From the NCBI GenBank assembly GCA_037146775.1, contig JBAWWL010000006.1:15120-79119 (forward strand): DNA of 64,000 nucleotides. Reading direction: 5' to 3'. The position numbers and the translations under genes are program-made. This DNA is from Candidatus Omnitrophota bacterium. Its GTDB lineage: Bacteria > Omnitrophota > Gorgyraeia > Duberdicusellales > 4484-171. This document shows, piece after piece, positions 1 to 64,000 of the stretch; within the stretch, counting starts at the first letter, position 1; each line of letters starts with the position of its first letter. The notes under the pieces were generated by a model. That model was not told the DNA's origin. It saw only the letters and a program-made list of their open reading frames with translations, and ran no database searches.

Positions 1-117
1 AAAGCGTTACCTCGCTAATACCTGATTTTCCGGCAATCAAATTTTTCCAGAATTCGTCTTTGCCGATACCTATCGAAGAAACAATACCTAAACCGGTTAC
101 CACCACTCTTTTACTCA
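1..117 (-). CDS. fabF: 3-oxoacyl-ACP synthase II, N-terminal fragment (the gene continues beyond the window start)
   Basis: The reverse complement of 1-117 translates to MSKRVVVTGLGIVSSIGIGKDEFWKNLIAGKSGISEV, a typical KAS II N-terminus; an ATG is at 115-117. Confidence 0.6.
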
Positions 118-137
118 TACGATCACTACCTTACAAA

Positions 138-581
138 TCACAACTTCACTCCAAACACAATCCTTCCCTCCGCCACGACTTCGTCCTTTACCAAGGCTAC
201 TGCTCGCACAATACCGGCGTTTCCAATAATTTTATCTTCATGCACTTGGAGTATCAGCTGGTCACCAACCATAACCGGCTTCAAAAACTTCACTTCTACT
301 TTACCTAAAAAATACGTAGGTTTCTTTGCGGCAATTTCCGGCTTCAAGGCAGCAAAACCTATAATACTGGCCTGAGCCATAGCTTCAATAATAATCACGC
401 CGGGAAGAATAGGCTTATCGGGAAAATGGCCGACAAAAAAGTAATCGTTAATGGTAACGTTTTTAAGGCAGGTAATCTTTTTCTCTTGCGGATTTATATC
501 CAAAACTTTATCGATGAAAAGGAATGGATATTTTTGCGGTAAAACTTCTTGAATTTTCTGAATATCCCAGATGCCCTCCAT
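138..581 (-). CDS. fabZ: 3-hydroxyacyl-ACP dehydratase FabZ
   Basis: 147 aa with a hot-dog fold and the HFPDKPILPGVIIIEAMAQ active-site region; located between fabG and fabF. Confidence 0.85.
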   Translation of the reverse strand: MEGIWDIQKIQEVLPQKYPFLFIDKVLDINPQEKKITCLKNVTINDYFFVGHFPDKPILPGVIIIEAMAQASIIGFAALKPEIAAKKPTYFLGKVEVKFLKPVMVGDQLILQVHEDKIIGNAGIVRAVALVKDEVVAEGRIVFGVKL

Positions 582-679
582 ATTATTTGTTTAAAAGTTT
601 TTCTGCCATATTGATATTGTTAAAACACCATGCTATTAATGATACTGATAAATTGTTTATTCTTTATCTAAATGCGCAC

Positions 680-1426
680 CTATATCGCCAAACCTCCGTC
701 AATCTTTATAGTTTCTCCGGTAATATAGCTTGCCTGATCCGAAGCAAGAAACACGCACAAGTACGCCACTTCATTCGCTTCGCCCAAACGTTTCTGTGGT
801 ATACTGTTTATAATTTCTTTTTTAAAATCATCCCGCAAACCGCTCACCATATCCGTGTTGATAAAACCCGGACACACCACATTTACCCTCACGCCATACG
901 CAGCCACCTCTTTCGCCAAAGCCTTGGAAAATCCGATAATTCCTGCCTTAGAGGCGCTATAATTAGTCTGGCGCGGTAAACCGGTAATACCACTCACTGA
1001 ACTCATGTTTACGATGCATCCTTTTTTTTGTTTCAAAAAAGTAGTTATAGCCGCTCGGGTCATATTAAAAGTTCCGCCTAAATTGGTATCTACAACTTCT
1101 TTCCAGTCATCCATAGTCATCATCATCAACGCCTTATCTTTAGTTATGCCGGCATTATTCACTAAAATATCCAGATGAGAGAACTGGGCTAAAGCCTTCT
1201 CTACCACCTGGCGGCACTGATTGTAATCTTTAATGTCTGTTTTAATACCGCTACCGCTGGTACCCAACGCCTTAATTTCTTCCTCTAATTTTTTTGCTTC
1301 GGCTTCGCTCTTGTTGTAAGTAAAGACAATCTGCGCTCCGGCCTTAGCAAATTCCAAGCAGCACGCACGCCCGATTCCTCGCGCACCGCCGGTAATGATT
1401 GCGATTTTACCTTTTAAATCAGCCAT
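680..1426 (-). CDS. fabG: 3-oxoacyl-ACP reductase FabG (SDR family)
   Basis: 248 aa; TGGARGIGR Rossmann motif, NNAG and YxxxK SDR motifs; stop codon is TAG. Confidence 0.85.
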   Translation of the reverse strand: MADLKGKIAIITGGARGIGRACCLEFAKAGAQIVFTYNKSEAEAKKLEEEIKALGTSGSGIKTDIKDYNQCRQVVEKALAQFSHLDILVNNAGITKDKALMMMTMDDWKEVVDTNLGGTFNMTRAAITTFLKQKKGCIVNMSSVSGITGLPRQTNYSASKAGIIGFSKALAKEVAAYGVRVNVVCPGFINTDMVSGLRDDFKKEIINSIPQKRLGEANEVAYLCVFLASDQASYITGETIKIDGGLAI

Positions 1427-1494
1427 AGCTTATAATAACATAATTTATCTAGGTTACAATACTACTTCTGGCCAAAACCTGCCAAACCGCTCGC

Positions 1495-2736
1495 TTAGTT
1501 TTTATCAATGTATTTTTCCAATACGCACGCGCTGTTGTAACCACCCGGGCCGAAAGAAACCACCAATGCCAGCTTAACATCTTTCTTTTGTGCCTTATTG
1601 GGCACACAATCGATATCGCACTCCGGATCTTTTTCGCCCTGATGTATGGTCGGCGGAACAATTCCATGCTCGAATGCCCCGATGCAGGAAGCAATCTGCA
1701 GGGCTCCTGACGCTGAGAGAGTTTCTGCGGTCATTGATTTTATAGCACTTACCGGAATAGCCTCTAAGGCTTTGCCGAAAATACGCTTTAAAACCTTCAC
1801 CTCGATTTTGTCTAAATCCAGGGATGAATTCGCGCAGCTGGAAATATAATCGATATCTTTCAATCCTACCCCGGCCTCATCCAGCGCTGCCCGGATTGAC
1901 TTCTCGATACCTTCCCCTTGAGAATGTATTCTTCCAATCTTGACACCGTCGAAGCAACTTGCGACGCTACGCACCCTTGCAAAAATAGAAGCTCCTCTTG
2001 AATATGCGGTTTCCCGGTTTTCCAGACAAAACATACCGGCAGCCTCTCCCAAAATCGGCCCATTTCTGCGTTTATCGAAAGGACAGCTTAAGGCTGCGCC
2101 CTTAATCCCAGCCATATATCCCACTTTATGAAAACCAAAGAATAAGCTAAGATCAAGGGCCTCTACCGCTCCGACAAGCGCTATCTTGGCTTTGCCGGTA
2201 GACAAAACCGTAAGAGCGTACCGTAAGGCTTCCAATCCTGCGGTATATCCGGTAGCAAGAGAAACATTAAATCCCTGAATATTAAAACGGATAGAAACCT
2301 GAGATGACGCAGCGTTAAGAACGGTTGAAGGAAAAAGCGCCGGATTAGAAAACTCAAGGCCATCCTTGATCACTTCCCTGTCAAACTTGATCATCGCCCA
2401 AAGGTGAGGAAAAGTCGTACCAGTACTCACGCCAATATCGTCGGTATTTGCTTCGGTAATCTCTAATTTTGCTTCGTCCAATACCTGCTTGGCAGCGCAC
2501 ATCAAGAAAAGCCCGCTTCTATCTATGTTGCGTAAACCTTTTGGCCCAAGATATATTTTTGGATCAAAATTTTTGAGTTCCGCAGCCACGTTGACCGAGA
2601 ACTTTTCGGTAGGAAAAGATTCGATTTTTGAGACAGAGCTCACACCTTCTTCTATGCTTTTCCAGAAAAGCTCTTTACCTATACCATTAGGGCTCACCAC
2701 CCCGATACCAGTGATAAAGAATTCTTTATTTTGCAT
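1495..2736 (-). CDS. Ketosynthase (FabF/FabB)-like protein lacking the Cys-His-His catalytic triad
   Basis: Thiolase-fold KAS homologue. The active-site region reads SLATGYTAG where TACTSG is expected (no Cys), and the His motifs read SSCANSS and KSMTAETL (no His). Start is probably the MQNKEFFITGIG methionine; the maximal ORF runs to 2799. Confidence 0.7.
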   Translation of the reverse strand: MQNKEFFITGIGVVSPNGIGKELFWKSIEEGVSSVSKIESFPTEKFSVNVAAELKNFDPKIYLGPKGLRNIDRSGLFLMCAAKQVLDEAKLEITEANTDDIGVSTGTTFPHLWAMIKFDREVIKDGLEFSNPALFPSTVLNAASSQVSIRFNIQGFNVSLATGYTAGLEALRYALTVLSTGKAKIALVGAVEALDLSLFFGFHKVGYMAGIKGAALSCPFDKRRNGPILGEAAGMFCLENRETAYSRGASIFARVRSVASCFDGVKIGRIHSQGEGIEKSIRAALDEAGVGLKDIDYISSCANSSLDLDKIEVKVLKRIFGKALEAIPVSAIKSMTAETLSASGALQIASCIGAFEHGIVPPTIHQGEKDPECDIDCVPNKAQKKDVKLALVVSFGPGGYNSACVLEKYIDKN

Positions 2737-2932
2737 CTTTATTATTGTAACTGAAATATTAATTTTGTAAACCCCATCATTGCATCGGGTTGGGCACATA
2801 TAAAGAAGGAACTGTCGCCTTTTAAACTCCGGAAACCGCTACCAGGCAAATAAACATTATGAAAACGCTTTCAGGATACACCCTCTATACCCTTGCAGCA
2901 CTGTAAAGAAAAATGTTATCTTTTCAATGAGG

Positions 2933-2993
2933 GCTCTCTTCGGAGAGCTAAAGCCACGGACCCTCTCCCTATCAAGGGGGAGGGGTTTTTTTT
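2933..2993 (+). terminator. Orphan intrinsic terminator or small-RNA 3' end
   Basis: Hairpin GCUCUC-UUCG-GAGAGC at 2933-2948 with a UUCG tetraloop, then a 9-bp stem CCCTCTCCC / GGGGGAGGG with loop TATCAA at 2961-2984, then T8 at 2986-2993. No plus-strand gene lies upstream. Confidence 0.5.
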
Positions 2994-3202
2994 ATAGAAA
3001 ACTAAGCCTGATAAGGGTTTATGGCAGGCCGAAACTGTACGGCATTGGAACCGCAATTATCGCTTTTCTAAAGGCAAACAGAATCAGGACATATTACCCA
3101 AAGACATAGGATACGGGAGGATTAATAAACCGCTACTAAACCGGTATTTTAAAGGACCGGAATATCGCATATAGCTGCCAGGGAAATAAAACAAAAAATG
3201 CT

Positions 3203-4975
3203 TTAAACTTGAAATAACTTACGCAGATGTTCGGCTTTCAACTCTCTTAAAGCCTGACGAATCAATTTTTTGTTGGAGGGATTTTTGTATTGAATAAGCG
3301 CGCGCTGCATTTGTCTTTCCCGAAACGTTTTTGCCGTATACACTAGCTGCCCGGTAAAAGGATCCTTGCCGGTATAATACATACAGCCGGCAAGAGTCAT
3401 CGGCAAAGGAATAAAATCCTGGATTTGTTCAGGATAAATATGGCGCCGTATAAGATAAAGACCAAGCTTAAGCGCATCCTCTAAGCGCGCGCCCGGATGT
3501 GCGACAATGAAGTATCTTACCAAATAAAGCTCTTTTTTGACTTTAGCGTTCATTTTACCGAAAGCAGCGGCAAACCGTTCGTACGAGCCGCTATCGGATT
3601 TATTCATTACCTTTAGCACACTGTCCACCGCATGTTCCGGGGCAACCTTCATTTGACCACTGATATGAAACCTACACAGCTCTTCGAGATAGTTTTCGGC
3701 AGACTGGTCGGCCAGCAAATCATAACGGAAACCGCTGCCGACAAAAAGATGTTTTACTTTTGGAATTTGACGAATCATTCTGTAAAGAGCTGTGGTTTGC
3801 TGATAGCCAAGATTAAGATCTTTGCATTTTGTGGGCAAGAGACAATTCTTATTTTCGCAAAAACCTCGTTTTCCCCATACATTACAGCTTGCCCGGTACA
3901 GATTGGCGGTAGGACCGCCGATATCGCTGATAGTGCCCTTAAAGTCGCTTTGCTCGGCAAGTATTCTTGCTTCCTTCACAATCGAAGCGGGACTTCTGCT
4001 TTGTACGATCCTGCCCTGATGGAAATAAAGCGAGCAAAAGCTGCATTCGCCGCAACAGCCGCGGTGAGAAATAATCGAAAATTTAACCGTTTCAAACCCC
4101 TTCAAACCGCCGGCCGCAGCATAAACCGGATGACACTTACGGCTGTACGGCAATTCATAAATTTTATCCAGCTGTTCTGCCTCAAGCGGCAGCGCCGGTG
4201 GCTGCTGGATAACAAATCTGTCAGCGTGGCGCTGCGCAACTTTCTTTGCCGCAAAAGGATTCATCTCCCGATAGATCATCTTAAATGCTTGATTGAATTT
4301 TTCTTTGTCGGCCTTGATGTCTTCAAAGGAAGGAATTTCCACACAATCGGATAGTTTTTCAACCTCTTTTCCGATAGTAACCGTTCCCCGGATCGAGGCC
4401 ATAGCAATATCCCGGCCTCCCTCAAGATATCGAGCAATTTCCACCACCTGCGTCTCTGCCATGCCATAAGCAAGAATATCCGCTTTGGCGTCAACCAAAA
4501 GAGAACGCCTGATACAATCATCCCAATAATCATAATGAGCGAGCCGACGCAAACTCGCCTCGATACCGCCCAAAACTATCGTAATGTCACCAAAAGCTTC
4601 TCTGACTCTGTTAGCGTACACAAGTATTGCCCGGTCAGGCCGCAATCCGGCTCTGCCACCGGGAGAATAATCATCGCCATGCCGTAATTTTTTGTTGGCA
4701 GTATAGTTGGCAACCATAGAATCGGTATTACCGGAAGTGATACCGAAGAATAAACGCGGCCGGCCTAAACGCGCAAAATCATCCTTACTGCGCCAGTTAG
4801 GCTGGCTGATAATTCCCACCTTATACCCTTCCCTCTCCAAGACACGGCTGATGACCGCAGTACCGTAAGAAGGGTGATCAACGTACGCGTCGCCGGTGAT
4901 CAGAATGATATCCAGTTCTTTCCATCCTCTTTTCTTTATGTCTTGGGCCGAGATAGGTAAAAAATTATCGCGCAT
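3203..4975 (-). CDS. ygiQ: YgiQ-family radical SAM protein (UPF0313)
   Basis: 590 aa; radical-SAM cysteine cluster HRGCCGECSFCS; conserved YgiQ N-terminal domain (ITGDAYVDHPSYG). Confidence 0.8.
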   Translation of the reverse strand: MRDNFLPISAQDIKKRGWKELDIILITGDAYVDHPSYGTAVISRVLEREGYKVGIISQPNWRSKDDFARLGRPRLFFGITSGNTDSMVANYTANKKLRHGDDYSPGGRAGLRPDRAILVYANRVREAFGDITIVLGGIEASLRRLAHYDYWDDCIRRSLLVDAKADILAYGMAETQVVEIARYLEGGRDIAMASIRGTVTIGKEVEKLSDCVEIPSFEDIKADKEKFNQAFKMIYREMNPFAAKKVAQRHADRFVIQQPPALPLEAEQLDKIYELPYSRKCHPVYAAAGGLKGFETVKFSIISHRGCCGECSFCSLYFHQGRIVQSRSPASIVKEARILAEQSDFKGTISDIGGPTANLYRASCNVWGKRGFCENKNCLLPTKCKDLNLGYQQTTALYRMIRQIPKVKHLFVGSGFRYDLLADQSAENYLEELCRFHISGQMKVAPEHAVDSVLKVMNKSDSGSYERFAAAFGKMNAKVKKELYLVRYFIVAHPGARLEDALKLGLYLIRRHIYPEQIQDFIPLPMTLAGCMYYTGKDPFTGQLVYTAKTFRERQMQRALIQYKNPSNKKLIRQALRELKAEHLRKLFQV

Positions 4976-5001
4976 ATTTAAGAATATTACGGATGAGAAA
5001 C

Positions 5002-5700
5002 TTATTTCTTGAAAGGCGAGTTGACCATATGTATTTTTATAGCCTTAACGGAAAATATCCAACATAGGACAAAAACAAGTAACATCGCACACACCCCAAA
5101 GATTAATCCACTGAAAGCGAAAAAATTGAAAAACCCGTGAGCAAATATCGCTAGCCCCAGGCCAGCATAGATATACCGTCGTTCGTGTTCTTTGCTATCC
5201 GTGAATTTTGCCAAACCCAGGTAATAACCCATAATGACTCCACAAAACGCGTGTAAAGGAACTGATATAAGCGCACGGAAAACTCCGACATTTAACACAC
5301 CAAATAATCCAAAGCGGCCGTAACTGGACAAGAGGTACAGTATATTTTCCAGAGTTGCAAAACCGAGCGAAATCATGACTGCATAGACAATGCCATCGTA
5401 AGGTTCGTTAAATTCATTGCTTCGATATACCAGCGCACGAAAAACCATGAACTTAAGCCCCTCTTCCACTAATGCCGCCACCACAAAAGCCTGCAAGAAA
5501 ATACGTACCACAAATTCATTAATAGCTGCCACAAAGCTCAGCAACGCTACCTCTACCACCATCGCCACAAAAGTTATCATGAATCCGTAAAAAAACGATA
5601 GCGCCAGGAACCGTAGCGGTTCTCTCTCATACTTATCTTTATGGTAGAAATACAACAGTAAGGCAATGACAGGAGCTATGGCCATCAATGCTATGATCAT
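5002..5700 (-). CDS. PrsW-family intramembrane metalloprotease
   Basis: Polytopic membrane protein carrying the EExxK motif (VEEGLKF) and the FxxxH motifs (HAFCG, FAHGFFNF). Confidence 0.65.
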   Translation of the reverse strand: MIIALMAIAPVIALLLYFYHKDKYEREPLRFLALSFFYGFMITFVAMVVEVALLSFVAAINEFVVRIFLQAFVVAALVEEGLKFMVFRALVYRSNEFNEPYDGIVYAVMISLGFATLENILYLLSSYGRFGLFGVLNVGVFRALISVPLHAFCGVIMGYYLGLAKFTDSKEHERRYIYAGLGLAIFAHGFFNFFAFSGLIFGVCAMLLVFVLCWIFSVKAIKIHMVNSPFKK

Positions 5701-5799
5701 ATTACCCTCCGAAAAGCAAATTTTAACATACGCGTATGCTTACGCAATGTTTCTTTTGATTGAATGTTCTCGACCGTCACGAATATGCTATAATAATAA

Positions 5800-7083
5800 T
5801 TGCCTATGCAAGCAACCATTAAAAAAATCGTCTATCCCGGGAAGAGTCTCTGCGTGTCCGGAGGAAAAGTAATTTTTACCGACGAAGGCCTCCCCAACGA
5901 ACTGGTGAAGCTGGATATACGCAGTCAGAAATCAAATTATACAAGAGCCCAAACATGCCAAGTTTTAAAAGCTTCTCCGTGGCGCGCACACACACGCTGC
6001 GACCATTATAAAGTGTGTTCTCCCTACCAATACATCAACTACCCATTCCAGCTGCACATAAAACAAGAACAGCTCGCAGAAATTTTTCTGCGCACACTTA
6101 AAATAAAAAACGAAAACATAGAGATAAAAGCGTCTCCACGAATATGGGGGTATAGAAATAAGGTACATTTGCATGTGCGTTGGCAGAAAAAAACCGCAAG
6201 TCTCGCCTACCATCTGCCGGAAATAAATGACCGGTTCATACACATAACCTGCTGTTTTCTGATATCCGAAGAAATGAACCGGCTGGCACAAGCAATACTC
6301 GCAATAATATCGCGCCACGAAGAAAGCGCGATACAAGAAATTGGGATAAAAGAAAGCTCGTCAAAAAAAGAGTTACTTCTTGTCCTCTATGCGGATTCGT
6401 CTCGTTTAACGCAAAAATTTTTGGATAGCGTAATCGAGCTGCCCAAAACTTTTTCCATAGAGGGCATCATAGGTATTACCGGCGGAAACAAAGCAAGAAA
6501 AGAAAATTTGATTTGGGGAAAAAGTTATATCGAAGAAAAAATTGAAGGATACATGTTCCGTATCGGTGCGCAATCATTTTTCCAGGTCAACACCGCAATG
6601 CTTACCACCATGTGTAACGATATAGCTCAAAGTACACATTTTAACGCGGGAGAAACTATTGCCGATCTTTACTGTGGGGTAGGAACTTTTGGTATTCTTC
6701 TTGCAAAAAAAGTATGCCGGGTAATCGGCATAGAGGCTAGCCGGGAAAATACGCTCCTCTTAGAGCAAAACTTAAAAATAAACCATATCGAAAATTTTAC
6801 CGTTTACAATGAATACAGTGAAACATGGTTCAGAAAACGGGTAAAAGAACCTGCGGATACGCTGATCATAGACCCTCCGCGCAAAGGCATCGGAAAAGAA
6901 ATCTGCGAACACCTGCTTAAATATTCCTGTCAGCGTATTATATATATCTCTTGCGACCCTGCCACACTGCTGCGAGATCTAAAAATATTGCTGGCCGGTT
7001 ATAGCCTCGAACGTATAACCGGTTATGATTTTTTTCCGCATACACCGCACATCGAAACCTGCACTTTGCTCGTTAAAAAATAA
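5800..7083 (+). CDS. rlmD: 23S rRNA (uracil-C5)-methyltransferase, RlmD/RumA/TrmA family
   Basis: N-terminal TRAM-like domain; SAM-binding motif DLYCGVGTFG; IIDPPRKG; catalytic Cys region ISCDPATLLRDL. Confidence 0.8.
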   Translation: MPMQATIKKIVYPGKSLCVSGGKVIFTDEGLPNELVKLDIRSQKSNYTRAQTCQVLKASPWRAHTRCDHYKVCSPYQYINYPFQLHIKQEQLAEIFLRTLKIKNENIEIKASPRIWGYRNKVHLHVRWQKKTASLAYHLPEINDRFIHITCCFLISEEMNRLAQAILAIISRHEESAIQEIGIKESSSKKELLLVLYADSSRLTQKFLDSVIELPKTFSIEGIIGITGGNKARKENLIWGKSYIEEKIEGYMFRIGAQSFFQVNTAMLTTMCNDIAQSTHFNAGETIADLYCGVGTFGILLAKKVCRVIGIEASRENTLLLEQNLKINHIENFTVYNEYSETWFRKRVKEPADTLIIDPPRKGIGKEICEHLLKYSCQRIIYISCDPATLLRDLKILLAGYSLERITGYDFFPHTPHIETCTLLVKK

Positions 7084-7127
7084 AATACCACAGCCCAAAC
7101 AAAAAACCAATAACCCGGCAATCGGGA

Positions 7128-8348
7128 TCAAAGATGTTTTAAAAAGGCAGTAACGGCAGTAATATCGGAAGTTTTAAGAAAAGTGCTGGTAGATAAAGTC
7201 AGATGCCCTTCGGCAATAAAACGGCCATTAGGAGAATCACCGGAAGGAATAAAATCTTTCAGATAATCGTAATCACCAATCGAGAAAGCATAGAGCTGCG
7301 ATACGCCCAACCCGCGATTTTCAAGCGCTGTATACGCCCGGTTTCTTAACTCAGGGTCATCGAACAGAAGCACAAGAAAGGGGTATGTCGCCCTATCACC
7401 CGCTGATTCCTGGATAATTCTAATACCGTTTACACCGACCAACTCATTAAAGTAGCATTGTGCCTTTAGCCTTTGCGCCTCTATCTCTGTCTCTAAGCGT
7501 TCAAAGCAAATATGGGCTATCCGTTTTCTAAAACCGGAAACACGATGGGTGGGAAAATTTACTTCATACTCCTCACGAAGCCCTCGTAAACGATTTCCCC
7601 GTAGATTCCAAAAAAGTTCAGGAAGCCGAAAAACAAACCAGAACAAGAACGGCCGATAAAACATTGCGTAGCCGAGTAATTCAGAAATTTTCAGGCTTTC
7701 GGATAAAAAATCATTTTTTACCAAGCTTCGGCACGTATGCTCAATATTGTCGGCATAAATATTATTATTGGCGACGACAACTCCCCCCTCATAAGTCGTC
7801 AGCCCCTTGCCGCGGCAGAGGCTAAAAAAAGAAAAATCACTGAAGCTGCCGATTTTTTTTCCCCGAAAACTTGCGCCCAGCGACTGAGCGCAATCTTCGA
7901 CGACAAAAAGCTTATAGGTATGCGCGATATTCTCGATTATTTCAAGATTTACCGCGATACCCGCCAGATGAACCGCAATAATAGCCAGGATATCATTGGA
8001 TTGGGCACAAAGATTATCTAAGGCGGTAGGATTAAAATTGAAATCATATTGGTTGATATCACACACCGCAACCTTAAGTCCTGCTCGCTGTATCGCCAAA
8101 GGAACAAGCGGACAGACATAGGAAGGTATAATAACTGTTTTTTTAGATGAGAGCCTTTTCAGGGACTCTAAAATAAAGTATAGGGCAGCAGTTCCCGAAT
8201 AAGTTACCTTCGCATGATTTGCTTTCAGATAATGCTCAAAATCTGCCTCCAAAGAACCTCGATAGCTTCGGGGATCACATAGAGCGAGCACCTCTCTTAG
8301 AGCGATGGGAAAACCGGCAGTAGGAGGAATTTCTCTAAATATGGCCAT
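7128..8348 (-). CDS. DegT/DnrJ/EryC1/StrS (ArnB-like) PLP-dependent sugar aminotransferase
   Basis: 406 aa with DegT-family architecture; the PLP-lysine region reads SLCRGKGLTTYEGG. Confidence 0.8.
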   Translation of the reverse strand: MAIFREIPPTAGFPIALREVLALCDPRSYRGSLEADFEHYLKANHAKVTYSGTAALYFILESLKRLSSKKTVIIPSYVCPLVPLAIQRAGLKVAVCDINQYDFNFNPTALDNLCAQSNDILAIIAVHLAGIAVNLEIIENIAHTYKLFVVEDCAQSLGASFRGKKIGSFSDFSFFSLCRGKGLTTYEGGVVVANNNIYADNIEHTCRSLVKNDFLSESLKISELLGYAMFYRPFLFWFVFRLPELFWNLRGNRLRGLREEYEVNFPTHRVSGFRKRIAHICFERLETEIEAQRLKAQCYFNELVGVNGIRIIQESAGDRATYPFLVLLFDDPELRNRAYTALENRGLGVSQLYAFSIGDYDYLKDFIPSGDSPNGRFIAEGHLTLSTSTFLKTSDITAVTAFLKHL

Positions 8349-8420
8349 AAATATTTATTTGTAATTGCTATTGGCTAATTTTATGCTAAAATCAATTTTC
8401 AAGCAAGATATTTTGCTCAT

Positions 8421-8831
8421 ATGTTTAAAAAAAGAATTACTCTTAAAATTCTTCTGTTTCTAATTGCCTCGGATATATTAGAAACCTGCACTCATTATTG
8501 CTTTAAAAAAAGTACTTTACCGGTCAGTGAGATTACCATTAACGGCTTTTCTTCTGCGGTTTCTTTTTTTCGTATTGTAGTTTTTTCTCCTTTTTTATGG
8601 TTAGGATTTCTTTTTGTCGGCTTGACTTTCGTGGTCTGGTCAACGATTCTTTCTAAAATAGATTTAAGCGTCGCGGTCCCGGCAGCCAGTTTCAGCTATA
8701 TATTGGTTCCTCTTGTCTCGATAGTATTCCTACACGAACAGATAGACACACTCAGATGGTGCGGCATCGCGATGATATTGCTGGGTATTATTTTTGCCTC
8801 CATAAGCAGCAAGGAAAAACGAATAGTCTGA
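8421..8831 (+). CDS. Small 4-TM EamA/SMR-like membrane protein, ArnE-like flippase subunit
   Basis: 136 aa, hydrophobic. The C-terminal HEQIDTLRWCGIAMILLGIIF resembles ArnE. It is paired with a second small membrane protein 1 nt downstream. Confidence 0.5.
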   Translation: MFKKRITLKILLFLIASDILETCTHYCFKKSTLPVSEITINGFSSAVSFFRIVVFSPFLWLGFLFVGLTFVVWSTILSKIDLSVAVPAASFSYILVPLVSIVFLHEQIDTLRWCGIAMILLGIIFASISSKEKRIV

Positions 8832-8832
8832 T

Positions 8833-9219
8833 ATGTATTCCAGTATATTTTTTCTTTTAGGGCTCATAGCGCTGGCGGATGTTTTTGACACCACGAGAGA
8901 GCTCTGCCTTAAATCAGCGATAAATTCCTTAGACGGCTATTCCCCCAATACCATCAAGAAGGTGTTACAGTTTGTCTGGACACTTGTTCGTCTACCGAAG
9001 GTATGGATAAGTTTTCTGTGCAGCGTCCTTTCTCTTTTTCTTTATCTCTTCGTCCTATCCAAAGCTGACTTAAGCGTTGCCTTCGCCCTTGACAGCATGC
9101 ATTATATATTTATTGCTTTTGCCGCTAAATGGGTGCTGAAAGAAAAATTCGGCGTTATGCGCTGGATGGGAACAATTTGTGTAGCGATCGGTATAACGCT
9201 GGTAAGCTTCAGCCACTAA
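8833..9219 (+). CDS. Small 4-TM EamA/SMR-like membrane protein, ArnF-like flippase subunit
   Basis: 128 aa hydrophobic protein forming a tandem pair with the preceding ORF; divergent from the DegT gene. Confidence 0.5.
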   Translation: MYSSIFFLLGLIALADVFDTTRELCLKSAINSLDGYSPNTIKKVLQFVWTLVRLPKVWISFLCSVLSLFLYLFVLSKADLSVAFALDSMHYIFIAFAAKWVLKEKFGVMRWMGTICVAIGITLVSFSH

Positions 9220-10733
9220 TGAAGTTCTGATTTCAGAAATTCTAACGCTAAATCAGCCGCATCAAGGCCGGAAAGAAAACAGGCGTGCACGCCGGCACCG
9301 GGACGCGTCCAGGCTCCTGTCAAAAAAAGCCCTTCCACTTTTGTTTCTTGACTTAAACGATTAATGCCCGACTGTTTAACGGTTTGCGCAAAACCATAAA
9401 TTGTTCCTTGCGGCGATAAGGTAAAACGCTCCATGGTACGCGGAGTAGCTATTTCTTTTATTTCGATAGAGCCGGAAAGACCGGGAAGGTAACGTTCGGC
9501 ACGCCTAATGAGAATATCCGCCAAAACAAGTTTTTTCTTTGCATATTCCTCACCGCCCAAGCTCCTCCATCTTTCATAAGTATCGAAGACAATAATTGAA
9601 AGCGTGCCTTTACCCTCGGGGGCAAGGCTTGCATCGAGCTGCGAATGATCCACCATTTCGAAAGGACAATGTTCAAAGTCCTGTTGTGCATAGTAGCTGA
9701 AGTTCTTGTCGTGATCGTAGGTTTCGTTAACGGAAAACATGAAATGATCCATTCCTAATTTTTTCGCGGAAACCTTCAGCCCCAGATACACCTGGAACGC
9801 GGATGTCGATTTTTCCAGCGAAGACAATTTCTTGCGATATCCATTTTTTACCGTATCATCGTCAAGAAGCTCGGTAAGCGTACTTGTGGCGTTCGCGTTG
9901 GAAATAATTGTTTTCGCCGTAAACGTTTCCCCCTTGTCAGTGAGCACCGCACTCACTCTTTTACCTTGTTGAGTAATTATTCTGGTAACGGTCGTATTGT
10001 AGCGTACTTCCGAGCCCTGCTCTCTGATTTTTGCAACCATCGCCTCGAACAATTTACCAACACCCCCTTTTATATAAGCTGTTTTCTCAAAATAATAGCC
10101 GCGAAAACCTAACAAGAAATAAAGTGCAGATAATCTGCTGGGCGCAAGGCCAAAGAAATACCAAAGATTGGCAATAATGCTTCTGAGCTTTTCATCCTGA
10201 ATATGCCTCGCCAGGAACTGGCCCGTAGTTAACCGGGCAACCCGTATAACCTTCAAAGAACGAATCAAAGCAGCCACACATTGCATCCACGAAGTAAATT
10301 GAGATGCGGTAAACCTGTCAAATTGGGCGAAGAATACATCCAGCTCATGGAAAAGTCTGTCGAGATTCTTTATTTCCCGGGGAAAACTGTTTTTGAGGAA
10401 TTCTACAAGGTGTTCGCGGTTAAAATCAACGACAAAGTCGTGCCCAGGATAAATAATACGCAAGAAATCTTTCAATACGATAAAATCTACTGTTTTATCA
10501 ACCCCTGTCTATTCTAAAAAATTTCTTATTTCGCTGCCCGGACAAAGACCATCAACGCAGTGCACCGAAGCCTCAAAAGTAAAACCTTTGCGTTTGAAAG
10601 TAGTAGCAAAACCGCCGGCGAGCGGCTGATGTTCCAAAACCAGAACCCGCTTCCCTTGATCCGAAAGTTCAAGCGCTGCGCTCAAACCGCCAACCCCTGC
10701 GCCGATTACGATAGCATCATATTGCTGCATCAT
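9216..10733 (-). pseudogene. Phytoene-desaturase (CrtI)-family FAD/NAD(P) oxidoreductase interrupted by a single in-frame TAG at 10509-10511
   Basis: N-terminal Rossmann motif YDAIVIGAGVGGLSAA is in the 74-aa ORF (10509-10733). The rest of the protein (9216-10475) is in the same frame. Read-through gives ...EIRNFLE*TGVDKTVDFIVLKDFLRIIYPG... Confidence 0.6.
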
Positions 10734-10735
10734 CG

Positions 10736-11575
10736 CTACGATGAGAGGCGGTTCAGGAAGCTGATCATCGCTTCGACAACCTTATCTCTCTCTTTATCAA
10801 TAGTGATCATGTGGTAACTGTCTTGAAGCAAAACCAGAGATTTATCGGCTGAACCGATATGATCCAGAATGTAGCGGGAATTTTTCGAACTGGTCATGTC
10901 ATCCTCATGCGCATGAAGAAGAAGAATAGGAGTTCTCACCGAAGAAAGTTCTTTTTTTACGACGCGAGCAAAAAGAGTGTGCTGGTAGAGACAGGCAATA
11001 GGAAAAAATGGGCTGCCAAAAAGGACCGAATCATTAGCAGAATGCCCAGCTTGAGGCTTGGTGTATGCACGATGAATATGTTCACGCAGCACCTCATCCT
11101 TTAAACCATAAGGCCAATCCTCCTTAATATTGATCGCGTTACGCAAAAAAGGTATATGCCAAACCAAAGGAAGCAGTGCCTGCCCTTTATGGATCGCCCA
11201 ACCGTCATAAGATATGGTAGGAGCGAGACCGATAAGTCCGCAGATCTGACCCGGCAAAAGATACGAAAGGTGAATTCCCACAAGCGCGCCCATAGAAAGG
11301 CCGGCCACAAATACTTGCGCATGGTCCTTCTGCAGCGCTTTAAAGTCTTCCAGGCATAGCGCAACAATTTCCTGCCAAGTAACTTTTTTGAGCTCACTCA
11401 ATGTGTGACAATGTCGAGGTAATGTATCGCAAAGCACACTATAGCCGGCCTTATTAAGACGCTTGCCGACATAGCGCATCTCAGAAGGAGTGCCGGTAAT
11501 GCCATGAACAAGCAGCACTGCCGTCTTGCTGCCTTTGAGAAAAAAGCTATATTTTTTCGAACCGTTATTCTCCAT
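10736..11575 (-). CDS. Alpha/beta-hydrolase (esterase/lipase fold)
   Basis: GxSxG nucleophile elbow (GLSMG); the HG oxyanion region reads VLLVHGITG. The maximal ORF extends to 11722; the start was chosen at MENNGSKK. Confidence 0.65.
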   Translation of the reverse strand: MENNGSKKYSFFLKGSKTAVLLVHGITGTPSEMRYVGKRLNKAGYSVLCDTLPRHCHTLSELKKVTWQEIVALCLEDFKALQKDHAQVFVAGLSMGALVGIHLSYLLPGQICGLIGLAPTISYDGWAIHKGQALLPLVWHIPFLRNAINIKEDWPYGLKDEVLREHIHRAYTKPQAGHSANDSVLFGSPFFPIACLYQHTLFARVVKKELSSVRTPILLLHAHEDDMTSSKNSRYILDHIGSADKSLVLLQDSYHMITIDKERDKVVEAMISFLNRLSS

Positions 11576-11654
11576 GAATTTTTTATTATACCATAAAAAT
11601 TTTCGGTATAAAGTTTTATTGTAATTACCGAAACCCTCTGTTATAGTATTTTCC

Positions 11655-12827
11655 ATGCTCAAAGATGATGCCATGCTCAACTTTACCGTCACAGACACCC
11701 TCGATAATATACCCCAAAACACCTGGGATCGTCTGTTTGGCTATGACCTTATCGAAAGCTACGGCTATCATAAAACGTTACATGAGGCGAAATTAAACGA
11801 GTTCGCTACCTACTATCTGATAGGAAAAAGGAATGACGCAACAGTAGCGATTATTCCTTTTTTCACGATGGAATTTTCTTTCACTACGCTGATACGCGGC
11901 CCACTGCAACGCATCGTTTTTGGCATACGCAAATTCTACAAAAACTTCCTTACCATGAAAATTGTTTTTATCGGCTCGCCTACTACCGAGTCCTTTCATA
12001 TAGGAGTAGCGGAAACGGAAAATAAAAATTGCATCATCGACCACGCATACAAAAAAATCGAAACATTTTCTCGTACGCACCACATTAACACAATTTTATT
12101 TTATAATCTTACCAACGCGGACCAGTCGCTCATGAAACATCTTTTAAACAACGGTTTCGCAGGGATGGAAGACTTTCCGGGAGCGCGGCTTGAAATACAA
12201 GCAAAATCGTTGGATGAGTATATCGCACATCTTGGTTCTAGCACGCGAAAAGATATACGCCGAAAACTACGTAAATCAACTCAAGCCGCAGTGCTTGAAA
12301 CCGAAATACGAGAAACGGTCGATGGAATAATCGACGATCTCTACAAGCTCTATCTCAATAATTTTAACGAATCAGATATTCATTTCGAAATACTGACTCC
12401 CGAGTTCTTTACCAAGTTATGCCACAACATGCCCGGCATAGTTAAATGTTTTGTTACTCGCCATAACGGAAAAATCGTCGCCTTCAATATGTGTTTCGTG
12501 AAAGGAAACTTCTGTATTGATAAATTTATCGGCCTCGACTACACGGTCGCCCTCCAATACAACCTCTACTACACCACCATTTGCTATAACATTGACTGGT
12601 GTATTAAAAACGGTATACGCTATTATCAGCCGGGCCAGGGCGACTATGACGCAAAAATCAGGCTCGGCGCTAAGCTTATCCCGCTTTATATTTTTATCAA
12701 AAGCTTCAATCCCCTATTGAACTTTTTCATGAAGCCGATCATTCAGCTGACACAGCCGAAAAACTTTGACCCTGCCCTGAAAAACCTCGCTAAATACCGA
12801 AAAGAAGTATTCCTTCGGGAAGGATAG
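11655..12827 (+). CDS. FemAB-like / BioF2-like GNAT-fold acyltransferase (PF04339-like)
   Basis: 390 aa; the N-terminal TWDRLFG...ESYGYHKTLHEA...IPFF pattern matches the FemAB_like family; a basic RKDIRRKLRK segment is present. Confidence 0.55.
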   Translation: MLKDDAMLNFTVTDTLDNIPQNTWDRLFGYDLIESYGYHKTLHEAKLNEFATYYLIGKRNDATVAIIPFFTMEFSFTTLIRGPLQRIVFGIRKFYKNFLTMKIVFIGSPTTESFHIGVAETENKNCIIDHAYKKIETFSRTHHINTILFYNLTNADQSLMKHLLNNGFAGMEDFPGARLEIQAKSLDEYIAHLGSSTRKDIRRKLRKSTQAAVLETEIRETVDGIIDDLYKLYLNNFNESDIHFEILTPEFFTKLCHNMPGIVKCFVTRHNGKIVAFNMCFVKGNFCIDKFIGLDYTVALQYNLYYTTICYNIDWCIKNGIRYYQPGQGDYDAKIRLGAKLIPLYIFIKSFNPLLNFFMKPIIQLTQPKNFDPALKNLAKYRKEVFLREG

Positions 12828-12828
12828 G

Positions 12829-13788
12829 TTAACTCGCTAAAACAGATTGAAGGATTTTTAGGTTGGTAATTTCGTTAAGTGCATTAATACGCTCAAGATC
12901 TTGCGCTAAAAAAGTATTTTTTGGATGATCAAAGAAAGAAATAACGCGTTTAACCAAACTTCTCAGGTAAATCGATGAATATTCTCCGGTAATATCCATT
13001 CCCGCTACATTTTTTTTGCTTTTTAAAATACCGATGGCCGCCAGCAACCAGTCAAGCGGTATAGATCCTTCTTCCCAATTAGTTACCGCGTGAGCTCTCG
13101 TGAGGCAATCTTTGTCGATACTGATATAAATATCATCCGTAGGAATACGGGCCGCCAATTCTTCGAGGAAAGATTCGATACTTTTTTCCGCGAGGTTTTG
13201 CCACTGTATTGTGGAACAAAAATATCCTTTTTTTGTATTGAGACAGCTGACACCATCCAGGGGCCGCAAAAAAACTTTTGCTGGCGGCCGGCTATAGGGG
13301 AAAATCTCGACTTTTCGATTTCTCAAGCCGCAAAAAGACGCGGTCAAAAGACCACGGGTCGACAGATCTTCGCATGACGGTCCAAGCAAAATAACTTTTT
13401 TTACGTTTTCACGGGCAGCTACGGTATTTACCCATGAACCACAGCTTAACTGCGGCGGAAGACCGTCCCAGTCCGGATGATGGTCGAAAACGACAAGGCT
13501 GATCGGCTGAGCAAACTGCGCAAGCAACGCAATAGAAATATGATGAAAATCTCCGGAGCCATACAGAGTAGTGATATTTCTTTCCTGGGGAGATAATTTA
13601 TGTTGCAGACGTTCCAGGCCTTTCCTGTCGGCCCAATAACGCAGGTAAGGAGCTTCAGAGGTACAGTCAACAATCTTTGTGAGAAATGGCGGTACCGAAA
13701 AATCTCTAAGCAGGTTTCGCTGCTTAAGGATGCTGTCGTCAAAATTGAGAATACGGATCTTATTGCGACAAAGTGCTAATGGTGCCAT
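12829..13788 (-). CDS. Arginase/agmatinase/formiminoglutamase-fold metallohydrolase
   Basis: Metal-binding motifs of the ureohydrolase fold: SGDFHHIS, FDHHPDWDG, SIDKDCL. Confidence 0.6.
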   Translation of the reverse strand: MAPLALCRNKIRILNFDDSILKQRNLLRDFSVPPFLTKIVDCTSEAPYLRYWADRKGLERLQHKLSPQERNITTLYGSGDFHHISIALLAQFAQPISLVVFDHHPDWDGLPPQLSCGSWVNTVAARENVKKVILLGPSCEDLSTRGLLTASFCGLRNRKVEIFPYSRPPAKVFLRPLDGVSCLNTKKGYFCSTIQWQNLAEKSIESFLEELAARIPTDDIYISIDKDCLTRAHAVTNWEEGSIPLDWLLAAIGILKSKKNVAGMDITGEYSSIYLRSLVKRVISFFDHPKNTFLAQDLERINALNEITNLKILQSVLAS

Positions 13789-15191
13789 TAAGGCTGTTTT
13801 TTAAGCGCAAGCGTAAGCGCCTCCTCAAAAAGCTCAACTGCCAAGTCCATTTCGCGTTCTGTTATATAAAGAGAGGGCGCGAGAGTAAAAGTATTCTTAT
13901 AGTATCCTCCGACATCCAAAATTAATCCGCGGCGGCTGCCTCCGGCGGATAATTTACCGCTTAAACCAATCTCGCAAATCTTGTCAGTAAGTGCCTTGCT
14001 GGGAGTAAAACCGTCTTTCTCGCACATCTCAATCCGGATTGCCAGCCCTAATCCATTTACGTCACCAATCTGAGGATATTTTTTTTGCAAAGCTTTCAGG
14101 CGCCTAAGAAGATACTTTCCCTTTTCGTTCACTGATGTCTCAAAGTCAGACTCCTCTATGATATTCAAGGTTTCTAGGCCAACGGCAGTACCTAAGGTGT
14201 TCGAGGAGAATGTCGAGTGAGTCGATCCGGGAGGAAATACGTCAGGCGAAATCAATTCTTCCTTAGCCCAGACGCCGCTTAGAGGATTCAGTCCGTTAGT
14301 AAGAGCTTTGCCAAAAACAATAATATCGGGAACGACATCAAAGTTCTCAATAGCCCAGAATTTTCCTGTCCGGTAAAAACCCATCTGTATCTCATCGTCT
14401 ACCAGAAATATATGGTAACGATCGAAAATTTTTTTCATTTCCTTAAAATACTCTTGGGGCGGAATAATATACCCGCCGGTACCCTGCACCGCTTCCACGT
14501 AAAATGCCACAAATTCGCTTTCGTCAACCTTGGAATCATATACCGAATAATATTCGGTTTCAAAAAGTTTTTCGAATTGCTTTACGCAATACAAATCGCA
14601 TTCATCGCGCTCTTTACCATAGAAACACCGGAAACAGTAAGGATACGGAACGAAGAAAGCCCGGTTGGCAAAATGCCCAAAACGGCGGCGGTAGCGATAG
14701 CTGGAAGTAATGGAACTGGCTTCAAGGGTCCTGCCGTGATAACTGCCAAAGAAAGAAAACACCAAGTTCTTGCCTGTAACATTACGGATCAATTTTTGTG
14801 AATCTTCCAACGCCGAGGCTCCGCCGACATTAAAATGGACTCTGCCTTTTGTTTTAAACTTTTTTTCATTGAGCCGGCATAGCTTGGTAGCCAATTCCAC
14901 TTTTTCACGGTGCAAATACTGACAAGCAAGCTGCGGCAATTTATCGATCTGACTCTTTAAAACGTTGTTCAGCCGTTTGTTACCGTAACCGAAATTAGCC
15001 GCGGAATACCACATCTGCAAATCCAGATATTCAACACCTTCTTCGTCGTAAAGATAGATATCTTTTGCCCGTTCGAAGATTTTTGGTTGTTTGGAATAAT
15101 GAACGGTATCGCCCCAGGAACAATACTTCTCTTCCAGCTTCAATAACTCCTGCTGTGATCTCGTCGCAGCTATTTGTTCTTTTACATTCAT
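13788..15191 (-). CDS. Class III PLP-dependent aminotransferase
   Basis: 467 aa; DDEIQMGFYRTGKFWA motif; catalytic Lys region FGKALTNG; glycine-rich GGASALE. Confidence 0.8.
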   Translation of the reverse strand: MNVKEQIAATRSQQELLKLEEKYCSWGDTVHYSKQPKIFERAKDIYLYDEEGVEYLDLQMWYSAANFGYGNKRLNNVLKSQIDKLPQLACQYLHREKVELATKLCRLNEKKFKTKGRVHFNVGGASALEDSQKLIRNVTGKNLVFSFFGSYHGRTLEASSITSSYRYRRRFGHFANRAFFVPYPYCFRCFYGKERDECDLYCVKQFEKLFETEYYSVYDSKVDESEFVAFYVEAVQGTGGYIIPPQEYFKEMKKIFDRYHIFLVDDEIQMGFYRTGKFWAIENFDVVPDIIVFGKALTNGLNPLSGVWAKEELISPDVFPPGSTHSTFSSNTLGTAVGLETLNIIEESDFETSVNEKGKYLLRRLKALQKKYPQIGDVNGLGLAIRIEMCEKDGFTPSKALTDKICEIGLSGKLSAGGSRRGLILDVGGYYKNTFTLAPSLYITEREMDLAVELFEEALTLALKKQP

Positions 15192-15232
15192 CTTCTTGCC
15201 TCCTTATCTAACATAAGGCCCTACCGCCTGCA

Positions 15233-15976
15233 TTAGCTATCCATACTTTTGAGATAGTTGTAAACCGTACCCAAATGCTCGAACGGAACATGCACTCTGT
15301 CGATACGCTTAAAATGATCGAGTAGATTACCCTTAGCGAATACAAGATCGGCGTGCGTAGCGGGACAAATATCCGAGAATCCATCGCCAATATATATCGT
15401 GAACTTTTCGCTTCGGCCATGATTAAAAATATGCGCGCGCTTACAGTTCGCGCACTTAAAACACTGCTTATTGGCGTGAGGAAACATAACACGAAACTTA
15501 TCGCGATCAAAGGTCAGCCGGTTTGAATAAACATCGATACCGTCGATGCCGTTTTTGTCGAGGATATAATTAATAATAAAAGAAAAACTGTCGCTTACAA
15601 TGGCGATTGGGACTTGCCTGCGCTTCAAAAGCTTGAGAAGTTTAGGAAAATAGGCGTCGACTTCTATCTTGGAAAGATAGGTAAGTAAATTTGGCTTGGT
15701 TATTCTTACTAAATTCATCTGTCCTTTAAGGCATTCCCGGGAACCAATTTTACCCTCCCGCCACTTCTCTTCAATTACCACCCATTCTTCGTTCATAGAA
15801 AAACGCTTGATGATATCGTCCAGCACGTCGAACGAAGTAATGGTATTGTCAAAATCGAAGAAAACCTTAGATCGAGAAAGGCAAATATGCTTACCTGCAG
15901 CCGCAGTTTCGCAAAAAACACTTTTTGGTTTCTCTCTGTGGCTTTTCCTTTTTGGCATTAATACGCTGCTTTTCAT
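15233..15976 (-). CDS. HAD-superfamily phosphatase (HAD-IB, PSP/MtnX-like)
   Basis: Motif I FFDFDNTIT; motif IV YIGDGFSD. The true start may lie downstream of the annotated Met. Confidence 0.7.
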   Translation of the reverse strand: MKSSVLMPKRKSHREKPKSVFCETAAAGKHICLSRSKVFFDFDNTITSFDVLDDIIKRFSMNEEWVVIEEKWREGKIGSRECLKGQMNLVRITKPNLLTYLSKIEVDAYFPKLLKLLKRRQVPIAIVSDSFSFIINYILDKNGIDGIDVYSNRLTFDRDKFRVMFPHANKQCFKCANCKRAHIFNHGRSEKFTIYIGDGFSDICPATHADLVFAKGNLLDHFKRIDRVHVPFEHLGTVYNYLKSMDS

Positions 15977-16185
15977 TTTCTAAAAAATCCGTTCGCGTAA
16001 CGATATACAAGAAGCAAAATAATTATATACCTTAACCGCGATTATACATACTGGTCATATAGATAGCCGTTTTTTTAAAATCTAAATTTATATTTTAGCA
16101 CTAAAAACCACTTTTTGTAATATTTTTTTAGAAGGCCTGCGCAGGATAAAAAACCGTGCAGATAGACGGCAAACGGATGCGCACA

Positions 16186-16581
16186 TTAGTCGGCAGAAAC
16201 AATCTTCCATGAAGTAAGCCTGTTGGCCCGGTCAAAATAAAGATATATTCTTTCTGAGTTAAAATAATGTGTTGGATGGCGATAAAGCAATACTTGCCGC
16301 AGTGTACCTTCAAAATTCTCTTCTTTCGATAAAATCGGCTCGTAATACATTTCAATGATATACCTTTTTAAAATACCTGGCTGTAATTTATTAGATTTCA
16401 CGTCCTGCTGTAATTGATTAAACCCTCGTTCCTGTTTTTTTAAATAACATTCCATATCGTTTTGGCTATCCGCCGCGTTTTGCAAAGTGAGTAATTCGTC
16501 CATATGACTCATCGTAGCGCAGCCGCTGGCAAAGAATATACCGACTATGCTCATTGTTTTCGTATAAAAATTATACGCCAT
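16186..16581 (-). CDS. Hypothetical lipoprotein
   Basis: Signal peptide with lipobox FFASGC; no recognisable domain. Confidence 0.4.
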   Translation of the reverse strand: MAYNFYTKTMSIVGIFFASGCATMSHMDELLTLQNAADSQNDMECYLKKQERGFNQLQQDVKSNKLQPGILKRYIIEMYYEPILSKEENFEGTLRQVLLYRHPTHYFNSERIYLYFDRANRLTSWKIVSAD

Positions 16582-16602
16582 AACAGTCTTTATAATTATC
16601 GG

Positions 16603-17163
16603 TTATTTTTTCTGCCAACTATAGCTGTTACCACTATACACTTCAAACCAAGAACCGCCGGGTGCACGTTTGTAGTCATCATCAAAAAACATCTTTCTCA
16701 CCTCTTGAATACCCACACCGTTTTTCGTGGCAGTTGCCTGATAAATAGTATCCCGGTCTTGATTTTCTGCCCTCAACGCCTCCTGAACCTTTGATTGCTC
16801 GTCGGCAGGCATATTTTTAGAAACTATTTCTAAATCAGCATTTTTATTTTCACCGATATATTCCTTTTTAAAATATTCGGTTATCGTGTCTTTGCGCACT
16901 CTGCGGCGTTCAATCGCGGACGAAAGCCCCGAAGAAGATTCCTGGGCATACACGGCTTCAATAAACAGAATCGCATTCATCTGTTTTTCTTTGGCGGTAC
17001 CGTAAATCTGATCCTGGATAGACTCGACATCCTTTGCCACATGCTGATAGACGTCAACCCGCATATTAATATCTACCTGTAGCGGCTTTGCGGTTTGCAG
17101 ATTAACCTTGGCACAGCCTATCATCACGATAGACACGATAAACAAGGAAATAATTATCTTCAT
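16603..17163 (-). CDS. Lipoprotein, possible YnbE-like/YdbL-like (DUF1318) fusion
   Basis: Lipobox VMIGC; the N-terminal ...INMRVDVYQHVAKDVE resembles the YnbE lipoprotein motif; located downstream of a YdbH-like gene. Confidence 0.4.
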   Translation of the reverse strand: MKIIISLFIVSIVMIGCAKVNLQTAKPLQVDINMRVDVYQHVAKDVESIQDQIYGTAKEKQMNAILFIEAVYAQESSSGLSSAIERRRVRKDTITEYFKKEYIGENKNADLEIVSKNMPADEQSKVQEALRAENQDRDTIYQATATKNGVGIQEVRKMFFDDDYKRAPGGSWFEVYSGNSYSWQKK

Positions 17164-18308
17164 TGCAAACCTCCTGCGCTATTATGAAAATTAATTGTAA
17201 CGCTTCTTTTACCCATACTTTCCGAAAAGAAATTCATCTCGAGGCTAACTGCGTCTTTGCCCTGACCTATATGCACAACTCCTTTATTATACTCATAATT
17301 TTTAAGATTATCAACTAAGGCATCATATGAAGTTTGATCAAGATAACCGCGTAAAAATTCAAGTGATGCCTCTTTTTTAATATGTATCAATCCGCCGGCC
17401 TGATTAGAAAAATTTCCTTCAAGCTTTTTTAGATTATCGCCCTCGAAACAAAGCGCGAGTGTTCCGTCAAAGCCTCCGGTAATACTAACGTTTTCTTCGC
17501 CGGCGACAAGCGCGACAACATTCTCTAACGACGCCTGCCTGAAACCGACTTGCAAACAGAAATTATTAGCGTTGCGCAGATCAATCTCACCGCTTGCATA
17601 GGCAGAACGGCCAAAAATAATATTCTTTGTTATCGGGAACAATACGCGGTATTTTTCCATCTTGAGAGGAAATACAAGATCATTAAACTCCTTCTGCTTC
17701 AAACGCAGCATAGGTATACGAAATACATAAAGGCCACCTTTTATTTTACGTAAAGTAATATGGTTCGCCTCAACATCGGAAGAATGAATATTGCAATCGG
17801 TGATTTCAAAATGCTCCAAGGTTATACGTTCACGGCCAATATGTGTTCTTAATGAAAATTGTATATCGGCGGCACCAAGACGTTTATCGTTCATACTTAA
17901 TCTTACGTTGCGCAAATCAATGGTTATTGGAACAAGCTGTACACTTATGTTCTGTTTTCCTGTCTTTTTGGCAACATCAACGGAACGTAAGGCCGGAAAA
18001 TTTTTTATTGTGCACGCTGCATCCTGCAAATATAACTTTGATACGCTAAGCCGGGAAATACCGTACAGACGAAACGAAACATAGCCGCTATTAAACGTCA
18101 CTTCAACGATATCGTTGGTGAATGTAAAATCCGTTATCGTAATACCGCTAAAAGAAAGATGTATTTTTTTTATGTTACAGGTAGCCTGAAAGTTTTTAGC
18201 AAGATAACGCGCAAGGTACATACGTAGCAGGTGGTCTTTTAAGAAGAAAAATGCCAGCGTCAGGACAATAACGCAGCACACAAATCCCTTGAGCACTTTT
18301 TTCGCCAT
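17160..18308 (-). CDS. YdbH/AsmA-like membrane-anchored protein (putative intermembrane lipid transport)
   Basis: N-terminal TM anchor and a beta-rich repetitive body; overlaps the downstream lipoprotein gene by 4 nt. Family assignment is tentative. Confidence 0.35.
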   Translation of the reverse strand: MAKKVLKGFVCCVIVLTLAFFFLKDHLLRMYLARYLAKNFQATCNIKKIHLSFSGITITDFTFTNDIVEVTFNSGYVSFRLYGISRLSVSKLYLQDAACTIKNFPALRSVDVAKKTGKQNISVQLVPITIDLRNVRLSMNDKRLGAADIQFSLRTHIGRERITLEHFEITDCNIHSSDVEANHITLRKIKGGLYVFRIPMLRLKQKEFNDLVFPLKMEKYRVLFPITKNIIFGRSAYASGEIDLRNANNFCLQVGFRQASLENVVALVAGEENVSITGGFDGTLALCFEGDNLKKLEGNFSNQAGGLIHIKKEASLEFLRGYLDQTSYDALVDNLKNYEYNKGVVHIGQGKDAVSLEMNFFSESMGKRSVTINFHNSAGGLQ

Positions 18309-18320
18309 AATAGCTCGTCT

Positions 18321-19133
18321 TTACTTCTTTGGTAACTGGAGACTTTCAATAAAAATACGCAGCGAAGCAGTATAAAGCGTCTGTGAATCCAAAAATGCGC
18401 TATTGTGGCCGCCCTTAAGTTCGACAAAATGCTTCGGCCCAGGCGCAGCATCATACAATTTTTTTGCTAACACGTACGGAACTATCTCATCATCCCTGCT
18501 ATGAAGCAATAAAACCGGCGCATACATTTTTTTAATCTTTCGTAAGGAATCAAAGCGTAACGACAGAAACCAGGAAGGTAAATATGGATACAGAGTCCGG
18601 GCCATATCTTTTGCGTTACTGAACGCCCCTTCCAAGATCAGCGCCTTCACCGGATGTCGCACGGCAAGGTCTACCGCCGCTACCGCGCCTAAAGACTCGC
18701 CGTACAAAATAATTTGTTCTGGGGATAACGCCCGGCTCCGAATAAGATAGGTATAGGCAGCCTGCGCATCCTTATACAATCCAGCCTCGGAAGGCTTCCC
18801 TGCGCTTCGGCCATAACCCCGATAATCAATGATATAAACATTCAGCCCCGCTTCATGAAGTAATTTTAACTTATCCAGGCGATAACTAATATTACCAGCA
18901 TTGCCAGTAAAAAATAAGACCGTATATGCGGCATCCGGTGCCGGAATAAACCAGCCATACAGCATGAGGCCGTCTTCAGTCCTGCAAGGTGCCTCCTCGA
19001 AGATCATTCCTAGCGCATCCGGCGCACACTCCATGACTTTAGAAGGAAAAAATATACCTCTATTCTCAAGATATTTGGTATAACTAAGAAGCACCATCAC
19101 GCCTACAATGACGACTAAAATAACTTTGAACAT
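18321..19133 (-). CDS. Alpha/beta-hydrolase
   Basis: N-terminal TM segment; GESLG nucleophile elbow; HSRDDEIVP region carrying the catalytic Asp/His. Confidence 0.7.
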   Translation of the reverse strand: MFKVILVVIVGVMVLLSYTKYLENRGIFFPSKVMECAPDALGMIFEEAPCRTEDGLMLYGWFIPAPDAAYTVLFFTGNAGNISYRLDKLKLLHEAGLNVYIIDYRGYGRSAGKPSEAGLYKDAQAAYTYLIRSRALSPEQIILYGESLGAVAAVDLAVRHPVKALILEGAFSNAKDMARTLYPYLPSWFLSLRFDSLRKIKKMYAPVLLLHSRDDEIVPYVLAKKLYDAAPGPKHFVELKGGHNSAFLDSQTLYTASLRIFIESLQLPKK

Positions 19134-19177
19134 ACTTTATCTTTGTCTGCCGGTCTTAACGCGCGTAGCGCTTTAAA

Positions 19178-19852
19178 CTATGGTTCCAAAGTTTCTCCAC
19201 GCAAAATAGCCGGTATATTTGCCGCTTCTATACGCATACCGCCGTCATGCTCGATAACAATAGTATATACGAAGCCGGGAATAAACCTTGTACCCGGAGC
19301 TTCTATCTGGGCATTTTTTATTCCGATACGTTTTGCTGCGTTTGATGGCATGGCATATTCCCAAAATTTCCCCCAAAGAGCAGCCTCAAATGCATTCTTT
19401 GCTTTGCCCACGCGGTAACCTGCCGGTACTTCATTAAGTTTACTTATTTCATAGCTTTCGGTATTTTTCCCGTCCAGCATAAAAACTTTCCAAAACAAAT
19501 ACACGCTCTTACCGCGCAAGCGGTCCGCACGTTCAATATATAAATCGTCAAAACGTATCACAAGCGATTGAAACTGAATAATATTTCCGGAAAAGGTAAA
19601 ATATTTCGGCTCTAGAGGGTTGCCTTGCACATCGTATTCCAAAAACTTGATAGTTGTAGAATCTCGGTTAGCCTGCGTATCGTGCCTCACGCTTGTTACC
19701 ATCACTTGGGCAATACGCGAATCTGTTTCCAGACGAGCGATAATTTGTTTAAGTATCTTATTTTCGTGCAAAAACTTAAGCGAAAATTGGTACACAATAA
19801 AAATAAGAATAATGACAACGATAATCCGCATAAGGTATAATATGGCACGCAT
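19178..19852 (-). CDS. Hypothetical membrane-anchored protein
   Basis: N-terminal TM helix (IIVVIILIFIVY); no recognisable domain. Confidence 0.35.
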   Translation of the reverse strand: MRAILYLMRIIVVIILIFIVYQFSLKFLHENKILKQIIARLETDSRIAQVMVTSVRHDTQANRDSTTIKFLEYDVQGNPLEPKYFTFSGNIIQFQSLVIRFDDLYIERADRLRGKSVYLFWKVFMLDGKNTESYEISKLNEVPAGYRVGKAKNAFEAALWGKFWEYAMPSNAAKRIGIKNAQIEAPGTRFIPGFVYTIVIEHDGGMRIEAANIPAILRGETLEP

Positions 19853-20041
19853 ATGGCTTAAGGCAGAAAGTGCTAAAGTTTACTCATTACACAAAAAAAC
19901 CGCATCTCAGGCAGCGAAGCATCACGCAGATAGGATAGATAACCCCTATTTTGCGGTCTCAATCTTCCGATGCGCATCAGGAGACTTCATTCGTTCTTAC
20001 TTAAGCTGCAACGTTTGAACTGGTTACGCGGCGACAAATTT

Positions 20042-20419
20042 TTACAATTCGCCAGGAATAACGTTTTGGTTCTGACGTATTAACACAAGGACGGAAGACT
20101 GAGACGCCACAATATAGCGTTTTTTATCAAAAGTGATCTCAATGCCCTGATCGCGTAAAAAAATGCAATAGTCGCCTTCCTTGGCCTGTAAAGGAAAATA
20201 TTTATCCGTAGAATTCTTAGCCCAAGGTTCACGATCTGAAAGTGAAGGATCAGGGATTGGATAACCGGGGCCTGCCTTGACAATGCGGCCGGTTTGTACG
20301 CGCTCCTTCTCCCTCACGTTCTGAGGAAGATAAAGACCTGCGTCGGTTTTCCCCTCGCCATCATCCGGTTCAATAAGAACCTTATCGCCAACTAAAATAA
20401 GCTCATTCATCATAATCAT
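20042..20419 (-). CDS. GroES-fold (Cpn10-like) protein
   Basis: ILVGDKVLIEP...GEGKTDAGLYLP...RIVKAGPG resembles GroES, with an insertion in the roof-hairpin region. No groEL is adjacent. Confidence 0.45.
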   Translation of the reverse strand: MIMMNELILVGDKVLIEPDDGEGKTDAGLYLPQNVREKERVQTGRIVKAGPGYPIPDPSLSDREPWAKNSTDKYFPLQAKEGDYCIFLRDQGIEITFDKKRYIVASQSSVLVLIRQNQNVIPGEL

Positions 20420-20486
20420 ACCCTCGAATTACAATTTCTGTAAAAAAATCTCTTAAAACCACCGGGATTTTAATCTGAACAATTTA

Positions 20487-21032
20487 TTACTCGGGTTGCG
20501 ACCGCACATTATCCTTAAGAATACGCCTGAGATCATATTCGAGATGCCGATTCTCGGTAGTAGTAAAAACAAGCAAATATAGCCCGACGCTTTTAACAAA
20601 CCCGTAAAAATTAGGTAGCGTTGTGGTCCCAAAAGCTTTAGCGGTATCACTAAAGCAAATATAAAATTCATCCCTGTCACCGCGAAAACTACGATCAGAA
20701 AAAAACCCTCTTTTAACTTCGGAGGTACGTGAGCTTTCAAGCCTAATACTCTTTATTTTTTGATAGTCGACAGGCATCTGAGGCGTATCGCTATAGTTTT
20801 GTGGACCAAAATCTTCTAATTCCTTATATTTACTTTTTAGCCTCCATAGTTCGGTATAAATATTTTTCATAATAGCATTTGCCTTCTCTACCACCTCCCG
20901 GGAAGCCGCTTCCTGAGACGTTGTTGCCGGAGAATCGGTATTTTCTTCCTGTGCATGCAAATTATGTACGGTCAAAAAAGAAAGGATACAGAATACTATC
21001 GCGCCATTAGATATCTTTTTCATACACACCAC
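20487..21032 (-). CDS. Hypothetical secreted protein
   Basis: Cleavable signal peptide (AQEEN); no recognisable domain. Confidence 0.4.
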   Translation of the reverse strand: MVCMKKISNGAIVFCILSFLTVHNLHAQEENTDSPATTSQEAASREVVEKANAIMKNIYTELWRLKSKYKELEDFGPQNYSDTPQMPVDYQKIKSIRLESSRTSEVKRGFFSDRSFRGDRDEFYICFSDTAKAFGTTTLPNFYGFVKSVGLYLLVFTTTENRHLEYDLRRILKDNVRSQPE

Positions 21033-21074
21033 TGCGTCTTTTAAGCCGCCAGCGACACATAACGCATTTTTATA

Positions 21075-22490
21075 TTAAATCAAACCTTCTTCTATCATTG
21101 CAACAAACGTATCAACAACTGCGGGATTAAATTGTGAATGCTTGTTATTTTTAAGCTGCGCGAGCGCCTCTGTCTTGCTTAACGCCGAACGATAGGCACG
21201 ATCGGAAACCATCGCATCATAAGCGTCCGCCACCGATAAAATCGCAGCAAAAATATTAATACTATCTCCTCTTAACCGATCGGGATAGCCTGCTCCGTCA
21301 TAACGCTCATGATGCCCCCTCACTATCGTCAACATTTCTTCGGTAATAAGCACCGGCCTCAACATCTCCTCGCCGATAAGGGGATGTTGCTTAATAATCT
21401 CCCATTCTTTCTCGGTTAAACTTTCTTTTTTATTCAATACACTTTCCTGGATTCCCAACTTACCGATATCGTGGAGAAGAGCAATCTCTCTCAAAAGCTT
21501 GGCCTTTTCGGGAGGAAATCCCATACGCAATGCTATTTTTTCTGCATATACCGCAACCGATTCGGAATGGCCCTTGATATAAGGATCTCGCGCTTCTAAG
21601 ATCCGTACCAGAGACTGCACCACATCGTAAAAGTAGCTCATCAGCTTTTTCTGAGAATCATTGAGAGCTTTTGCCATCCGGTTAAACGACGCCGCCAAAA
21701 GCGCTATTTCGTCGTCGCTCTTTATGTGCACCTGATAATTCAATTCTCCTTTCGCTATACGACGGGTTCCCTCGACCAACTCCTTGATAGGCCGAACAAT
21801 CCGTTTTGACGCAAACATACCCAACAGAAGCGATACCAATATCCCCAATAACAAAACGAGCAACGCGCGAATATGTACTGTTCTCTGAAGCGTGTAAATA
21901 TCACGGGCTTCGATATCGACCCCCACCATCGCAACCGCACGGTTAGCTTTATCGAAGATAGGTGCATAACCCGACAGGGTTACGCCCCACTCATCGATTT
22001 CAAGCTTAATATCTGCCGACGGGCCTTCGAAAGCCTTGGACATCTGAGGAAAACGCGCTACCGCATATCGATCACCGGGATAAGAATGTGTTTGCGCGCC
22101 TTTCTTTTTCCCCATAACCGGGTCGGGATCGGCAATAAACTGCCACACGCCTTCCTGATCTGTCTTGGCCATCGTATAGATATATTTGATAAGCGGATTC
22201 GCCCGCTTAATATCTTTTAATTTTGCAACAACGGTTTTATATGCCGAAGAATCCACCCCTTCTTCGGAGAGCGGTATCGCCATAAGCGTTTGCGCATCTA
22301 TGGCAAACGAAGCCATTTGCGCAATAATCATTAGTTTTTCCCTTAGCTGCTGGAACTGGGAATTAAGGGCAAACCGATAGATCAATAAATTACTTATTGT
22401 CCCCATAAAAAGCATCGAGGCGACTAAAAGTAATGTGACCTTTGCCTGAAAACTGCTCAGAATTCTACGCCATCTACTCATATACACCAT
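21075..22490 (-). CDS. Sensor HD-GYP c-di-GMP phosphodiesterase (periplasmic sensor, TM, HAMP, HD-GYP)
   Basis: HAMP segment; HD motif HDIGKLGIQESV; GYP motif HHERYDGAGYPD; two TM segments flank an extracytoplasmic domain. Confidence 0.8.
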   Translation of the reverse strand: MVYMSRWRRILSSFQAKVTLLLVASMLFMGTISNLLIYRFALNSQFQQLREKLMIIAQMASFAIDAQTLMAIPLSEEGVDSSAYKTVVAKLKDIKRANPLIKYIYTMAKTDQEGVWQFIADPDPVMGKKKGAQTHSYPGDRYAVARFPQMSKAFEGPSADIKLEIDEWGVTLSGYAPIFDKANRAVAMVGVDIEARDIYTLQRTVHIRALLVLLLGILVSLLLGMFASKRIVRPIKELVEGTRRIAKGELNYQVHIKSDDEIALLAASFNRMAKALNDSQKKLMSYFYDVVQSLVRILEARDPYIKGHSESVAVYAEKIALRMGFPPEKAKLLREIALLHDIGKLGIQESVLNKKESLTEKEWEIIKQHPLIGEEMLRPVLITEEMLTIVRGHHERYDGAGYPDRLRGDSINIFAAILSVADAYDAMVSDRAYRSALSKTEALAQLKNNKHSQFNPAVVDTFVAMIEEGLI

Positions 22491-22531
22491 GCCTCATCAT
22501 CATACCGTAAATATAATAGACGAATAGTATT

Positions 22532-22559
22532 ATTATAAAAGAATTATTGACTATTGCAA
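22532..22559 (-). promoter_or_regulatory. Sigma70-like promoter for the HD-GYP gene
   Basis: On the minus strand: TTGCAA (22554-22559), 16-nt spacer, TATAAT (22532-22537); about 40 nt upstream of the start. Confidence 0.4.
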
Positions 22560-22601
22560 GAAGGGTAAAGAAACGGCAGGAAAAAGCTTAAACCTCTGGC
22601 A

Positions 22602-22931
22602 TTAATTAACTTTTGCCAAAAACTGTGAGATACTTTGCTGGCTTTCGTTACTCGCTTCAACAAATTCCAAGCCGGCATTATACTTTTCGGAAGCTCTCAG
22701 TTTGTTACACCAAGCGACTTTTGCCTTTAAATTAATTACCGTATCAACAAGGTTAACATACACTTTCATCAAATAATCTTTAGGAAGAAACGTGTCACTG
22801 ATAATTTTTATACCGCCGGAGCTGAGGTCTTTACTGACGGTGTAAAAATAGTTTCCTTGCGGAAGGCTCTTGCATTCCACCGGAAACGAAATGTTAACCC
22901 GTGGATATCTTCTTCTTTCCTCCACTATCAC
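22602..22931 (-). CDS. PilZ-domain c-di-GMP receptor
   Basis: RRRYPR (RxxxR) and DLSSGG (DxSxGG) motifs. Confidence 0.7.
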   Translation of the reverse strand: MIVEERRRYPRVNISFPVECKSLPQGNYFYTVSKDLSSGGIKIISDTFLPKDYLMKVYVNLVDTVINLKAKVAWCNKLRASEKYNAGLEFVEASNESQQSISQFLAKVN

Positions 22932-22936
22932 TCCCT

Positions 22937-23347
22937 TTACAATACCGAAACGTACTCGCGATATCGTAATCCTGGCCCCAATAATTTCTTTAATTCAAAG
23001 GGCAACGCTCTGTCAAACTTAACGCCCACGTGCCAGCCATCACGCACTTTCTTGCACCAACAGACACACCCATTTAGAACAAAGGACACTTTTTCCTTTG
23101 TGGAAAATTTAAGGGTAACATGGCTACGGGAAGGAAGATGGACAGGAGAAAAAATACTAGCACCTTGTACGCTAATATCCCTGCATTGCACCGGGTAGCT
23201 TTGAGTTTCGGAAAGAACTAAATTGCCCTGAAGTGAACATAAAAACCGCTCTGCGCGGCGCCAGCACTGGAATGTTTCGCTGATAGCCGATTGCGACGGC
23301 CCTACCACTTTCGTGTTTTGTGCGCTTTCTGTTTTTTTTAGGCTCAT
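22937..23347 (-). CDS. PilZ-domain protein
   Basis: WRRAER (RxxxR) and DISVQG motifs; in tandem with the preceding PilZ gene. Confidence 0.55.
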   Translation of the reverse strand: MSLKKTESAQNTKVVGPSQSAISETFQCWRRAERFLCSLQGNLVLSETQSYPVQCRDISVQGASIFSPVHLPSRSHVTLKFSTKEKVSFVLNGCVCWCKKVRDGWHVGVKFDRALPFELKKLLGPGLRYREYVSVL

Positions 23348-23682
23348 AAAAAATAATACTGGATCCGTGGCTTTGAGCTAAGAATCCAGTTTTTCATAAG
23401 ACAAAGAAACTTATTCTTTTAGTATAAATCCAATCTCATTTATAAAATACCATATTTTTCAATGATTTTCAAGTCAGCAGACAGATAATTCTTGTTCAAT
23501 ACTGCGCACAAACTGACCTTTGAGATGAACCTTGTCACGATCCCCTCCCATGATTTACGTTTTCCTGAAAAACATCATATATCGCAAACAAAAAATATCC
23601 AATACAGACATGATATAAGTGGTGACGCTTAACGTAGAAAATCTTCTCTCTCAGACCCCGGTTATTACAGCGGAAAAAGCAT

Positions 23683-23715
23683 AAAAAAACGCTACGCGCT
23701 TGTCAGCGAGTAGCG
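23683..23715 (-). terminator. Rho-independent terminator after exbD
   Basis: 9-bp interrupted stem at 23690-23715 (CGCTACGCGC / GCGAGTAGCG, 6-nt loop), followed on the minus strand by U7. Confidence 0.55.
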
Positions 23716-23778
23716 GAAATTCGCTCCAATTTATTCCAAAATAGCTTATTTTGCGCTCTGATCTCGTTTACACCCCGC

Positions 23779-24207
23779 CTATCGCCTGTCCAAGGCAGTT
23801 ACGGCAATGTTGATATTCTTGATATGTAAGCCGCTCAAAACATCCAGCACTTTCGCTATATATTTAAACTGAGCACTCTTGTCGGCGTGAAGAACCACAC
23901 CCACCTCTGGATTTTTAGCACAAACCGCCTCAACATTATCGACCAACTCCTCGAGGGTTACTGCTTCTTTCTCCACATAAATTACGCCCTTGTTATTAAC
24001 CGAAATATTTAACTGCCGCTTAGCGGTAATATCCTCCCCTTTCTTTGCGTCCGGAAGATTAATGCCTAATTTTTTCATGCGGCCAGAGCTGAACGTATAG
24101 AGCAGGCTAAAGGAAATAAAAAAGAAAATGAACATATTTAAAACAATATCCGTCATTGCTACGGACTCAAGAGAAACTAAATAATCTCTTTTTCCGGAAA
24201 TTTTCAT
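23779..24207 (-). CDS. exbD: ExbD/TolR biopolymer-transport protein
   Basis: 142 aa; single TM followed by the periplasmic ExbD fold; immediately downstream of exbB. Confidence 0.8.
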   Translation of the reverse strand: MKISGKRDYLVSLESVAMTDIVLNMFIFFFISFSLLYTFSSGRMKKLGINLPDAKKGEDITAKRQLNISVNNKGVIYVEKEAVTLEELVDNVEAVCAKNPEVGVVLHADKSAQFKYIAKVLDVLSGLHIKNINIAVTALDRR

Positions 24208-24828
24208 TTATTTTTTCCCCTCGTTTACCTCGGTAATTAATTCGAGCAGTTGGATCGAATGATTCGTAAGCTCGTTTGCAATCACTTTTATCCTGCTGAT
24301 AAAATAATTATAACAAAGAGAAAGCGGTATGGCGACTATCAAACCGGCAGCGGTAGTAATCATTGCTTCGTACATGCCGCCCGCCAAAGCGCTGACTGTA
24401 ACATTGGCTCCGGCGTGTTCCCAGGACATAAACGCTCTGATCAATCCGGTGATGGTTCCAAGAAATCCAAGCAACGGCTCAAGACCAATAATTGACACAA
24501 GTATTCCAAAACGTTTTTCAAGCCGCTGGACCTGATTATTTCCCGCTTGCTCCATTATTTTTTCAAGCCTCTCTCTGGGAAGGCTGCGGCGCTCTATTCC
24601 GATTTTAAAAACTGCCGCCAAGGGGTGATGCGTATGTTCACATAATTCCAAAGCTGCCTGTATATTGCGCGCCTTGATCTCTTTAAAAACTGTTTGTATA
24701 AATTTAAAAGTATCCAGCCGGACCCCTCTAAATACCAGCAGCCTTTCGATCACCACGGCCAATCCTATTATTGAACCAAGTATTATCGGAACCATTACCG
24801 GTCCGCCCTTGATGATAAAATTAAGCAT
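24208..24828 (-). CDS. exbB: MotA/TolQ/ExbB proton-channel protein
   Basis: 206 aa, 3 TM; conserved ExbB C-terminal region; start overlaps the stop of the hydrogenase protease gene by 8 nt. Confidence 0.8.
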   Translation of the reverse strand: MLNFIIKGGPVMVPIILGSIIGLAVVIERLLVFRGVRLDTFKFIQTVFKEIKARNIQAALELCEHTHHPLAAVFKIGIERRSLPRERLEKIMEQAGNNQVQRLEKRFGILVSIIGLEPLLGFLGTITGLIRAFMSWEHAGANVTVSALAGGMYEAMITTAAGLIVAIPLSLCYNYFISRIKVIANELTNHSIQLLELITEVNEGKK

Positions 24829-25327
24829 AGATCTCCTTTTTGCGCTTATCGCAAATATTCAAAGCTTCTATTATGATATCAGAAACGCGTGTAACTCTTT
24901 TTTTCATTTCCGGCGAAATAGGTTTATTGAATACGATCGAACGAGGCTGTACCCCGATACACACCACCTCACAGGGAAACGATTGCTTTAAATATGCCGC
25001 CATCACCGACAACGGCAAACGGTGTGTGCAGAATGAAATCGCGTCTATCTCCTCCGGAGTGAATAATAGCGCCTGCGTGCGCGGCTTCTTTATCTGCGCA
25101 GCGTCGACCATCACAATGTGCGTTGGTCTAAATTTTTTTATCTCGCCGGTAAGATTCTCCGGGGCGGTCGAGCCAAGAAAAACTTTTATGCGTACCTGAC
25201 GCAAGGCAAGATGTTTTTGGATTTCCTGCGCAACCAACATACCGCATGCGTCATCTCCGCGAATTTCAGATCCGATACCTACGATCGCGACTCTTCTGGC
25301 CCCGCGCAGCCTATTTTGTAGTTGCAT
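24821..25327 (-). CDS. hycI: Hydrogenase maturation endopeptidase (HycI/HyaD family)
   Basis: VAIVGIGSEIRGDDACG motif; start probably MQLQNRLRG; the maximal ORF extends to 25381. Confidence 0.75.
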   Translation of the reverse strand: MQLQNRLRGARRVAIVGIGSEIRGDDACGMLVAQEIQKHLALRQVRIKVFLGSTAPENLTGEIKKFRPTHIVMVDAAQIKKPRTQALLFTPEEIDAISFCTHRLPLSVMAAYLKQSFPCEVVCIGVQPRSIVFNKPISPEMKKRVTRVSDIIIEALNICDKRKKEIYA

Positions 25328-25685
25328 TTTGAGCGTTTGCACGGAATACCACCTTAAGTTTACCAGCGTCAAGCTGCGCAAGTTCTACATCCGGTGTAGC
25401 TTCTAAAGCTTTCTTGGGGCAAGAATCAACGCACTGAGCACAGTAAATACACCGCCCTAAATCAATAACCGCTTCAAACTGCTTATCTCCGACCTTGTTA
25501 ATCGTGATTGCGCCGGTAGGACAATCCTTAATACACAATTTGCAACCGATACACTTCTGGGGATCATAGCTAAGTTTACCTCTGAATTTTTTAGGCATAT
25601 CAAACTTTTCATAAGGATAAAGTATAGTGCTTGGTTTTTTGAAAATAGACTCAAGAAGCTGACGTATCATTTTTCCCGGTCTCAT
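25311..25685 (-). CDS. 2x[4Fe-4S] ferredoxin subunit (NuoI/MbhN/HycF-like)
   Basis: Two motifs, CIGCKLCIKDCP and CIYCAQCVDSCP. Confidence 0.8.
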   Translation of the reverse strand: MRPGKMIRQLLESIFKKPSTILYPYEKFDMPKKFRGKLSYDPQKCIGCKLCIKDCPTGAITINKVGDKQFEAVIDLGRCIYCAQCVDSCPKKALEATPDVELAQLDAGKLKVVFRANAQNATTK

Positions 25686-26644
25686 TGTAAAACCATCCCT
25701 TTAATGAAAAGATTGATCAATAACTGCACAAACGCCAGCGGTACCATATATTTCCAGCAAAAAATGATCATCTGGTCTATACGCAAACGTGCAAAAAGCG
25801 CCCGGGAAAGCGACAGTATGGCCACAATACAGAAAATCTTCCCCATAAATATACCGAAACGCAGAAAGGGGCCACACGTATAGCCAAAAGGCAGGAATAC
25901 CGCTGCCAAGAAAGCCGCTCCTACCACCATTTCAATGTTCAATGTCAAACGCAACATCGCAAAAAACCTTCCGCTATACTCGGTGAAGATTCCCGCCACC
26001 ACCTCGGTTTCTGCTTCCGGAATATCAAAAGGCGCTTTTTCTAATTTTGCTAAAAGTGCTAAAACCGCGACGCCAAAACCAATAACGTTATATAGCCAGT
26101 ACCAGGGATGCGTATCATAAAATACGGCAATACGCGAAAGCGACCAGCTGTCGGCCAATAACGCCGAAGATAATACCGCGATAAATAAAGGGACTTCGTA
26201 AGAAAAAAGTTGTGTGAGCGAACGTACCGAACCGATTCTGGCAAAAAGCGAAGTTGAATACCAGCCGCCGATAAAAAATGCGAGCGTAGGAATGGTCAAA
26301 AGATAAAGCACTACTATGACATCTCCATCAAAAGAGTATAACGCACGCATATTCCATAATGGAATATAAAAAATAGTCGTGACGGTGGCACTTAAGGCAA
26401 CCAGCGGCATTAACTTAAACATACTCTGATTAGCTGCCCGCGGTATGATAGCCTCTTTACCTAATAGTTTAATAAAATCAGCGACCGGCTGAAACCATGG
26501 CGGGCCAATTCTATTTTGCAGCCGTGCATATAATTTCCGGTCGATAAATTCCGCAAAAAAGCTAATGACAGTTAAAAAAAGAAATCCCGGGAATATTAAA
26601 ATACAAAAAAGATCTTTAAGGTATCTGAACATTTCAGCCATCAA
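25682..26644 (-). CDS. Membrane subunit, NuoH/MbhM/HycD-like
   Basis: 320 aa polytopic NuoH-family protein. Confidence 0.8.
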   Translation of the reverse strand: MMAEMFRYLKDLFCILIFPGFLFLTVISFFAEFIDRKLYARLQNRIGPPWFQPVADFIKLLGKEAIIPRAANQSMFKLMPLVALSATVTTIFYIPLWNMRALYSFDGDVIVVLYLLTIPTLAFFIGGWYSTSLFARIGSVRSLTQLFSYEVPLFIAVLSSALLADSWSLSRIAVFYDTHPWYWLYNVIGFGVAVLALLAKLEKAPFDIPEAETEVVAGIFTEYSGRFFAMLRLTLNIEMVVGAAFLAAVFLPFGYTCGPFLRFGIFMGKIFCIVAILSLSRALFARLRIDQMIIFCWKYMVPLAFVQLLINLFIKGMVLQ

Positions 26645-27876
26645 AGCCTGACTTTGTCGGAAAAACTTTTATTAAGATCTGAAAAATCTACCCCTTGCTT
26701 CTTATACCACTCAATACTGTAGTTACGTAACTTCCCCCATTCGATAATTTCGTTATCCTTTTTGCCGCCATATTCAAGAGAAATTAGTCTGTCCGTACAG
26801 GAAAAACAGGGGTCAATCGCCGCGATCACGATCGGCATATCGGCGAGGTAGCGATCTTTAAGCATTTGTTTTACCGCTTTCATATTAGCTAAGGTCGGCG
26901 CCCGTACTTTTACCCGTTCGGGCTTGTCAGTTCCGTTAGATTTTACATAATGCATATCTTCTCCGCGTGGAGCTTCATAACGGCTAATCGCTTCTCCTGC
27001 CTTAACCGTACGCGGTGCCCTGACGACGATAGGGCTATCCGGCAAATTCGTTAATATTTGCCGTATTATTTTATACGCCTGCATCAATTCTTTAAGCCGC
27101 ACAAGGGTTCTGCCGTACACATCACCATGAGTATCAGTAATCACCTCAAAAGAAACTTGGTCATAAGCAGCATAAGGGTCATCCCGGCGCACGTCGCGAT
27201 CTACGGCCGAAGCTCGGCCAGTGGGGCCAACCGCACCCAGACGCACTGCTTCTTCGTGAGATAGAACACCGACGCCGGAAAGCCTCTTGATAAGCGTGGT
27301 TTCTTCGGTACCTATCTCAATATAATACTTTGTGCGTTCCTCAAGCGTATCTATCGCTTTAAGAACATCTGTAATTTGAGTTTTATCGATATCACGCCGC
27401 ACTCCGCCTATGGTATTAATACCATAGTTTACGCGATTCCCTGTAAGTAAGGCTAAAATATCCATCACCACTTCCCGGTCACGCCAGGTATACATCAATA
27501 ATGTGTCAAAACCTATTTCGTGGCCGGCCACTCCCAGCCAAAGATAGTGGCTATGGATACGCTCTAACTCAGCGACAAGAGTACGAATATACAACGCTCT
27601 CTGAGGAACGGTTAAACCGATTAACTCCTCAACCGCCTGCACAAAACATGTTGAATGAGCGTGCGAACAGATACCACAAATACGCTCAATAAGATAGAGG
27701 TCTTGGATATAAGTTCTCTCTTCGCAGGCTTTCTCTATTCCACGATGGTTATAACCAAGCCGTATATCCACACCTTTGATTTTCTCACCCTTGAGCGCAA
27801 TGCTAAAACTTGCCGGCTCCTTAAGCGCGGGGTGTTGTGGCCCTATGGGAATTTTAAATTTATGCGCATGCGTCAT
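26641..27876 (-). CDS. Group 4 [NiFe]-hydrogenase large subunit (NuoD/MbhL/EchE-like)
   Basis: N-terminal nickel-binding RICGICSHAH (RxCGxCxxxH); C-terminal DPCFSCTDR followed by a 48-aa extension of the kind removed by HycI-type proteases; strong Shine-Dalgarno AAAGAGGAGA. Confidence 0.85.
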   Translation of the reverse strand: MTHAHKFKIPIGPQHPALKEPASFSIALKGEKIKGVDIRLGYNHRGIEKACEERTYIQDLYLIERICGICSHAHSTCFVQAVEELIGLTVPQRALYIRTLVAELERIHSHYLWLGVAGHEIGFDTLLMYTWRDREVVMDILALLTGNRVNYGINTIGGVRRDIDKTQITDVLKAIDTLEERTKYYIEIGTEETTLIKRLSGVGVLSHEEAVRLGAVGPTGRASAVDRDVRRDDPYAAYDQVSFEVITDTHGDVYGRTLVRLKELMQAYKIIRQILTNLPDSPIVVRAPRTVKAGEAISRYEAPRGEDMHYVKSNGTDKPERVKVRAPTLANMKAVKQMLKDRYLADMPIVIAAIDPCFSCTDRLISLEYGGKKDNEIIEWGKLRNYSIEWYKKQGVDFSDLNKSFSDKVRL

Positions 27877-27897
27877 AATATTCTCCTCTTTACTGCT

Positions 27898-27988
27898 CAG
27901 GAATCAGAGGCCAGAAACCAGATGCCAGACACCAGAATTCAGGGAACAGAGGTCGGAAGTCAGAGAACAAAAATCAGAAGACAGAAAA
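27898..27988. repeat. Tandem array of 13 degenerate 7-bp units (CAGANNN), upstream of the large-subunit start
   Basis: caggaat cagaggc cagaaac cagatgc cagacac cagaatt cagggaa cagaggt cggaagt cagagaa caaaaat cagaaga cagaaaa, followed by the hairpin GGAGAAA-aacc-TTTCTCC at 27990-28007. Confidence 0.75.
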
Positions 27989-28082
27989 AAGGGAGAAAAA
28001 CCTTTCTCCTTCTTGTCTTTTACTGTCCGCCCCACATTCTCTTCTTGCTTTCTTTTATTCTTTTTCATCTGCTCTCTACCAT

Positions 28083-28643
28083 CTAGGTTTTATCCTTTAT
28101 ATCACGACTTCCATCTTCTATCCTCTGTCTTCTGTCATCTGTCATCTGACCTCTGTCTTCTGTCCTCTGACTTCTGTCATCTGTCATCTGAATTCTGTCT
28201 TTCGGTTTCCAGTCTTTACGCAAAGGAAACTCATCCATCGGCCAGTCATCAGGCAGTGGATAACGATGTGAAGGCGACAAAGTATCAATTTTTATACCCA
28301 ATAAATCCATCATTTCCCTTTCATAAATCTCCGCATAAGGAAAATACGGGGTTACGGTTTTAAAAACAGGATTGTCTCTGGAAGCTCCTGTTTTAATATT
28401 CAAAAGAACCCCTTTGTTGTCAGCAAGATGGTACAGCGCCGCCATCTGGACACCCTCGTCAAGGCCGGTGATAGCACAAAGATTCCCAAATCCCAGGTTT
28501 TTTACTGCATAGTCAAATACCTCAAGGAATTGACTGCCTTCTATCTCCAAAAAAATACGGCGCTGGCGCATTATTCTGATTTTACCTTCTAAGTAATGAA
28601 AACGCGTAGTTAGTGCTTGTTGAATATTTTCTTCTGCCGACAT
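28083..28643 (-). CDS. NuoC/MbhK/HycE-N-like hydrogenase subunit with a repeat-encoded low-complexity C-terminal tail
   Basis: 30-kDa-subunit fold. The last ~35 residues come from the 7-bp repeat array; the true stop may lie earlier. Confidence 0.7.
   Translation of the reverse strand: MSAEENIQQALTTRFHYLEGKIRIMRQRRIFLEIEGSQFLEVFDYAVKNLGFGNLCAITGLDEGVQMAALYHLADNKGVLLNIKTGASRDNPVFKTVTPYFPYAEIYEREMMDLLGIKIDTLSPSHRYPLPDDWPMDEFPLRKDWKPKDRIQMTDDRSQRTEDRGQMTDDRRQRIEDGSRDIKDKT
28110..28200. repeat. Tandem array of 13 degenerate 7-bp units (TCTGNNN), inverted with respect to 27898-27988; it encodes the C-terminal tail of the NuoC-like protein
   Basis: tccatct tctatcc tctgtct tctgtca tctgtca tctgacc tctgtct tctgtcc tctgact tctgtca tctgtca tctgaat tctgtct. 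Translated on the minus strand this gives RIQMTDDRSQRTEDRGQMTDDRRQRIEDGS. Confidence 0.75.
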
Positions 28644-28667
28644 GATATAACCTTATACCTTAATTGA

Positions 28668-29114
28668 CTATTTTTCTTTTACCGGCGTTTTAAGGCTTTC
28701 TAATAATTTCACTACTCCATCGATGATCGCCTTCGGACTTGCCGGACAACCAGGAACATACGCAGAAACCGGTAATACCGAGTCAATACCCGATCCAACA
28801 TTATAACAGCCTTTAAATACACCCCCGGAGCACGCACAGGTGCCTACGGCGATGACAAATTTTGGCGCACACATTTGTTCATAGATCCGCCTCAACCTGT
28901 CTTCTACCTGTTTCGTTACCGGGCCCGAACAGACAAGGATATCCGCCTGCCGAGGACCGCTTTTAAGCTGAACACCAAAACGCTCCAGATCGTAACGCGG
29001 AGTAAGGGTAGCAATAAGTTCGATATCACACGCGTTGCACGCGCCGGTATTAAAATGCAGGATCCACGGTGATTTGATTCGTGCCCAATTTACAATTTCT
29101 TTTATGCTAGCCAT
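28668..29114 (-). CDS. [NiFe]-hydrogenase small subunit (NuoB/MbhJ/HycG-like)
   Basis: Cysteine motifs CNACDIE, GTCACSGG and VPGCP. Confidence 0.85.
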   Translation of the reverse strand: MASIKEIVNWARIKSPWILHFNTGACNACDIELIATLTPRYDLERFGVQLKSGPRQADILVCSGPVTKQVEDRLRRIYEQMCAPKFVIAVGTCACSGGVFKGCYNVGSGIDSVLPVSAYVPGCPASPKAIIDGVVKLLESLKTPVKEK

Positions 29115-29116
29115 TG

Positions 29117-29452
29117 CTATTGTTTTCTCAAAAGAATAGACAACCCGACAACCGTACCGATAACATAAAGAATCCCCATTTCGAATGTCTTAATAGTACC
29201 TACGGGGACGGTGGTGATAATCAATGTCGCTACGTGCGCCAAGGTAAAGAAAAATGCAAAAGGAAAAAAATTACTGTAATCTACCTGCGCCATATTATCG
29301 TACGTATCTTCACCGCATGCGTAAGAATCGCGACCTTCGTCAGGCTTTTTTCCAGAACGATAGGAAAGCTTGGAAAATAAATACATCAATAGCAGCGCTG
29401 CTGCCAGAATAATTAGCATAGTGATTGGCGGAATAAGTAATAAGGTTTTCAT
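29117..29452 (-). CDS. Small integral membrane subunit of the hydrogenase/Mrp module
   Basis: 111 aa with 3 TM segments; no specific family could be assigned. Confidence 0.4.
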   Translation of the reverse strand: MKTLLLIPPITMLIILAAALLLMYLFSKLSYRSGKKPDEGRDSYACGEDTYDNMAQVDYSNFFPFAFFFTLAHVATLIITTVPVGTIKTFEMGILYVIGTVVGLSILLRKQ

Positions 29453-29480
29453 GCTCTCTCAATCCCTGTTTATTAATTCT

Positions 29481-29801
29481 TTAATCTTTTAATTCCCTAT
29501 TTTTTCTTACATCCAATGAATGGGTGTGACGATACATACCTAATACCACCCCCACCGCCACGGCAATCACCACTACCTCCACCACTATCATGGTAATCAC
29601 CAGGCTCTGAGCTAAAGCAGCGTGGTTAGTAATATAACCCACCGCGATAATTGAAAGCGTAACTGCCTTCATTAATATCTCAAGGCCAATTAAAGCCCTG
29701 ATAAAGTTATATGTCACCAGTGTACAATACAACCCGACGATGAAAATCATGATAGTAAAAAGACTGAACGGCCAAAATAATTGCAATGAATTAACGATCA
29801 T
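29481..29801 (-). CDS. MrpC/MnhC/NuoK-like subunit
   Basis: 106 aa, 3 TM; GLEILMKAVTLSIIA resembles NuoK/MnhC. Confidence 0.65.
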   Translation of the reverse strand: MIVNSLQLFWPFSLFTIMIFIVGLYCTLVTYNFIRALIGLEILMKAVTLSIIAVGYITNHAALAQSLVITMIVVEVVVIAVAVGVVLGMYRHTHSLDVRKNRELKD

Positions 29802-30285
29802 CCTTTCCGGACTCCTTAAATAATATCACTACGCTGAATACACCGGCCAATAAAATCATTATTTGCCCTAAAAGTTCTATTGGCCTATCATTCCACAAAA
29901 CTGTACGTGCATCTTTTTCTATTTCCGGTAACGGCAAGGCCAGGCGCGGCACGACGGAAATCATATTCAAAGCCACACCTACCACTACTACAATAAACGG
30001 CAAATACCAGAACCTGCGAATCCTATCTTTCATATGTTGCAGAACCTCTTCACGCGTAAGTGGGTGAGTTAAGCTGATGGTACTGATGAATAAAACCGGG
30101 ATTAAACCAGCGCACACCGAAAGTTCAAACACCGCTGCCAAAGGCGAACGCAACATAAACATAATCATAGTAAGCAATGAGCTCATCATAGCAAGACAGA
30201 TGGCTGAACGCAACAAACTCCTGGTCATAGCTGCCCAGAGGGCAACGGCTGTTAACGATATAAGAATAAGGATGAACGCAAGCAT
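29791..30285 (-). CDS. MnhB/MrpB-domain membrane subunit
   Basis: 164 aa polytopic protein of MnhB type. Confidence 0.5.
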   Translation of the reverse strand: MLAFILILISLTAVALWAAMTRSLLRSAICLAMMSSLLTMIMFMLRSPLAAVFELSVCAGLIPVLFISTISLTHPLTREEVLQHMKDRIRRFWYLPFIVVVVGVALNMISVVPRLALPLPEIEKDARTVLWNDRPIELLGQIMILLAGVFSVVILFKESGKDDR

Positions 30286-31719
30286 TTAACCTCCGACGAA
30301 AAAACGTACCGGTAATATAAAAACATCCAATATAAAAGGAAAAAATAAACCTGCCGCTACTACAATAAACGCGAGCACTATCGACGCTAACACCAAGCCA
30401 AAACCAGCTTCGTGCGTATGAGCTAAATCTTGCCGCAATTTTCCGAAAAATACCATCCGTTGCATTGCTAAAAGATAACTCAAAGTTAAAACGCTTGCTA
30501 AAATCGCCGCAAAAGCAATAGCAAAATGCCCGGTCTGCCATAAAGCTATTACGATAAGAAGCTTGCTCCAAAAACCTGCCAACGGCGGGACACCGGCGGC
30601 AGACAGACTGGCAAGAACTGAAGTAAAACCGGTAACCGGCATGGTTTTAGAAAGCCCTCCCATCCGATGCATATCCGTTGTGCCGGTTTCCAGTTCCAAA
30701 GCAGCCGCGTTGACGAATAACAGTGACTTAAAAATCGTATGATTGAAAAAATGAAAGGCTGCTGCTGCCATGCCTAAGGGCGTTGCGCAACCAAGACCCA
30801 GCATAATATAGCCTACCTGGCTGATACTGGAATAGGCGAGCATTCTTTTCAAATCACTTTGAGCCAACGCAGCTAAAGCTGCAATAAATATGGAAAGTAA
30901 GCCGATACTTAAGATAACCATGTCCACCGAAGCATCCGGCATAAAAACAAAACTCACTACTCTTATCAGAGCATACACGCCTAAAATCTTGGATACTATA
31001 CCAGCGAGAAATAAAGAAACGGCTGCGGAAGAATGAGAATACACATCAGGAAGCCAGGCATGAAACGGAACAAGTCCTGCTTTTACGGAAAGTCCGCTGA
31101 TAAAAAGCCCCACAGCAAGCATAGCCAGAAACGTATGCTCCGAACGGGGAAGTGCCTGATGTATTGCCATAAAATGAGTGCTGCCGGTAATAAGGAGTAA
31201 AATGGCTATTGATAACAGCATAAAAACCGAAGCAACGATGGAAAGAACGATATATTTAAATGTCGCACTCATCGCCCGCAAGTCTTTTTCGAAAGAAATA
31301 AGAACATAGGAAGCCACCGCGGTGATTTCAATAAAGACATACAGAGAAAAAATATCAGCCACCAAGACCACCGCGTTCATCCCGCTTACCGCGAACAACA
31401 ACAGATTAATAAAGTTAAATTTGCGCCGCTGATCTTTATGCACAGAGGCGGCCACCACTAACGTCAAGGACGCTACAATACCGATACAAAGCAGCATTAG
31501 AATACTTAAACCGTCCAGCATAAGCCCGAATTTAAACATAGAGCCGGGCAATTGGAAACTTGTAGCATAGGATGGTATAGTCAGAAAAAACGACAGAACT
31601 GCCTGGGCGCCAAACAAAAGTAAGCTCCACCAAAATATAAATCCGCGTCCTCTATTGAAAAAAGGAAGATTAAAAATGATGACGCTTAAAAATGGGACTA
31701 CTATCAATAGGGATAACAT
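30286..31719 (-). CDS. Mrp antiporter-like subunit (MrpD/NuoM-like)
   Basis: 477 aa proton-pumping-subunit family (WLPDVYSHSSAAVS). Confidence 0.8.
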   Translation of the reverse strand: MLSLLIVVPFLSVIIFNLPFFNRGRGFIFWWSLLLFGAQAVLSFFLTIPSYATSFQLPGSMFKFGLMLDGLSILMLLCIGIVASLTLVVAASVHKDQRRKFNFINLLLFAVSGMNAVVLVADIFSLYVFIEITAVASYVLISFEKDLRAMSATFKYIVLSIVASVFMLLSIAILLLITGSTHFMAIHQALPRSEHTFLAMLAVGLFISGLSVKAGLVPFHAWLPDVYSHSSAAVSLFLAGIVSKILGVYALIRVVSFVFMPDASVDMVILSIGLLSIFIAALAALAQSDLKRMLAYSSISQVGYIMLGLGCATPLGMAAAAFHFFNHTIFKSLLFVNAAALELETGTTDMHRMGGLSKTMPVTGFTSVLASLSAAGVPPLAGFWSKLLIVIALWQTGHFAIAFAAILASVLTLSYLLAMQRMVFFGKLRQDLAHTHEAGFGLVLASIVLAFIVVAAGLFFPFILDVFILPVRFFVGG

Positions 31720-31723
31720 ATTT

Positions 31724-33568
31724 TTATCTACCTTTAATTGAATAAAAGAGAAATACCACCACGAGAGATAACCCCGCCAACGCCCACCCTAAATATACGG
31801 AATAATTTTCTGTATGCCTCCTCTTAATAACACCGGCGAGCCATACAATAAACTTTGCCACTACACCTTCGTATAACCAGTCTATTTTTCTGTCTACCCA
31901 AAAAGCAATCGCGCACATCCTTTTTAAAAAAATACGGCCGACATCGTACGGGTCGAAGAATCTACGTTCGGCTCGATCGTATACCCCGCGAAGCAAAGGT
32001 GCGCGGCGTATATGATCGGCGGCATGCAGGCCGCTGCCGGACATCTTTACTCCAAAAATATGATTCAAAAATGCCAGCACCAAGACTATCACAGTCGCAA
32101 TCGTAAGTTTCAGATTTAAAGGAAAAACAGTAAAACTATGACCGTGTAACCTCTCCTGGCCCAATACAGGGGCAATCAGCTTAGCCAGAGGTACACTATT
32201 GAACAAACCGAATAATATACAGAAGAGACTTAAAACGATCATAGGAACTAACATACCCCAGGATGCTTCTTGTGCGCTTTTGTTTTTTTCCGAGACACCG
32301 CCAAAGAATACGGCATGGCCGAGCTTTAAAAAAGAGGCGGCCGTGAAGAAAGATCCTATAATTGCCGCAAGATAAAAAATAAGCCCCCTACTCAGGGCTG
32401 CTTCATAAATTAATTCTTTAGAGAAAAATCCGTTAAAGGGTGGAACTCCCGATATCGAAACAGCGGTAACAGCAAAACATACGAAGGTTACCGGCATTTT
32501 CTTCATCAAGCCGCCCAAAACTTCTAAATCAGCCGTTCCTGTTTGTTTTTCTACCGAGCCGGCAGTAAGAAAAAGAGCGCTTTTGTAAATTGCGTTATTA
32601 ATCATATGAAACAATCCACCCACAATACCTATGGGCAACGCCGTACCGATACCTAAGATCATGTAACCCACCTGGCTGATAGCATGATATGAAAGAAGCC
32701 GTTTATAGTTTTTCTGGATCAAGGCCATCATGACCGCCAGAAGTATAGTGCCTGAGCCAATAATCATAAGTAAAACACTCAACCAGGAAGCCGGGTTAAG
32801 CTGAAACAAATCCAAGGAAATTCGGGTGAGAAAATAGATACCTAAAAGTTTTTCTAAAACTGCAGGCACCAGGGCCATGAAAGGCACGTCGCTTGCAATG
32901 GCGGCGTCGGGTATCCAGCTGTGAAACGGCATAGAGCCGGCCTTAGAGATAGCACCAATCATCAAAAGAATAAATGCAACCACAGACATCCCCTGCAAAG
33001 GAAGATTAATCTTTGACATAGTCAATGTTCCGGCGAGATAGCCACAGAGAGCTATACCGATCATCATACACAAATCCGCGATACCGGTTATTATAAAAGC
33101 TTTTGTTGCCGCTTTAAACGCGTGGTTTGAGCCGATAGCTATCATCCCGAAAAGAACCAAAAGCAATCCCTCCCAGAAAAATAGCATCAGGAACAAGTTA
33201 TCAGAAAGCACTGCGCCGCAGGCAAAAGCAATGGTTATCAAAAAATAGGAGTAAAACTGCCGCAAGTGCGCCTTAGCGCTCATGAAAAAAACTGAGTACA
33301 GAGAGATCAAAAACCCGAATCCATTGACTGCCAGCATAATAAACGCGCTGAAGCGGTATAATCGTAAAGAAAATTCAAAAGACGGCCCCAGCCAAGGCAA
33401 AATATACACGCAATCATTTTTAAATAGAAATAAAGTCAATAAAAAATTGGCTGCCGTAGCAGAGAGCGTAATACATTCTCTTACCTTACGTAACCTATGC
33501 GGAACAAAAAATGTTCCTAAGGCAGCGGCTAAGGGTATAAGTATTGGCAGAAATAGCAGCTTATTCAT
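31724..33568 (-). CDS. Mrp antiporter-like subunit (MrpA/NuoL-like)
   Basis: 614 aa (WIPDAAIASDVPFMA); C-terminal extension typical of NuoL/MrpA. Confidence 0.8.
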   Translation of the reverse strand: MNKLLFLPILIPLAAALGTFFVPHRLRKVRECITLSATAANFLLTLFLFKNDCVYILPWLGPSFEFSLRLYRFSAFIMLAVNGFGFLISLYSVFFMSAKAHLRQFYSYFLITIAFACGAVLSDNLFLMLFFWEGLLLVLFGMIAIGSNHAFKAATKAFIITGIADLCMMIGIALCGYLAGTLTMSKINLPLQGMSVVAFILLMIGAISKAGSMPFHSWIPDAAIASDVPFMALVPAVLEKLLGIYFLTRISLDLFQLNPASWLSVLLMIIGSGTILLAVMMALIQKNYKRLLSYHAISQVGYMILGIGTALPIGIVGGLFHMINNAIYKSALFLTAGSVEKQTGTADLEVLGGLMKKMPVTFVCFAVTAVSISGVPPFNGFFSKELIYEAALSRGLIFYLAAIIGSFFTAASFLKLGHAVFFGGVSEKNKSAQEASWGMLVPMIVLSLFCILFGLFNSVPLAKLIAPVLGQERLHGHSFTVFPLNLKLTIATVIVLVLAFLNHIFGVKMSGSGLHAADHIRRAPLLRGVYDRAERRFFDPYDVGRIFLKRMCAIAFWVDRKIDWLYEGVVAKFIVWLAGVIKRRHTENYSVYLGWALAGLSLVVVFLFYSIKGR

Positions 33569-33575
33569 CTTATTA

Positions 33576-35018
33576 TTAGTGGCTCATTATTTGCCAAGTG
33601 GCAACCTTGGCAAAAATAAAAGGAAAATTAATCAAGATCCCGCTCGCCAAAGAAAGGATTGCCAGCGTTACCACACAGGCGAGCATCCCTGGCGAACCCT
33701 CTATAGCTTCTGGCCCGTGCGTTTCTCCCATAAAAACCATGTTGAATACCCTGAAAAGATACGCAATAGTTAAACAAGCTCCCGCTAAAAAAAGAAATAT
33801 AATATAGAAATTCCCGGACTCTGCCGCAGCGCTAAAAACCATATACTTGCTAAAAAACCCTCCAAAAGGCGGTATCCCCATTACGGAAAAAGCGCAAAAC
33901 AAAAAAGATACAGCGGTAAGAGGCATGGTCTTGATAAGCCCTCCGAGAGAGGTAATATCTCTTGTTTTCGTGTTCTGTTCGACAATACCGGCGCAAAGAA
34001 AAAGTCCGGCCTTGGAAATACCGTGCATAAGAATATATAACAGCGCGCCGATAATACCGATTTCCTTGCCGAGAGCAAATCCAAGAAAAATAAAACCTAT
34101 CTGGCTAATAGTGGAATACGCGATGATCCGTTTTAAGTCCGTTTCTATCAAAGCTGCTCCTCCGGCCACCAGAGCGCTCACACCCGCACTACAAGGTATG
34201 ATGGTATGCCAAATAAACGAAACATCAAAAGTTGCCACAAAAATCCTGGCAAAAACATACACCCCTATTTTAACCAGCACGGCCGCATGCAGAAGTGCTG
34301 TCACCGGAGAAGGCGCAATACCGGCATCAGGAAGCCAAGTCTGAAAAGGCAGCGTGGCTGATTTGGCGAATATGCCGCACAAAAGCAGCAACACCACCAT
34401 ATTATCCAACGGCCGGGACTTAAAAACTTCTCGTATAACCGCAAGGTCAAACGAGCCAGCCTGCTGATAGATAGAAATAAAACCGATCAGCATCAAAAGC
34501 GATCCGAAGATCGTTATGAGAAAAGCTTTATCAGCGCGCAGAATATAGTGTTTCTCCCTGAAAAAACCGATCAAACGCCAGCTACATACGGCGGTTATTT
34601 CCCAAAAAACATATATAAATATCAAGTTGGCGGAAAAAACCAGCCCCATCATCGCCCCCAGGAATAAGGTAACCATAGAATAATATTCGTTCTGATTTTC
34701 ATAATGGCTGATATAGCTAAAAGAATAAAGTAGAATAACCGTGCTCAAAAATGCCGACACGCAAGCCATAAAAACAGCTAATGAGTCGGCAGTAAACACA
34801 AGATTGAAACCCTGCGGGAATTGTCGCGCAAAGATCAAGGTTTTCCCGGATATTACCAACGGTATCAGCGACAAAGAAAGCACAAACGAAGAAAAAATCA
34901 AAATAAAGGAAAAAATATTTCGTAACCGGGCATTATATCGACCTAATAACGGCAGGAAAAATGCTCCAGCAAGAGGGATAAAAATAGTGCTCAAAAGTAT
35001 CATTTTGTATTTAATCAT
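33576..35018 (-). CDS. Mrp antiporter-like subunit (MrpD/NuoN-like)
   Basis: 480 aa (WLPDAGIAPSPVTA); its start overlaps or abuts the mgtA stop. Confidence 0.8.
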   Translation of the reverse strand: MIKYKMILLSTIFIPLAGAFFLPLLGRYNARLRNIFSFILIFSSFVLSLSLIPLVISGKTLIFARQFPQGFNLVFTADSLAVFMACVSAFLSTVILLYSFSYISHYENQNEYYSMVTLFLGAMMGLVFSANLIFIYVFWEITAVCSWRLIGFFREKHYILRADKAFLITIFGSLLMLIGFISIYQQAGSFDLAVIREVFKSRPLDNMVVLLLLCGIFAKSATLPFQTWLPDAGIAPSPVTALLHAAVLVKIGVYVFARIFVATFDVSFIWHTIIPCSAGVSALVAGGAALIETDLKRIIAYSTISQIGFIFLGFALGKEIGIIGALLYILMHGISKAGLFLCAGIVEQNTKTRDITSLGGLIKTMPLTAVSFLFCAFSVMGIPPFGGFFSKYMVFSAAAESGNFYIIFLFLAGACLTIAYLFRVFNMVFMGETHGPEAIEGSPGMLACVVTLAILSLASGILINFPFIFAKVATWQIMSH

Positions 35019-37617
35019 AACCGAATTTCCTGATAAACCACCCTTTCACTATCTGGACTAAGATGAGATACGTGAGGACCATAAAAAATAGAAACACAAA
35101 ATAAAGCGGCGGCGGAGCCACGAAACTAAAAGCGCTCGCCAAAGGCGAAAATGGGATCGCGATACCGATAGTAACTATTAAAATCGAAGTCAAAATCAAA
35201 AAACGGCTGGGACGGCTTTCAATAAAAGGAATTTTTCCGGTACGTATTATATGGATAACCAGCGTCTGGGTGCACAGGGACTCGATGAACCATCCAGTAT
35301 GGAAAAGCGCCGGGTTATTCCAAGTGTTAAAAACAAAAAGCATTATACCATAGGTAAGAAAATCGTAAATCGAACTTAAAGGCCCTATGATAACCATAAA
35401 ATTCCTGATCGCCTTCACATTCCAGGGCCTGGGCTTACTTAAATAATCCCTATCCACCTCATCAGTAGGTATCGCCACTTGGGAGAGGTCATAAAGAAAA
35501 TTATTGAGCAATATCTGGATAGGTAACATCGGCAAAAACGGCAAGAACAGACTGCCGCCGGTCATACTAAGCATATTGCCAAAATTGGAGCTGGAGCCCA
35601 TCTTGATATATTTAACGATATTACCGAAGGTTTTTCTGCCCTCCATAACGCCGTCTTCAAGCACCATAAGGCTTTTCTTCAAAAGTATAATATCCGCTGA
35701 TTCCTTGGCAATATCCACCGCATTATTTACGGAAATGCCTACATCCGAAGCTTTAAGGGCGGGTGCATCATTGATACCGTCACCGAGGTAACCGACGATG
35801 TGCTGGTTATTATGCAAGGCGTGGATAACCCGTTCTTTTTGCAACGGTGCAAGCCGAGCAAAGACAGTGGTGGTTTTCACTACTTCCCGGAGTTCCTGAT
35901 CACTCATTGTTTCGATCTGGATACCAGTAACCAGACCTTTCACGTCCAACCCCACTTCTTTGCATATTTTCTTGGTTACCAACTCGTTATCACCGGTTAA
36001 AACCTTAACTTCCACTCCTAAATTTTTAAGAGCTCTGATGGCTTTCTTGGCCGTAGGCTTTGGCGGATCAAGAAACGCTAAATAACCTTTAAGCACCAAA
36101 TCTTTTTCATCTTCTTTCGAATACACGTCTTTTGCGGTATCGATATCCTTATAAGCAACAGCCAAAACCCTGAAACCTTCGGAACTTAGCTTATCATATT
36201 CCTCTTTAAGATCGGCAAGTATCAAATACTCCATATCCAGGAATTCTCCGTCTATTTCGTACTTCGAACATCGTTTAAAAATTTCCTCCGGTGCACCCTT
36301 GGAAATAATACGTCGTTTACCGTCCATATCAACCACTACCGACATTATTTTTCTGGAAAAATCAAAGGGTATTTCGTCTATCTTTCTAAATTTTTCCGTC
36401 AACACTTCCTGGTGCTTTAAAATAGCGCGGTCAAGAAGATTTTTTAAACCAGTCTGAAAAAAACTATTAAGGTAAGAAACCCGCAGAACATCCTCGTCTT
36501 CCCTGCCTACCACATCGCAGTGCCTTTCCAAAACTATATGGTCCAGGGTTAAGGTGCCGGTCTTATCGGTGCAGAGCACATCCATTGCTCCAAAATTCTG
36601 TATGGAGTTTAAGCGCTTAACAATAACCTGTTTCTTCGACATCTTGATCGCACCCTTGGAAAGATTGATCGCCACCAGCATCGGCAACATTTCCGGAGTC
36701 AAACCAACCGCCACACCAAGAGAAAACAACAAGGACTCAATGAGGTTTCCGCGCCGCAGCGCGTTGATAGCGAAAATAAAGCATACCATAAAAAGCATAG
36801 CGCGGATCATCAGCCAGGTAAATCTTTGTATCCCTTTGTCGAAACTCGTTTCCACCCTAATGGTAGCCAGCCGGCGCGATAGCTCTCCAAACCGGGTATT
36901 AATGCCGGTTTTTATCGCAACGCCTAAAGCCGTTCCGCTCACCACGCTTGAGCCCATAAAGACAATATTAGACAGCTCTGAAATGGAATTATTTTTCGGC
37001 TGGATAACATCCGAGTTCTTTTCGATGGGGAATGATTCTCCGGTTAAAGAAGCCTGGTTAATAAAAAGATCTTTGGAAGAAATAATCCTTAAGTCAGCCG
37101 GGATCATATCGCCGGCGAACAAATCAACGATATCTCCGGGGACTATCTCCCTGATGTTGATTTCTTGTGCCTGGCCATCACGGTACACGGTAGCGGTAGT
37201 ACGCACCATTTCTCTTAATTTTTCGGCTTCTTTGCTGGAACGGTATTCTTGAACAAAGGAAAGAAAAACGCTCATTAGAACCATCGCAAAAACCAGTATG
37301 GCGCTGATTTTGCCTCCAAAAAATAACGAAAAGGTTCCAATAATAATCAGCACGATAACGAGTGGGTTGAGAAACTTGGAAAGAATTTGTGCGAAAATAG
37401 TACGCTTTTTCTTCTTGGCAGGCTCATTGGGACCGTACACAGAAAGGCGCTCGCGGGCATCTTTCGTCGAAAGCCCCTTTTCGGAAGTTTTCAGTCTCTC
37501 AAAAATCGCTTTAAGAGAGGCGCTCACAAAACCAACCTCAAAACCTGCAAACTGACCCCGGTCACCTGGAGAAAGAGGTGTAACGTGAGTAGTGTTTGGC
37601 TTCCAAGATATTCTCAT
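35011..37617 (-). CDS. mgtA: Mg2+-importing P-type ATPase MgtA
   Basis: 868 aa; phosphorylation site CTDKTGTLT; MgtA-specific AGDMIPADLRI, QASLTGESFPIEK and LTGDNELVTKKICKEVGL. Confidence 0.85.
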   Translation of the reverse strand: MRISWKPNTTHVTPLSPGDRGQFAGFEVGFVSASLKAIFERLKTSEKGLSTKDARERLSVYGPNEPAKKKKRTIFAQILSKFLNPLVIVLIIIGTFSLFFGGKISAILVFAMVLMSVFLSFVQEYRSSKEAEKLREMVRTTATVYRDGQAQEINIREIVPGDIVDLFAGDMIPADLRIISSKDLFINQASLTGESFPIEKNSDVIQPKNNSISELSNIVFMGSSVVSGTALGVAIKTGINTRFGELSRRLATIRVETSFDKGIQRFTWLMIRAMLFMVCFIFAINALRRGNLIESLLFSLGVAVGLTPEMLPMLVAINLSKGAIKMSKKQVIVKRLNSIQNFGAMDVLCTDKTGTLTLDHIVLERHCDVVGREDEDVLRVSYLNSFFQTGLKNLLDRAILKHQEVLTEKFRKIDEIPFDFSRKIMSVVVDMDGKRRIISKGAPEEIFKRCSKYEIDGEFLDMEYLILADLKEEYDKLSSEGFRVLAVAYKDIDTAKDVYSKEDEKDLVLKGYLAFLDPPKPTAKKAIRALKNLGVEVKVLTGDNELVTKKICKEVGLDVKGLVTGIQIETMSDQELREVVKTTTVFARLAPLQKERVIHALHNNQHIVGYLGDGINDAPALKASDVGISVNNAVDIAKESADIILLKKSLMVLEDGVMEGRKTFGNIVKYIKMGSSSNFGNMLSMTGGSLFLPFLPMLPIQILLNNFLYDLSQVAIPTDEVDRDYLSKPRPWNVKAIRNFMVIIGPLSSIYDFLTYGIMLFVFNTWNNPALFHTGWFIESLCTQTLVIHIIRTGKIPFIESRPSRFLILTSILIVTIGIAIPFSPLASAFSFVAPPPLYFVFLFFMVLTYLILVQIVKGWFIRKFGYD

Positions 37618-37722
37618 ACGTATTATATTGTTTTCATGTTATACGGTTAATCAAAAAATAAATAAGTCTTCCAGTATATCTACCGAAAGACTTTATATTC
37701 TTTACCTTAACTCGAATGGACG

Positions 37723-37750
37723 ATTTTACTCTTCTTCATTCATTTGTCAA
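37723..37750 (-). promoter_or_regulatory. Sigma70-like promoter upstream of mgtA
   Basis: On the minus strand: TTGACA (37745-37750), 16-nt spacer, TAAAAT (37723-37728); an AT-rich leader of ~100 nt runs to the mgtA start. Confidence 0.45.
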
Positions 37751-37824
37751 TATTTTTAGGTGATAGGTAGCGCTTCCGGCGTTTCTAAATTGTTATCAAA
37801 GAATTTTCAAGCGTAAATTATATC

Positions 37825-38679
37825 CTAGCAGAATTCGCGAGGCAGCTCTTGGCGGGCTCTTGCATGCTGAATCACAAGACGGGCGTCTTCTTCGCGGATT
37901 TTAACCGTTTCTACGCCTATGTCAAATGCGTGCTCCGATAGCTGCGTAACTCTTACAATTTTGACCACAGCCGAGATGGGGGAAACAGAAACTTCCTTTG
38001 GAAGGTCGATTTGCAATACTACATAAGAGCCTACCGGCAGAACTTTTTCCGACTGAAACAAAAACCCATGAAAACTTATATTTTTTGTTTGAGATCGTCT
38101 ATACTGTTCTTGCAAAGGAAAATGTATGTCGATTTTGGCGTTTAACCGGACCGACCTCCGACGTTCACTGCCATCATACCGATCATCATCCAGAGATATC
38201 GCAACCCCATGATCACTTTTACCTGCGCCAGGGGTAATAGTAATATGATAATAGTTTTCAATGGCTTTTATGATATCTGAAATGAGGCCTACAAAAGGTT
38301 GTATTCTGTAGCCGGTTTTCTCTTCAACCTCTCTGATAGCGTCAGTATCAGCCGGATCAGCCATAACTACCGTGATAACGTTATCTATCTTATCTATCGG
38401 AATAAGCCAGTATTTCTGGACTAGATCTTGAGGTATAAGCCGGATAATATCTTGAGGAATTGCATACGCTTCCAGAGGAAGATAAGGAAAACCAAACTGG
38501 GCACAGATGCATTTGGCCAAATCCTCTTCCTTTATATACTTCGCAGTAAGTAAATATTGCGTTACGCCTATGCCGGACTTACTCTGATAGTGAAGCGCTT
38601 CTTTTAAAATATCTTCGGTAATAAGTTTATGCTCTAATAAAATTTGGCCTATTTTTTTCTTCTTCAAAACTGAAAACAT
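37825..38679 (-). CDS. MshEN (T2SSE_N)-PilZ fusion c-di-GMP receptor
   Basis: Tandem 24-residue MshEN motifs KIGQILLEHKLITEDILKEALHYQ and GVTQYLLTAKYIKEEDLAKCICAQ; C-terminal PilZ (ERRRSVR, NISFHG). Confidence 0.7.
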   Translation of the reverse strand: MFSVLKKKKIGQILLEHKLITEDILKEALHYQSKSGIGVTQYLLTAKYIKEEDLAKCICAQFGFPYLPLEAYAIPQDIIRLIPQDLVQKYWLIPIDKIDNVITVVMADPADTDAIREVEEKTGYRIQPFVGLISDIIKAIENYYHITITPGAGKSDHGVAISLDDDRYDGSERRRSVRLNAKIDIHFPLQEQYRRSQTKNISFHGFLFQSEKVLPVGSYVVLQIDLPKEVSVSPISAVVKIVRVTQLSEHAFDIGVETVKIREEDARLVIQHARARQELPREFC

Positions 38680-38831
38680 TTTTGTTTAAGGATGTCTTCT
38701 TATATGTCCATCTCAAATATCCGACACAACTGCAGGGAATGTTATCAAGCCGAAGTATTGTTCTGTTTCGAAAAAATTTTATTTGGATTTATACTTACCT
38801 TAAAAGTTTTCAGATGCCGCCATGCAAATAT

Positions 38832-39527
38832 TTACTTTATCTCGTAAGAAAGTATGATGGCTTCGGCGATTTCCTTCATATGTAAACGCCGGTTCATGCT
38901 CGCCTTACGAATGAGGTCGTAAGCTTCTTCTTCCGTAAGATGTTTTTCTTTCATTAGAATACCTTTCGCGCGTTCGACTTTTTTCCGCGCCTCCAACTCT
39001 TCCTGCGCGATACGAGCCTTCACCAACAACTCGGTATTCTCAATCGCAACCGCTGCCTGGTTCGCTACGGTGCTTAAAAGATCGATGTCTCTCTGGGCAA
39101 ACTTGTATACCTGAGTAGTGTAACAATTGATAACTCCAAACGCTTTATTTTTTACCATCATGGGAACGCTAAGCATCGATACCAAACCTTCTTTTTTAGC
39201 GAGCGTTTTTTCCTTATAACGCGCATCCAGGAGTACGTCAGCGATAAAAATCGGTTTTTTCTCTTTAGCGACAAGCCCGACTATCCCCTCCCCGACCTTC
39301 AAAGAACGTTCTTTCAGATAATCCTGACTCATTGCCTGGGTTGCCCGTATCTTTAACTCCTGCGTGCGCTCGTCTAAAAGCCATAAGGAGCAGATTTTTG
39401 CGCCCACCACGTTTGCGGTAAGTGTAACGATAAGCTTAAGCACATCTTCCAGATAAAGATCAGAAGTCATGGCTTTGCTTATTTTACTGAGAGTTTCAAG
39501 ATAATCTTTATATGGTGACTTCTTCAT
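38832..39527 (-). CDS. GAF and ANTAR domain RNA-binding regulator
   Basis: N-terminal GAF domain; the C-terminal ANTAR helix pair reads EARKKVERAKGILMKEKHLTEEEAYDLIRKASMNRRL. Confidence 0.75.
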   Translation of the reverse strand: MKKSPYKDYLETLSKISKAMTSDLYLEDVLKLIVTLTANVVGAKICSLWLLDERTQELKIRATQAMSQDYLKERSLKVGEGIVGLVAKEKKPIFIADVLLDARYKEKTLAKKEGLVSMLSVPMMVKNKAFGVINCYTTQVYKFAQRDIDLLSTVANQAAVAIENTELLVKARIAQEELEARKKVERAKGILMKEKHLTEEEAYDLIRKASMNRRLHMKEIAEAIILSYEIK

Positions 39528-39591
39528 AACACACGCGGCAAAGTTACGCTGTAGATTAAAATTTTTTTCGGATCGTATACCGGATTAGCCT

Positions 39592-40926
39592 CTATAAAAT
39601 AGGAAGATATGTCTTAGTTTCGTATTCGTGAACCTGTTTACGATACTCATCCCATTCAATCTTTTTGCTCATAATCAGGTTAGTAAATACATGTTCTCCT
39701 ACTGTTTCTTTCAGCAGCTCGCTTTTTTCTGTAATTTCAATAGCCTCAACTAAGCTGCCCGGAAGACACTTGACGCCCAGACTTTCCATCTCCTCGTAAC
39801 TTAGATTGTACACATCGCGTTCAAGCGGTTCAGCCAGCGGATATTTGTTTTCAATTCCTTTTAAACCTGCTGCCAGCATACAGGAAAATGCCAGATAAGG
39901 ATTACAGGCCGGATCCGGAGAACGAAACTCAATACGCGTGGCTTTTTCTTTACCGGGCTTATACATAGGAACCCGCACGAGGGTGCTGCGATTGCGGCGC
40001 GCCCAGCAGATATAAACCGGCGCCTCATAACCGGGAACAAGCCGCTTATAGGAATTAACCCACTGATTACACACTAAGGTTATTTCCGGAGCATGTTTTA
40101 ATAATCCGGCGATATAACTCTTCGCTTCCCCGGATAAATAATACTTATCATTAGGGTCAAAAAAAGCGTTCGCATTGCCCCTGAACAACGACTGATGGGT
40201 GTGCATACCGCTGCCATTGACTCCGAATATCGGCTTTGGCATAAATGTTACATAGAGACCGTATTTTTGCGCGATCTCTTTAGCCACCATTCGATAGACC
40301 ATGACAATATCCGCCATCGCCAAGGCATCGGTATAACGCAAATCAATTTCGTGCTGGGAAGGAGCAACTTCATGGTGTGAATATTCAACCTGGATCCCCA
40401 TCTCTTCTAACGTAAGAATAATTTCTCTGCGCACTTCATTTCCCGCATCAAGCGTGGTCAAATCAAAATATCCGCCCTCATCAATGACTTGAGTTGATTT
40501 TTCATCCTTAAATATAAAGAACTCAAGTTCCGGGCCGGTATAAAAAGTAAACCCCTTGGCCTTTGCTTTTTCCAAGTTTTTTCTCAAAATATAGCGTGAA
40601 TCGCCCTGGTAAGACGTGCCATCAGGATTAAGAATATCGCACAGCATTCCAGCAACAGCTTTCTCTTTTGGCCGATAAGGAAGCAAGGTAAAAGTGGTCG
40701 GATCAGGCATAGCCATCATATCCGACTCATCAATCCTGGCAAAGCCCTTAATCGACGAACCATCAAACCCCATACCTTCATTCAAGGCACCTTCAAGCTC
40801 GTCGCGCGTAATGGAAAAACCCTTCATCTGTCCGGTAATATCCGCAAACCAGAGCTTGATAAATCTGACATCTTTTTCTTTTACCATGTTTAAAATATCT
40901 TTTTTGCTGAAATTATTTTTACCCAT
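39592..40926 (-). CDS. glnA: Glutamine synthetase type I
   Basis: 444 aa with full GSI architecture; Shine-Dalgarno AGGAGGGG upstream. Confidence 0.9.
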   Translation of the reverse strand: MGKNNFSKKDILNMVKEKDVRFIKLWFADITGQMKGFSITRDELEGALNEGMGFDGSSIKGFARIDESDMMAMPDPTTFTLLPYRPKEKAVAGMLCDILNPDGTSYQGDSRYILRKNLEKAKAKGFTFYTGPELEFFIFKDEKSTQVIDEGGYFDLTTLDAGNEVRREIILTLEEMGIQVEYSHHEVAPSQHEIDLRYTDALAMADIVMVYRMVAKEIAQKYGLYVTFMPKPIFGVNGSGMHTHQSLFRGNANAFFDPNDKYYLSGEAKSYIAGLLKHAPEITLVCNQWVNSYKRLVPGYEAPVYICWARRNRSTLVRVPMYKPGKEKATRIEFRSPDPACNPYLAFSCMLAAGLKGIENKYPLAEPLERDVYNLSYEEMESLGVKCLPGSLVEAIEITEKSELLKETVGEHVFTNLIMSKKIEWDEYRKQVHEYETKTYLPIL

Positions 40927-40985
40927 ATCCCCTCCTTATTTTAGGGCATGTACGCAGTTAAAAAATCAGTAAAGCTCTTGATTAT

Positions 40986-41003
40986 CCGCAAACCGCTTGC
41001 CGG
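40986..41003 (-). promoter_or_regulatory. Candidate sigma54 (-24/-12) promoter or hairpin upstream of glnA
   Basis: The minus strand reads CGGCAAGCGGTTTGCG, with GG and GC at the correct spacing. The same sequence can also fold as AAACCG/CGGTTT. Confidence 0.3.
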
Positions 41004-41194
41004 TTTCACACAGAAAATATCCGGCAAAACTTGCTATTATTGTAGCAGGCTTTTTGAGTAAATCAATAATTAAGTACGGGTTTATGTTGACTTTTACGGG
41101 TGGATAAAAATAGAAAGATTTGAGGTTCGCAACATATACATTAAATAAAATACATCCGGAGCGCTTAGCTAACTATTCCACACAAATCCACTGC

Positions 41195-41740
41195 TCAATG
41201 TTCTTTGATGAACTTTTCACCGCTCCATGCCCACAATTCCCAAGTATCTAATTGTTCTGTCGAACAATCCGCGGTACCACTTTTATTCTTGCCGATCTTA
41301 ACCCGGCTTAAACCCGAATCAAAGTCTCCGTCTACACCGCAACTGCTTTCCGCAGTAAACAGCCTAGAGAGGCGATTGTCTTTTATATCATAGATAACCA
41401 AAGCAAGCATACCTTTTGCTTCATAATATACGACTATTTGCTTGTAGTCGTTATTATTTAGATCAATAAATTGTATTTTGGTAAACCGGCCGGGGACGGT
41501 AAATGTGTTCACCTTATTTTTGGACGGTTCCTTGTCCTTCTTGGTGATGGTGACCAACGCATCGGCTTGTGCATCAAACCTATCCGTGACTTCAACAACC
41601 TCCGCAATCATATCGTTATCCAAGTCAACTTTAAACTGCTCAACACCTTTGGGCAATTTCTCTTTTTTGCCATTCAGAGTAAGGCATGAGCTAAACGAAA
41701 CAGCCAGTAATACCAGAACCACTAAGCGCATTATTCCCAT
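41195..41740 (-). CDS. Hypothetical lipoprotein
   Basis: Signal peptide with lipobox FSSC; no recognisable domain. Confidence 0.4.
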   Translation of the reverse strand: MGIMRLVVLVLLAVSFSSCLTLNGKKEKLPKGVEQFKVDLDNDMIAEVVEVTDRFDAQADALVTITKKDKEPSKNKVNTFTVPGRFTKIQFIDLNNNDYKQIVVYYEAKGMLALVIYDIKDNRLSRLFTAESSCGVDGDFDSGLSRVKIGKNKSGTADCSTEQLDTWELWAWSGEKFIKEH

Positions 41741-41794
41741 GACGATACCCCCATAAAAAGTATTATAACCGTTTTTAATAATTGAACAATAGTT

Positions 41795-41838
41795 TATGTT
41801 AGGATGAAAACGAAAGAGGCATCCTCCCGTATCGGGAA
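41795..41838 (-). terminator. Rho-independent terminator after gdhA
   Basis: Stem AGAGGCATC...GATGCCTCT with an inner TCCCG/CGGGA stem at 41806-41838, followed on the minus strand by UUCGUUUUC. Confidence 0.5.
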
Positions 41839-41869
41839 GATGCCTCTGGATAGTTAACAGTTACGCTAA

Positions 41870-43246
<1,377 letters not shown>

Positions 43247-43260
43247 TTATTTTTATGTGG

Positions 43261-44679
43261 TTATTGGCTGACAGTATCAAGCATTGCTTGTGCAGCTTTT
43301 TTCGCCATCCCCATGGCCTCAATAACCGTTCCTTCTCCTCCGACGATATCACCGCCGGCAAAAACACCCTTTACCGAAGTCTCCATGGTATCCTGGTTTA
43401 CTATCACATCCGCGTAAGAATCTGTTTTTAGCTGCGGCGTAACACTGGTAAGTATCTGATTTGCCTTCAATCCTATGGCGATAATTGCTTCATCGCATTC
43501 CAATTCGAAATCACTGCCTTTGATCTCGATTGGCCGTCTGCGACCAGACGCATCCGGTTCGCCCAACTCACATTGTAAACATTTTATATTGTGTACCAAA
43601 CCCTGTTCATCGCCAAGAAACGCCTCTGGTTTCACCAAAAGCCTAAACTTCACGCCTTCTTCTTTAGCATGCTCAATCTCAAGGCGGCGGGCCGGCATCT
43701 CTATTTCGGTACGCCGATACAAAATAGTAGTATCGGGCGCTATATCATTCATTTTTTGCAACCTCAACGCTACGCGCGCTGAATCCATGGCGGTATTACC
43801 TCCGCCGACGACAACAATATGTCTGCCGATGGTAACAGGAGTATGGGTTTTAGGAAACGCATACGCTGACATGAGGTTCACTCGGGTCAAAAACTCATTC
43901 GCGGAATACACATTACAAAAATTTTCGCCCGGGATACCCAGAAATGATGGTATACCCGCTCCCAAACCAAGAAAAATTCCGGTATAACCCTGAGTGAAAA
44001 GTTCCTCCAAGGTGATATTTTTACCGACAATAAAATTCGGGATAAAAGTCACCCCCATGGCTTTTAACGAATTGATTTCGGAATCCAAAATATCTCGCGG
44101 AAGACGGAACGGAGGTATACCGTAGCGTAATACCCCTCCTAATTTATGCAAGCTTTCGAACATGTCGACTTTTATGCCGGCCCTGGCCAGTTCTCCGGCA
44201 CAGCATAACCCTGCCGGCCCGGAACCCACCACCGCCACCTTCTTAACGTTGGACGTTGGACGTTGAACGTTGAACGTTGAATTTTGATTATGCATCCCAT
44301 AGTCGCCGACAAACCGCTCAAGAAAATGTATGTTGATCGCCTGGTCGGACGCGTAAGGAGAACCTTTTTTCGTGAGCACGCAGGCATTACGGCACTGATA
44401 TTCCGCCGGGCACACTCTTCCGCAGATAGAAGGAAAATTATTTTTCTCTCTGATGGTAAGATACGCCCCTTGATAATCTTTTTGCGTAATCTGATAAATG
44501 AACTTTTTGATATCGATTCCCACAGGACAACCGGAACTACAGGCCGGATTTTTGCACTGCAGACAACGCGATGCTTCGTGAAGCGTCTCTTCTTCGCTAT
44601 AGCCGGCAACAACCTCCTGGAAATTATTAACCCTGACAGCGGCAGCCACTTCTTTAATCTTAACCGGATCTTTTCTCAT
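43261..44679 (-). CDS. nfnB: GltD-like FAD/NAD(P) oxidoreductase (NfnB/SudA-type, glutamate synthase small-subunit family)
   Basis: N-terminal Fe-S cysteine cluster, VAVVGSGPAGLCCA and a second NAD(P)-binding fold; paired with a PyrK-like subunit. Confidence 0.8.
   Translation of the reverse strand: MRKDPVKIKEVAAAVRVNNFQEVVAGYSEEETLHEASRCLQCKNPACSSGCPVGIDIKKFIYQITQKDYQGAYLTIREKNNFPSICGRVCPAEYQCRNACVLTKKGSPYASDQAINIHFLERFVGDYGMHNQNSTFNVQRPTSNVKKVAVVGSGPAGLCCAGELARAGIKVDMFESLHKLGGVLRYGIPPFRLPRDILDSEINSLKAMGVTFIPNFIVGKNITLEELFTQGYTGIFLGLGAGIPSFLGIPGENFCNVYSANEFLTRVNLMSAYAFPKTHTPVTIGRHIVVVGGGNTAMDSARVALRLQKMNDIAPDTTILYRRTEIEMPARRLEIEHAKEEGVKFRLLVKPEAFLGDEQGLVHNIKCLQCELGEPDASGRRRPIEIKGSDFELECDEAIIAIGLKANQILTSVTPQLKTDSYADVIVNQDTMETSVKGVFAGGDIVGGEGTVIEAMGMAKKAAQAMLDTVSQ
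44245..44279. repeat. 7-bp tandem repeat (RACGTTG, 5 units) inside the nfnB linker region
   Basis: aacgttg gacgttg gacgttg aacgttg aacgttg; translated on the minus strand it gives STFNVQRPTSNV, between the Fe-S domain and the FAD-binding domain. Confidence 0.7.
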
Positions 44680-45506
44680 TGCACCTTATGTAAATTGCAC
44701 ATATGTTTTTCCTGCGCCGCGTATACTCTGTTGCGCTTGGTAAGTTCATCCCAATCAACAGTCCACGCGTCAAATTCCGGGCCATCCACACAGCTAAAAC
44801 GCGTTTGGTTGTCAACCGTCACCCGGCAACACCCGCACATTCCTGTTCCATCAACCATAAGCGCATTAAGCGACACCATGGTTTTAGTCTGAAAATCCTT
44901 AGTAACCCCCGCAACGTTTTTCATCATTGGAATAGGGCCAACCGCATATACCAAACCGTAAGAACCCCGCGGCAACAACTCTTTTAAGACATCCGTCACA
45001 AAACCTTTCTTGCCATAAGAACCATCGTCAGTAGTAACATGAAACTCGTCAGAGATACTTCTTAGCTGCTGCTCCAGGATAAGCAACGTTTTGGTGCGCG
45101 CGCCCAAAATAGTCGTCAGGTGATTACCGGCGTCTTTTAAAGCTTTTGCTACCGGATAAATTTCCGCGATCCCCACTCCACCACCGACCAAAATCACTTT
45201 GCCATATTGTTTAATTGCGGTAGCATGCCCCAGTGGTCCGGCAAGCGCATACAAAGAATCGCCTTCTTGTAGCTGGGCCAATAATTTTGTGGTAAATCCC
45301 AACTCTTGAAAGATTAAAGTAATGGTGCCTTTAAGCGTATCGTTCGATACAACCGTAAGCGGTATACGTTCACCTTCTTCACGTACCATCAATACCACAA
45401 ACTGGCCCGGTTTTGCCTTACGAGCAATGTGTGGAACATGAACAGTTATGCGGATAACTCTCACTCCTCCCACATCGGAAAGTACTTCTTTTTCGGTTAT
45501 ATTCAT
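44676..45506 (-). CDS. nfnA: PyrK-like FAD/NAD-binding iron-sulfur subunit (NfnA/SudB-type)
   Basis: 276 aa; ferredoxin-NADP-reductase fold with a C-terminal [2Fe-2S] motif (CGCCRV); overlaps nfnB by 4 nt. Confidence 0.75.
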   Translation of the reverse strand: MNITEKEVLSDVGGVRVIRITVHVPHIARKAKPGQFVVLMVREEGERIPLTVVSNDTLKGTITLIFQELGFTTKLLAQLQEGDSLYALAGPLGHATAIKQYGKVILVGGGVGIAEIYPVAKALKDAGNHLTTILGARTKTLLILEQQLRSISDEFHVTTDDGSYGKKGFVTDVLKELLPRGSYGLVYAVGPIPMMKNVAGVTKDFQTKTMVSLNALMVDGTGMCGCCRVTVDNQTRFSCVDGPEFDAWTVDWDELTKRNRVYAAQEKHMCNLHKVQ

Positions 45507-45576
45507 TGGCTCACCTCTTGACTACAGAAACAACTGCGGATATATCCGTGGAATCTGCCATCTATCCGCCGGAAGC

Positions 45577-45624
45577 ATATAAAAAGATAAAGGCGTCCTC
45601 CTCATGGTGCGGAAAAGGACGCCT
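45577..45624 (-). terminator. Terminator-like hairpin downstream of cobO
   Basis: Stem AGGCGTCCT / AGGACGCCT with a 16-nt loop, followed on the minus strand by UUAUCUUUUUAUAU. Confidence 0.4.
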
Positions 45625-45760
45625 CTGTCCTAAAGCGCATTTATTGTACAACTGAAAAAATAACTGTCAAGAAAAAATTACTTTTTTACCTATTATATAC
45701 ACATCACTCATCTAAGCCCATTAAAACGTATCGAGATTACAAACGAAAAGCTCTCTATGC

Positions 45761-46285
45761 CTAATATTCGACGCCCTGCCTTGCGACACATTTCTTATCA
45801 AAAGGATGTTTTACCTTTTCAACATACGAAACATAATCAGCCAAGCGCAAAATCTCTGACGGCGCCCTTCGGCCAGTAACAACGACCTCTATGGCATGCG
45901 CTCTTTTGAGGATATCCGTCACTTTTTTACTTGCGACAAAACCTTCGGCAATGGCATCCAAAATTTCGTCGAAAACAATCATATCAAACTTTTTAGTTCT
46001 TATAAAACTTTCTATTTTTGTTAAACTTCTTTCAATGGATTTCTTGATCTGGCCTGTGTTGACTTTTTGATTCTTCAGAAACATGGGGTGAATTTGATTT
46101 TTAAAACGTTCAATGACAATGCCGGCCTTGTGCACACGCACTGCCCGTATTTCTCCGCAAGGATACTTGATGTCTTTCAAGAATTGCGCCACATATACAC
46201 GCCTGCCCCAACCCGACGCCCTCAACGCAAGCCCTAAGGCCGCAGTAGTCTTTCCCTTACCATTTCCTATATAACAATGGATCAT
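45761..46285 (-). CDS. cobO: Cob(I)yrinic acid a,c-diamide adenosyltransferase (CobO/BtuR)
   Basis: The P-loop reads GNGKGKTTAALG, as expected for this adenosyltransferase family; length is 174 aa. Confidence 0.8.
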   Translation of the reverse strand: MIHCYIGNGKGKTTAALGLALRASGWGRRVYVAQFLKDIKYPCGEIRAVRVHKAGIVIERFKNQIHPMFLKNQKVNTGQIKKSIERSLTKIESFIRTKKFDMIVFDEILDAIAEGFVASKKVTDILKRAHAIEVVVTGRRAPSEILRLADYVSYVEKVKHPFDKKCVARQGVEY

Positions 46286-46293
46286 TTACGCAC

Positions 46294-46941
46294 CTATTTC
46301 CAGACATATTTCAATGCCAGCCATCCCCCTAATACAAGCAATACGAAAACGACTGAAAGAATATCAAAATATTTTTCAATGGAATCAGCGATTTTTTTGC
46401 CGAAAATACGTAACGCCCCCGCAACAAGAAAAAACCTGCCTGCGCGGCCAATAATTGAAGCAACCACCAGGATGGTGAGCGAAATCTTAAACAAACCGGC
46501 GGCTATGGTAATCACCTTGTATGGTATTGGCGTAAAGGCAGCGGTGAATACCGTAAAAAACGCATTGTTGGCGTACATACGGCCGACTTGTTCGATCGTC
46601 GCCTGCATATGGTACATATCAACGATTCGCTTACCGACTAATTCATAGAATTCCCACCCAATCCAATATCCGAGTAACGCTCCACACACCGAGCCAACGG
46701 TACAAATGGTTGCGTAGCGAAACCATTTCTTAGGCTGGCCCAAAACCATAGCAATAAGCAAGACGTCGGGAGGAATAGGGAAAAAAGAACTTTCAATAAA
46801 TGCCACGCCAAAAAGCGCATAGGGTGCCCGTTTTGTTTGCGCCCAATGAATAGTCCAATCATACATTCTTTTAAGCCAGCGTATCGGTGCTTTTATGACA
46901 GATTTTATACCCATACACACTCCTTTTTTACGTAAACACAA
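46294..46941 (-). CDS. DedA-family membrane protein
   Basis: The GVAFIESSFFPIPPDVLLI segment matches the DedA family. Confidence 0.75.
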   Translation of the reverse strand: MCLRKKGVCMGIKSVIKAPIRWLKRMYDWTIHWAQTKRAPYALFGVAFIESSFFPIPPDVLLIAMVLGQPKKWFRYATICTVGSVCGALLGYWIGWEFYELVGKRIVDMYHMQATIEQVGRMYANNAFFTVFTAAFTPIPYKVITIAAGLFKISLTILVVASIIGRAGRFFLVAGALRIFGKKIADSIEKYFDILSVVFVLLVLGGWLALKYVWK

Positions 46942-47589
46942 TTAACAAAATCCGTATTTTCCCACCAATGGTACAAACATACAACCGCAGATTATTTCTT
47001 TGTCTATTCGCTCTTCATCTATCTTGGTAACCACCATCAAATCTTGACTGGCCAGCCCGCCAACCGGAAGTACAATTTTACCGCCTACTTTGAGCTGCGT
47101 AAGCCACTCTGGCGAGATAGCGGGCGCTGCCGCAGTAATAATGATTTTATCGTAAGGCGCGTGTTCTGACCAACCCAATGTTCCATCACCGATTGTAATT
47201 TCAACGACATAGCCCAAGGCGGTAAGCTGCACTTTCGCGCTTTGAGCCAAAAGCGGGATTCGTTCAACACTAAAAACCCGTGCCCCCAAAGAAGCTAAAA
47301 TTGCAGCCTGATAACCGCTGCCAGTACCTATCTCTAAAACCCGCTGTCCGGCACACAGCGCAAGTCTCTCTGTCATAAGAGCAACAATGTAGGGCTGAGA
47401 AATCGTCTGCCCCTCAGAGATAGCAAGAGGATAATCTTCGTAAGCCAGGTGCCGTTGATTTTCGGGAACAAAAAAATGGCGAGGAACGGCCCGTAAAGAC
47501 GCTAAAACGTTTTCGTTGCAAATCCCGCGTTTGATTATCTGGTCCGCTACCATTTTATCTCTGAGAGCCGTAAAATCAGCTTCTGTCAT
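46942..47589 (-). CDS. pcm: Protein-L-isoaspartate O-methyltransferase
   Basis: VLEIGTGSGYQAAILA SAM-binding motif; the PCMT signature reads SQPYIVALM. The maximal ORF extends to 47745. Confidence 0.8.
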   Translation of the reverse strand: MTEADFTALRDKMVADQIIKRGICNENVLASLRAVPRHFFVPENQRHLAYEDYPLAISEGQTISQPYIVALMTERLALCAGQRVLEIGTGSGYQAAILASLGARVFSVERIPLLAQSAKVQLTALGYVVEITIGDGTLGWSEHAPYDKIIITAAAPAISPEWLTQLKVGGKIVLPVGGLASQDLMVVTKIDEERIDKEIICGCMFVPLVGKYGFC

Positions 47590-48253
47590 GGTTGAGACGG
47601 AATAAAAGATTGATAAACCGCGCCGCATCGGCAAAGGGGCGAATATTACTTTTTTTATGTTTAAAATAAATGCTTTGAATGGGGATACTTTTAATTGCAA
47701 AGCCTGCCCGCGACGCATTAAACAATATTTCCGATTCGATTTCAAACTTATCGGTATGCACCTGTATTTTTTCCAGGACTTCTTTCTTGATCAAACGGAA
47801 CCCGCACTGAGAATCGGGAATAACTTGACGAGTAAGGCGCGAAATGAGCCAAGACATTAGTTTGTTCGTGATAATCCTGACTCTCGGCATAGAAAAAGGA
47901 TTATGCATGCGGTTGCCTAACACAAAATGCGTACCCCGGTTCGCCTCGTCTAAAAAAAGCGGTAAATCTGAAGGGGCATGCTGGCCGTCTGCATCCATAG
48001 TAATAAGATAATCGAATACCTCTCGCTCCAGGAGATACGCGATAGCTTCCCGTAACGATCTGCCCTTACCTAAATTTCTTTTGTGCCGGATAACATGGTG
48101 AGCGTGCTGCGCGGCAATACCATAAGTACAGTCCCCTGAACCATCGTCAACCACTATAGTAGCTAACCCGCGTTTTTTAAGCTCTTGCAGCAACACGCCC
48201 AAAGCCTCTCCTTCATTGTATGCCGGAATAACCACCCAAACCTTCATTTTCAC
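47576..48253 (-). CDS. Family 2 glycosyltransferase (polyprenol-phosphate sugar synthase-like)
   Basis: VVIPAYNE...VVDDGSGD...DADGQH motifs. Confidence 0.75.
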   Translation of the reverse strand: MKMKVWVVIPAYNEGEALGVLLQELKKRGLATIVVDDGSGDCTYGIAAQHAHHVIRHKRNLGKGRSLREAIAYLLEREVFDYLITMDADGQHAPSDLPLFLDEANRGTHFVLGNRMHNPFSMPRVRIITNKLMSWLISRLTRQVIPDSQCGFRLIKKEVLEKIQVHTDKFEIESEILFNASRAGFAIKSIPIQSIYFKHKKSNIRPFADAARFINLLFRLNHDRS

Positions 48254-48281
48254 CTACGTATACCTCACAACGAATCCGCTA

Positions 48282-49121
48282 TTATTCAAGCCAGTATTTT
48301 GTAAAAAGATACCATTGCTGAGGATATTTTTTCAGATATTTTTCCAAAACTTTCGCGTACGCTTCAAGTACCATTTCTTCGCTGGTTAGTTTTTGTCCCT
48401 GGATATCGATAGGTGCTTCAAATATTAAGCGGTAAAATATTCTTTTTTCCCGCACAAGAAATGCCGGAACGATACAAGCACCCGTTTTAAGCGCAAAAAA
48501 AGCCGGCCCCTTAGGAAGCCTCACTCGATGGCCCATCATGGTTATTTCGAGCCCTCCGCCAAAGAAATCTCTATCGCCCAAAAACGCCACAACGGTAGGC
48601 TCGCGCAACAAAGAAACGCATTTCCTTACCGTCACGCCTGCGGGAATAATATGTATACCGACCATTTTGCGCTGACGATTAAAAAGTTCATTGATACGCT
48701 GATCTTTATGAGGAAGAGCAACCGCGTGTACCGTGTAACCCAAAAGGGACGTAATCGCACCGGCAAGCTCATAATTACCCAGATGTGCGGTCACCGTTAA
48801 TACACCCTTGTTTCCATCGAGCGGCTGGGGCAGATACTCCAGCCCGCTAACGGTTACATATTTTTCAATAAAACGTTTATCCAGCTTTTCATATCGGAAA
48901 AAATCAACTAGGTAATACGCGAAATTGATAAAAACCTCTCGAGCCACACGCTTCGCTTCTTTGGCATCAGGAATAATAGCCGACAGGTTATACATAAGAG
49001 CTTCCCGCTCTTTTCTGGAAAAATAAAATTTAAGCACCGCTATGCACTTTGCGATGCGGTAGCAGAACACACGCGGAAAAATGAGCGTGAGTCTTTTCGC
49101 TAAAACATAAAAATAATACAT
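48282..49121 (-). CDS. LpxL/HtrB-like lysophospholipid acyltransferase
   Basis: 279 aa of the LPLAT superfamily (TAHLGNYE). Confidence 0.6.
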   Translation of the reverse strand: MYYFYVLAKRLTLIFPRVFCYRIAKCIAVLKFYFSRKEREALMYNLSAIIPDAKEAKRVAREVFINFAYYLVDFFRYEKLDKRFIEKYVTVSGLEYLPQPLDGNKGVLTVTAHLGNYELAGAITSLLGYTVHAVALPHKDQRINELFNRQRKMVGIHIIPAGVTVRKCVSLLREPTVVAFLGDRDFFGGGLEITMMGHRVRLPKGPAFFALKTGACIVPAFLVREKRIFYRLIFEAPIDIQGQKLTSEEMVLEAYAKVLEKYLKKYPQQWYLFTKYWLE

Positions 49122-50236
49122 TATAACGCCAATCTGATGATAAGTTCAGCTATACGTAACGAAGAATTCGCAAGCGATATTCTTTTTGCCCGCTCTTTTA
49201 GGCCGAACATATTCTGCGCATCCTCCAAAAGCTTTTTCGCTTCTTCCCCCACTAAAGCGGGCTCGTCCGCTCTGATCACCGCCTGCTTGCTTAAAAGATA
49301 GTTTACATTCCTTTCCTCTTGGCCGGGTATAGGCTTGGTAATAATAATCGCTAGGCCCTTGGCAAGTGCTTCCGAAATAGTAATACCACCGCTTTTAGTG
49401 ACAATAACGTCGGCGACATCCATCAAACGATGTATAAAGTCAACATATTCGAAACAAAATATGGGTTTTTTGAAACGAGATTTATTATCAATGAACCATT
49501 CATATAACTTTTTGTTCTTGCCGCATACCACAATAGTTTGAAAATCACAACTTGAGTCGTCAAGAGTTTGCGCTATCTTCGCTATCGGGCCTATCCCCAA
49601 CCCTCCGCCCATGATCAGAACCGTACGCAATTGTTCGTTGAATCCGAATTCCCTGACTACCTGTTCTCTCGGTTGAGAGGTAAGAAACTTCACAGAAATA
49701 GGAATACCCAATATTTCTATTTTGTCTTCGTTCACCCCTTCACGTATTAATGCCTCTTTCGCCTCGCTACACGCAACAACGTATTTATCAACGGCAGGAT
49801 GCAACCAGAATCCGTGCGGATGGTAATCGGTAACTACGGCAACCAGCGGTATTTTGATACCAAAATGCTTTTTAAAATCAGCGACTAAGCCGCAGGGAAA
49901 TGCCTGAGTAGCCACAAAACAATCAGCGGGAAATTCTTGCAGTAAACGGGACAATGGTTCAAAAGTGCGTTCGTTAACAAACTTACGTAAGGGGTTCAAA
50001 TTTTTTATGATTGGTTTTCGATCATATATACTACCCCACAAATACGGTACATGTTTTATAACGGCGGTATACATGCCGTCCACGAACTTTTCGGTCCGTG
50101 GATAAAAATATCCAAACCCGTTTACGTTACGCAGCAAGAGGCTGGGATCACGCTCCAGGAGCGCTTCTTTGATATTACTCGCTGCCTTGCTGTGGCCGCC
50201 AAATTCAGAAATATAAAACAGTATAATCCTTTTCAC
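49121..50236 (-). CDS. MGDG-synthase/UgtP-like diacylglycerol glycosyltransferase (GT28)
   Basis: The N-terminal MGDG_synth-type domain reads ISEFGGHSKAAS; the C-terminus has a GT-B fold. Confidence 0.7.
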   Translation of the reverse strand: MKRIILFYISEFGGHSKAASNIKEALLERDPSLLLRNVNGFGYFYPRTEKFVDGMYTAVIKHVPYLWGSIYDRKPIIKNLNPLRKFVNERTFEPLSRLLQEFPADCFVATQAFPCGLVADFKKHFGIKIPLVAVVTDYHPHGFWLHPAVDKYVVACSEAKEALIREGVNEDKIEILGIPISVKFLTSQPREQVVREFGFNEQLRTVLIMGGGLGIGPIAKIAQTLDDSSCDFQTIVVCGKNKKLYEWFIDNKSRFKKPIFCFEYVDFIHRLMDVADVIVTKSGGITISEALAKGLAIIITKPIPGQEERNVNYLLSKQAVIRADEPALVGEEAKKLLEDAQNMFGLKERAKRISLANSSLRIAELIIRLAL

Positions 50237-50286
50237 GTGTGTGTATACCTCTGGCGCAATATGTTTTTCATTTTATAGTGTGATAC

Positions 50287-51450
50287 TTACGTGCGAAACG
50301 GATAGGCTTTCAGAAATGCATCAACAGCGCAGGGCGCAAACTGCTTTCCTCTATTACGCACTATCTCGGCACGAGCTTGCTCTCGAGAAATACCCTTATG
50401 ATACGGCCTGTCGGTCACCATCGCGTCAAACGTATCGGCAAGGGCAATGATCGAAGCTATCAAGGGAATTTGACGCCCCTTAAGACGGAACGGATAGCCA
50501 TTACCATCATATTTTTCGTGATGATACTTGACCCCCAGTAATACCTCCTGAAACGCCTCGATATGCTCTAAAATAGCCGCACCCACAAGAGGGTGAGTTT
50601 TAACCAATTTCTTTTCTTTTTTGTTTAGCCGCACGTTTTTATGAAGAATGTGTTCCGGAATCCCGATCTTTCCTATATCATGCAAAAGCGCGGCTATGTT
50701 AAGATTCTCCACAAAACGTTCCCAGTTTTTGATAGGTTTGCTCTTGCGCAAAACATGCGCAATATGAAGCGCATATTTTGCCACTCGCTCGGTATGGCCA
50801 ATTGTATATTTATCTTTTGCCTCAATGCTTGAGGCAAGTGACGCGATCGTCTGCAGCAGAAGCCGTTTATTGGCGTCAATTTGGCGGTTAAGATCTTCAA
50901 TGAGCCAGGCATTTTTGAGCGCCATAACTATATCCGAAGCGAGCGTTGAAAGAAAGCTCAGCTCGGCGTCGTGAAATTTTTTTTTATTTGCCTTCTCTCC
51001 CAAAAACAAAACCCCAACCAAGTCATTGCGGAAAAAACCGGGAATACACGCGTGAGCCTGATACGAAAAAAGTGCGTCTTTGACTTCCTCTAAAAATTTC
51101 TTCATTGGGGCATTTTCCCCGATCCCAAAAGACTCACATGCGCCGCTGACCCCATCGGCAGTAATTATTTCTCCGGGGAAATAAATACTTTTATCGGTAA
51201 AACACCTGATAAGAGGATTGTCTTTTCGTATTTTCGCAAAACCAGCCGGTATTTTAAACCCTCGGCTGCCGCGGGAAACCTGCAGCACATATTCATCCCT
51301 TTTTTTATCATAAATAAACATGCCTGCATGGCTCAATCCGACAGCACGGACAATCGTGCGTAAAATCATTTTTATCAACGTATTCGCCCGATGAATCATA
51401 ATAGTCTGACGGGCAGCTTTTTCCAATGCTTTACGATAATCGAGCTTCAT
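50287..51450 (-). CDS. GAF-HD-GYP c-di-GMP phosphodiesterase
   Basis: N-terminal GAF domain; HDIGKIGIPEHILHK and HHEKYDGNGYP motifs. Confidence 0.8.
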   Translation of the reverse strand: MKLDYRKALEKAARQTIMIHRANTLIKMILRTIVRAVGLSHAGMFIYDKKRDEYVLQVSRGSRGFKIPAGFAKIRKDNPLIRCFTDKSIYFPGEIITADGVSGACESFGIGENAPMKKFLEEVKDALFSYQAHACIPGFFRNDLVGVLFLGEKANKKKFHDAELSFLSTLASDIVMALKNAWLIEDLNRQIDANKRLLLQTIASLASSIEAKDKYTIGHTERVAKYALHIAHVLRKSKPIKNWERFVENLNIAALLHDIGKIGIPEHILHKNVRLNKKEKKLVKTHPLVGAAILEHIEAFQEVLLGVKYHHEKYDGNGYPFRLKGRQIPLIASIIALADTFDAMVTDRPYHKGISREQARAEIVRNRGKQFAPCAVDAFLKAYPFRT

Positions 51451-51495
51451 AGTATGTTCTTACGGGTATGTTCTATACATGAAAACTGGCAGGAG

Positions 51496-51870
51496 TTAAG
51501 GGTTACCGATATACATTTCAACCTTCTGTCGTAGTTCATGCAAATCTAACGGTTTTGTAATATAATCCAACGCGCCGCATTTCTTCGCTTTCTGTTGACA
51601 TTTCTTGTCATCTTTACCGGTAATCATGATGACCTTCAGGGAGGCGTCTGCCGCCCTAAGTTCTTCAAGCACGGCAATACCATCTTTGTCGGGCATTTGG
51701 ATATCCAAAAAAACATAATCCGGTTTATGCTCGCGATATGCAGCAAGAGCCTCTTGGCCTTTATTTATCTTAATGACGTCGAAATTAAAACGCCTTAAGA
51801 AATGTTCTAAGAAATCAACAATTTCCTGTTCGTCGTCTACCACTAATGCTTTTTTTCTGGCATCATTCAT
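51496..51870 (-). CDS. Stand-alone response-regulator receiver (CheY-like)
   Basis: DD...D acidic pocket (VVDDEQE, FLDIQMPDKDG), T (MITGK) and K (ITKPLD). Confidence 0.8.
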   Translation of the reverse strand: MNDARKKALVVDDEQEIVDFLEHFLRRFNFDVIKINKGQEALAAYREHKPDYVFLDIQMPDKDGIAVLEELRAADASLKVIMITGKDDKKCQQKAKKCGALDYITKPLDLHELRQKVEMYIGNP

Positions 51871-51983
51871 TTTTTAATACCATAGAAACTATTTTCATCA
51901 ATACTATCATATTTATTGCGCAGGGTAAATATCTTTTTGGTAGGAAAAAACAGACCATTATCGCAAAACAGTTGCCAAGGAAG

Positions 51984-53321
51984 CTAAATTAAAGAAAGAT
52001 ATTCCTTCCCTTCCAGGAAAGGGTTTAAGGAGCGCTCGATTTTATAGCCGGGCTTTTTCTCGCTTAAATTAAGTATTCCTTTTTTCTCTGAAGGGACTAG
52101 CACTTCTACGGTAGGAAAAAATATATCTTCCGCATTCTCTTCTCTGACTACGGCAATATAACCGTCCTCAAGAACCACGATAGTACCTCTCGGCCACACC
52201 CCCATTATCTTGAAAAATTTTTCCAAAAGAAAAGGATCAAACGCCCCGGCACTTTCCCGCATCATTAAATCATAAATCATCCGTGGCGGATAATCTCTCT
52301 TGTACGTTCTACGTTGCATCAGCGCATCATACACGTCACAGATCGAAACCAGCAAAGAAATAATATGAGGCTTTTGCTTAAAAGAAAGCTTCGGATACCC
52401 TTTCATATCGTAGCGTAAGTGATGTTCAAACGCCACGACCGCCGGCAACATTCCCAGCGTATCCACATATTGCAAGAGCATCTCGGCCCCCTGGATCGTG
52501 TGACTTTGTATAGTCAAAAATTCTTCGCTCGACAGTTTATCCGGCTTGGTAATAATACGCTTCGATATGTAAATCTTACCGATATCGTGGAATAATGCGG
52601 CAATGCCGACATCCAACATATCATCCTTTGAAAGCCCAAGCATCGCAGCAAAATTCATAGACAGAATCGAAACATTTAAAAGATGCGTAAACGTCGAAAC
52701 ATCATATTTTTTAATCCCTGCAAGTTTAGCAAACTCTTCATAATTACCCACGAGATTATCTACCACCATCATCATGGTAAACTTAAGCCCTACTCCATCC
52801 ACCTCTTTGTTGTCAAGCAGCACATCGACAAACTGAGAAGTCCGCTCTAACGAATTATCATAATAGTCTTGATAACCCGTCGGCTGCACCGCAACGGCTT
52901 CGGACGAAGAAAGCCCGAGTTTACTCACCAGAACATTTCGAATGCCCTGCACAGAAAAATATTCCTGCACATCTTTAGGAGCTTTATCGCGGGTTAACGC
53001 AAGATATTCCACAAATTTTGCTAATTCATCTCTGGACAGGCCACGGTGAAAAATAATTTTTTCTATTCCCCGCTCTTTGAATAAAGAAATAATTAATTTT
53101 GCTTTTTTGCTCAACTCAAAGAAAATTTCTTTTTCAAAAATAAGCTCATCCCCGACCACCCCTATCACCAGTTCTTCTTTTTCGTCTAAGAGTGCGACAA
53201 GACTGGCGTAATTTTTATCAAGAAATTCCATGAATTTAGGATGCGCGGTAGTATAAATCTTAGCTATCTGGAACAAAGACAACAAATCCTTTAAAAAACA
53301 CTCAATCCTTTCGCGCATCAA
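51984..53321 (-). CDS. HD-GYP phosphodiesterase with an N-terminal DUF3391-like domain
   Basis: HDIGKIYISKRIIT and HHLRYDMKGYP motifs; the N-terminal ~120 aa are paralogous to the N-terminus of the upstream 643-aa protein. Confidence 0.75.
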   Translation of the reverse strand: MMRERIECFLKDLLSLFQIAKIYTTAHPKFMEFLDKNYASLVALLDEKEELVIGVVGDELIFEKEIFFELSKKAKLIISLFKERGIEKIIFHRGLSRDELAKFVEYLALTRDKAPKDVQEYFSVQGIRNVLVSKLGLSSSEAVAVQPTGYQDYYDNSLERTSQFVDVLLDNKEVDGVGLKFTMMMVVDNLVGNYEEFAKLAGIKKYDVSTFTHLLNVSILSMNFAAMLGLSKDDMLDVGIAALFHDIGKIYISKRIITKPDKLSSEEFLTIQSHTIQGAEMLLQYVDTLGMLPAVVAFEHHLRYDMKGYPKLSFKQKPHIISLLVSICDVYDALMQRRTYKRDYPPRMIYDLMMRESAGAFDPFLLEKFFKIMGVWPRGTIVVLEDGYIAVVREENAEDIFFPTVEVLVPSEKKGILNLSEKKPGYKIERSLNPFLEGKEYLSLI

Positions 53322-55233
53322 GCTCCTCTATTGTCCGCTTAGCCAAAAAACGTAAGCGACGATTCCAAAAGAATCTTCGCTGAGCCAAACGTCTTAAGTA
53401 CTCCTTCGCCTCTCTTAACCCAACATCGCGGACAATCTTAACATTTTCCTCCAAAAACTTATTCCTAAACCACAACTGATCCGAAAAACTAAGCAGCAAC
53501 TCCGCCGCCTTTTGGCGTTGTCCCTGGTCTTTCATAAGAGCAATCACAGCCTGCTTTTTAATTATTACACCGGACTCCTCCAAAAGCGCATATAAGAAAT
53601 CTGCCTCCAGATAAGAAGCCTGCTCGAGTGCCCGTAATATTTCTAACTTCAGAAAACTGTCACACACATAAAAAATATCCTTTAAAAACTTAAAAGAATA
53701 TATATTATCCACTTTGCATACACTCTCGATAAGCTTTTTCATAAAAGCTATATCATCGACTTTTCTTTTGATACGCTGAAAAAGGGCATCAATTTCGTCA
53801 GGAAAAAATTTTAAAAATAACTCGATAATATAAGAGGTATGGGCACTGCCGCTAAATATCTTATCAATATACGTATCGACGCCAATAGTGCTTTTTTGCA
53901 TATAGCCGACAAAAAAGCCGGGATCAAAACCGATATCATCGCTCAACATCGTCTCTTCCGCAAAAGCGCTAATACGTGTTCCTAATTCCTCAAACCCCTG
54001 GAATTGGGCAACATTTTTCTTTTTTATGTCCTCTAAGGCCGTAGCCAATGTGGTAAGATAAGCAAAATCCTTGTCTTTAACGATAGCATCAAACTCTTTT
54101 ATAATACTATTCGCAACGCGCTGCAGTTGCTCTCCTCTTTTTTCTTGTGTAAGTACATTCAACTGCAGAAGCCGGTAATTTTTCGTAACCAGTTGGCGGT
54201 TGAATGAAATGGCGCCATCCTTAAATGACTCTTCCATAAGAGTGGAGAGGTAACGATGGTATAGCTCGGAAAAAAATGGATCGTCCACCTGAGAGAATAC
54301 TTCGACGACCCTTTTGATCATTGCCGGATTAGCGCGTAACTCGGCTTTTACCTTGTCGGTAAACGCAACAGTAAACGCTTGCCGATATTTCTGACCTAAC
54401 AATTTCGAAAAAAGCACTAAGTTAAGAGGGTCGAATCGTTCATTCGCTGCCATCTCACCCCACAATGTGTCAACAAATTCTTTTTCGGTGGCATATTGCA
54501 AAAATGATTTCAATTGCTCAGTCTTACCTGCATCGAGAGATGCGCGGTCTTGCAACACCGTTCGCAGTAACTTTTTGGTACACCGGTACAACCGCTCCCG
54601 ATCGTTTTCCTTAAGATAAGCAAATAGCTGCTCAACATTTTCTCGAACAGTAGCATCGTCAAAAATCTTTGTGCCAGAAGTGGTTATAAACTTCTCAAAA
54701 TGATCGGCGATATCGGTTATCGCGGGTGCGTTTTTCTTTCCAAGCGCTTCCCTCAAGAGATACCCCCACACATCTGTGCATTCCTCGATTCCTCCGGCCT
54801 GCAGCAACTCTGAATAATCGAGCTCCGTCAATCGGATATGCGTAATATTTTCTTTTCCCAGAATAAAAGACAGTCCTCCCCGTTTAAGAATTTCACTCGG
54901 CATAAGAGCAATACTATTTAAAAAAACTATCAGCTCCTCGACGGTAATGCCCTGGCGTATTTCGATAGTCTTTATTTTTCGGCGATGGAACGCATGTGCG
55001 AGATCTTTATAAAGCTGCTCTCCTTCCCAATATTTTTCAGCACAAAAAAGCGAAACGGGGGTGACGCCGACAGTTAAAGGGTCCGATATAGCCAGAAGAA
55101 CGTATATGCTCTCTTCCAGGCTTTCGACAGATTTGATAAAAGCGGGGTGCTCCTTAAAATAAATAGAAGTAGTATTGAAGGCTACGCGTAGCTTTTTGAA
55201 AAAATCTTCGTATAACGTTTCTCTTTCCATCAA
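53302..55233 (-). CDS. Large alpha-helical hypothetical protein occupying the ftsZ position of the dcw cluster
   Basis: 643 aa with no tubulin GGGTGSG signature. Its N-terminus is homologous to the HD-GYP N-domain. The start overlaps the ftsA stop (ATGA) and the end overlaps the HD-GYP gene. Confidence 0.5.
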   Translation of the reverse strand: MMERETLYEDFFKKLRVAFNTTSIYFKEHPAFIKSVESLEESIYVLLAISDPLTVGVTPVSLFCAEKYWEGEQLYKDLAHAFHRRKIKTIEIRQGITVEELIVFLNSIALMPSEILKRGGLSFILGKENITHIRLTELDYSELLQAGGIEECTDVWGYLLREALGKKNAPAITDIADHFEKFITTSGTKIFDDATVRENVEQLFAYLKENDRERLYRCTKKLLRTVLQDRASLDAGKTEQLKSFLQYATEKEFVDTLWGEMAANERFDPLNLVLFSKLLGQKYRQAFTVAFTDKVKAELRANPAMIKRVVEVFSQVDDPFFSELYHRYLSTLMEESFKDGAISFNRQLVTKNYRLLQLNVLTQEKRGEQLQRVANSIIKEFDAIVKDKDFAYLTTLATALEDIKKKNVAQFQGFEELGTRISAFAEETMLSDDIGFDPGFFVGYMQKSTIGVDTYIDKIFSGSAHTSYIIELFLKFFPDEIDALFQRIKRKVDDIAFMKKLIESVCKVDNIYSFKFLKDIFYVCDSFLKLEILRALEQASYLEADFLYALLEESGVIIKKQAVIALMKDQGQRQKAAELLLSFSDQLWFRNKFLEENVKIVRDVGLREAKEYLRRLAQRRFFWNRRLRFLAKRTIEELDARKD

Positions 55234-56378
55234 AAATATTCTTTATATATCCTGAGAAAACGATGGAAAAACGAATCTTGGCCGCCACGGATTCGCTCAA
55301 GATACCGGCATGCCGCGTAACAGGCGCAACCGTACGACAAAGACTCCCCCACGCCAGCGGCAGCAACAACTACGGATTGCGGTATAAAACTTTTCAAGAA
55401 ATCAGCAAAACCATCCTTTGCATTTAAACGCCCCGTAACAGTGAGGTTAAACTCCTGAGGTACATCTTTACGGATAGCTTCTATGATAACGTTTATTTCA
55501 TTCTTTATGTATTCCTTAACAAATGAATTGACGGTATTCGTACTCACGTTAAGATACGTATCTGCGTTTTTGATACTTACCTCTTTAAAATACGGCAACT
55601 CCCGGAATGATATATAGCGATCAAATACCTCTTGGGATAAAGACACAGGAATGAAATGTTTCTTTGCCAGCTCCTGCAAGATACTTTTTAAACCGAAAGC
55701 AAATTCCTGCACGCACAAAAGATTTCCTTCTACAAATATCGCGACATTACTTTTTTCGTAACCAATGTCAATAATACCGGCGGCGTTTGCCGAAATCAAT
55801 TGTGTGCCGTTTGCGGAAACCGAACTTGCGGCTGCAAAAATCATACCACCCAGCTTTTTCTCTAGATGCGAGAATACCCCCTCTATATCCTTACGAAATG
55901 CATCTTTTACCCACACAAGAAGCGATTTCAACTTTATTTTTTTCGCAACCACGCCCACAGGCGGCCGCACATAGCTTTTCCCTTCAACTTCATAACGCAG
56001 CACAAAATGATGCATACAAAAATCATCCCAGTCTAGATACGCGTCTTCGACATATTTTTTCGTAAATAAAATATCGCCGGAGGTGATTTTTTTACGTTTC
56101 CCTAAAGGAACTATGGATTCAACCACGCGCCGCTGTTCCAGCCCCCATGGGACATTGAGATACACCGTATCGACAGAAATAGAGAGCGCTCGAGCCTCTT
56201 CCTCTATAGCCTTGACAATAGCCGCCGCGTTCGCTTGCAGAAAATGAGAAAAGTTGTTACCATCAAAAGGTATAGCCAATTGCGTTTCGCGCAGACAATA
56301 CGCTTCGGACTTCGCCAGCCTCACCAGCGAAAAAAAAGTTTTATCCGGCCTGACATCTATGCCGCAAACCATTTTCAT
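55230..56378 (-). CDS. ftsA: FtsA-like actin-fold cell-division ATPase
   Basis: Actin/Hsp70-fold motifs (VCGIDV..., GIIDIGYEKSNVAIF, NLTVTGRLNA). The C-terminal amphipathic segment reads FFHRFLRIYKEYF. Overlaps ftsQ by 4 nt. Confidence 0.6.
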   Translation of the reverse strand: MKMVCGIDVRPDKTFFSLVRLAKSEAYCLRETQLAIPFDGNNFSHFLQANAAAIVKAIEEEARALSISVDTVYLNVPWGLEQRRVVESIVPLGKRKKITSGDILFTKKYVEDAYLDWDDFCMHHFVLRYEVEGKSYVRPPVGVVAKKIKLKSLLVWVKDAFRKDIEGVFSHLEKKLGGMIFAAASSVSANGTQLISANAAGIIDIGYEKSNVAIFVEGNLLCVQEFAFGLKSILQELAKKHFIPVSLSQEVFDRYISFRELPYFKEVSIKNADTYLNVSTNTVNSFVKEYIKNEINVIIEAIRKDVPQEFNLTVTGRLNAKDGFADFLKSFIPQSVVVAAAGVGESLSYGCACYAACRYLERIRGGQDSFFHRFLRIYKEYF

Positions 56379-57127
56379 CGTCTGTATCCCACGTATGCTT
56401 TCCTATAACGCAAATCAATATACTCAACCAAAGAAAGATCGCCCCTAAGCTGCTCTTTCAAAAGGTTTTCCAGAATGTAGAGTTTACGGGAAAATTCCTC
56501 TTTGCCAATAATCACTTTTGTATCTCCCATCATAAAATAAAAACTCTGCGGCTGCGTCGTATTAATCGCCGTAACAGGAAACTTTCTAAACACTTTATGC
56601 TTATTCAATTCGTCACTTAAGATAACCGCCGCAGTTAACCGTGGGTCTTTGAGACGCATTCCTCTGCGCAGACGAAAATGATAATCAGCCACCTCCAAGA
56701 GAATGATATTTTGAAATGCGCGAGAAGAAGGATCGCTCGTGATCACCCCTTCTCTGTCAATCAAACAAAAACCTTGGCTGGTGAGCTGTGCAAACGGCTT
56801 TCTTGTTTTAATATCTATGCGCACCGCCGAAGGAAATTCCTTGGTAATATGTATTTCTTTATATTCGGGATGAATAGTACGTATATATGTATAAATGTTT
56901 TTCGCAGGTAAATGGAAAAGGGATACGCCTAATAACCGCGTCTTAATGCTTTCCTCTATCGTAATATTCGCGCGCACCTGCCGTACGATAAAGAAGTTGC
57001 TCGCAAGAATTCGTATCGCACAAAACAACGCCAGCACGATAAGAACCAGCGACGCCCCTATCCACGCAAAAAAAGGGTTAAACTGAGAACTAACTTTTCC
57101 TGACTTCTTGAAATTGTTTTTTTTCAT
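56375..57127 (-). CDS. ftsQ: Cell-division protein FtsQ/DivIB
   Basis: N-terminal TM anchor; POTRA-like region; located between ddl and ftsA. Confidence 0.65.
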   Translation of the reverse strand: MKKNNFKKSGKVSSQFNPFFAWIGASLVLIVLALFCAIRILASNFFIVRQVRANITIEESIKTRLLGVSLFHLPAKNIYTYIRTIHPEYKEIHITKEFPSAVRIDIKTRKPFAQLTSQGFCLIDREGVITSDPSSRAFQNIILLEVADYHFRLRRGMRLKDPRLTAAVILSDELNKHKVFRKFPVTAINTTQPQSFYFMMGDTKVIIGKEEFSRKLYILENLLKEQLRGDLSLVEYIDLRYRKAYVGYRR

Positions 57128-58043
57128 TGAGGGCTAACCAAACCATTCTTGCGACAAGTTCATCAAAGCTAATCCCACAGCACCGAGCCGAAAGCGGCAG
57201 GAGACTGTGAGTGGTCAACCCGGGTATAGAATTTACCTCTAAAACATATACGGCGTTGTCGGTCCGCAGACGTATATCCACCCGAGAAAAATGTTTACAC
57301 CCTAAAGCCTGATGTGCGCGTAAAGCTTCTTCCTGTATGCATTGATAAAGTACGTCGTCTAATTGTGCAGGGACAACAAATTCGGCTAAACCATCACTAT
57401 ATTTCGTTGTAAAATCAAAATATCCTTTTTTTGGAATAATTTCAACAACCGCCAAGGGTTTTTCTTCTAAAATACCGACCGTAAATTCCCGGCCTTCAAT
57501 ATATTCTTCTATGACTACCTTGTTTTGAAACGCACAGGCTTTGCCCAGGGCTGCAGGAAGAGATCCCGCGTCGGTTACAACGGAAACACCCAGGCTGGAG
57601 CCGGCAAAATACGGTTTCACCACCACCGGATAGGTGATACCATACGGTATACCCTTCCCTTCCTCGTAAACTAAAAAGCCGGGGGTGGGTACTTTGCATT
57701 TTATAAACATCTTTTTTGAAAATATTTTATTCATAGCCAAATAGCTCGCTGCCTGCCCCGAACCGGTGTAAGTAATCGAAACCTCGTCAAGAATTTTCTG
57801 AATGCGACCATCTTCCCCAAACTCACCATGAAGAGCGATAAAAGCTACGTCGATATTGCTTGCAGATAAAAGCTCTTTCACTTTTTCCGGTTCGCAGGTT
57901 ACGATATCGATAAAGACAGAGCGAACATTGTTTCTTCGTAACGCGTTATAAGCTTCCTGACCTGAAATAAGAGATATTTCTCGCTCTCCCGACACCCCTC
58001 CGGCTAAAACACCCACCGTAAGACTATCTGGAATTAATCCCAT
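57090..58043 (-). CDS. ddl: D-alanine--D-alanine ligase
   Basis: 317 aa with ATP-grasp architecture; VGVLAGGVSGEREISLISG N-terminus. Confidence 0.85.
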   Translation of the reverse strand: MGLIPDSLTVGVLAGGVSGEREISLISGQEAYNALRRNNVRSVFIDIVTCEPEKVKELLSASNIDVAFIALHGEFGEDGRIQKILDEVSITYTGSGQAASYLAMNKIFSKKMFIKCKVPTPGFLVYEEGKGIPYGITYPVVVKPYFAGSSLGVSVVTDAGSLPAALGKACAFQNKVVIEEYIEGREFTVGILEEKPLAVVEIIPKKGYFDFTTKYSDGLAEFVVPAQLDDVLYQCIQEEALRAHQALGCKHFSRVDIRLRTDNAVYVLEVNSIPGLTTHSLLPLSARCCGISFDELVARMVWLALNEKKQFQEVRKS

Positions 58044-58921
58044 CGTTGAATTTCCTCCTCTAACATAACGCCAAATTTATGATATACCGCATCCTTGATA
58101 TGGCCTATAAGATAATTTACATCGTCGCATGAAGCATTTTTAAGATTGATAATAAAATTTGCATGCCTCATCGAAATCTGAGCGTCGTTTTTCTTCAAAC
58201 CCTTCAAGCCGCAGGCATCAATAAGAAAACCGGCTGCCGCGCTGGCTGTGTTTTTAAAAATACAGCCACAACTAGGATATTGATAATCCTGAGTCTTCAT
58301 GCGCTCTCTAATGTAATACCCCACAGACGCTTTTATATTTGCGGTACGCGGTAAAACAAACCATGCGCGTAATACTATTGATTCTTGCAACGAAGACTGC
58401 CGATACCCAAGTGTGATTTCTTCTTTTGGTATTTTTTTCACTGTACCATTTACATCCATAACCTCAATTTCTTTTAAGAAATGTGTTACGCCTCTGCCGA
58501 AAGCCGACGCATTCATCGCGATGAGGCCACCGACAGTCGCCGGGATAGCCGCCAAGTTATCAAAACCGGCAAGTTTATGTTGTATCGTATAGCGTATAAC
58601 TTTTGAAAGCATAGTACATGCGCCAACTTCCAAGGTAGTATCAACGGAAGTTATATAGTCGAAGCCTCCGCCCAGCTTTATCACTGCTTTCTTAATCGGC
58701 CCATCGCTGGCCAAAAGGTTTGAACCACCGCCCAATAAATAATACGCGCCTTGCAGCCGCTTAACTACTTTTTGTAACCCTTCCATATTATGCGCGATAA
58801 AGAAAAAAGGCACCTGACCGCCTATTTTTATGGTGGTAAGATGTTTTAAAACGCAATTATGCCTTAACTCTAGAGCGCTCGAACTCATTAACAATACCAT
58901 CCATAATAGTGTTGATATCAC
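58034..58921 (-). CDS. murB: UDP-N-acetylenolpyruvoylglucosamine reductase
   Basis: FAD-binding motifs (TIKIGG, LLGGGSNLL); start may be at 58888. Confidence 0.85.
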   Translation of the reverse strand: MISTLLWMVLLMSSSALELRHNCVLKHLTTIKIGGQVPFFFIAHNMEGLQKVVKRLQGAYYLLGGGSNLLASDGPIKKAVIKLGGGFDYITSVDTTLEVGACTMLSKVIRYTIQHKLAGFDNLAAIPATVGGLIAMNASAFGRGVTHFLKEIEVMDVNGTVKKIPKEEITLGYRQSSLQESIVLRAWFVLPRTANIKASVGYYIRERMKTQDYQYPSCGCIFKNTASAAAGFLIDACGLKGLKKNDAQISMRHANFIINLKNASCDDVNYLIGHIKDAVYHKFGVMLEEEIQRWD

Positions 58922-60236
58922 CCGCCCCTAAACCCATCACCAGATCCCCTGGTTCTAGCCGGGGAGGAATGATATCGACAAGTTCCTCTTTGGCCACATG
59001 CTGTATGTTACCTCTAAAATATTTTTTAATCTCCTCCAGGAGAAAATGCGCGTCTACGCCCGCGATTGGTTTCTCTGACGCCGCATAAATATCCGTCACG
59101 ATCAACTCATCAACAGCGCCAAAGCAACGCGCAAATTCTTTATAAAGCGCTTCAACACGAGAAAAACGATGCGGTTGAAAGATAACAAAAAGACGCTTCG
59201 GCCGCAAATACCGCGCTGCGTTAAGCACTGCGGCTATTTCGGTAGGATGGTGTGCATAATCATCAACAAAAATAACATCGTTTAGTTTCTTCTTAACCTG
59301 AAAACGCCTTTTCGTCCCCTTGAAACCCTTCAAAAGGTTTACTACTTTAGCTACGTCCTCGCCCATATACAAGAAAAAGGAAATAACCGCAAGTGTATTT
59401 AAAACATTGTGCGTACCTAAAAGCGGTATACTCACAGGGCATATATATATATGGTCCACAAAAAGATCAAAACAAGTAAAATTCCCGTCAAACGTAACAT
59501 TAGCGGCGCTTACTTTATTATGCGCCCCAAAACCATAAAGAGTTCCTCCTGCTTTCTGCACAATATCCATAACTGTCGGTTCGTCTCCGCAGCCGATAAC
59601 CATACCTTTTGTTTGGTACGCAAACTGCAAAAAGCTTTTCTGTAAATCCTCTATCGTACGATAATAATCAAGATGTTCATGGTCTATATTGGTAATGATC
59701 GACACCCACGGATTATAATATAAAAAACTTCCGTCGCTTTCGTCGGTTTCAATAACGAAATAATCCTGTCCCCACCACGCATGGCGTGCATAATTCAAAG
59801 GCAATCCTCCCACAAAAACAGTGGGCTCATACCCCAAAGAAGTCATTAAATAGCCGATTAAGGAAGTAGTGGTGGTCTTGCCGTGGCTGCCGCTTACAGC
59901 GATAGCTTTCTTATCCCAGGAAAGCAATCCTAAAAGTTTACCGCGGGGTAAAATCGTCACCCCTCTTCTTTGCGCTTCTTGAATTTCCGGGTTATCCTGT
60001 TTGATGGCCGAAGAATAACACACCAGGTCAACATCAGCGCTCATATGCTCGCTGCAATGTCCGATAAAAACCTCAATACCGTTTTCCCGAAGCAACTTAA
60101 TCGTATAGTTTTCGTGCACATCTGAACCGCTGACATTAAACCCCTTATCTTTTAAAAGAAGCGCCAGGCCGCCCACCCCGATACCGCCGATACCTACAAG
60201 ATAGATATGTTTTACTCCTGATAGAACTGCTTCCAT
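58857..60236 (-). CDS. murC: UDP-N-acetylmuramate--L-alanine ligase
   Basis: 459 aa; IYLVGIGGIGVGGLA; Mur ligase P-loop GSHGKTTTT. Confidence 0.9.
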   Translation of the reverse strand: MEAVLSGVKHIYLVGIGGIGVGGLALLLKDKGFNVSGSDVHENYTIKLLRENGIEVFIGHCSEHMSADVDLVCYSSAIKQDNPEIQEAQRRGVTILPRGKLLGLLSWDKKAIAVSGSHGKTTTTSLIGYLMTSLGYEPTVFVGGLPLNYARHAWWGQDYFVIETDESDGSFLYYNPWVSIITNIDHEHLDYYRTIEDLQKSFLQFAYQTKGMVIGCGDEPTVMDIVQKAGGTLYGFGAHNKVSAANVTFDGNFTCFDLFVDHIYICPVSIPLLGTHNVLNTLAVISFFLYMGEDVAKVVNLLKGFKGTKRRFQVKKKLNDVIFVDDYAHHPTEIAAVLNAARYLRPKRLFVIFQPHRFSRVEALYKEFARCFGAVDELIVTDIYAASEKPIAGVDAHFLLEEIKKYFRGNIQHVAKEELVDIIPPRLEPGDLVMGLGAGDINTIMDGIVNEFERSRVKA

Positions 60237-60997
60237 TGCGTCTCTAGCTCCTCCCTGCCGTTGATGGAACTGTAACTTTTTGATAAAGCCTCGTCAAAGC
60301 CACAGCCTTGACGTAAAAAATACAATACATTATAAAAGTTATCACCCGAACCTTTCTTGATAAGAAAATGTATAATGGAATATGACTGGAGATAAAAAAC
60401 ATCAACATATTCTTTAGGCTTACCGTCAAGTGTTGCGGGCCCCATCTGATACAATTCTGAAAACGGTATGTATTGATTGTGTTCAATGGTTGTTTTTAGG
60501 GTTGAAAGTTCTGCCTCATAGGAACTACCCCCGTGTTTAGCATCAACATACATCGCAACGCCTTCATCAAACCACAGCGGTAATTTTCCCTCACCAACAT
60601 ATTCGCGAAAAATGATGTGCACCAACTCATGGCGCAGCAGCGAAGAAAAGTTATCTTGATGGGGATACGTATAAATTGTTTTTTGCCGGTAGTCCACGCA
60701 GGCGCCCGACCATTCGGAACAAGGAAAGCTGGCAAGATAATCGTTTTTGTCTTTCGCTATAATAATTTTTGCCCGGTTATCCCACAACCACAAGGTATCC
60801 CGCACGAGGCGAAATTCCTGAGTGACGCTTTTATAAAAATCCTCAGCCATGTCTTTGACGGTATACACATAGCTTTCGTCTAATTCTCGAGGCGAAATGA
60901 TCACGAAATGGTCTGAACGTAATTCCTTTTGATCGCTAGCTTCTACCGGCATACTCACCACACACATACCCACGAGCATGAACACAAAATTCTTCAA
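60212..60997 (-). CDS. Secreted HExxH zinc-metallopeptidase-like protein (Peptidase_MA-like)
   Basis: Signal peptide; HELVHIIF...LWFDEGVAMY (HExxH plus a downstream Glu); paralogue of 62021-62815; overlaps the murG 3' end. Confidence 0.5.
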   Translation of the reverse strand: MKNFVFMLVGMCVVSMPVEASDQKELRSDHFVIISPRELDESYVYTVKDMAEDFYKSVTQEFRLVRDTLWLWDNRAKIIIAKDKNDYLASFPCSEWSGACVDYRQKTIYTYPHQDNFSSLLRHELVHIIFREYVGEGKLPLWFDEGVAMYVDAKHGGSSYEAELSTLKTTIEHNQYIPFSELYQMGPATLDGKPKEYVDVFYLQSYSIIHFLIKKGSGDNFYNVLYFLRQGCGFDEALSKSYSSINGREELETQWKQFYQE

Positions 60998-61997
60998 ATG
61001 GCACCCCCAGCCGTACGGTTCTTAACTTTGCCGCTATCTCACGTTGCAGATCGCCGTTAAAAAGAAGTTTCTTTACAGTATCACGAAATATATGAAACGA
61101 AAAATCATGCTGCATCATTACAAACGCTGCTCCCTGCCGTGTAAGATACTCAGCGTTCTGCCGCTGATGCCCTCCGGCTGCCGGATGCGGAATAAGCACC
61201 GACGGCAATGCATAATAACAAATTTCTGCTATGGTGGAAGCGCCCGATCTGGCAATCACCACGCTCGCGGCGCTATAGAGCAATTCCATCTCATAGTAAA
61301 AACTACGCACTAATGCCTTTTGTTCTATTGTATTATACATTTTCGAAATTTCAAAGTATTCTCTTTCGCCGGTCAAATGAATGATTTGATAGGAACCGTG
61401 AAGGTCTGAAACGAGTCGCATGAAAATGCTGTTCAAAAAAGAAGAACCCTGGCTTCCGCCAAAACAAAGAATTACCGGTATATCATCAAAACCCAACGCA
61501 CACAAAGCTTCCTTCCTGGAAATTTTCCTTATATTAGAACGCAAGGGTATACCGATGGTTTTTTCCTTAGGTTTTTGCCCTCCCTCCTCAAACCCTCGCC
61601 AGATGTTACGAACGAATAGCGACAAAATCCGGTTTGCCTTGCCAAAAGTAACGTTAGGCTCATATATCACTGTATTAAGTAAAAATAAGGAGCCGAACAA
61701 TATTAAGAAAAAACTGTCCCTACCTCCAAAACCAATGACCACCTGCGGCCTTAACCGCGCTATCAGATAAAGAGCCTCAACGGCACGATAAGGCAACTCC
61801 AGAAAAATATTTCTTGAACGAAAACTCTTGCCATACACCGCAAACGCCTCTTTGACTACATAGGCCTTAAGAGAATCTGAGGTTACAAAAAATGAGATAT
61901 GCATTGCTTGGGCGGGCGGCTGGCTAAGGCACTTCCCTAATGTCAGTGCAGGAAATATGTGCCCGCCGCTCCTATCACATGCCAGTAAAACTCTCAT
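60936..61997 (-). CDS. murG: Undecaprenyldiphospho-muramoylpentapeptide beta-N-acetylglucosaminyltransferase
   Basis: 353 aa with a GT28 fold; the N-terminus reads MRVLLACDRSGGHIFPAL. Confidence 0.85.
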   Translation of the reverse strand: MRVLLACDRSGGHIFPALTLGKCLSQPPAQAMHISFFVTSDSLKAYVVKEAFAVYGKSFRSRNIFLELPYRAVEALYLIARLRPQVVIGFGGRDSFFLILFGSLFLLNTVIYEPNVTFGKANRILSLFVRNIWRGFEEGGQKPKEKTIGIPLRSNIRKISRKEALCALGFDDIPVILCFGGSQGSSFLNSIFMRLVSDLHGSYQIIHLTGEREYFEISKMYNTIEQKALVRSFYYEMELLYSAASVVIARSGASTIAEICYYALPSVLIPHPAAGGHQRQNAEYLTRQGAAFVMMQHDFSFHIFRDTVKKLLFNGDLQREIAAKLRTVRLGVPFEEFCVHARGYVCGEYAGRS

Positions 61998-62020
61998 ATT
62001 TTATATACACCTCTGGAATG

Positions 62021-62815
62021 CTACAAAAGATAAAACCTTCGCCATGACTCTTCAAATTGAGCCATACCGTCTATCCCGTTAAAAGACTTTCTCAACGCAT
62101 CATCAAGGCTATTACCATCTTTAAGATAACTCAAAAATTCACTGAAATCTTCACGGCTGAAACGTTTTATCAAAAAATAGACCATGCAAAATGCCTGCGC
62201 ATAGAAAAGCCCAACATCGGTATTGTTACCAAGGGTATAAATGCCGTTGATATCGGAAAATTTCAGGTATCGGTTGCCCGGTATCAACTGCTTCATCAGC
62301 GAAACAGCGGATTGCTCATTGAGTGAATCACGATATTCGATGTACTGGGCCATTCCTTCGTCCAGCCATAACGGTAAACGGTTATAACCGACGTATTCAC
62401 GAAAAATAATATGGGTCAGCTCATGGGAGAGTATACGGGAGAAGTTTTCTTGCCCCGGAAACGTATACATTATCCTGTTATAGTAATCTACGCAAGCACC
62501 TGACCATTCTGGGCAGCCAAAAGCCCGCACGTAAGTCTCTTTGTCTTTCGCTATAACTATCTGCGCCCTATTGCTCCACGCCCACAATGCCGCCCTGGTA
62601 AGCCCAAACTCCTGAACAATTTTACGATAAAAATATTCTGCGTCGTCCTTGATTTTATAAACTATAGTTTCTGCTTGTGGCGCATAAAGTATTACAAAAT
62701 GATCGGAACGTAATTCTTTATACTCTTTTGTCTGCGCGTCTACCCTTAAAGATGCGGTAGCGCTCCAGAGAATCGCCACCGCCATAACTATCGCTTTCTT
62801 CATGCGCACCCCCAT
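62021..62815 (-). CDS. Secreted HExxH zinc-metallopeptidase-like protein (Peptidase_MA-like), paralogue
   Basis: Signal peptide; HELTHIIF...LWLDEGMAQYI; about 50% identical to 60212-60997. Confidence 0.5.
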   Translation of the reverse strand: MGVRMKKAIVMAVAILWSATASLRVDAQTKEYKELRSDHFVILYAPQAETIVYKIKDDAEYFYRKIVQEFGLTRAALWAWSNRAQIVIAKDKETYVRAFGCPEWSGACVDYYNRIMYTFPGQENFSRILSHELTHIIFREYVGYNRLPLWLDEGMAQYIEYRDSLNEQSAVSLMKQLIPGNRYLKFSDINGIYTLGNNTDVGLFYAQAFCMVYFLIKRFSREDFSEFLSYLKDGNSLDDALRKSFNGIDGMAQFEESWRRFYLL

Positions 62816-62824
62816 TATCCGACA

Positions 62825-63949
62825 CTATGTCAAATCTTCTTCACTTCGAGAGGCATTAAAAAACAGTCCAAGCAAAACATAGTGCACAATAAGATTACTG
62901 CCGCCATAGCTCACAAAAGGAAGCGGCAACCCTTTCGTAGGAAAAAGACCGCAGCTTACGCCCATATTAACAGCTATCTCTAAAAAGAAAATAAGTATCA
63001 CCCCTAAAAGAATACTCTGACGAAAATCATCCCGGCAGTTTTTAGCGATATCTATCATTCTGTGAAAAAGAACTAAAAAGACGGCTACGAGCCCAAGCGA
63101 ACCAAGCAAACCGAATTCCTCTGCGATAATGGAAAAAATAAAATCGGTGTGGGCGGCCGGAAGAAAAAACAGTTTCTGCCTCCCTTCTCCCAATCCTACA
63201 CCCCACAGCCCTCCCTGGCCATACGCAATTTGGGATTGGATTAACTGGAAACCCGCATCACGCGGGTCCGCAAAAGGATTAAGATAGCCGGTAATTCTTC
63301 GAAAACGATAGGGATAAAATGTGATAAGGAAAAAAGAAAGAATAGCTCCGAGAGCAATAACAAAAAGCAGGTGCCGGCCGCGCGCATGATGCATAAAAAG
63401 AAAAAGAAGCGTCCAGACGATCCAAAACATTGCAGTTCCCAGATCGGGCTGTAATACCACCGATACGCATATCAATCCCATAACGATACCTAGGGGGATC
63501 AAAGTTCTGGCTTTTCTGATCAGCATTTTCCTCTTTATGACATAATCAACGCAATACATTAAAAAGAAAATTTTTAGCAACTCGGAAGGTTGGAAATTGA
63601 ACCCGCCAAGAGTAAACCATCGCCGCGCACCGCCGGCTTTTTTACCGATTATCAAAAGTACGAGTAAAATAAAAATTGTCGCAAACAAAAATTCTTTCGC
63701 ATGCGCACGCAAAAAATCAAGATCACACAAAAGTGTCAGGAAGAATAGTACCAATCCCGCTATAAAGAAAATAAACTGCTTCTTAAAGAAAGAGGCAGGA
63801 TCGGATGTAGTTTTGTACGCATAAAGGCTGGAAGATTCGTACACCATAAGCGTACCGAAAAGCGTCAGGAACAATACCAGTAGAAAAATGAACCTGCGCT
63901 CCTTGCGCAAATCTTTCGGATGAGCAACGCTTACATATGAATCGTACAT
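62825..63949 (-). CDS. ftsW: SEDS-family peptidoglycan polymerase FtsW
   Basis: 374 aa, 10 TM, FtsW/RodA family; position upstream of murG. Confidence 0.85.
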   Translation of the reverse strand: MYDSYVSVAHPKDLRKERRFIFLLVLFLTLFGTLMVYESSSLYAYKTTSDPASFFKKQFIFFIAGLVLFFLTLLCDLDFLRAHAKEFLFATIFILLVLLIIGKKAGGARRWFTLGGFNFQPSELLKIFFLMYCVDYVIKRKMLIRKARTLIPLGIVMGLICVSVVLQPDLGTAMFWIVWTLLFLFMHHARGRHLLFVIALGAILSFFLITFYPYRFRRITGYLNPFADPRDAGFQLIQSQIAYGQGGLWGVGLGEGRQKLFFLPAAHTDFIFSIIAEEFGLLGSLGLVAVFLVLFHRMIDIAKNCRDDFRQSILLGVILIFFLEIAVNMGVSCGLFPTKGLPLPFVSYGGSNLIVHYVLLGLFFNASRSEEDLT

Positions 63950-64000
63950 ATTTGCAGTTTGACGGCCACTAGGCCCATAAACTATTCACTGTCTCTATAA

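Follow-up and report, generated by a model that had tools for sequence, protein, structure and literature searches.

The known wall peptidases belong to the families M14, M15, M23, M74, NlpC/P60, S11-13, S66, and YkuD, and we know of no HExxH gluzincin of clan MA that cleaves peptidoglycan. Several wall endopeptidases (viz. MepM of M23, MepS of NlpC/P60, and TagX of M15) are exported and open the wall, making space for new material or for trans-envelope machines. The described gluzincins include the M1 aminopeptidases (viz. aminopeptidase N, PepN, LTA4 hydrolase, and ERAP1/2) and the M9 collagenases, in which the zinc-binding Glu lies about 28-30 residues after HExxH. The C-terminal domain of VgrG2b from Pseudomonas aeruginosa is a thermolysin-like periplasmic gluzincin toxin that causes septal blebbing and disturbs the division site, and it is suspected to act on lipoproteins and apparently not as a general wall hydrolase (PMC6899460). 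This toxin phenotype indicates that a periplasmic MA(E) peptidase can affect the integrity of the septal wall. For the family Peptidase_MA_2 (PF13485) we found no characterised member in the literature, and the family name conveys no function.

The dcw cluster is among the most conserved gene arrangements of bacteria, and additions to it that persist throughout a phylum are rare. Our analyses of a window of 64,000 nucleotides from the MAG of an uncultivated Candidatus Omnitrophota bacterium concern two such additions, here termed pepA and pepB (pep for the genes and their homologues collectively), in a cluster with the order mraZ-rsmH-(119 aa)-ftsI-murE-murF-mraY-murD-ftsW-pepB-murG-pepA-murC-murB-ddl-ftsQ-ftsA-like. 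The features of the locus, with coordinates given as positions within the window, are as follows.

62825-63949, minus strand: ftsW (Pfam FTSW_RODA_SPOVE, 2e-100)
62021-62815, minus strand: pepB, between ftsW and murG (264-aa ORF)
62807-62813, minus strand: Shine-Dalgarno-like GGGGGTG, 3 nt upstream of the pepB ATG at 62803 (sequence reading)
62411-62425, minus strand: pepB HELTH motif (H131, E132, and H135 of the 264-aa ORF; HELTHIIF; sequence and conservation)
62357-62359, minus strand: predicted third ligand of pepB, E153 in DEGMA (from sequence; the invariant Tyr is Y205)
60936-61997, minus strand: murG (Pfam Glyco_transf_28 and Glyco_tran_28_C, the latter 1e-29)
61002-61008, minus strand: Shine-Dalgarno-like GGGGGTG, 4 nt upstream of the pepA TTG at 60997, within the 3' end of murG (sequence reading)
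60212-60997, minus strand: pepA, between murG and murC (261-aa ORF, TTG start)
60617-60631, minus strand: pepA HELVH motif (H123, E124, and H127; HELVHIIF; sequence and conservation)
60563-60565, minus strand: predicted third ligand of pepA, E145 in DEGVA (from sequence; the invariant Tyr is Y202)
58857-60236, minus strand: murC (Pfam Mur ligase domains)

A preliminary description of this stretch had placed two paralogous ORFs with HExxH...E motifs (HELVHIIF and HELTHIIF, with EG downstream) and signal-peptide-like N-termini on either side of murG, and had proposed a PF13485 profile search and structure prediction as checks; these readings stood throughout, the ORFs lie on the minus strand, and Pfam confirmed the dcw neighbours. 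The family assignment itself is not new, as NCBI already lists both proteins under the name 'peptidase MA family metallohydrolase' (pepB is identical at 100% to P0001, and pepA is P0041 from the same contig). The true start of pepB is likely the ATG at 62803, which gives the 260 aa of P0001.

Both pep genes are contiguous with their neighbours on the same strand and leave no room for a promoter or terminator of their own, and a search revealed no convincing intergenic promoter or terminator. Gaps of 21 nt and 23 nt separate the ftsW stop from the pepB ATG (62803) and the pepB stop from the start of murG, respectively, while the end of murG overlaps the start of pepA by 62 nt and the start of murC overlaps the end of pepA by 25 nt. 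Together with the identical GGGGGTG heptamer that precedes both pep genes, the overlaps and the absence of promoter or terminator space argue that pepA and pepB are integral members of the Omnitrophota dcw operon and that their translation would keep pace with that of FtsW, MurG, and MurC. The VgrG2b domain belongs to another family (DUF4157), is delivered into rivals as a toxin, and has an associated immunity protein, whereas pep resides in a housekeeping operon and no small immunity-like ORF adjoins the pep genes.

The pepA and pepB proteins share 45% identity over 265 columns (BLASTP E 7e-80), a similarity far beyond chance that marks them, at the level of sequence, as paralogues. Both exceed the PF13485 gathering cutoff of 32.4 bits (pepA 38.5 bits, pepB 49.2 bits), and they fall in a tight subfamily of full-length relatives (330 representatives at E<=1e-30, compared with 16,864 at E<=1e-3). 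This subfamily has HExxH and the downstream Glu in common with the remainder of PF13485, but it possesses N-terminal motifs of its own (viz. S-x-H-F, W-x-W-x-N-R, and W-S), and its position within the dcw cluster is conserved. The residues of HExxH, the downstream Glu, and a Tyr (H, E, H, E153, and Y205 in pepB numbering) are invariant in 86 of 86 homologues, the spacing from HExxH to Glu is 17-19 residues across these homologues and 17 in pepA and pepB, and the active-site residues are intact in both copies of every two-copy genome. In the proposed catalytic set, the Glu 17 residues downstream of HExxH would be the third zinc ligand and the invariant Tyr a probable stabiliser of the transition state; zinc binding and peptidase activity are thereby predicted for both proteins. 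These invariant residues bear directly on the proposal that pep is no enzyme but a structural or regulatory partner, which uses its peptidase fold for binding only in the manner of the degenerate LytM factors EnvC and NlpD. Degenerate regulators with hydrolase folds are common in division and two paralogues in one operon could pair, but such regulators normally lose the very residues that pep retains in all 86 homologues, and we regard this proposal as highly improbable.

The AlphaFold (AF2) model of pepB (pLDDT 92.5, pTM 0.85) predicts a thermolysin-like gluzincin fold of two subdomains, viz. a beta-sheet N-subdomain with strands at residues 33-118 and a helical C-subdomain in which the ligands are carried by helices 125-142 and 149-161. 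Foldseek matches this model to the catalytic domains of M9 and M1 peptidases with a probability of 1.00; the top PDB matches are the M9 collagenase peptidase domains 4ar8 (E 5e-7), 7zbv, and 9cme (TMq 0.55-0.61), and further matches are to M1 aminopeptidases/LTA4H. The M1 enzymes have the same catalytic helix pair as pepA and pepB and share with them the pattern HExxH, about 18 residues, (W)L(N/D)EG, and then a Tyr 50-65 residues further on. They are also the best PDB matches by sequence (E ~2e-3), a profile search aligning HELtHiif...lPlWldEG of pep with HELAHQWF...LWLNEG of M1. However, pepA and pepB lack the GxMEN exopeptidase motif, the equivalent strand reading x-W-S-G-A-C-V, and each is a single domain of 260 aa without the N-terminal beta domain and the C-terminal helical domain of M1. 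Membership of M1 is rejected on account of the missing motif, the missing multi-domain architecture, and PF01433 scores of 20.5 and 12.8 bits against a cutoff of 27.7, and these same differences make an open-cleft endopeptidase likelier than an aminopeptidase. The M9 collagenase peptidase domain, the best fold match, is accompanied by an activator domain that pep lacks, and its spacing of about 28-30 residues between HExxH and the zinc-binding Glu differs from the 17-19 of pep. There is a weak NCBIfam match to flagellinolysin (E 3e-10, 40 bits), and membership of the M9 collagenases or flagellinolysins is likewise rejected (PF01752, 11.8 and 15.7 against 26; NF033876, 27 and 40 against 205 bits). 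A trace of MltB similarity (E 0.07, 12 bits against a cutoff of 281) is without meaning.

The N-termini of both proteins open with a short n-region that is basic, followed by an h-region that is hydrophobic (KD 1.6-2.0) and by a V-x-A site preceding the conserved KELRSDHF, and a hydropathy heuristic places putative cleavage after MKNFVFMLVGMCVVSMPVEA (before S) and after MKKAIVMAVAILWSATASLRVDA (before Q). By the same kind of heuristic, 73 of 86 homologues have a hydrophobic N-terminus, and a lipobox is absent from 83 of the 86. These features suggest that pepA and pepB are Sec-exported, soluble periplasmic proteins, a location with which the rare thioredoxin/AhpC fusion among their relatives is in accord, and the signal may instead be an uncleaved anchor. 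The predicted mature proteins have acidic pI values of 5.2 and 5.7.

Within the Omnitrophota, the murG-pep-murC slot is occupied by 62 (plus 3 partial) of 84 homologous genes and is found in both deep clades of the phylum. The arrangement is seen in 53 of the 73 informative loci retrieved by MurG alone and in 95 of the 113 loci having both murG and murC, and pep overlaps murC in 92 of 98 loci, most often by 25 nt (48 loci) or 22 nt (27 loci). The preliminary description had named absence of the insertions from all related genomes as a refuting outcome, and this outcome did not occur, the insertion being conserved there. The two positions are not equivalent, as ftsW-pep-murG occurs only in the small clade of the window (the window, L001-L004, L011, and L015). 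The murG-pep-murC arrangement is ancient and widespread in the Omnitrophota, with pepA as the ancestral copy, and pepA and pepB do not form a recent tandem pair; we found no earlier description of this synteny in the literature. An apparently exported metallopeptidase has remained between murG and murC, in overlapping frames, through most of Omnitrophota evolution. The dN/dS values of 0.05-0.13 for both pep copies, similar to those of murG (0.085-0.15), point to purifying selection on each. The pep gene is absent from 19 MurG-anchored loci, some of them nested within pep-positive clades, which implies that it has been lost in several lineages and is dispensable or replaceable.

This record must also be weighed against the view that pep is a passenger, viz. 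a secreted peptidase serving nutrition, surface maintenance, or attack on hosts or prey, which profits from the strong, constitutive expression of the operon and takes no part in wall synthesis. The repeated gene loss is in keeping with such a view, as are the many other settings in which family members occur, among them T2SS-like operons whose peptidases are possible secreted cargo. The dcw clusters of other bacteria are likewise known to hold unrelated inserts, e.g. the dca genes of Neisseria. A host-dependent or predatory way of life is assumed for the Omnitrophota. Their genomes have been described as those of host-dependent organisms with an intact wall pathway (bioRxiv 10.64898/2026.06.07.730766). 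However, a neutral passenger is not expected to stay in place so long: the slot has been kept in both deep clades with a coding overlap of 22-25 nt onto murC in 75 of 98 loci, the dN/dS of pep is as low as that of murG, and the second copy joined the same operon and not another site. We therefore consider a passenger quite unlikely.

In our assessment, pepA and pepB are probably active exported metallopeptidases functionally tied to the dcw operon. The preliminary description had gone further and suggested a dedicated cell-wall or division-site hydrolase, a proposal that has gene neighbourhood as its basis. That the enzyme acts, as the cell grows or divides, on peptides of the wall or on material attached to the wall is a plausible reading to which we incline tentatively. 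According to this reading, the proteins would be small, soluble zinc endopeptidases of gluzincin type (~28 kDa when mature) that are exported by Sec; their targets in the periplasm would be the peptide portion of the wall or material that is covalently bound to the wall. They would open cross-links or trim stems, permitting insertion of lipid-II-derived strands and separation of daughter cells, and pepB, as an extra copy in one clade, would perhaps take over part of the task or serve as a partner subunit. MepM, MepS, and TagX offer a working analogy only, since their folds and catalytic types are unrelated to those of pep. Several observations argue against this reading, as does the fact that no enzyme of clan MA is known to cut peptidoglycan. 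Neither protein has a Pfam or NCBIfam match at E<=1 to M23, M15, M14, M74, NlpC/P60, YkuD, or PBP-type families, and S11-13 and S66 likewise go unmatched; none of ten longer relatives sampled (one with TPR repeats, one with a thioredoxin domain, and one with a zinc ribbon) carries a LysM, SPOR, PG_binding, or SH3 domain; in their acidity the mature proteins differ from many wall-binding hydrolases; 19 MurG-anchored loci are without pep; and other paralogues adjoin genes for ATP synthase/GGDEF proteins, DNA polymerase I, or 2-oxoacid dehydrogenase.

A further argument against a wall substrate comes from the nearest relatives by sequence and structure. All of them (viz. M9 collagenases, M1 aminopeptidases, flagellinolysin-like domains, and enhancins) act on proteins or on ordinary L-peptides, and this speaks for a periplasmic protease that serves in processing or quality control and trims or degrades a protein, for example FtsI, FtsQ/L/B, a wall hydrolase, an envelope lipoprotein, or an outer-membrane protein. 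Wall growth would then be controlled indirectly. Such control has precedents in Prc, which processes the C-terminus of FtsI, and in NlpI-Prc and CtpA, which degrade wall endopeptidases. The TPR-fused relatives P0272 and P0111 resemble the architecture of BepA (which is of a different family, M48), the VgrG2b gluzincin combines septal blebbing with lipoproteins as its apparent target (PMC6899460), and the operon embedding and conservation of pep fit a protein substrate equally well. On the other hand, our analyses yielded no candidate substrate, and the majority of family members are bare catalytic domains without a protein-recognition module. It also counts against such a protease that dcw clusters do not normally encode proteases that target the divisome, whereas linkage to wall-synthesis operons is frequent among peptidases that target the wall. 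We consider a protein-processing role possible, nearly as likely as the wall-directed one. If a divisome or envelope protein is the substrate, proteolytic control would be built into the dcw operon itself; if pep acts on the wall, it would add a new catalytic class to the few enzymes that open peptidoglycan for growth and would offer a way into the function of thousands of Peptidase_MA_2 proteins that lack annotation. No genetic system exists for the Omnitrophota. The substrate is approachable with recombinant protein and requires no culture of the organism, and the practical value is moderate.

An extension of the wall-directed reading, which we offer as speculative and somewhat unlikely, is that the dcw-encoded pep founds a new class of peptidoglycan endopeptidase on the gluzincin fold (clan MA, HExxH+E), the first of its clan to cut wall peptides, translationally coupled phylum-wide into the operon for lipid II synthesis and with relatives that open the wall for type II secretion and pilus machines. 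Trans-envelope machines often bring their own wall-opening hydrolase, e.g. the M15 endopeptidase TagX of the T6SS. Distant members of the pep family lie within operons resembling those of T2SS and type IV pili, in the order GspE-GspF-pep-GspG-pseudopilins-PilM/N (L046 and L049), and in L051 a relative adjoins a pseudopilin gene; these neighbourhoods speak for the wall-directed reading itself, the wall being what such settings would share with the dcw operon.

Our analyses have confirmed in every detail the claim of the preliminary description that two paralogous HExxH genes flank murG, including the motifs HELVHIIF and HELTHIIF and the (D)EG that follows downstream. From 53.3 kb onward to its end, the window carries genes on the minus strand only, and these constitute the distal part of the division and cell wall (dcw) gene cluster, in which the two peptidase genes, pepA and pepB, are placed as follows.

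62825-63949, minus strand, ftsW
62021-62815, minus strand, pepB (264-aa ORF)
60936-61997, minus strand, murG
60212-60997, minus strand, pepA (261-aa ORF)
58857-60236, minus strand, murC

Beyond murC lie murB, ddl, ftsQ, a divergent ftsA-like gene and then a gene for a protein of 643 aa. The proximal half of the cluster is seen on contig CAZTHQ010000006.1 (GCA_964613555.1; exact protein match), where the order is mraZ-rsmH-(119 aa)-ftsI-murE-murF-mraY-murD-ftsW-pepB-murG-pepA-murC-murB-ddl-ftsQ-ftsA-like-(642 aa)-HD, the 119-aa protein being FtsL-like. The junctions are tight: the ftsW stop is followed after 21 nt by the pepB ATG at 62803, which has a GGGGGTG heptamer 3 nt upstream and yields a 260-aa product identical to the NCBI call (database protein P0001); 23 nt separate the pepB stop from murG; pepA, which starts from a TTG at 60997 with the identical GGGGGTG heptamer 4 nt upstream, overlaps the last 62 nt of murG; and murC overlaps the last 25 nt of pepA. 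This spacing leaves no space for promoters or terminators, and a consensus scan of the junctions revealed no convincing example of either. The base composition is even throughout the region and thus gives no sign of a recent foreign insertion. Neither Rfam nor a tRNA scan returned a match in the window. Terminator-like hairpins are somewhat commoner between 53000 and 64000 than in shuffled sequence (21 vs. 12.0 +/- 3.9), though the region reads as one operon, and several of them lie within coding sequence (e.g. 60636-60618, across the HELVH codons of pepA).

The products of pepA and pepB share 45% identity (E 7e-80), and each scores above the gathering threshold of the Pfam family PF13485 (Peptidase_MA_2). 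At both N-termini, a basic segment leads into a hydrophobic one and then a V-x-A site, after which comes a conserved KELRSDHF strand, and the mature proteins are of about 28 kDa, acidic (pI 5.2 and 5.7) and devoid of any further hydrophobic segment. By this hydropathy heuristic they would be soluble periplasmic proteins after export, with predicted mature starts at residue 21 of pepA and at Q28 of the 264-aa pepB ORF (residue 24 of the 260-aa product). A lipoprotein reading was rejected, since no lipobox is present in 83 of 86 homologues and the LVGMC of pepA does not qualify as one. A pair of cysteines that is retained in the large clade of the window (C101 and C108 in pepB, C93 and C100 in pepA) may form a disulfide, which would suit a periplasmic protein. 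Across 39 diverse homologues that were aligned, the residues H131, E132, H135, E153, and Y205 (pepB ORF numbering) are invariant, as are W78, W104, W150, W258, F40, and E60. The HExxH, Glu and Tyr are kept in all 86 sequences from genome loci, with a spacing of 17-19 from HExxH to Glu, and it is highly improbable that the protein serves as a non-catalytic partner.

In the confident AlphaFold2 model (pLDDT 92.5, pTM 0.85), a beta/alpha N-subdomain precedes a helical C-subdomain, and helices 125-142 and 149-161 bear the predicted ligands. In Foldseek searches against the PDB, the top matches were peptidase domains of M9 collagenases (4ar8, E 5e-7; 7zbv and 9cme, TMq 0.60-0.61), followed by M1 aminopeptidases and LTA4 hydrolase, all at 12-18% identity, whereas a profile search of PDB sequences recovered M1 enzymes only (E ~2e-3, over the HExxH...WLxEG segment). 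No match was found in PHROGs, and the only viral fold matches were baculovirus enhancins, i.e. generic gluzincins. The layout of the zinc site resembles that of the M1 aminopeptidases; however, the GxMEN motif of M1 is absent (the equivalent strand reads WSGACV), as are the M1 flanking domains and the M9 activator domain. Membership in M1, M9 or the flagellinolysins was rejected on the basis of sub-cutoff scores and missing defining motifs. As modelled, the protein is a minimal gluzincin catalytic domain with a predicted M1-like zinc-site layout, and it would most reasonably be read as an open-cleft endopeptidase.

Homologues occur nearly exclusively in metagenome-assembled genomes of Candidatus Omnitrophota, and several have already been named "peptidase MA family metallohydrolase" by NCBI, so that the protein in itself is no novelty. 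When 1.84 billion representatives were searched exhaustively with a profile, 330 clusters passed E<=1e-30, 4,708 passed E<=1e-10, and 16,864 passed E<=1e-3; nearly all of the best 150 matches have a single domain and a length of 255-290 aa. A family scan of GTDB species genomes provided 79 loci with 84 homologous genes, onto which the dcw proteins of the window were mapped. The slot between murG and murC is occupied by 62 of these genes and a further 3 truncated ones, that between ftsW and murG by 6, in genomes that all carry a murG-murC copy as well, and 13 lie elsewhere. Because this sample had been picked via the peptidase itself, the test was redone with MurG as the anchor in metagenome contigs. 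The peptidase gene directly follows murG in 53 of 73 informative loci, murC does so in 19 and an ftsQ-like gene in 1; where MurG is at least 44% identical to that of the window, the peptidase is present in 15 of 17 loci. In a tree of MurG and MurC, peptidase-positive loci fall in both deep clades, whereas the negatives form a few separate deep branches and scattered tips nested among positives (L095, L119, L126, L128, L135, and L158), which indicates that the gene was already present in the ancestor of a large share of the phylum and was lost on several later occasions. Of 98 loci, 92 have the peptidase stop overlapping the murC start (48 of them by exactly 25 nt, 27 by exactly 22 nt), a sequence arrangement that favours long-standing translational coupling. 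We regard the peptidase as a known catalytic scaffold that the dcw operon has taken up as a conserved member with translational coupling. Our literature search found no paper on a peptidase inside the Omnitrophota dcw cluster or on this synteny, and no characterised member of PF13485; a study of dcw conservation in PVC bacteria (PMC12283558) and one of 176 complete Omnitrophota genomes (bioRxiv 10.64898/2026.06.07.730766) both describe an intact wall pathway and make no mention of a dcw peptidase gene.

Some Omnitrophota-type sequences reside in bins bearing other labels, viz. a complete bacterial dcw cluster of this type in a bin labelled as a Methanosarcinales archaeon (L042), a protein in an Aenigmatarchaeota bin (P0075), and a locus in an Entotheonellaceae bin (L065). 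Many loci carry the label "uncultured Planctomycetia". Sequences have probably been mis-binned or mislabelled here. An association of Omnitrophota with methanogens has been reported, which makes the archaeal-bin cases noteworthy.

The copy between ftsW and murG is limited to the clade of the window (the window, L001-L004, L011, and L015; the contigs of L080 and L081 are apparently the same as those of L004 and L001). In neighbour-joining (NJ) trees, pepA from two-copy genomes groups with single-copy genes from neighbouring lineages (close to L013, and also L043 and L007-L010). A tree of ftsW, murG and murC predicts just this grouping, and pepA is therefore the vertical orthologue. The pepB genes form a clade of their own beside genes of the basal lineages L005, L006, L018, and L020. 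A recent tandem duplication was rejected in view of this separate grouping and of the 45% identity; pepB is either an older duplicate, with losses, or an import from another Omnitrophota lineage, the NJ trees being without support values. The dN/dS ratios, which are approximate since dS is near saturation, are 0.054-0.085 for pepB, 0.086-0.133 for pepA, and 0.085-0.150 for murG, and both peptidase genes are under purifying selection. When differences that would change specificity were looked for, 5 positions were found to be fixed differently between the pepA and pepB groups, none of them near the catalytic motifs. On the whole, we confidently predict a zinc peptidase that is exported, catalytically intact and coupled in its production to FtsW, MurG, and MurC; that it is a secreted peptidase carried as a mere passenger is improbable.

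The 13 copies outside the dcw cluster have mixed neighbourhoods, mostly envelope-related:

L046:3627-4409 and L049:6977-7768, distant homologues within a type II secretion / type IV pilus-like operon (GspE-GspF-peptidase-GspG-pseudopilins-PilM/N)
L051, adjoining a pseudopilin-like gene
L044, adjoining YggT
L064, adjoining a SurA-like PPIase
L074:4353-5150 and 6962-7780, two Peptidase_MA_2 genes around a 636-aa Dpy19-like (GT-C type) membrane protein, with DNA polymerase I after the second
L050, L053, L056 (e.g. 6935-7717), L068, and L069, a surface-type protein, a ~230-aa unknown, the peptidase, a GGDEF response regulator (diguanylate cyclase) and F-type ATP synthase genes
L065, adjoining 2-oxoacid dehydrogenase and luciferase-like monooxygenase genes

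The ATP-synthase-linked copies, in which the surface-type protein measures ~1,950-1,990 aa (1,553 aa in L053; cut off in L050), form a separate paralogue clade with its own conserved neighbourhood, and they co-occur with a dcw copy (e.g. L053 with L057, L068 with L066).

With regard to function, we tentatively infer that the substrate lies in the cell wall, because the slot among the lipid-II genes is kept across the phylum, because a second copy has joined the same operon, and because relatives recur in operons for trans-envelope machines, to all of which the wall is an evident barrier. Peptidases encoded alongside wall-synthesis genes also usually target the wall. Against such a role, we know of no MA-clan enzyme that cuts peptidoglycan, all sequence and fold neighbours cut ordinary peptides, and the gene is dispensable in some lineages; moreover, a domain scan of ten longer relatives found TPR repeats in one, a thioredoxin/AhpC domain in one and an N-terminal zinc ribbon in one, and none of the wall-binding fusions that were looked for. 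The main rival, a protease whose target would be a periplasmic protein of the division or envelope machinery, is only a little less likely and has precedents in Prc, which processes FtsI, in NlpI-Prc and CtpA, which degrade wall hydrolases, and in BepA. A further precedent is VgrG2b, a periplasmic gluzincin toxin that causes septal blebbing yet does not behave as a general wall hydrolase (PMC6899460).

The distal end of the cluster and the genes beyond it have the following content:

55230-56378, minus strand, very divergent gene in the ftsA position
53302-55233, minus strand, 643-aa protein in the slot after the ftsA-like gene, the usual place of ftsZ
51984-53321, 50287-51450, and 21075-22490, minus strand, three HD_5 (HD-GYP-like) proteins
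48282-50236, minus strand, MGDG-synthase-like glycosyltransferase and lipid A biosynthesis acyltransferase, after the HD genes

The only Pfam match of the ftsA-position gene is a sub-threshold one to SHS2_FTSA (E 0.0036; 18 bits vs. 25.4), and the precomputed Pfam matches of the collection list none. The 643-aa protein, whose gene overlaps the ftsA-like gene by 4 nt, has no significant Pfam match and is found in the equivalent slot in more than 25 Omnitrophota loci (tblastn, 26-33% identity). AlphaFold2 predicts for it a HEAT/ARM-like alpha-solenoid that bears a small alpha/beta domain at its N-terminus (pLDDT 82.5), and this model matches generic solenoids only (karyopherins, SF3b) and not tubulin or FtsZ. 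With an E. coli FtsZ query, no FtsZ-like sequence was detected either in the window or among the 79 genome loci; the genome may well encode ftsZ at another site. Of the three HD_5 proteins, one has a GAF domain and one a HAMP domain. Two of the three are encoded directly downstream of the dcw cluster, and the overlap of 20 nt between the gene at 51984-53321 and that for the 643-aa protein suggests that cyclic-nucleotide signalling is linked to the operon end. The glycosyltransferase and acyltransferase that follow indicate that envelope lipid genes carry on downstream of the dcw cluster.
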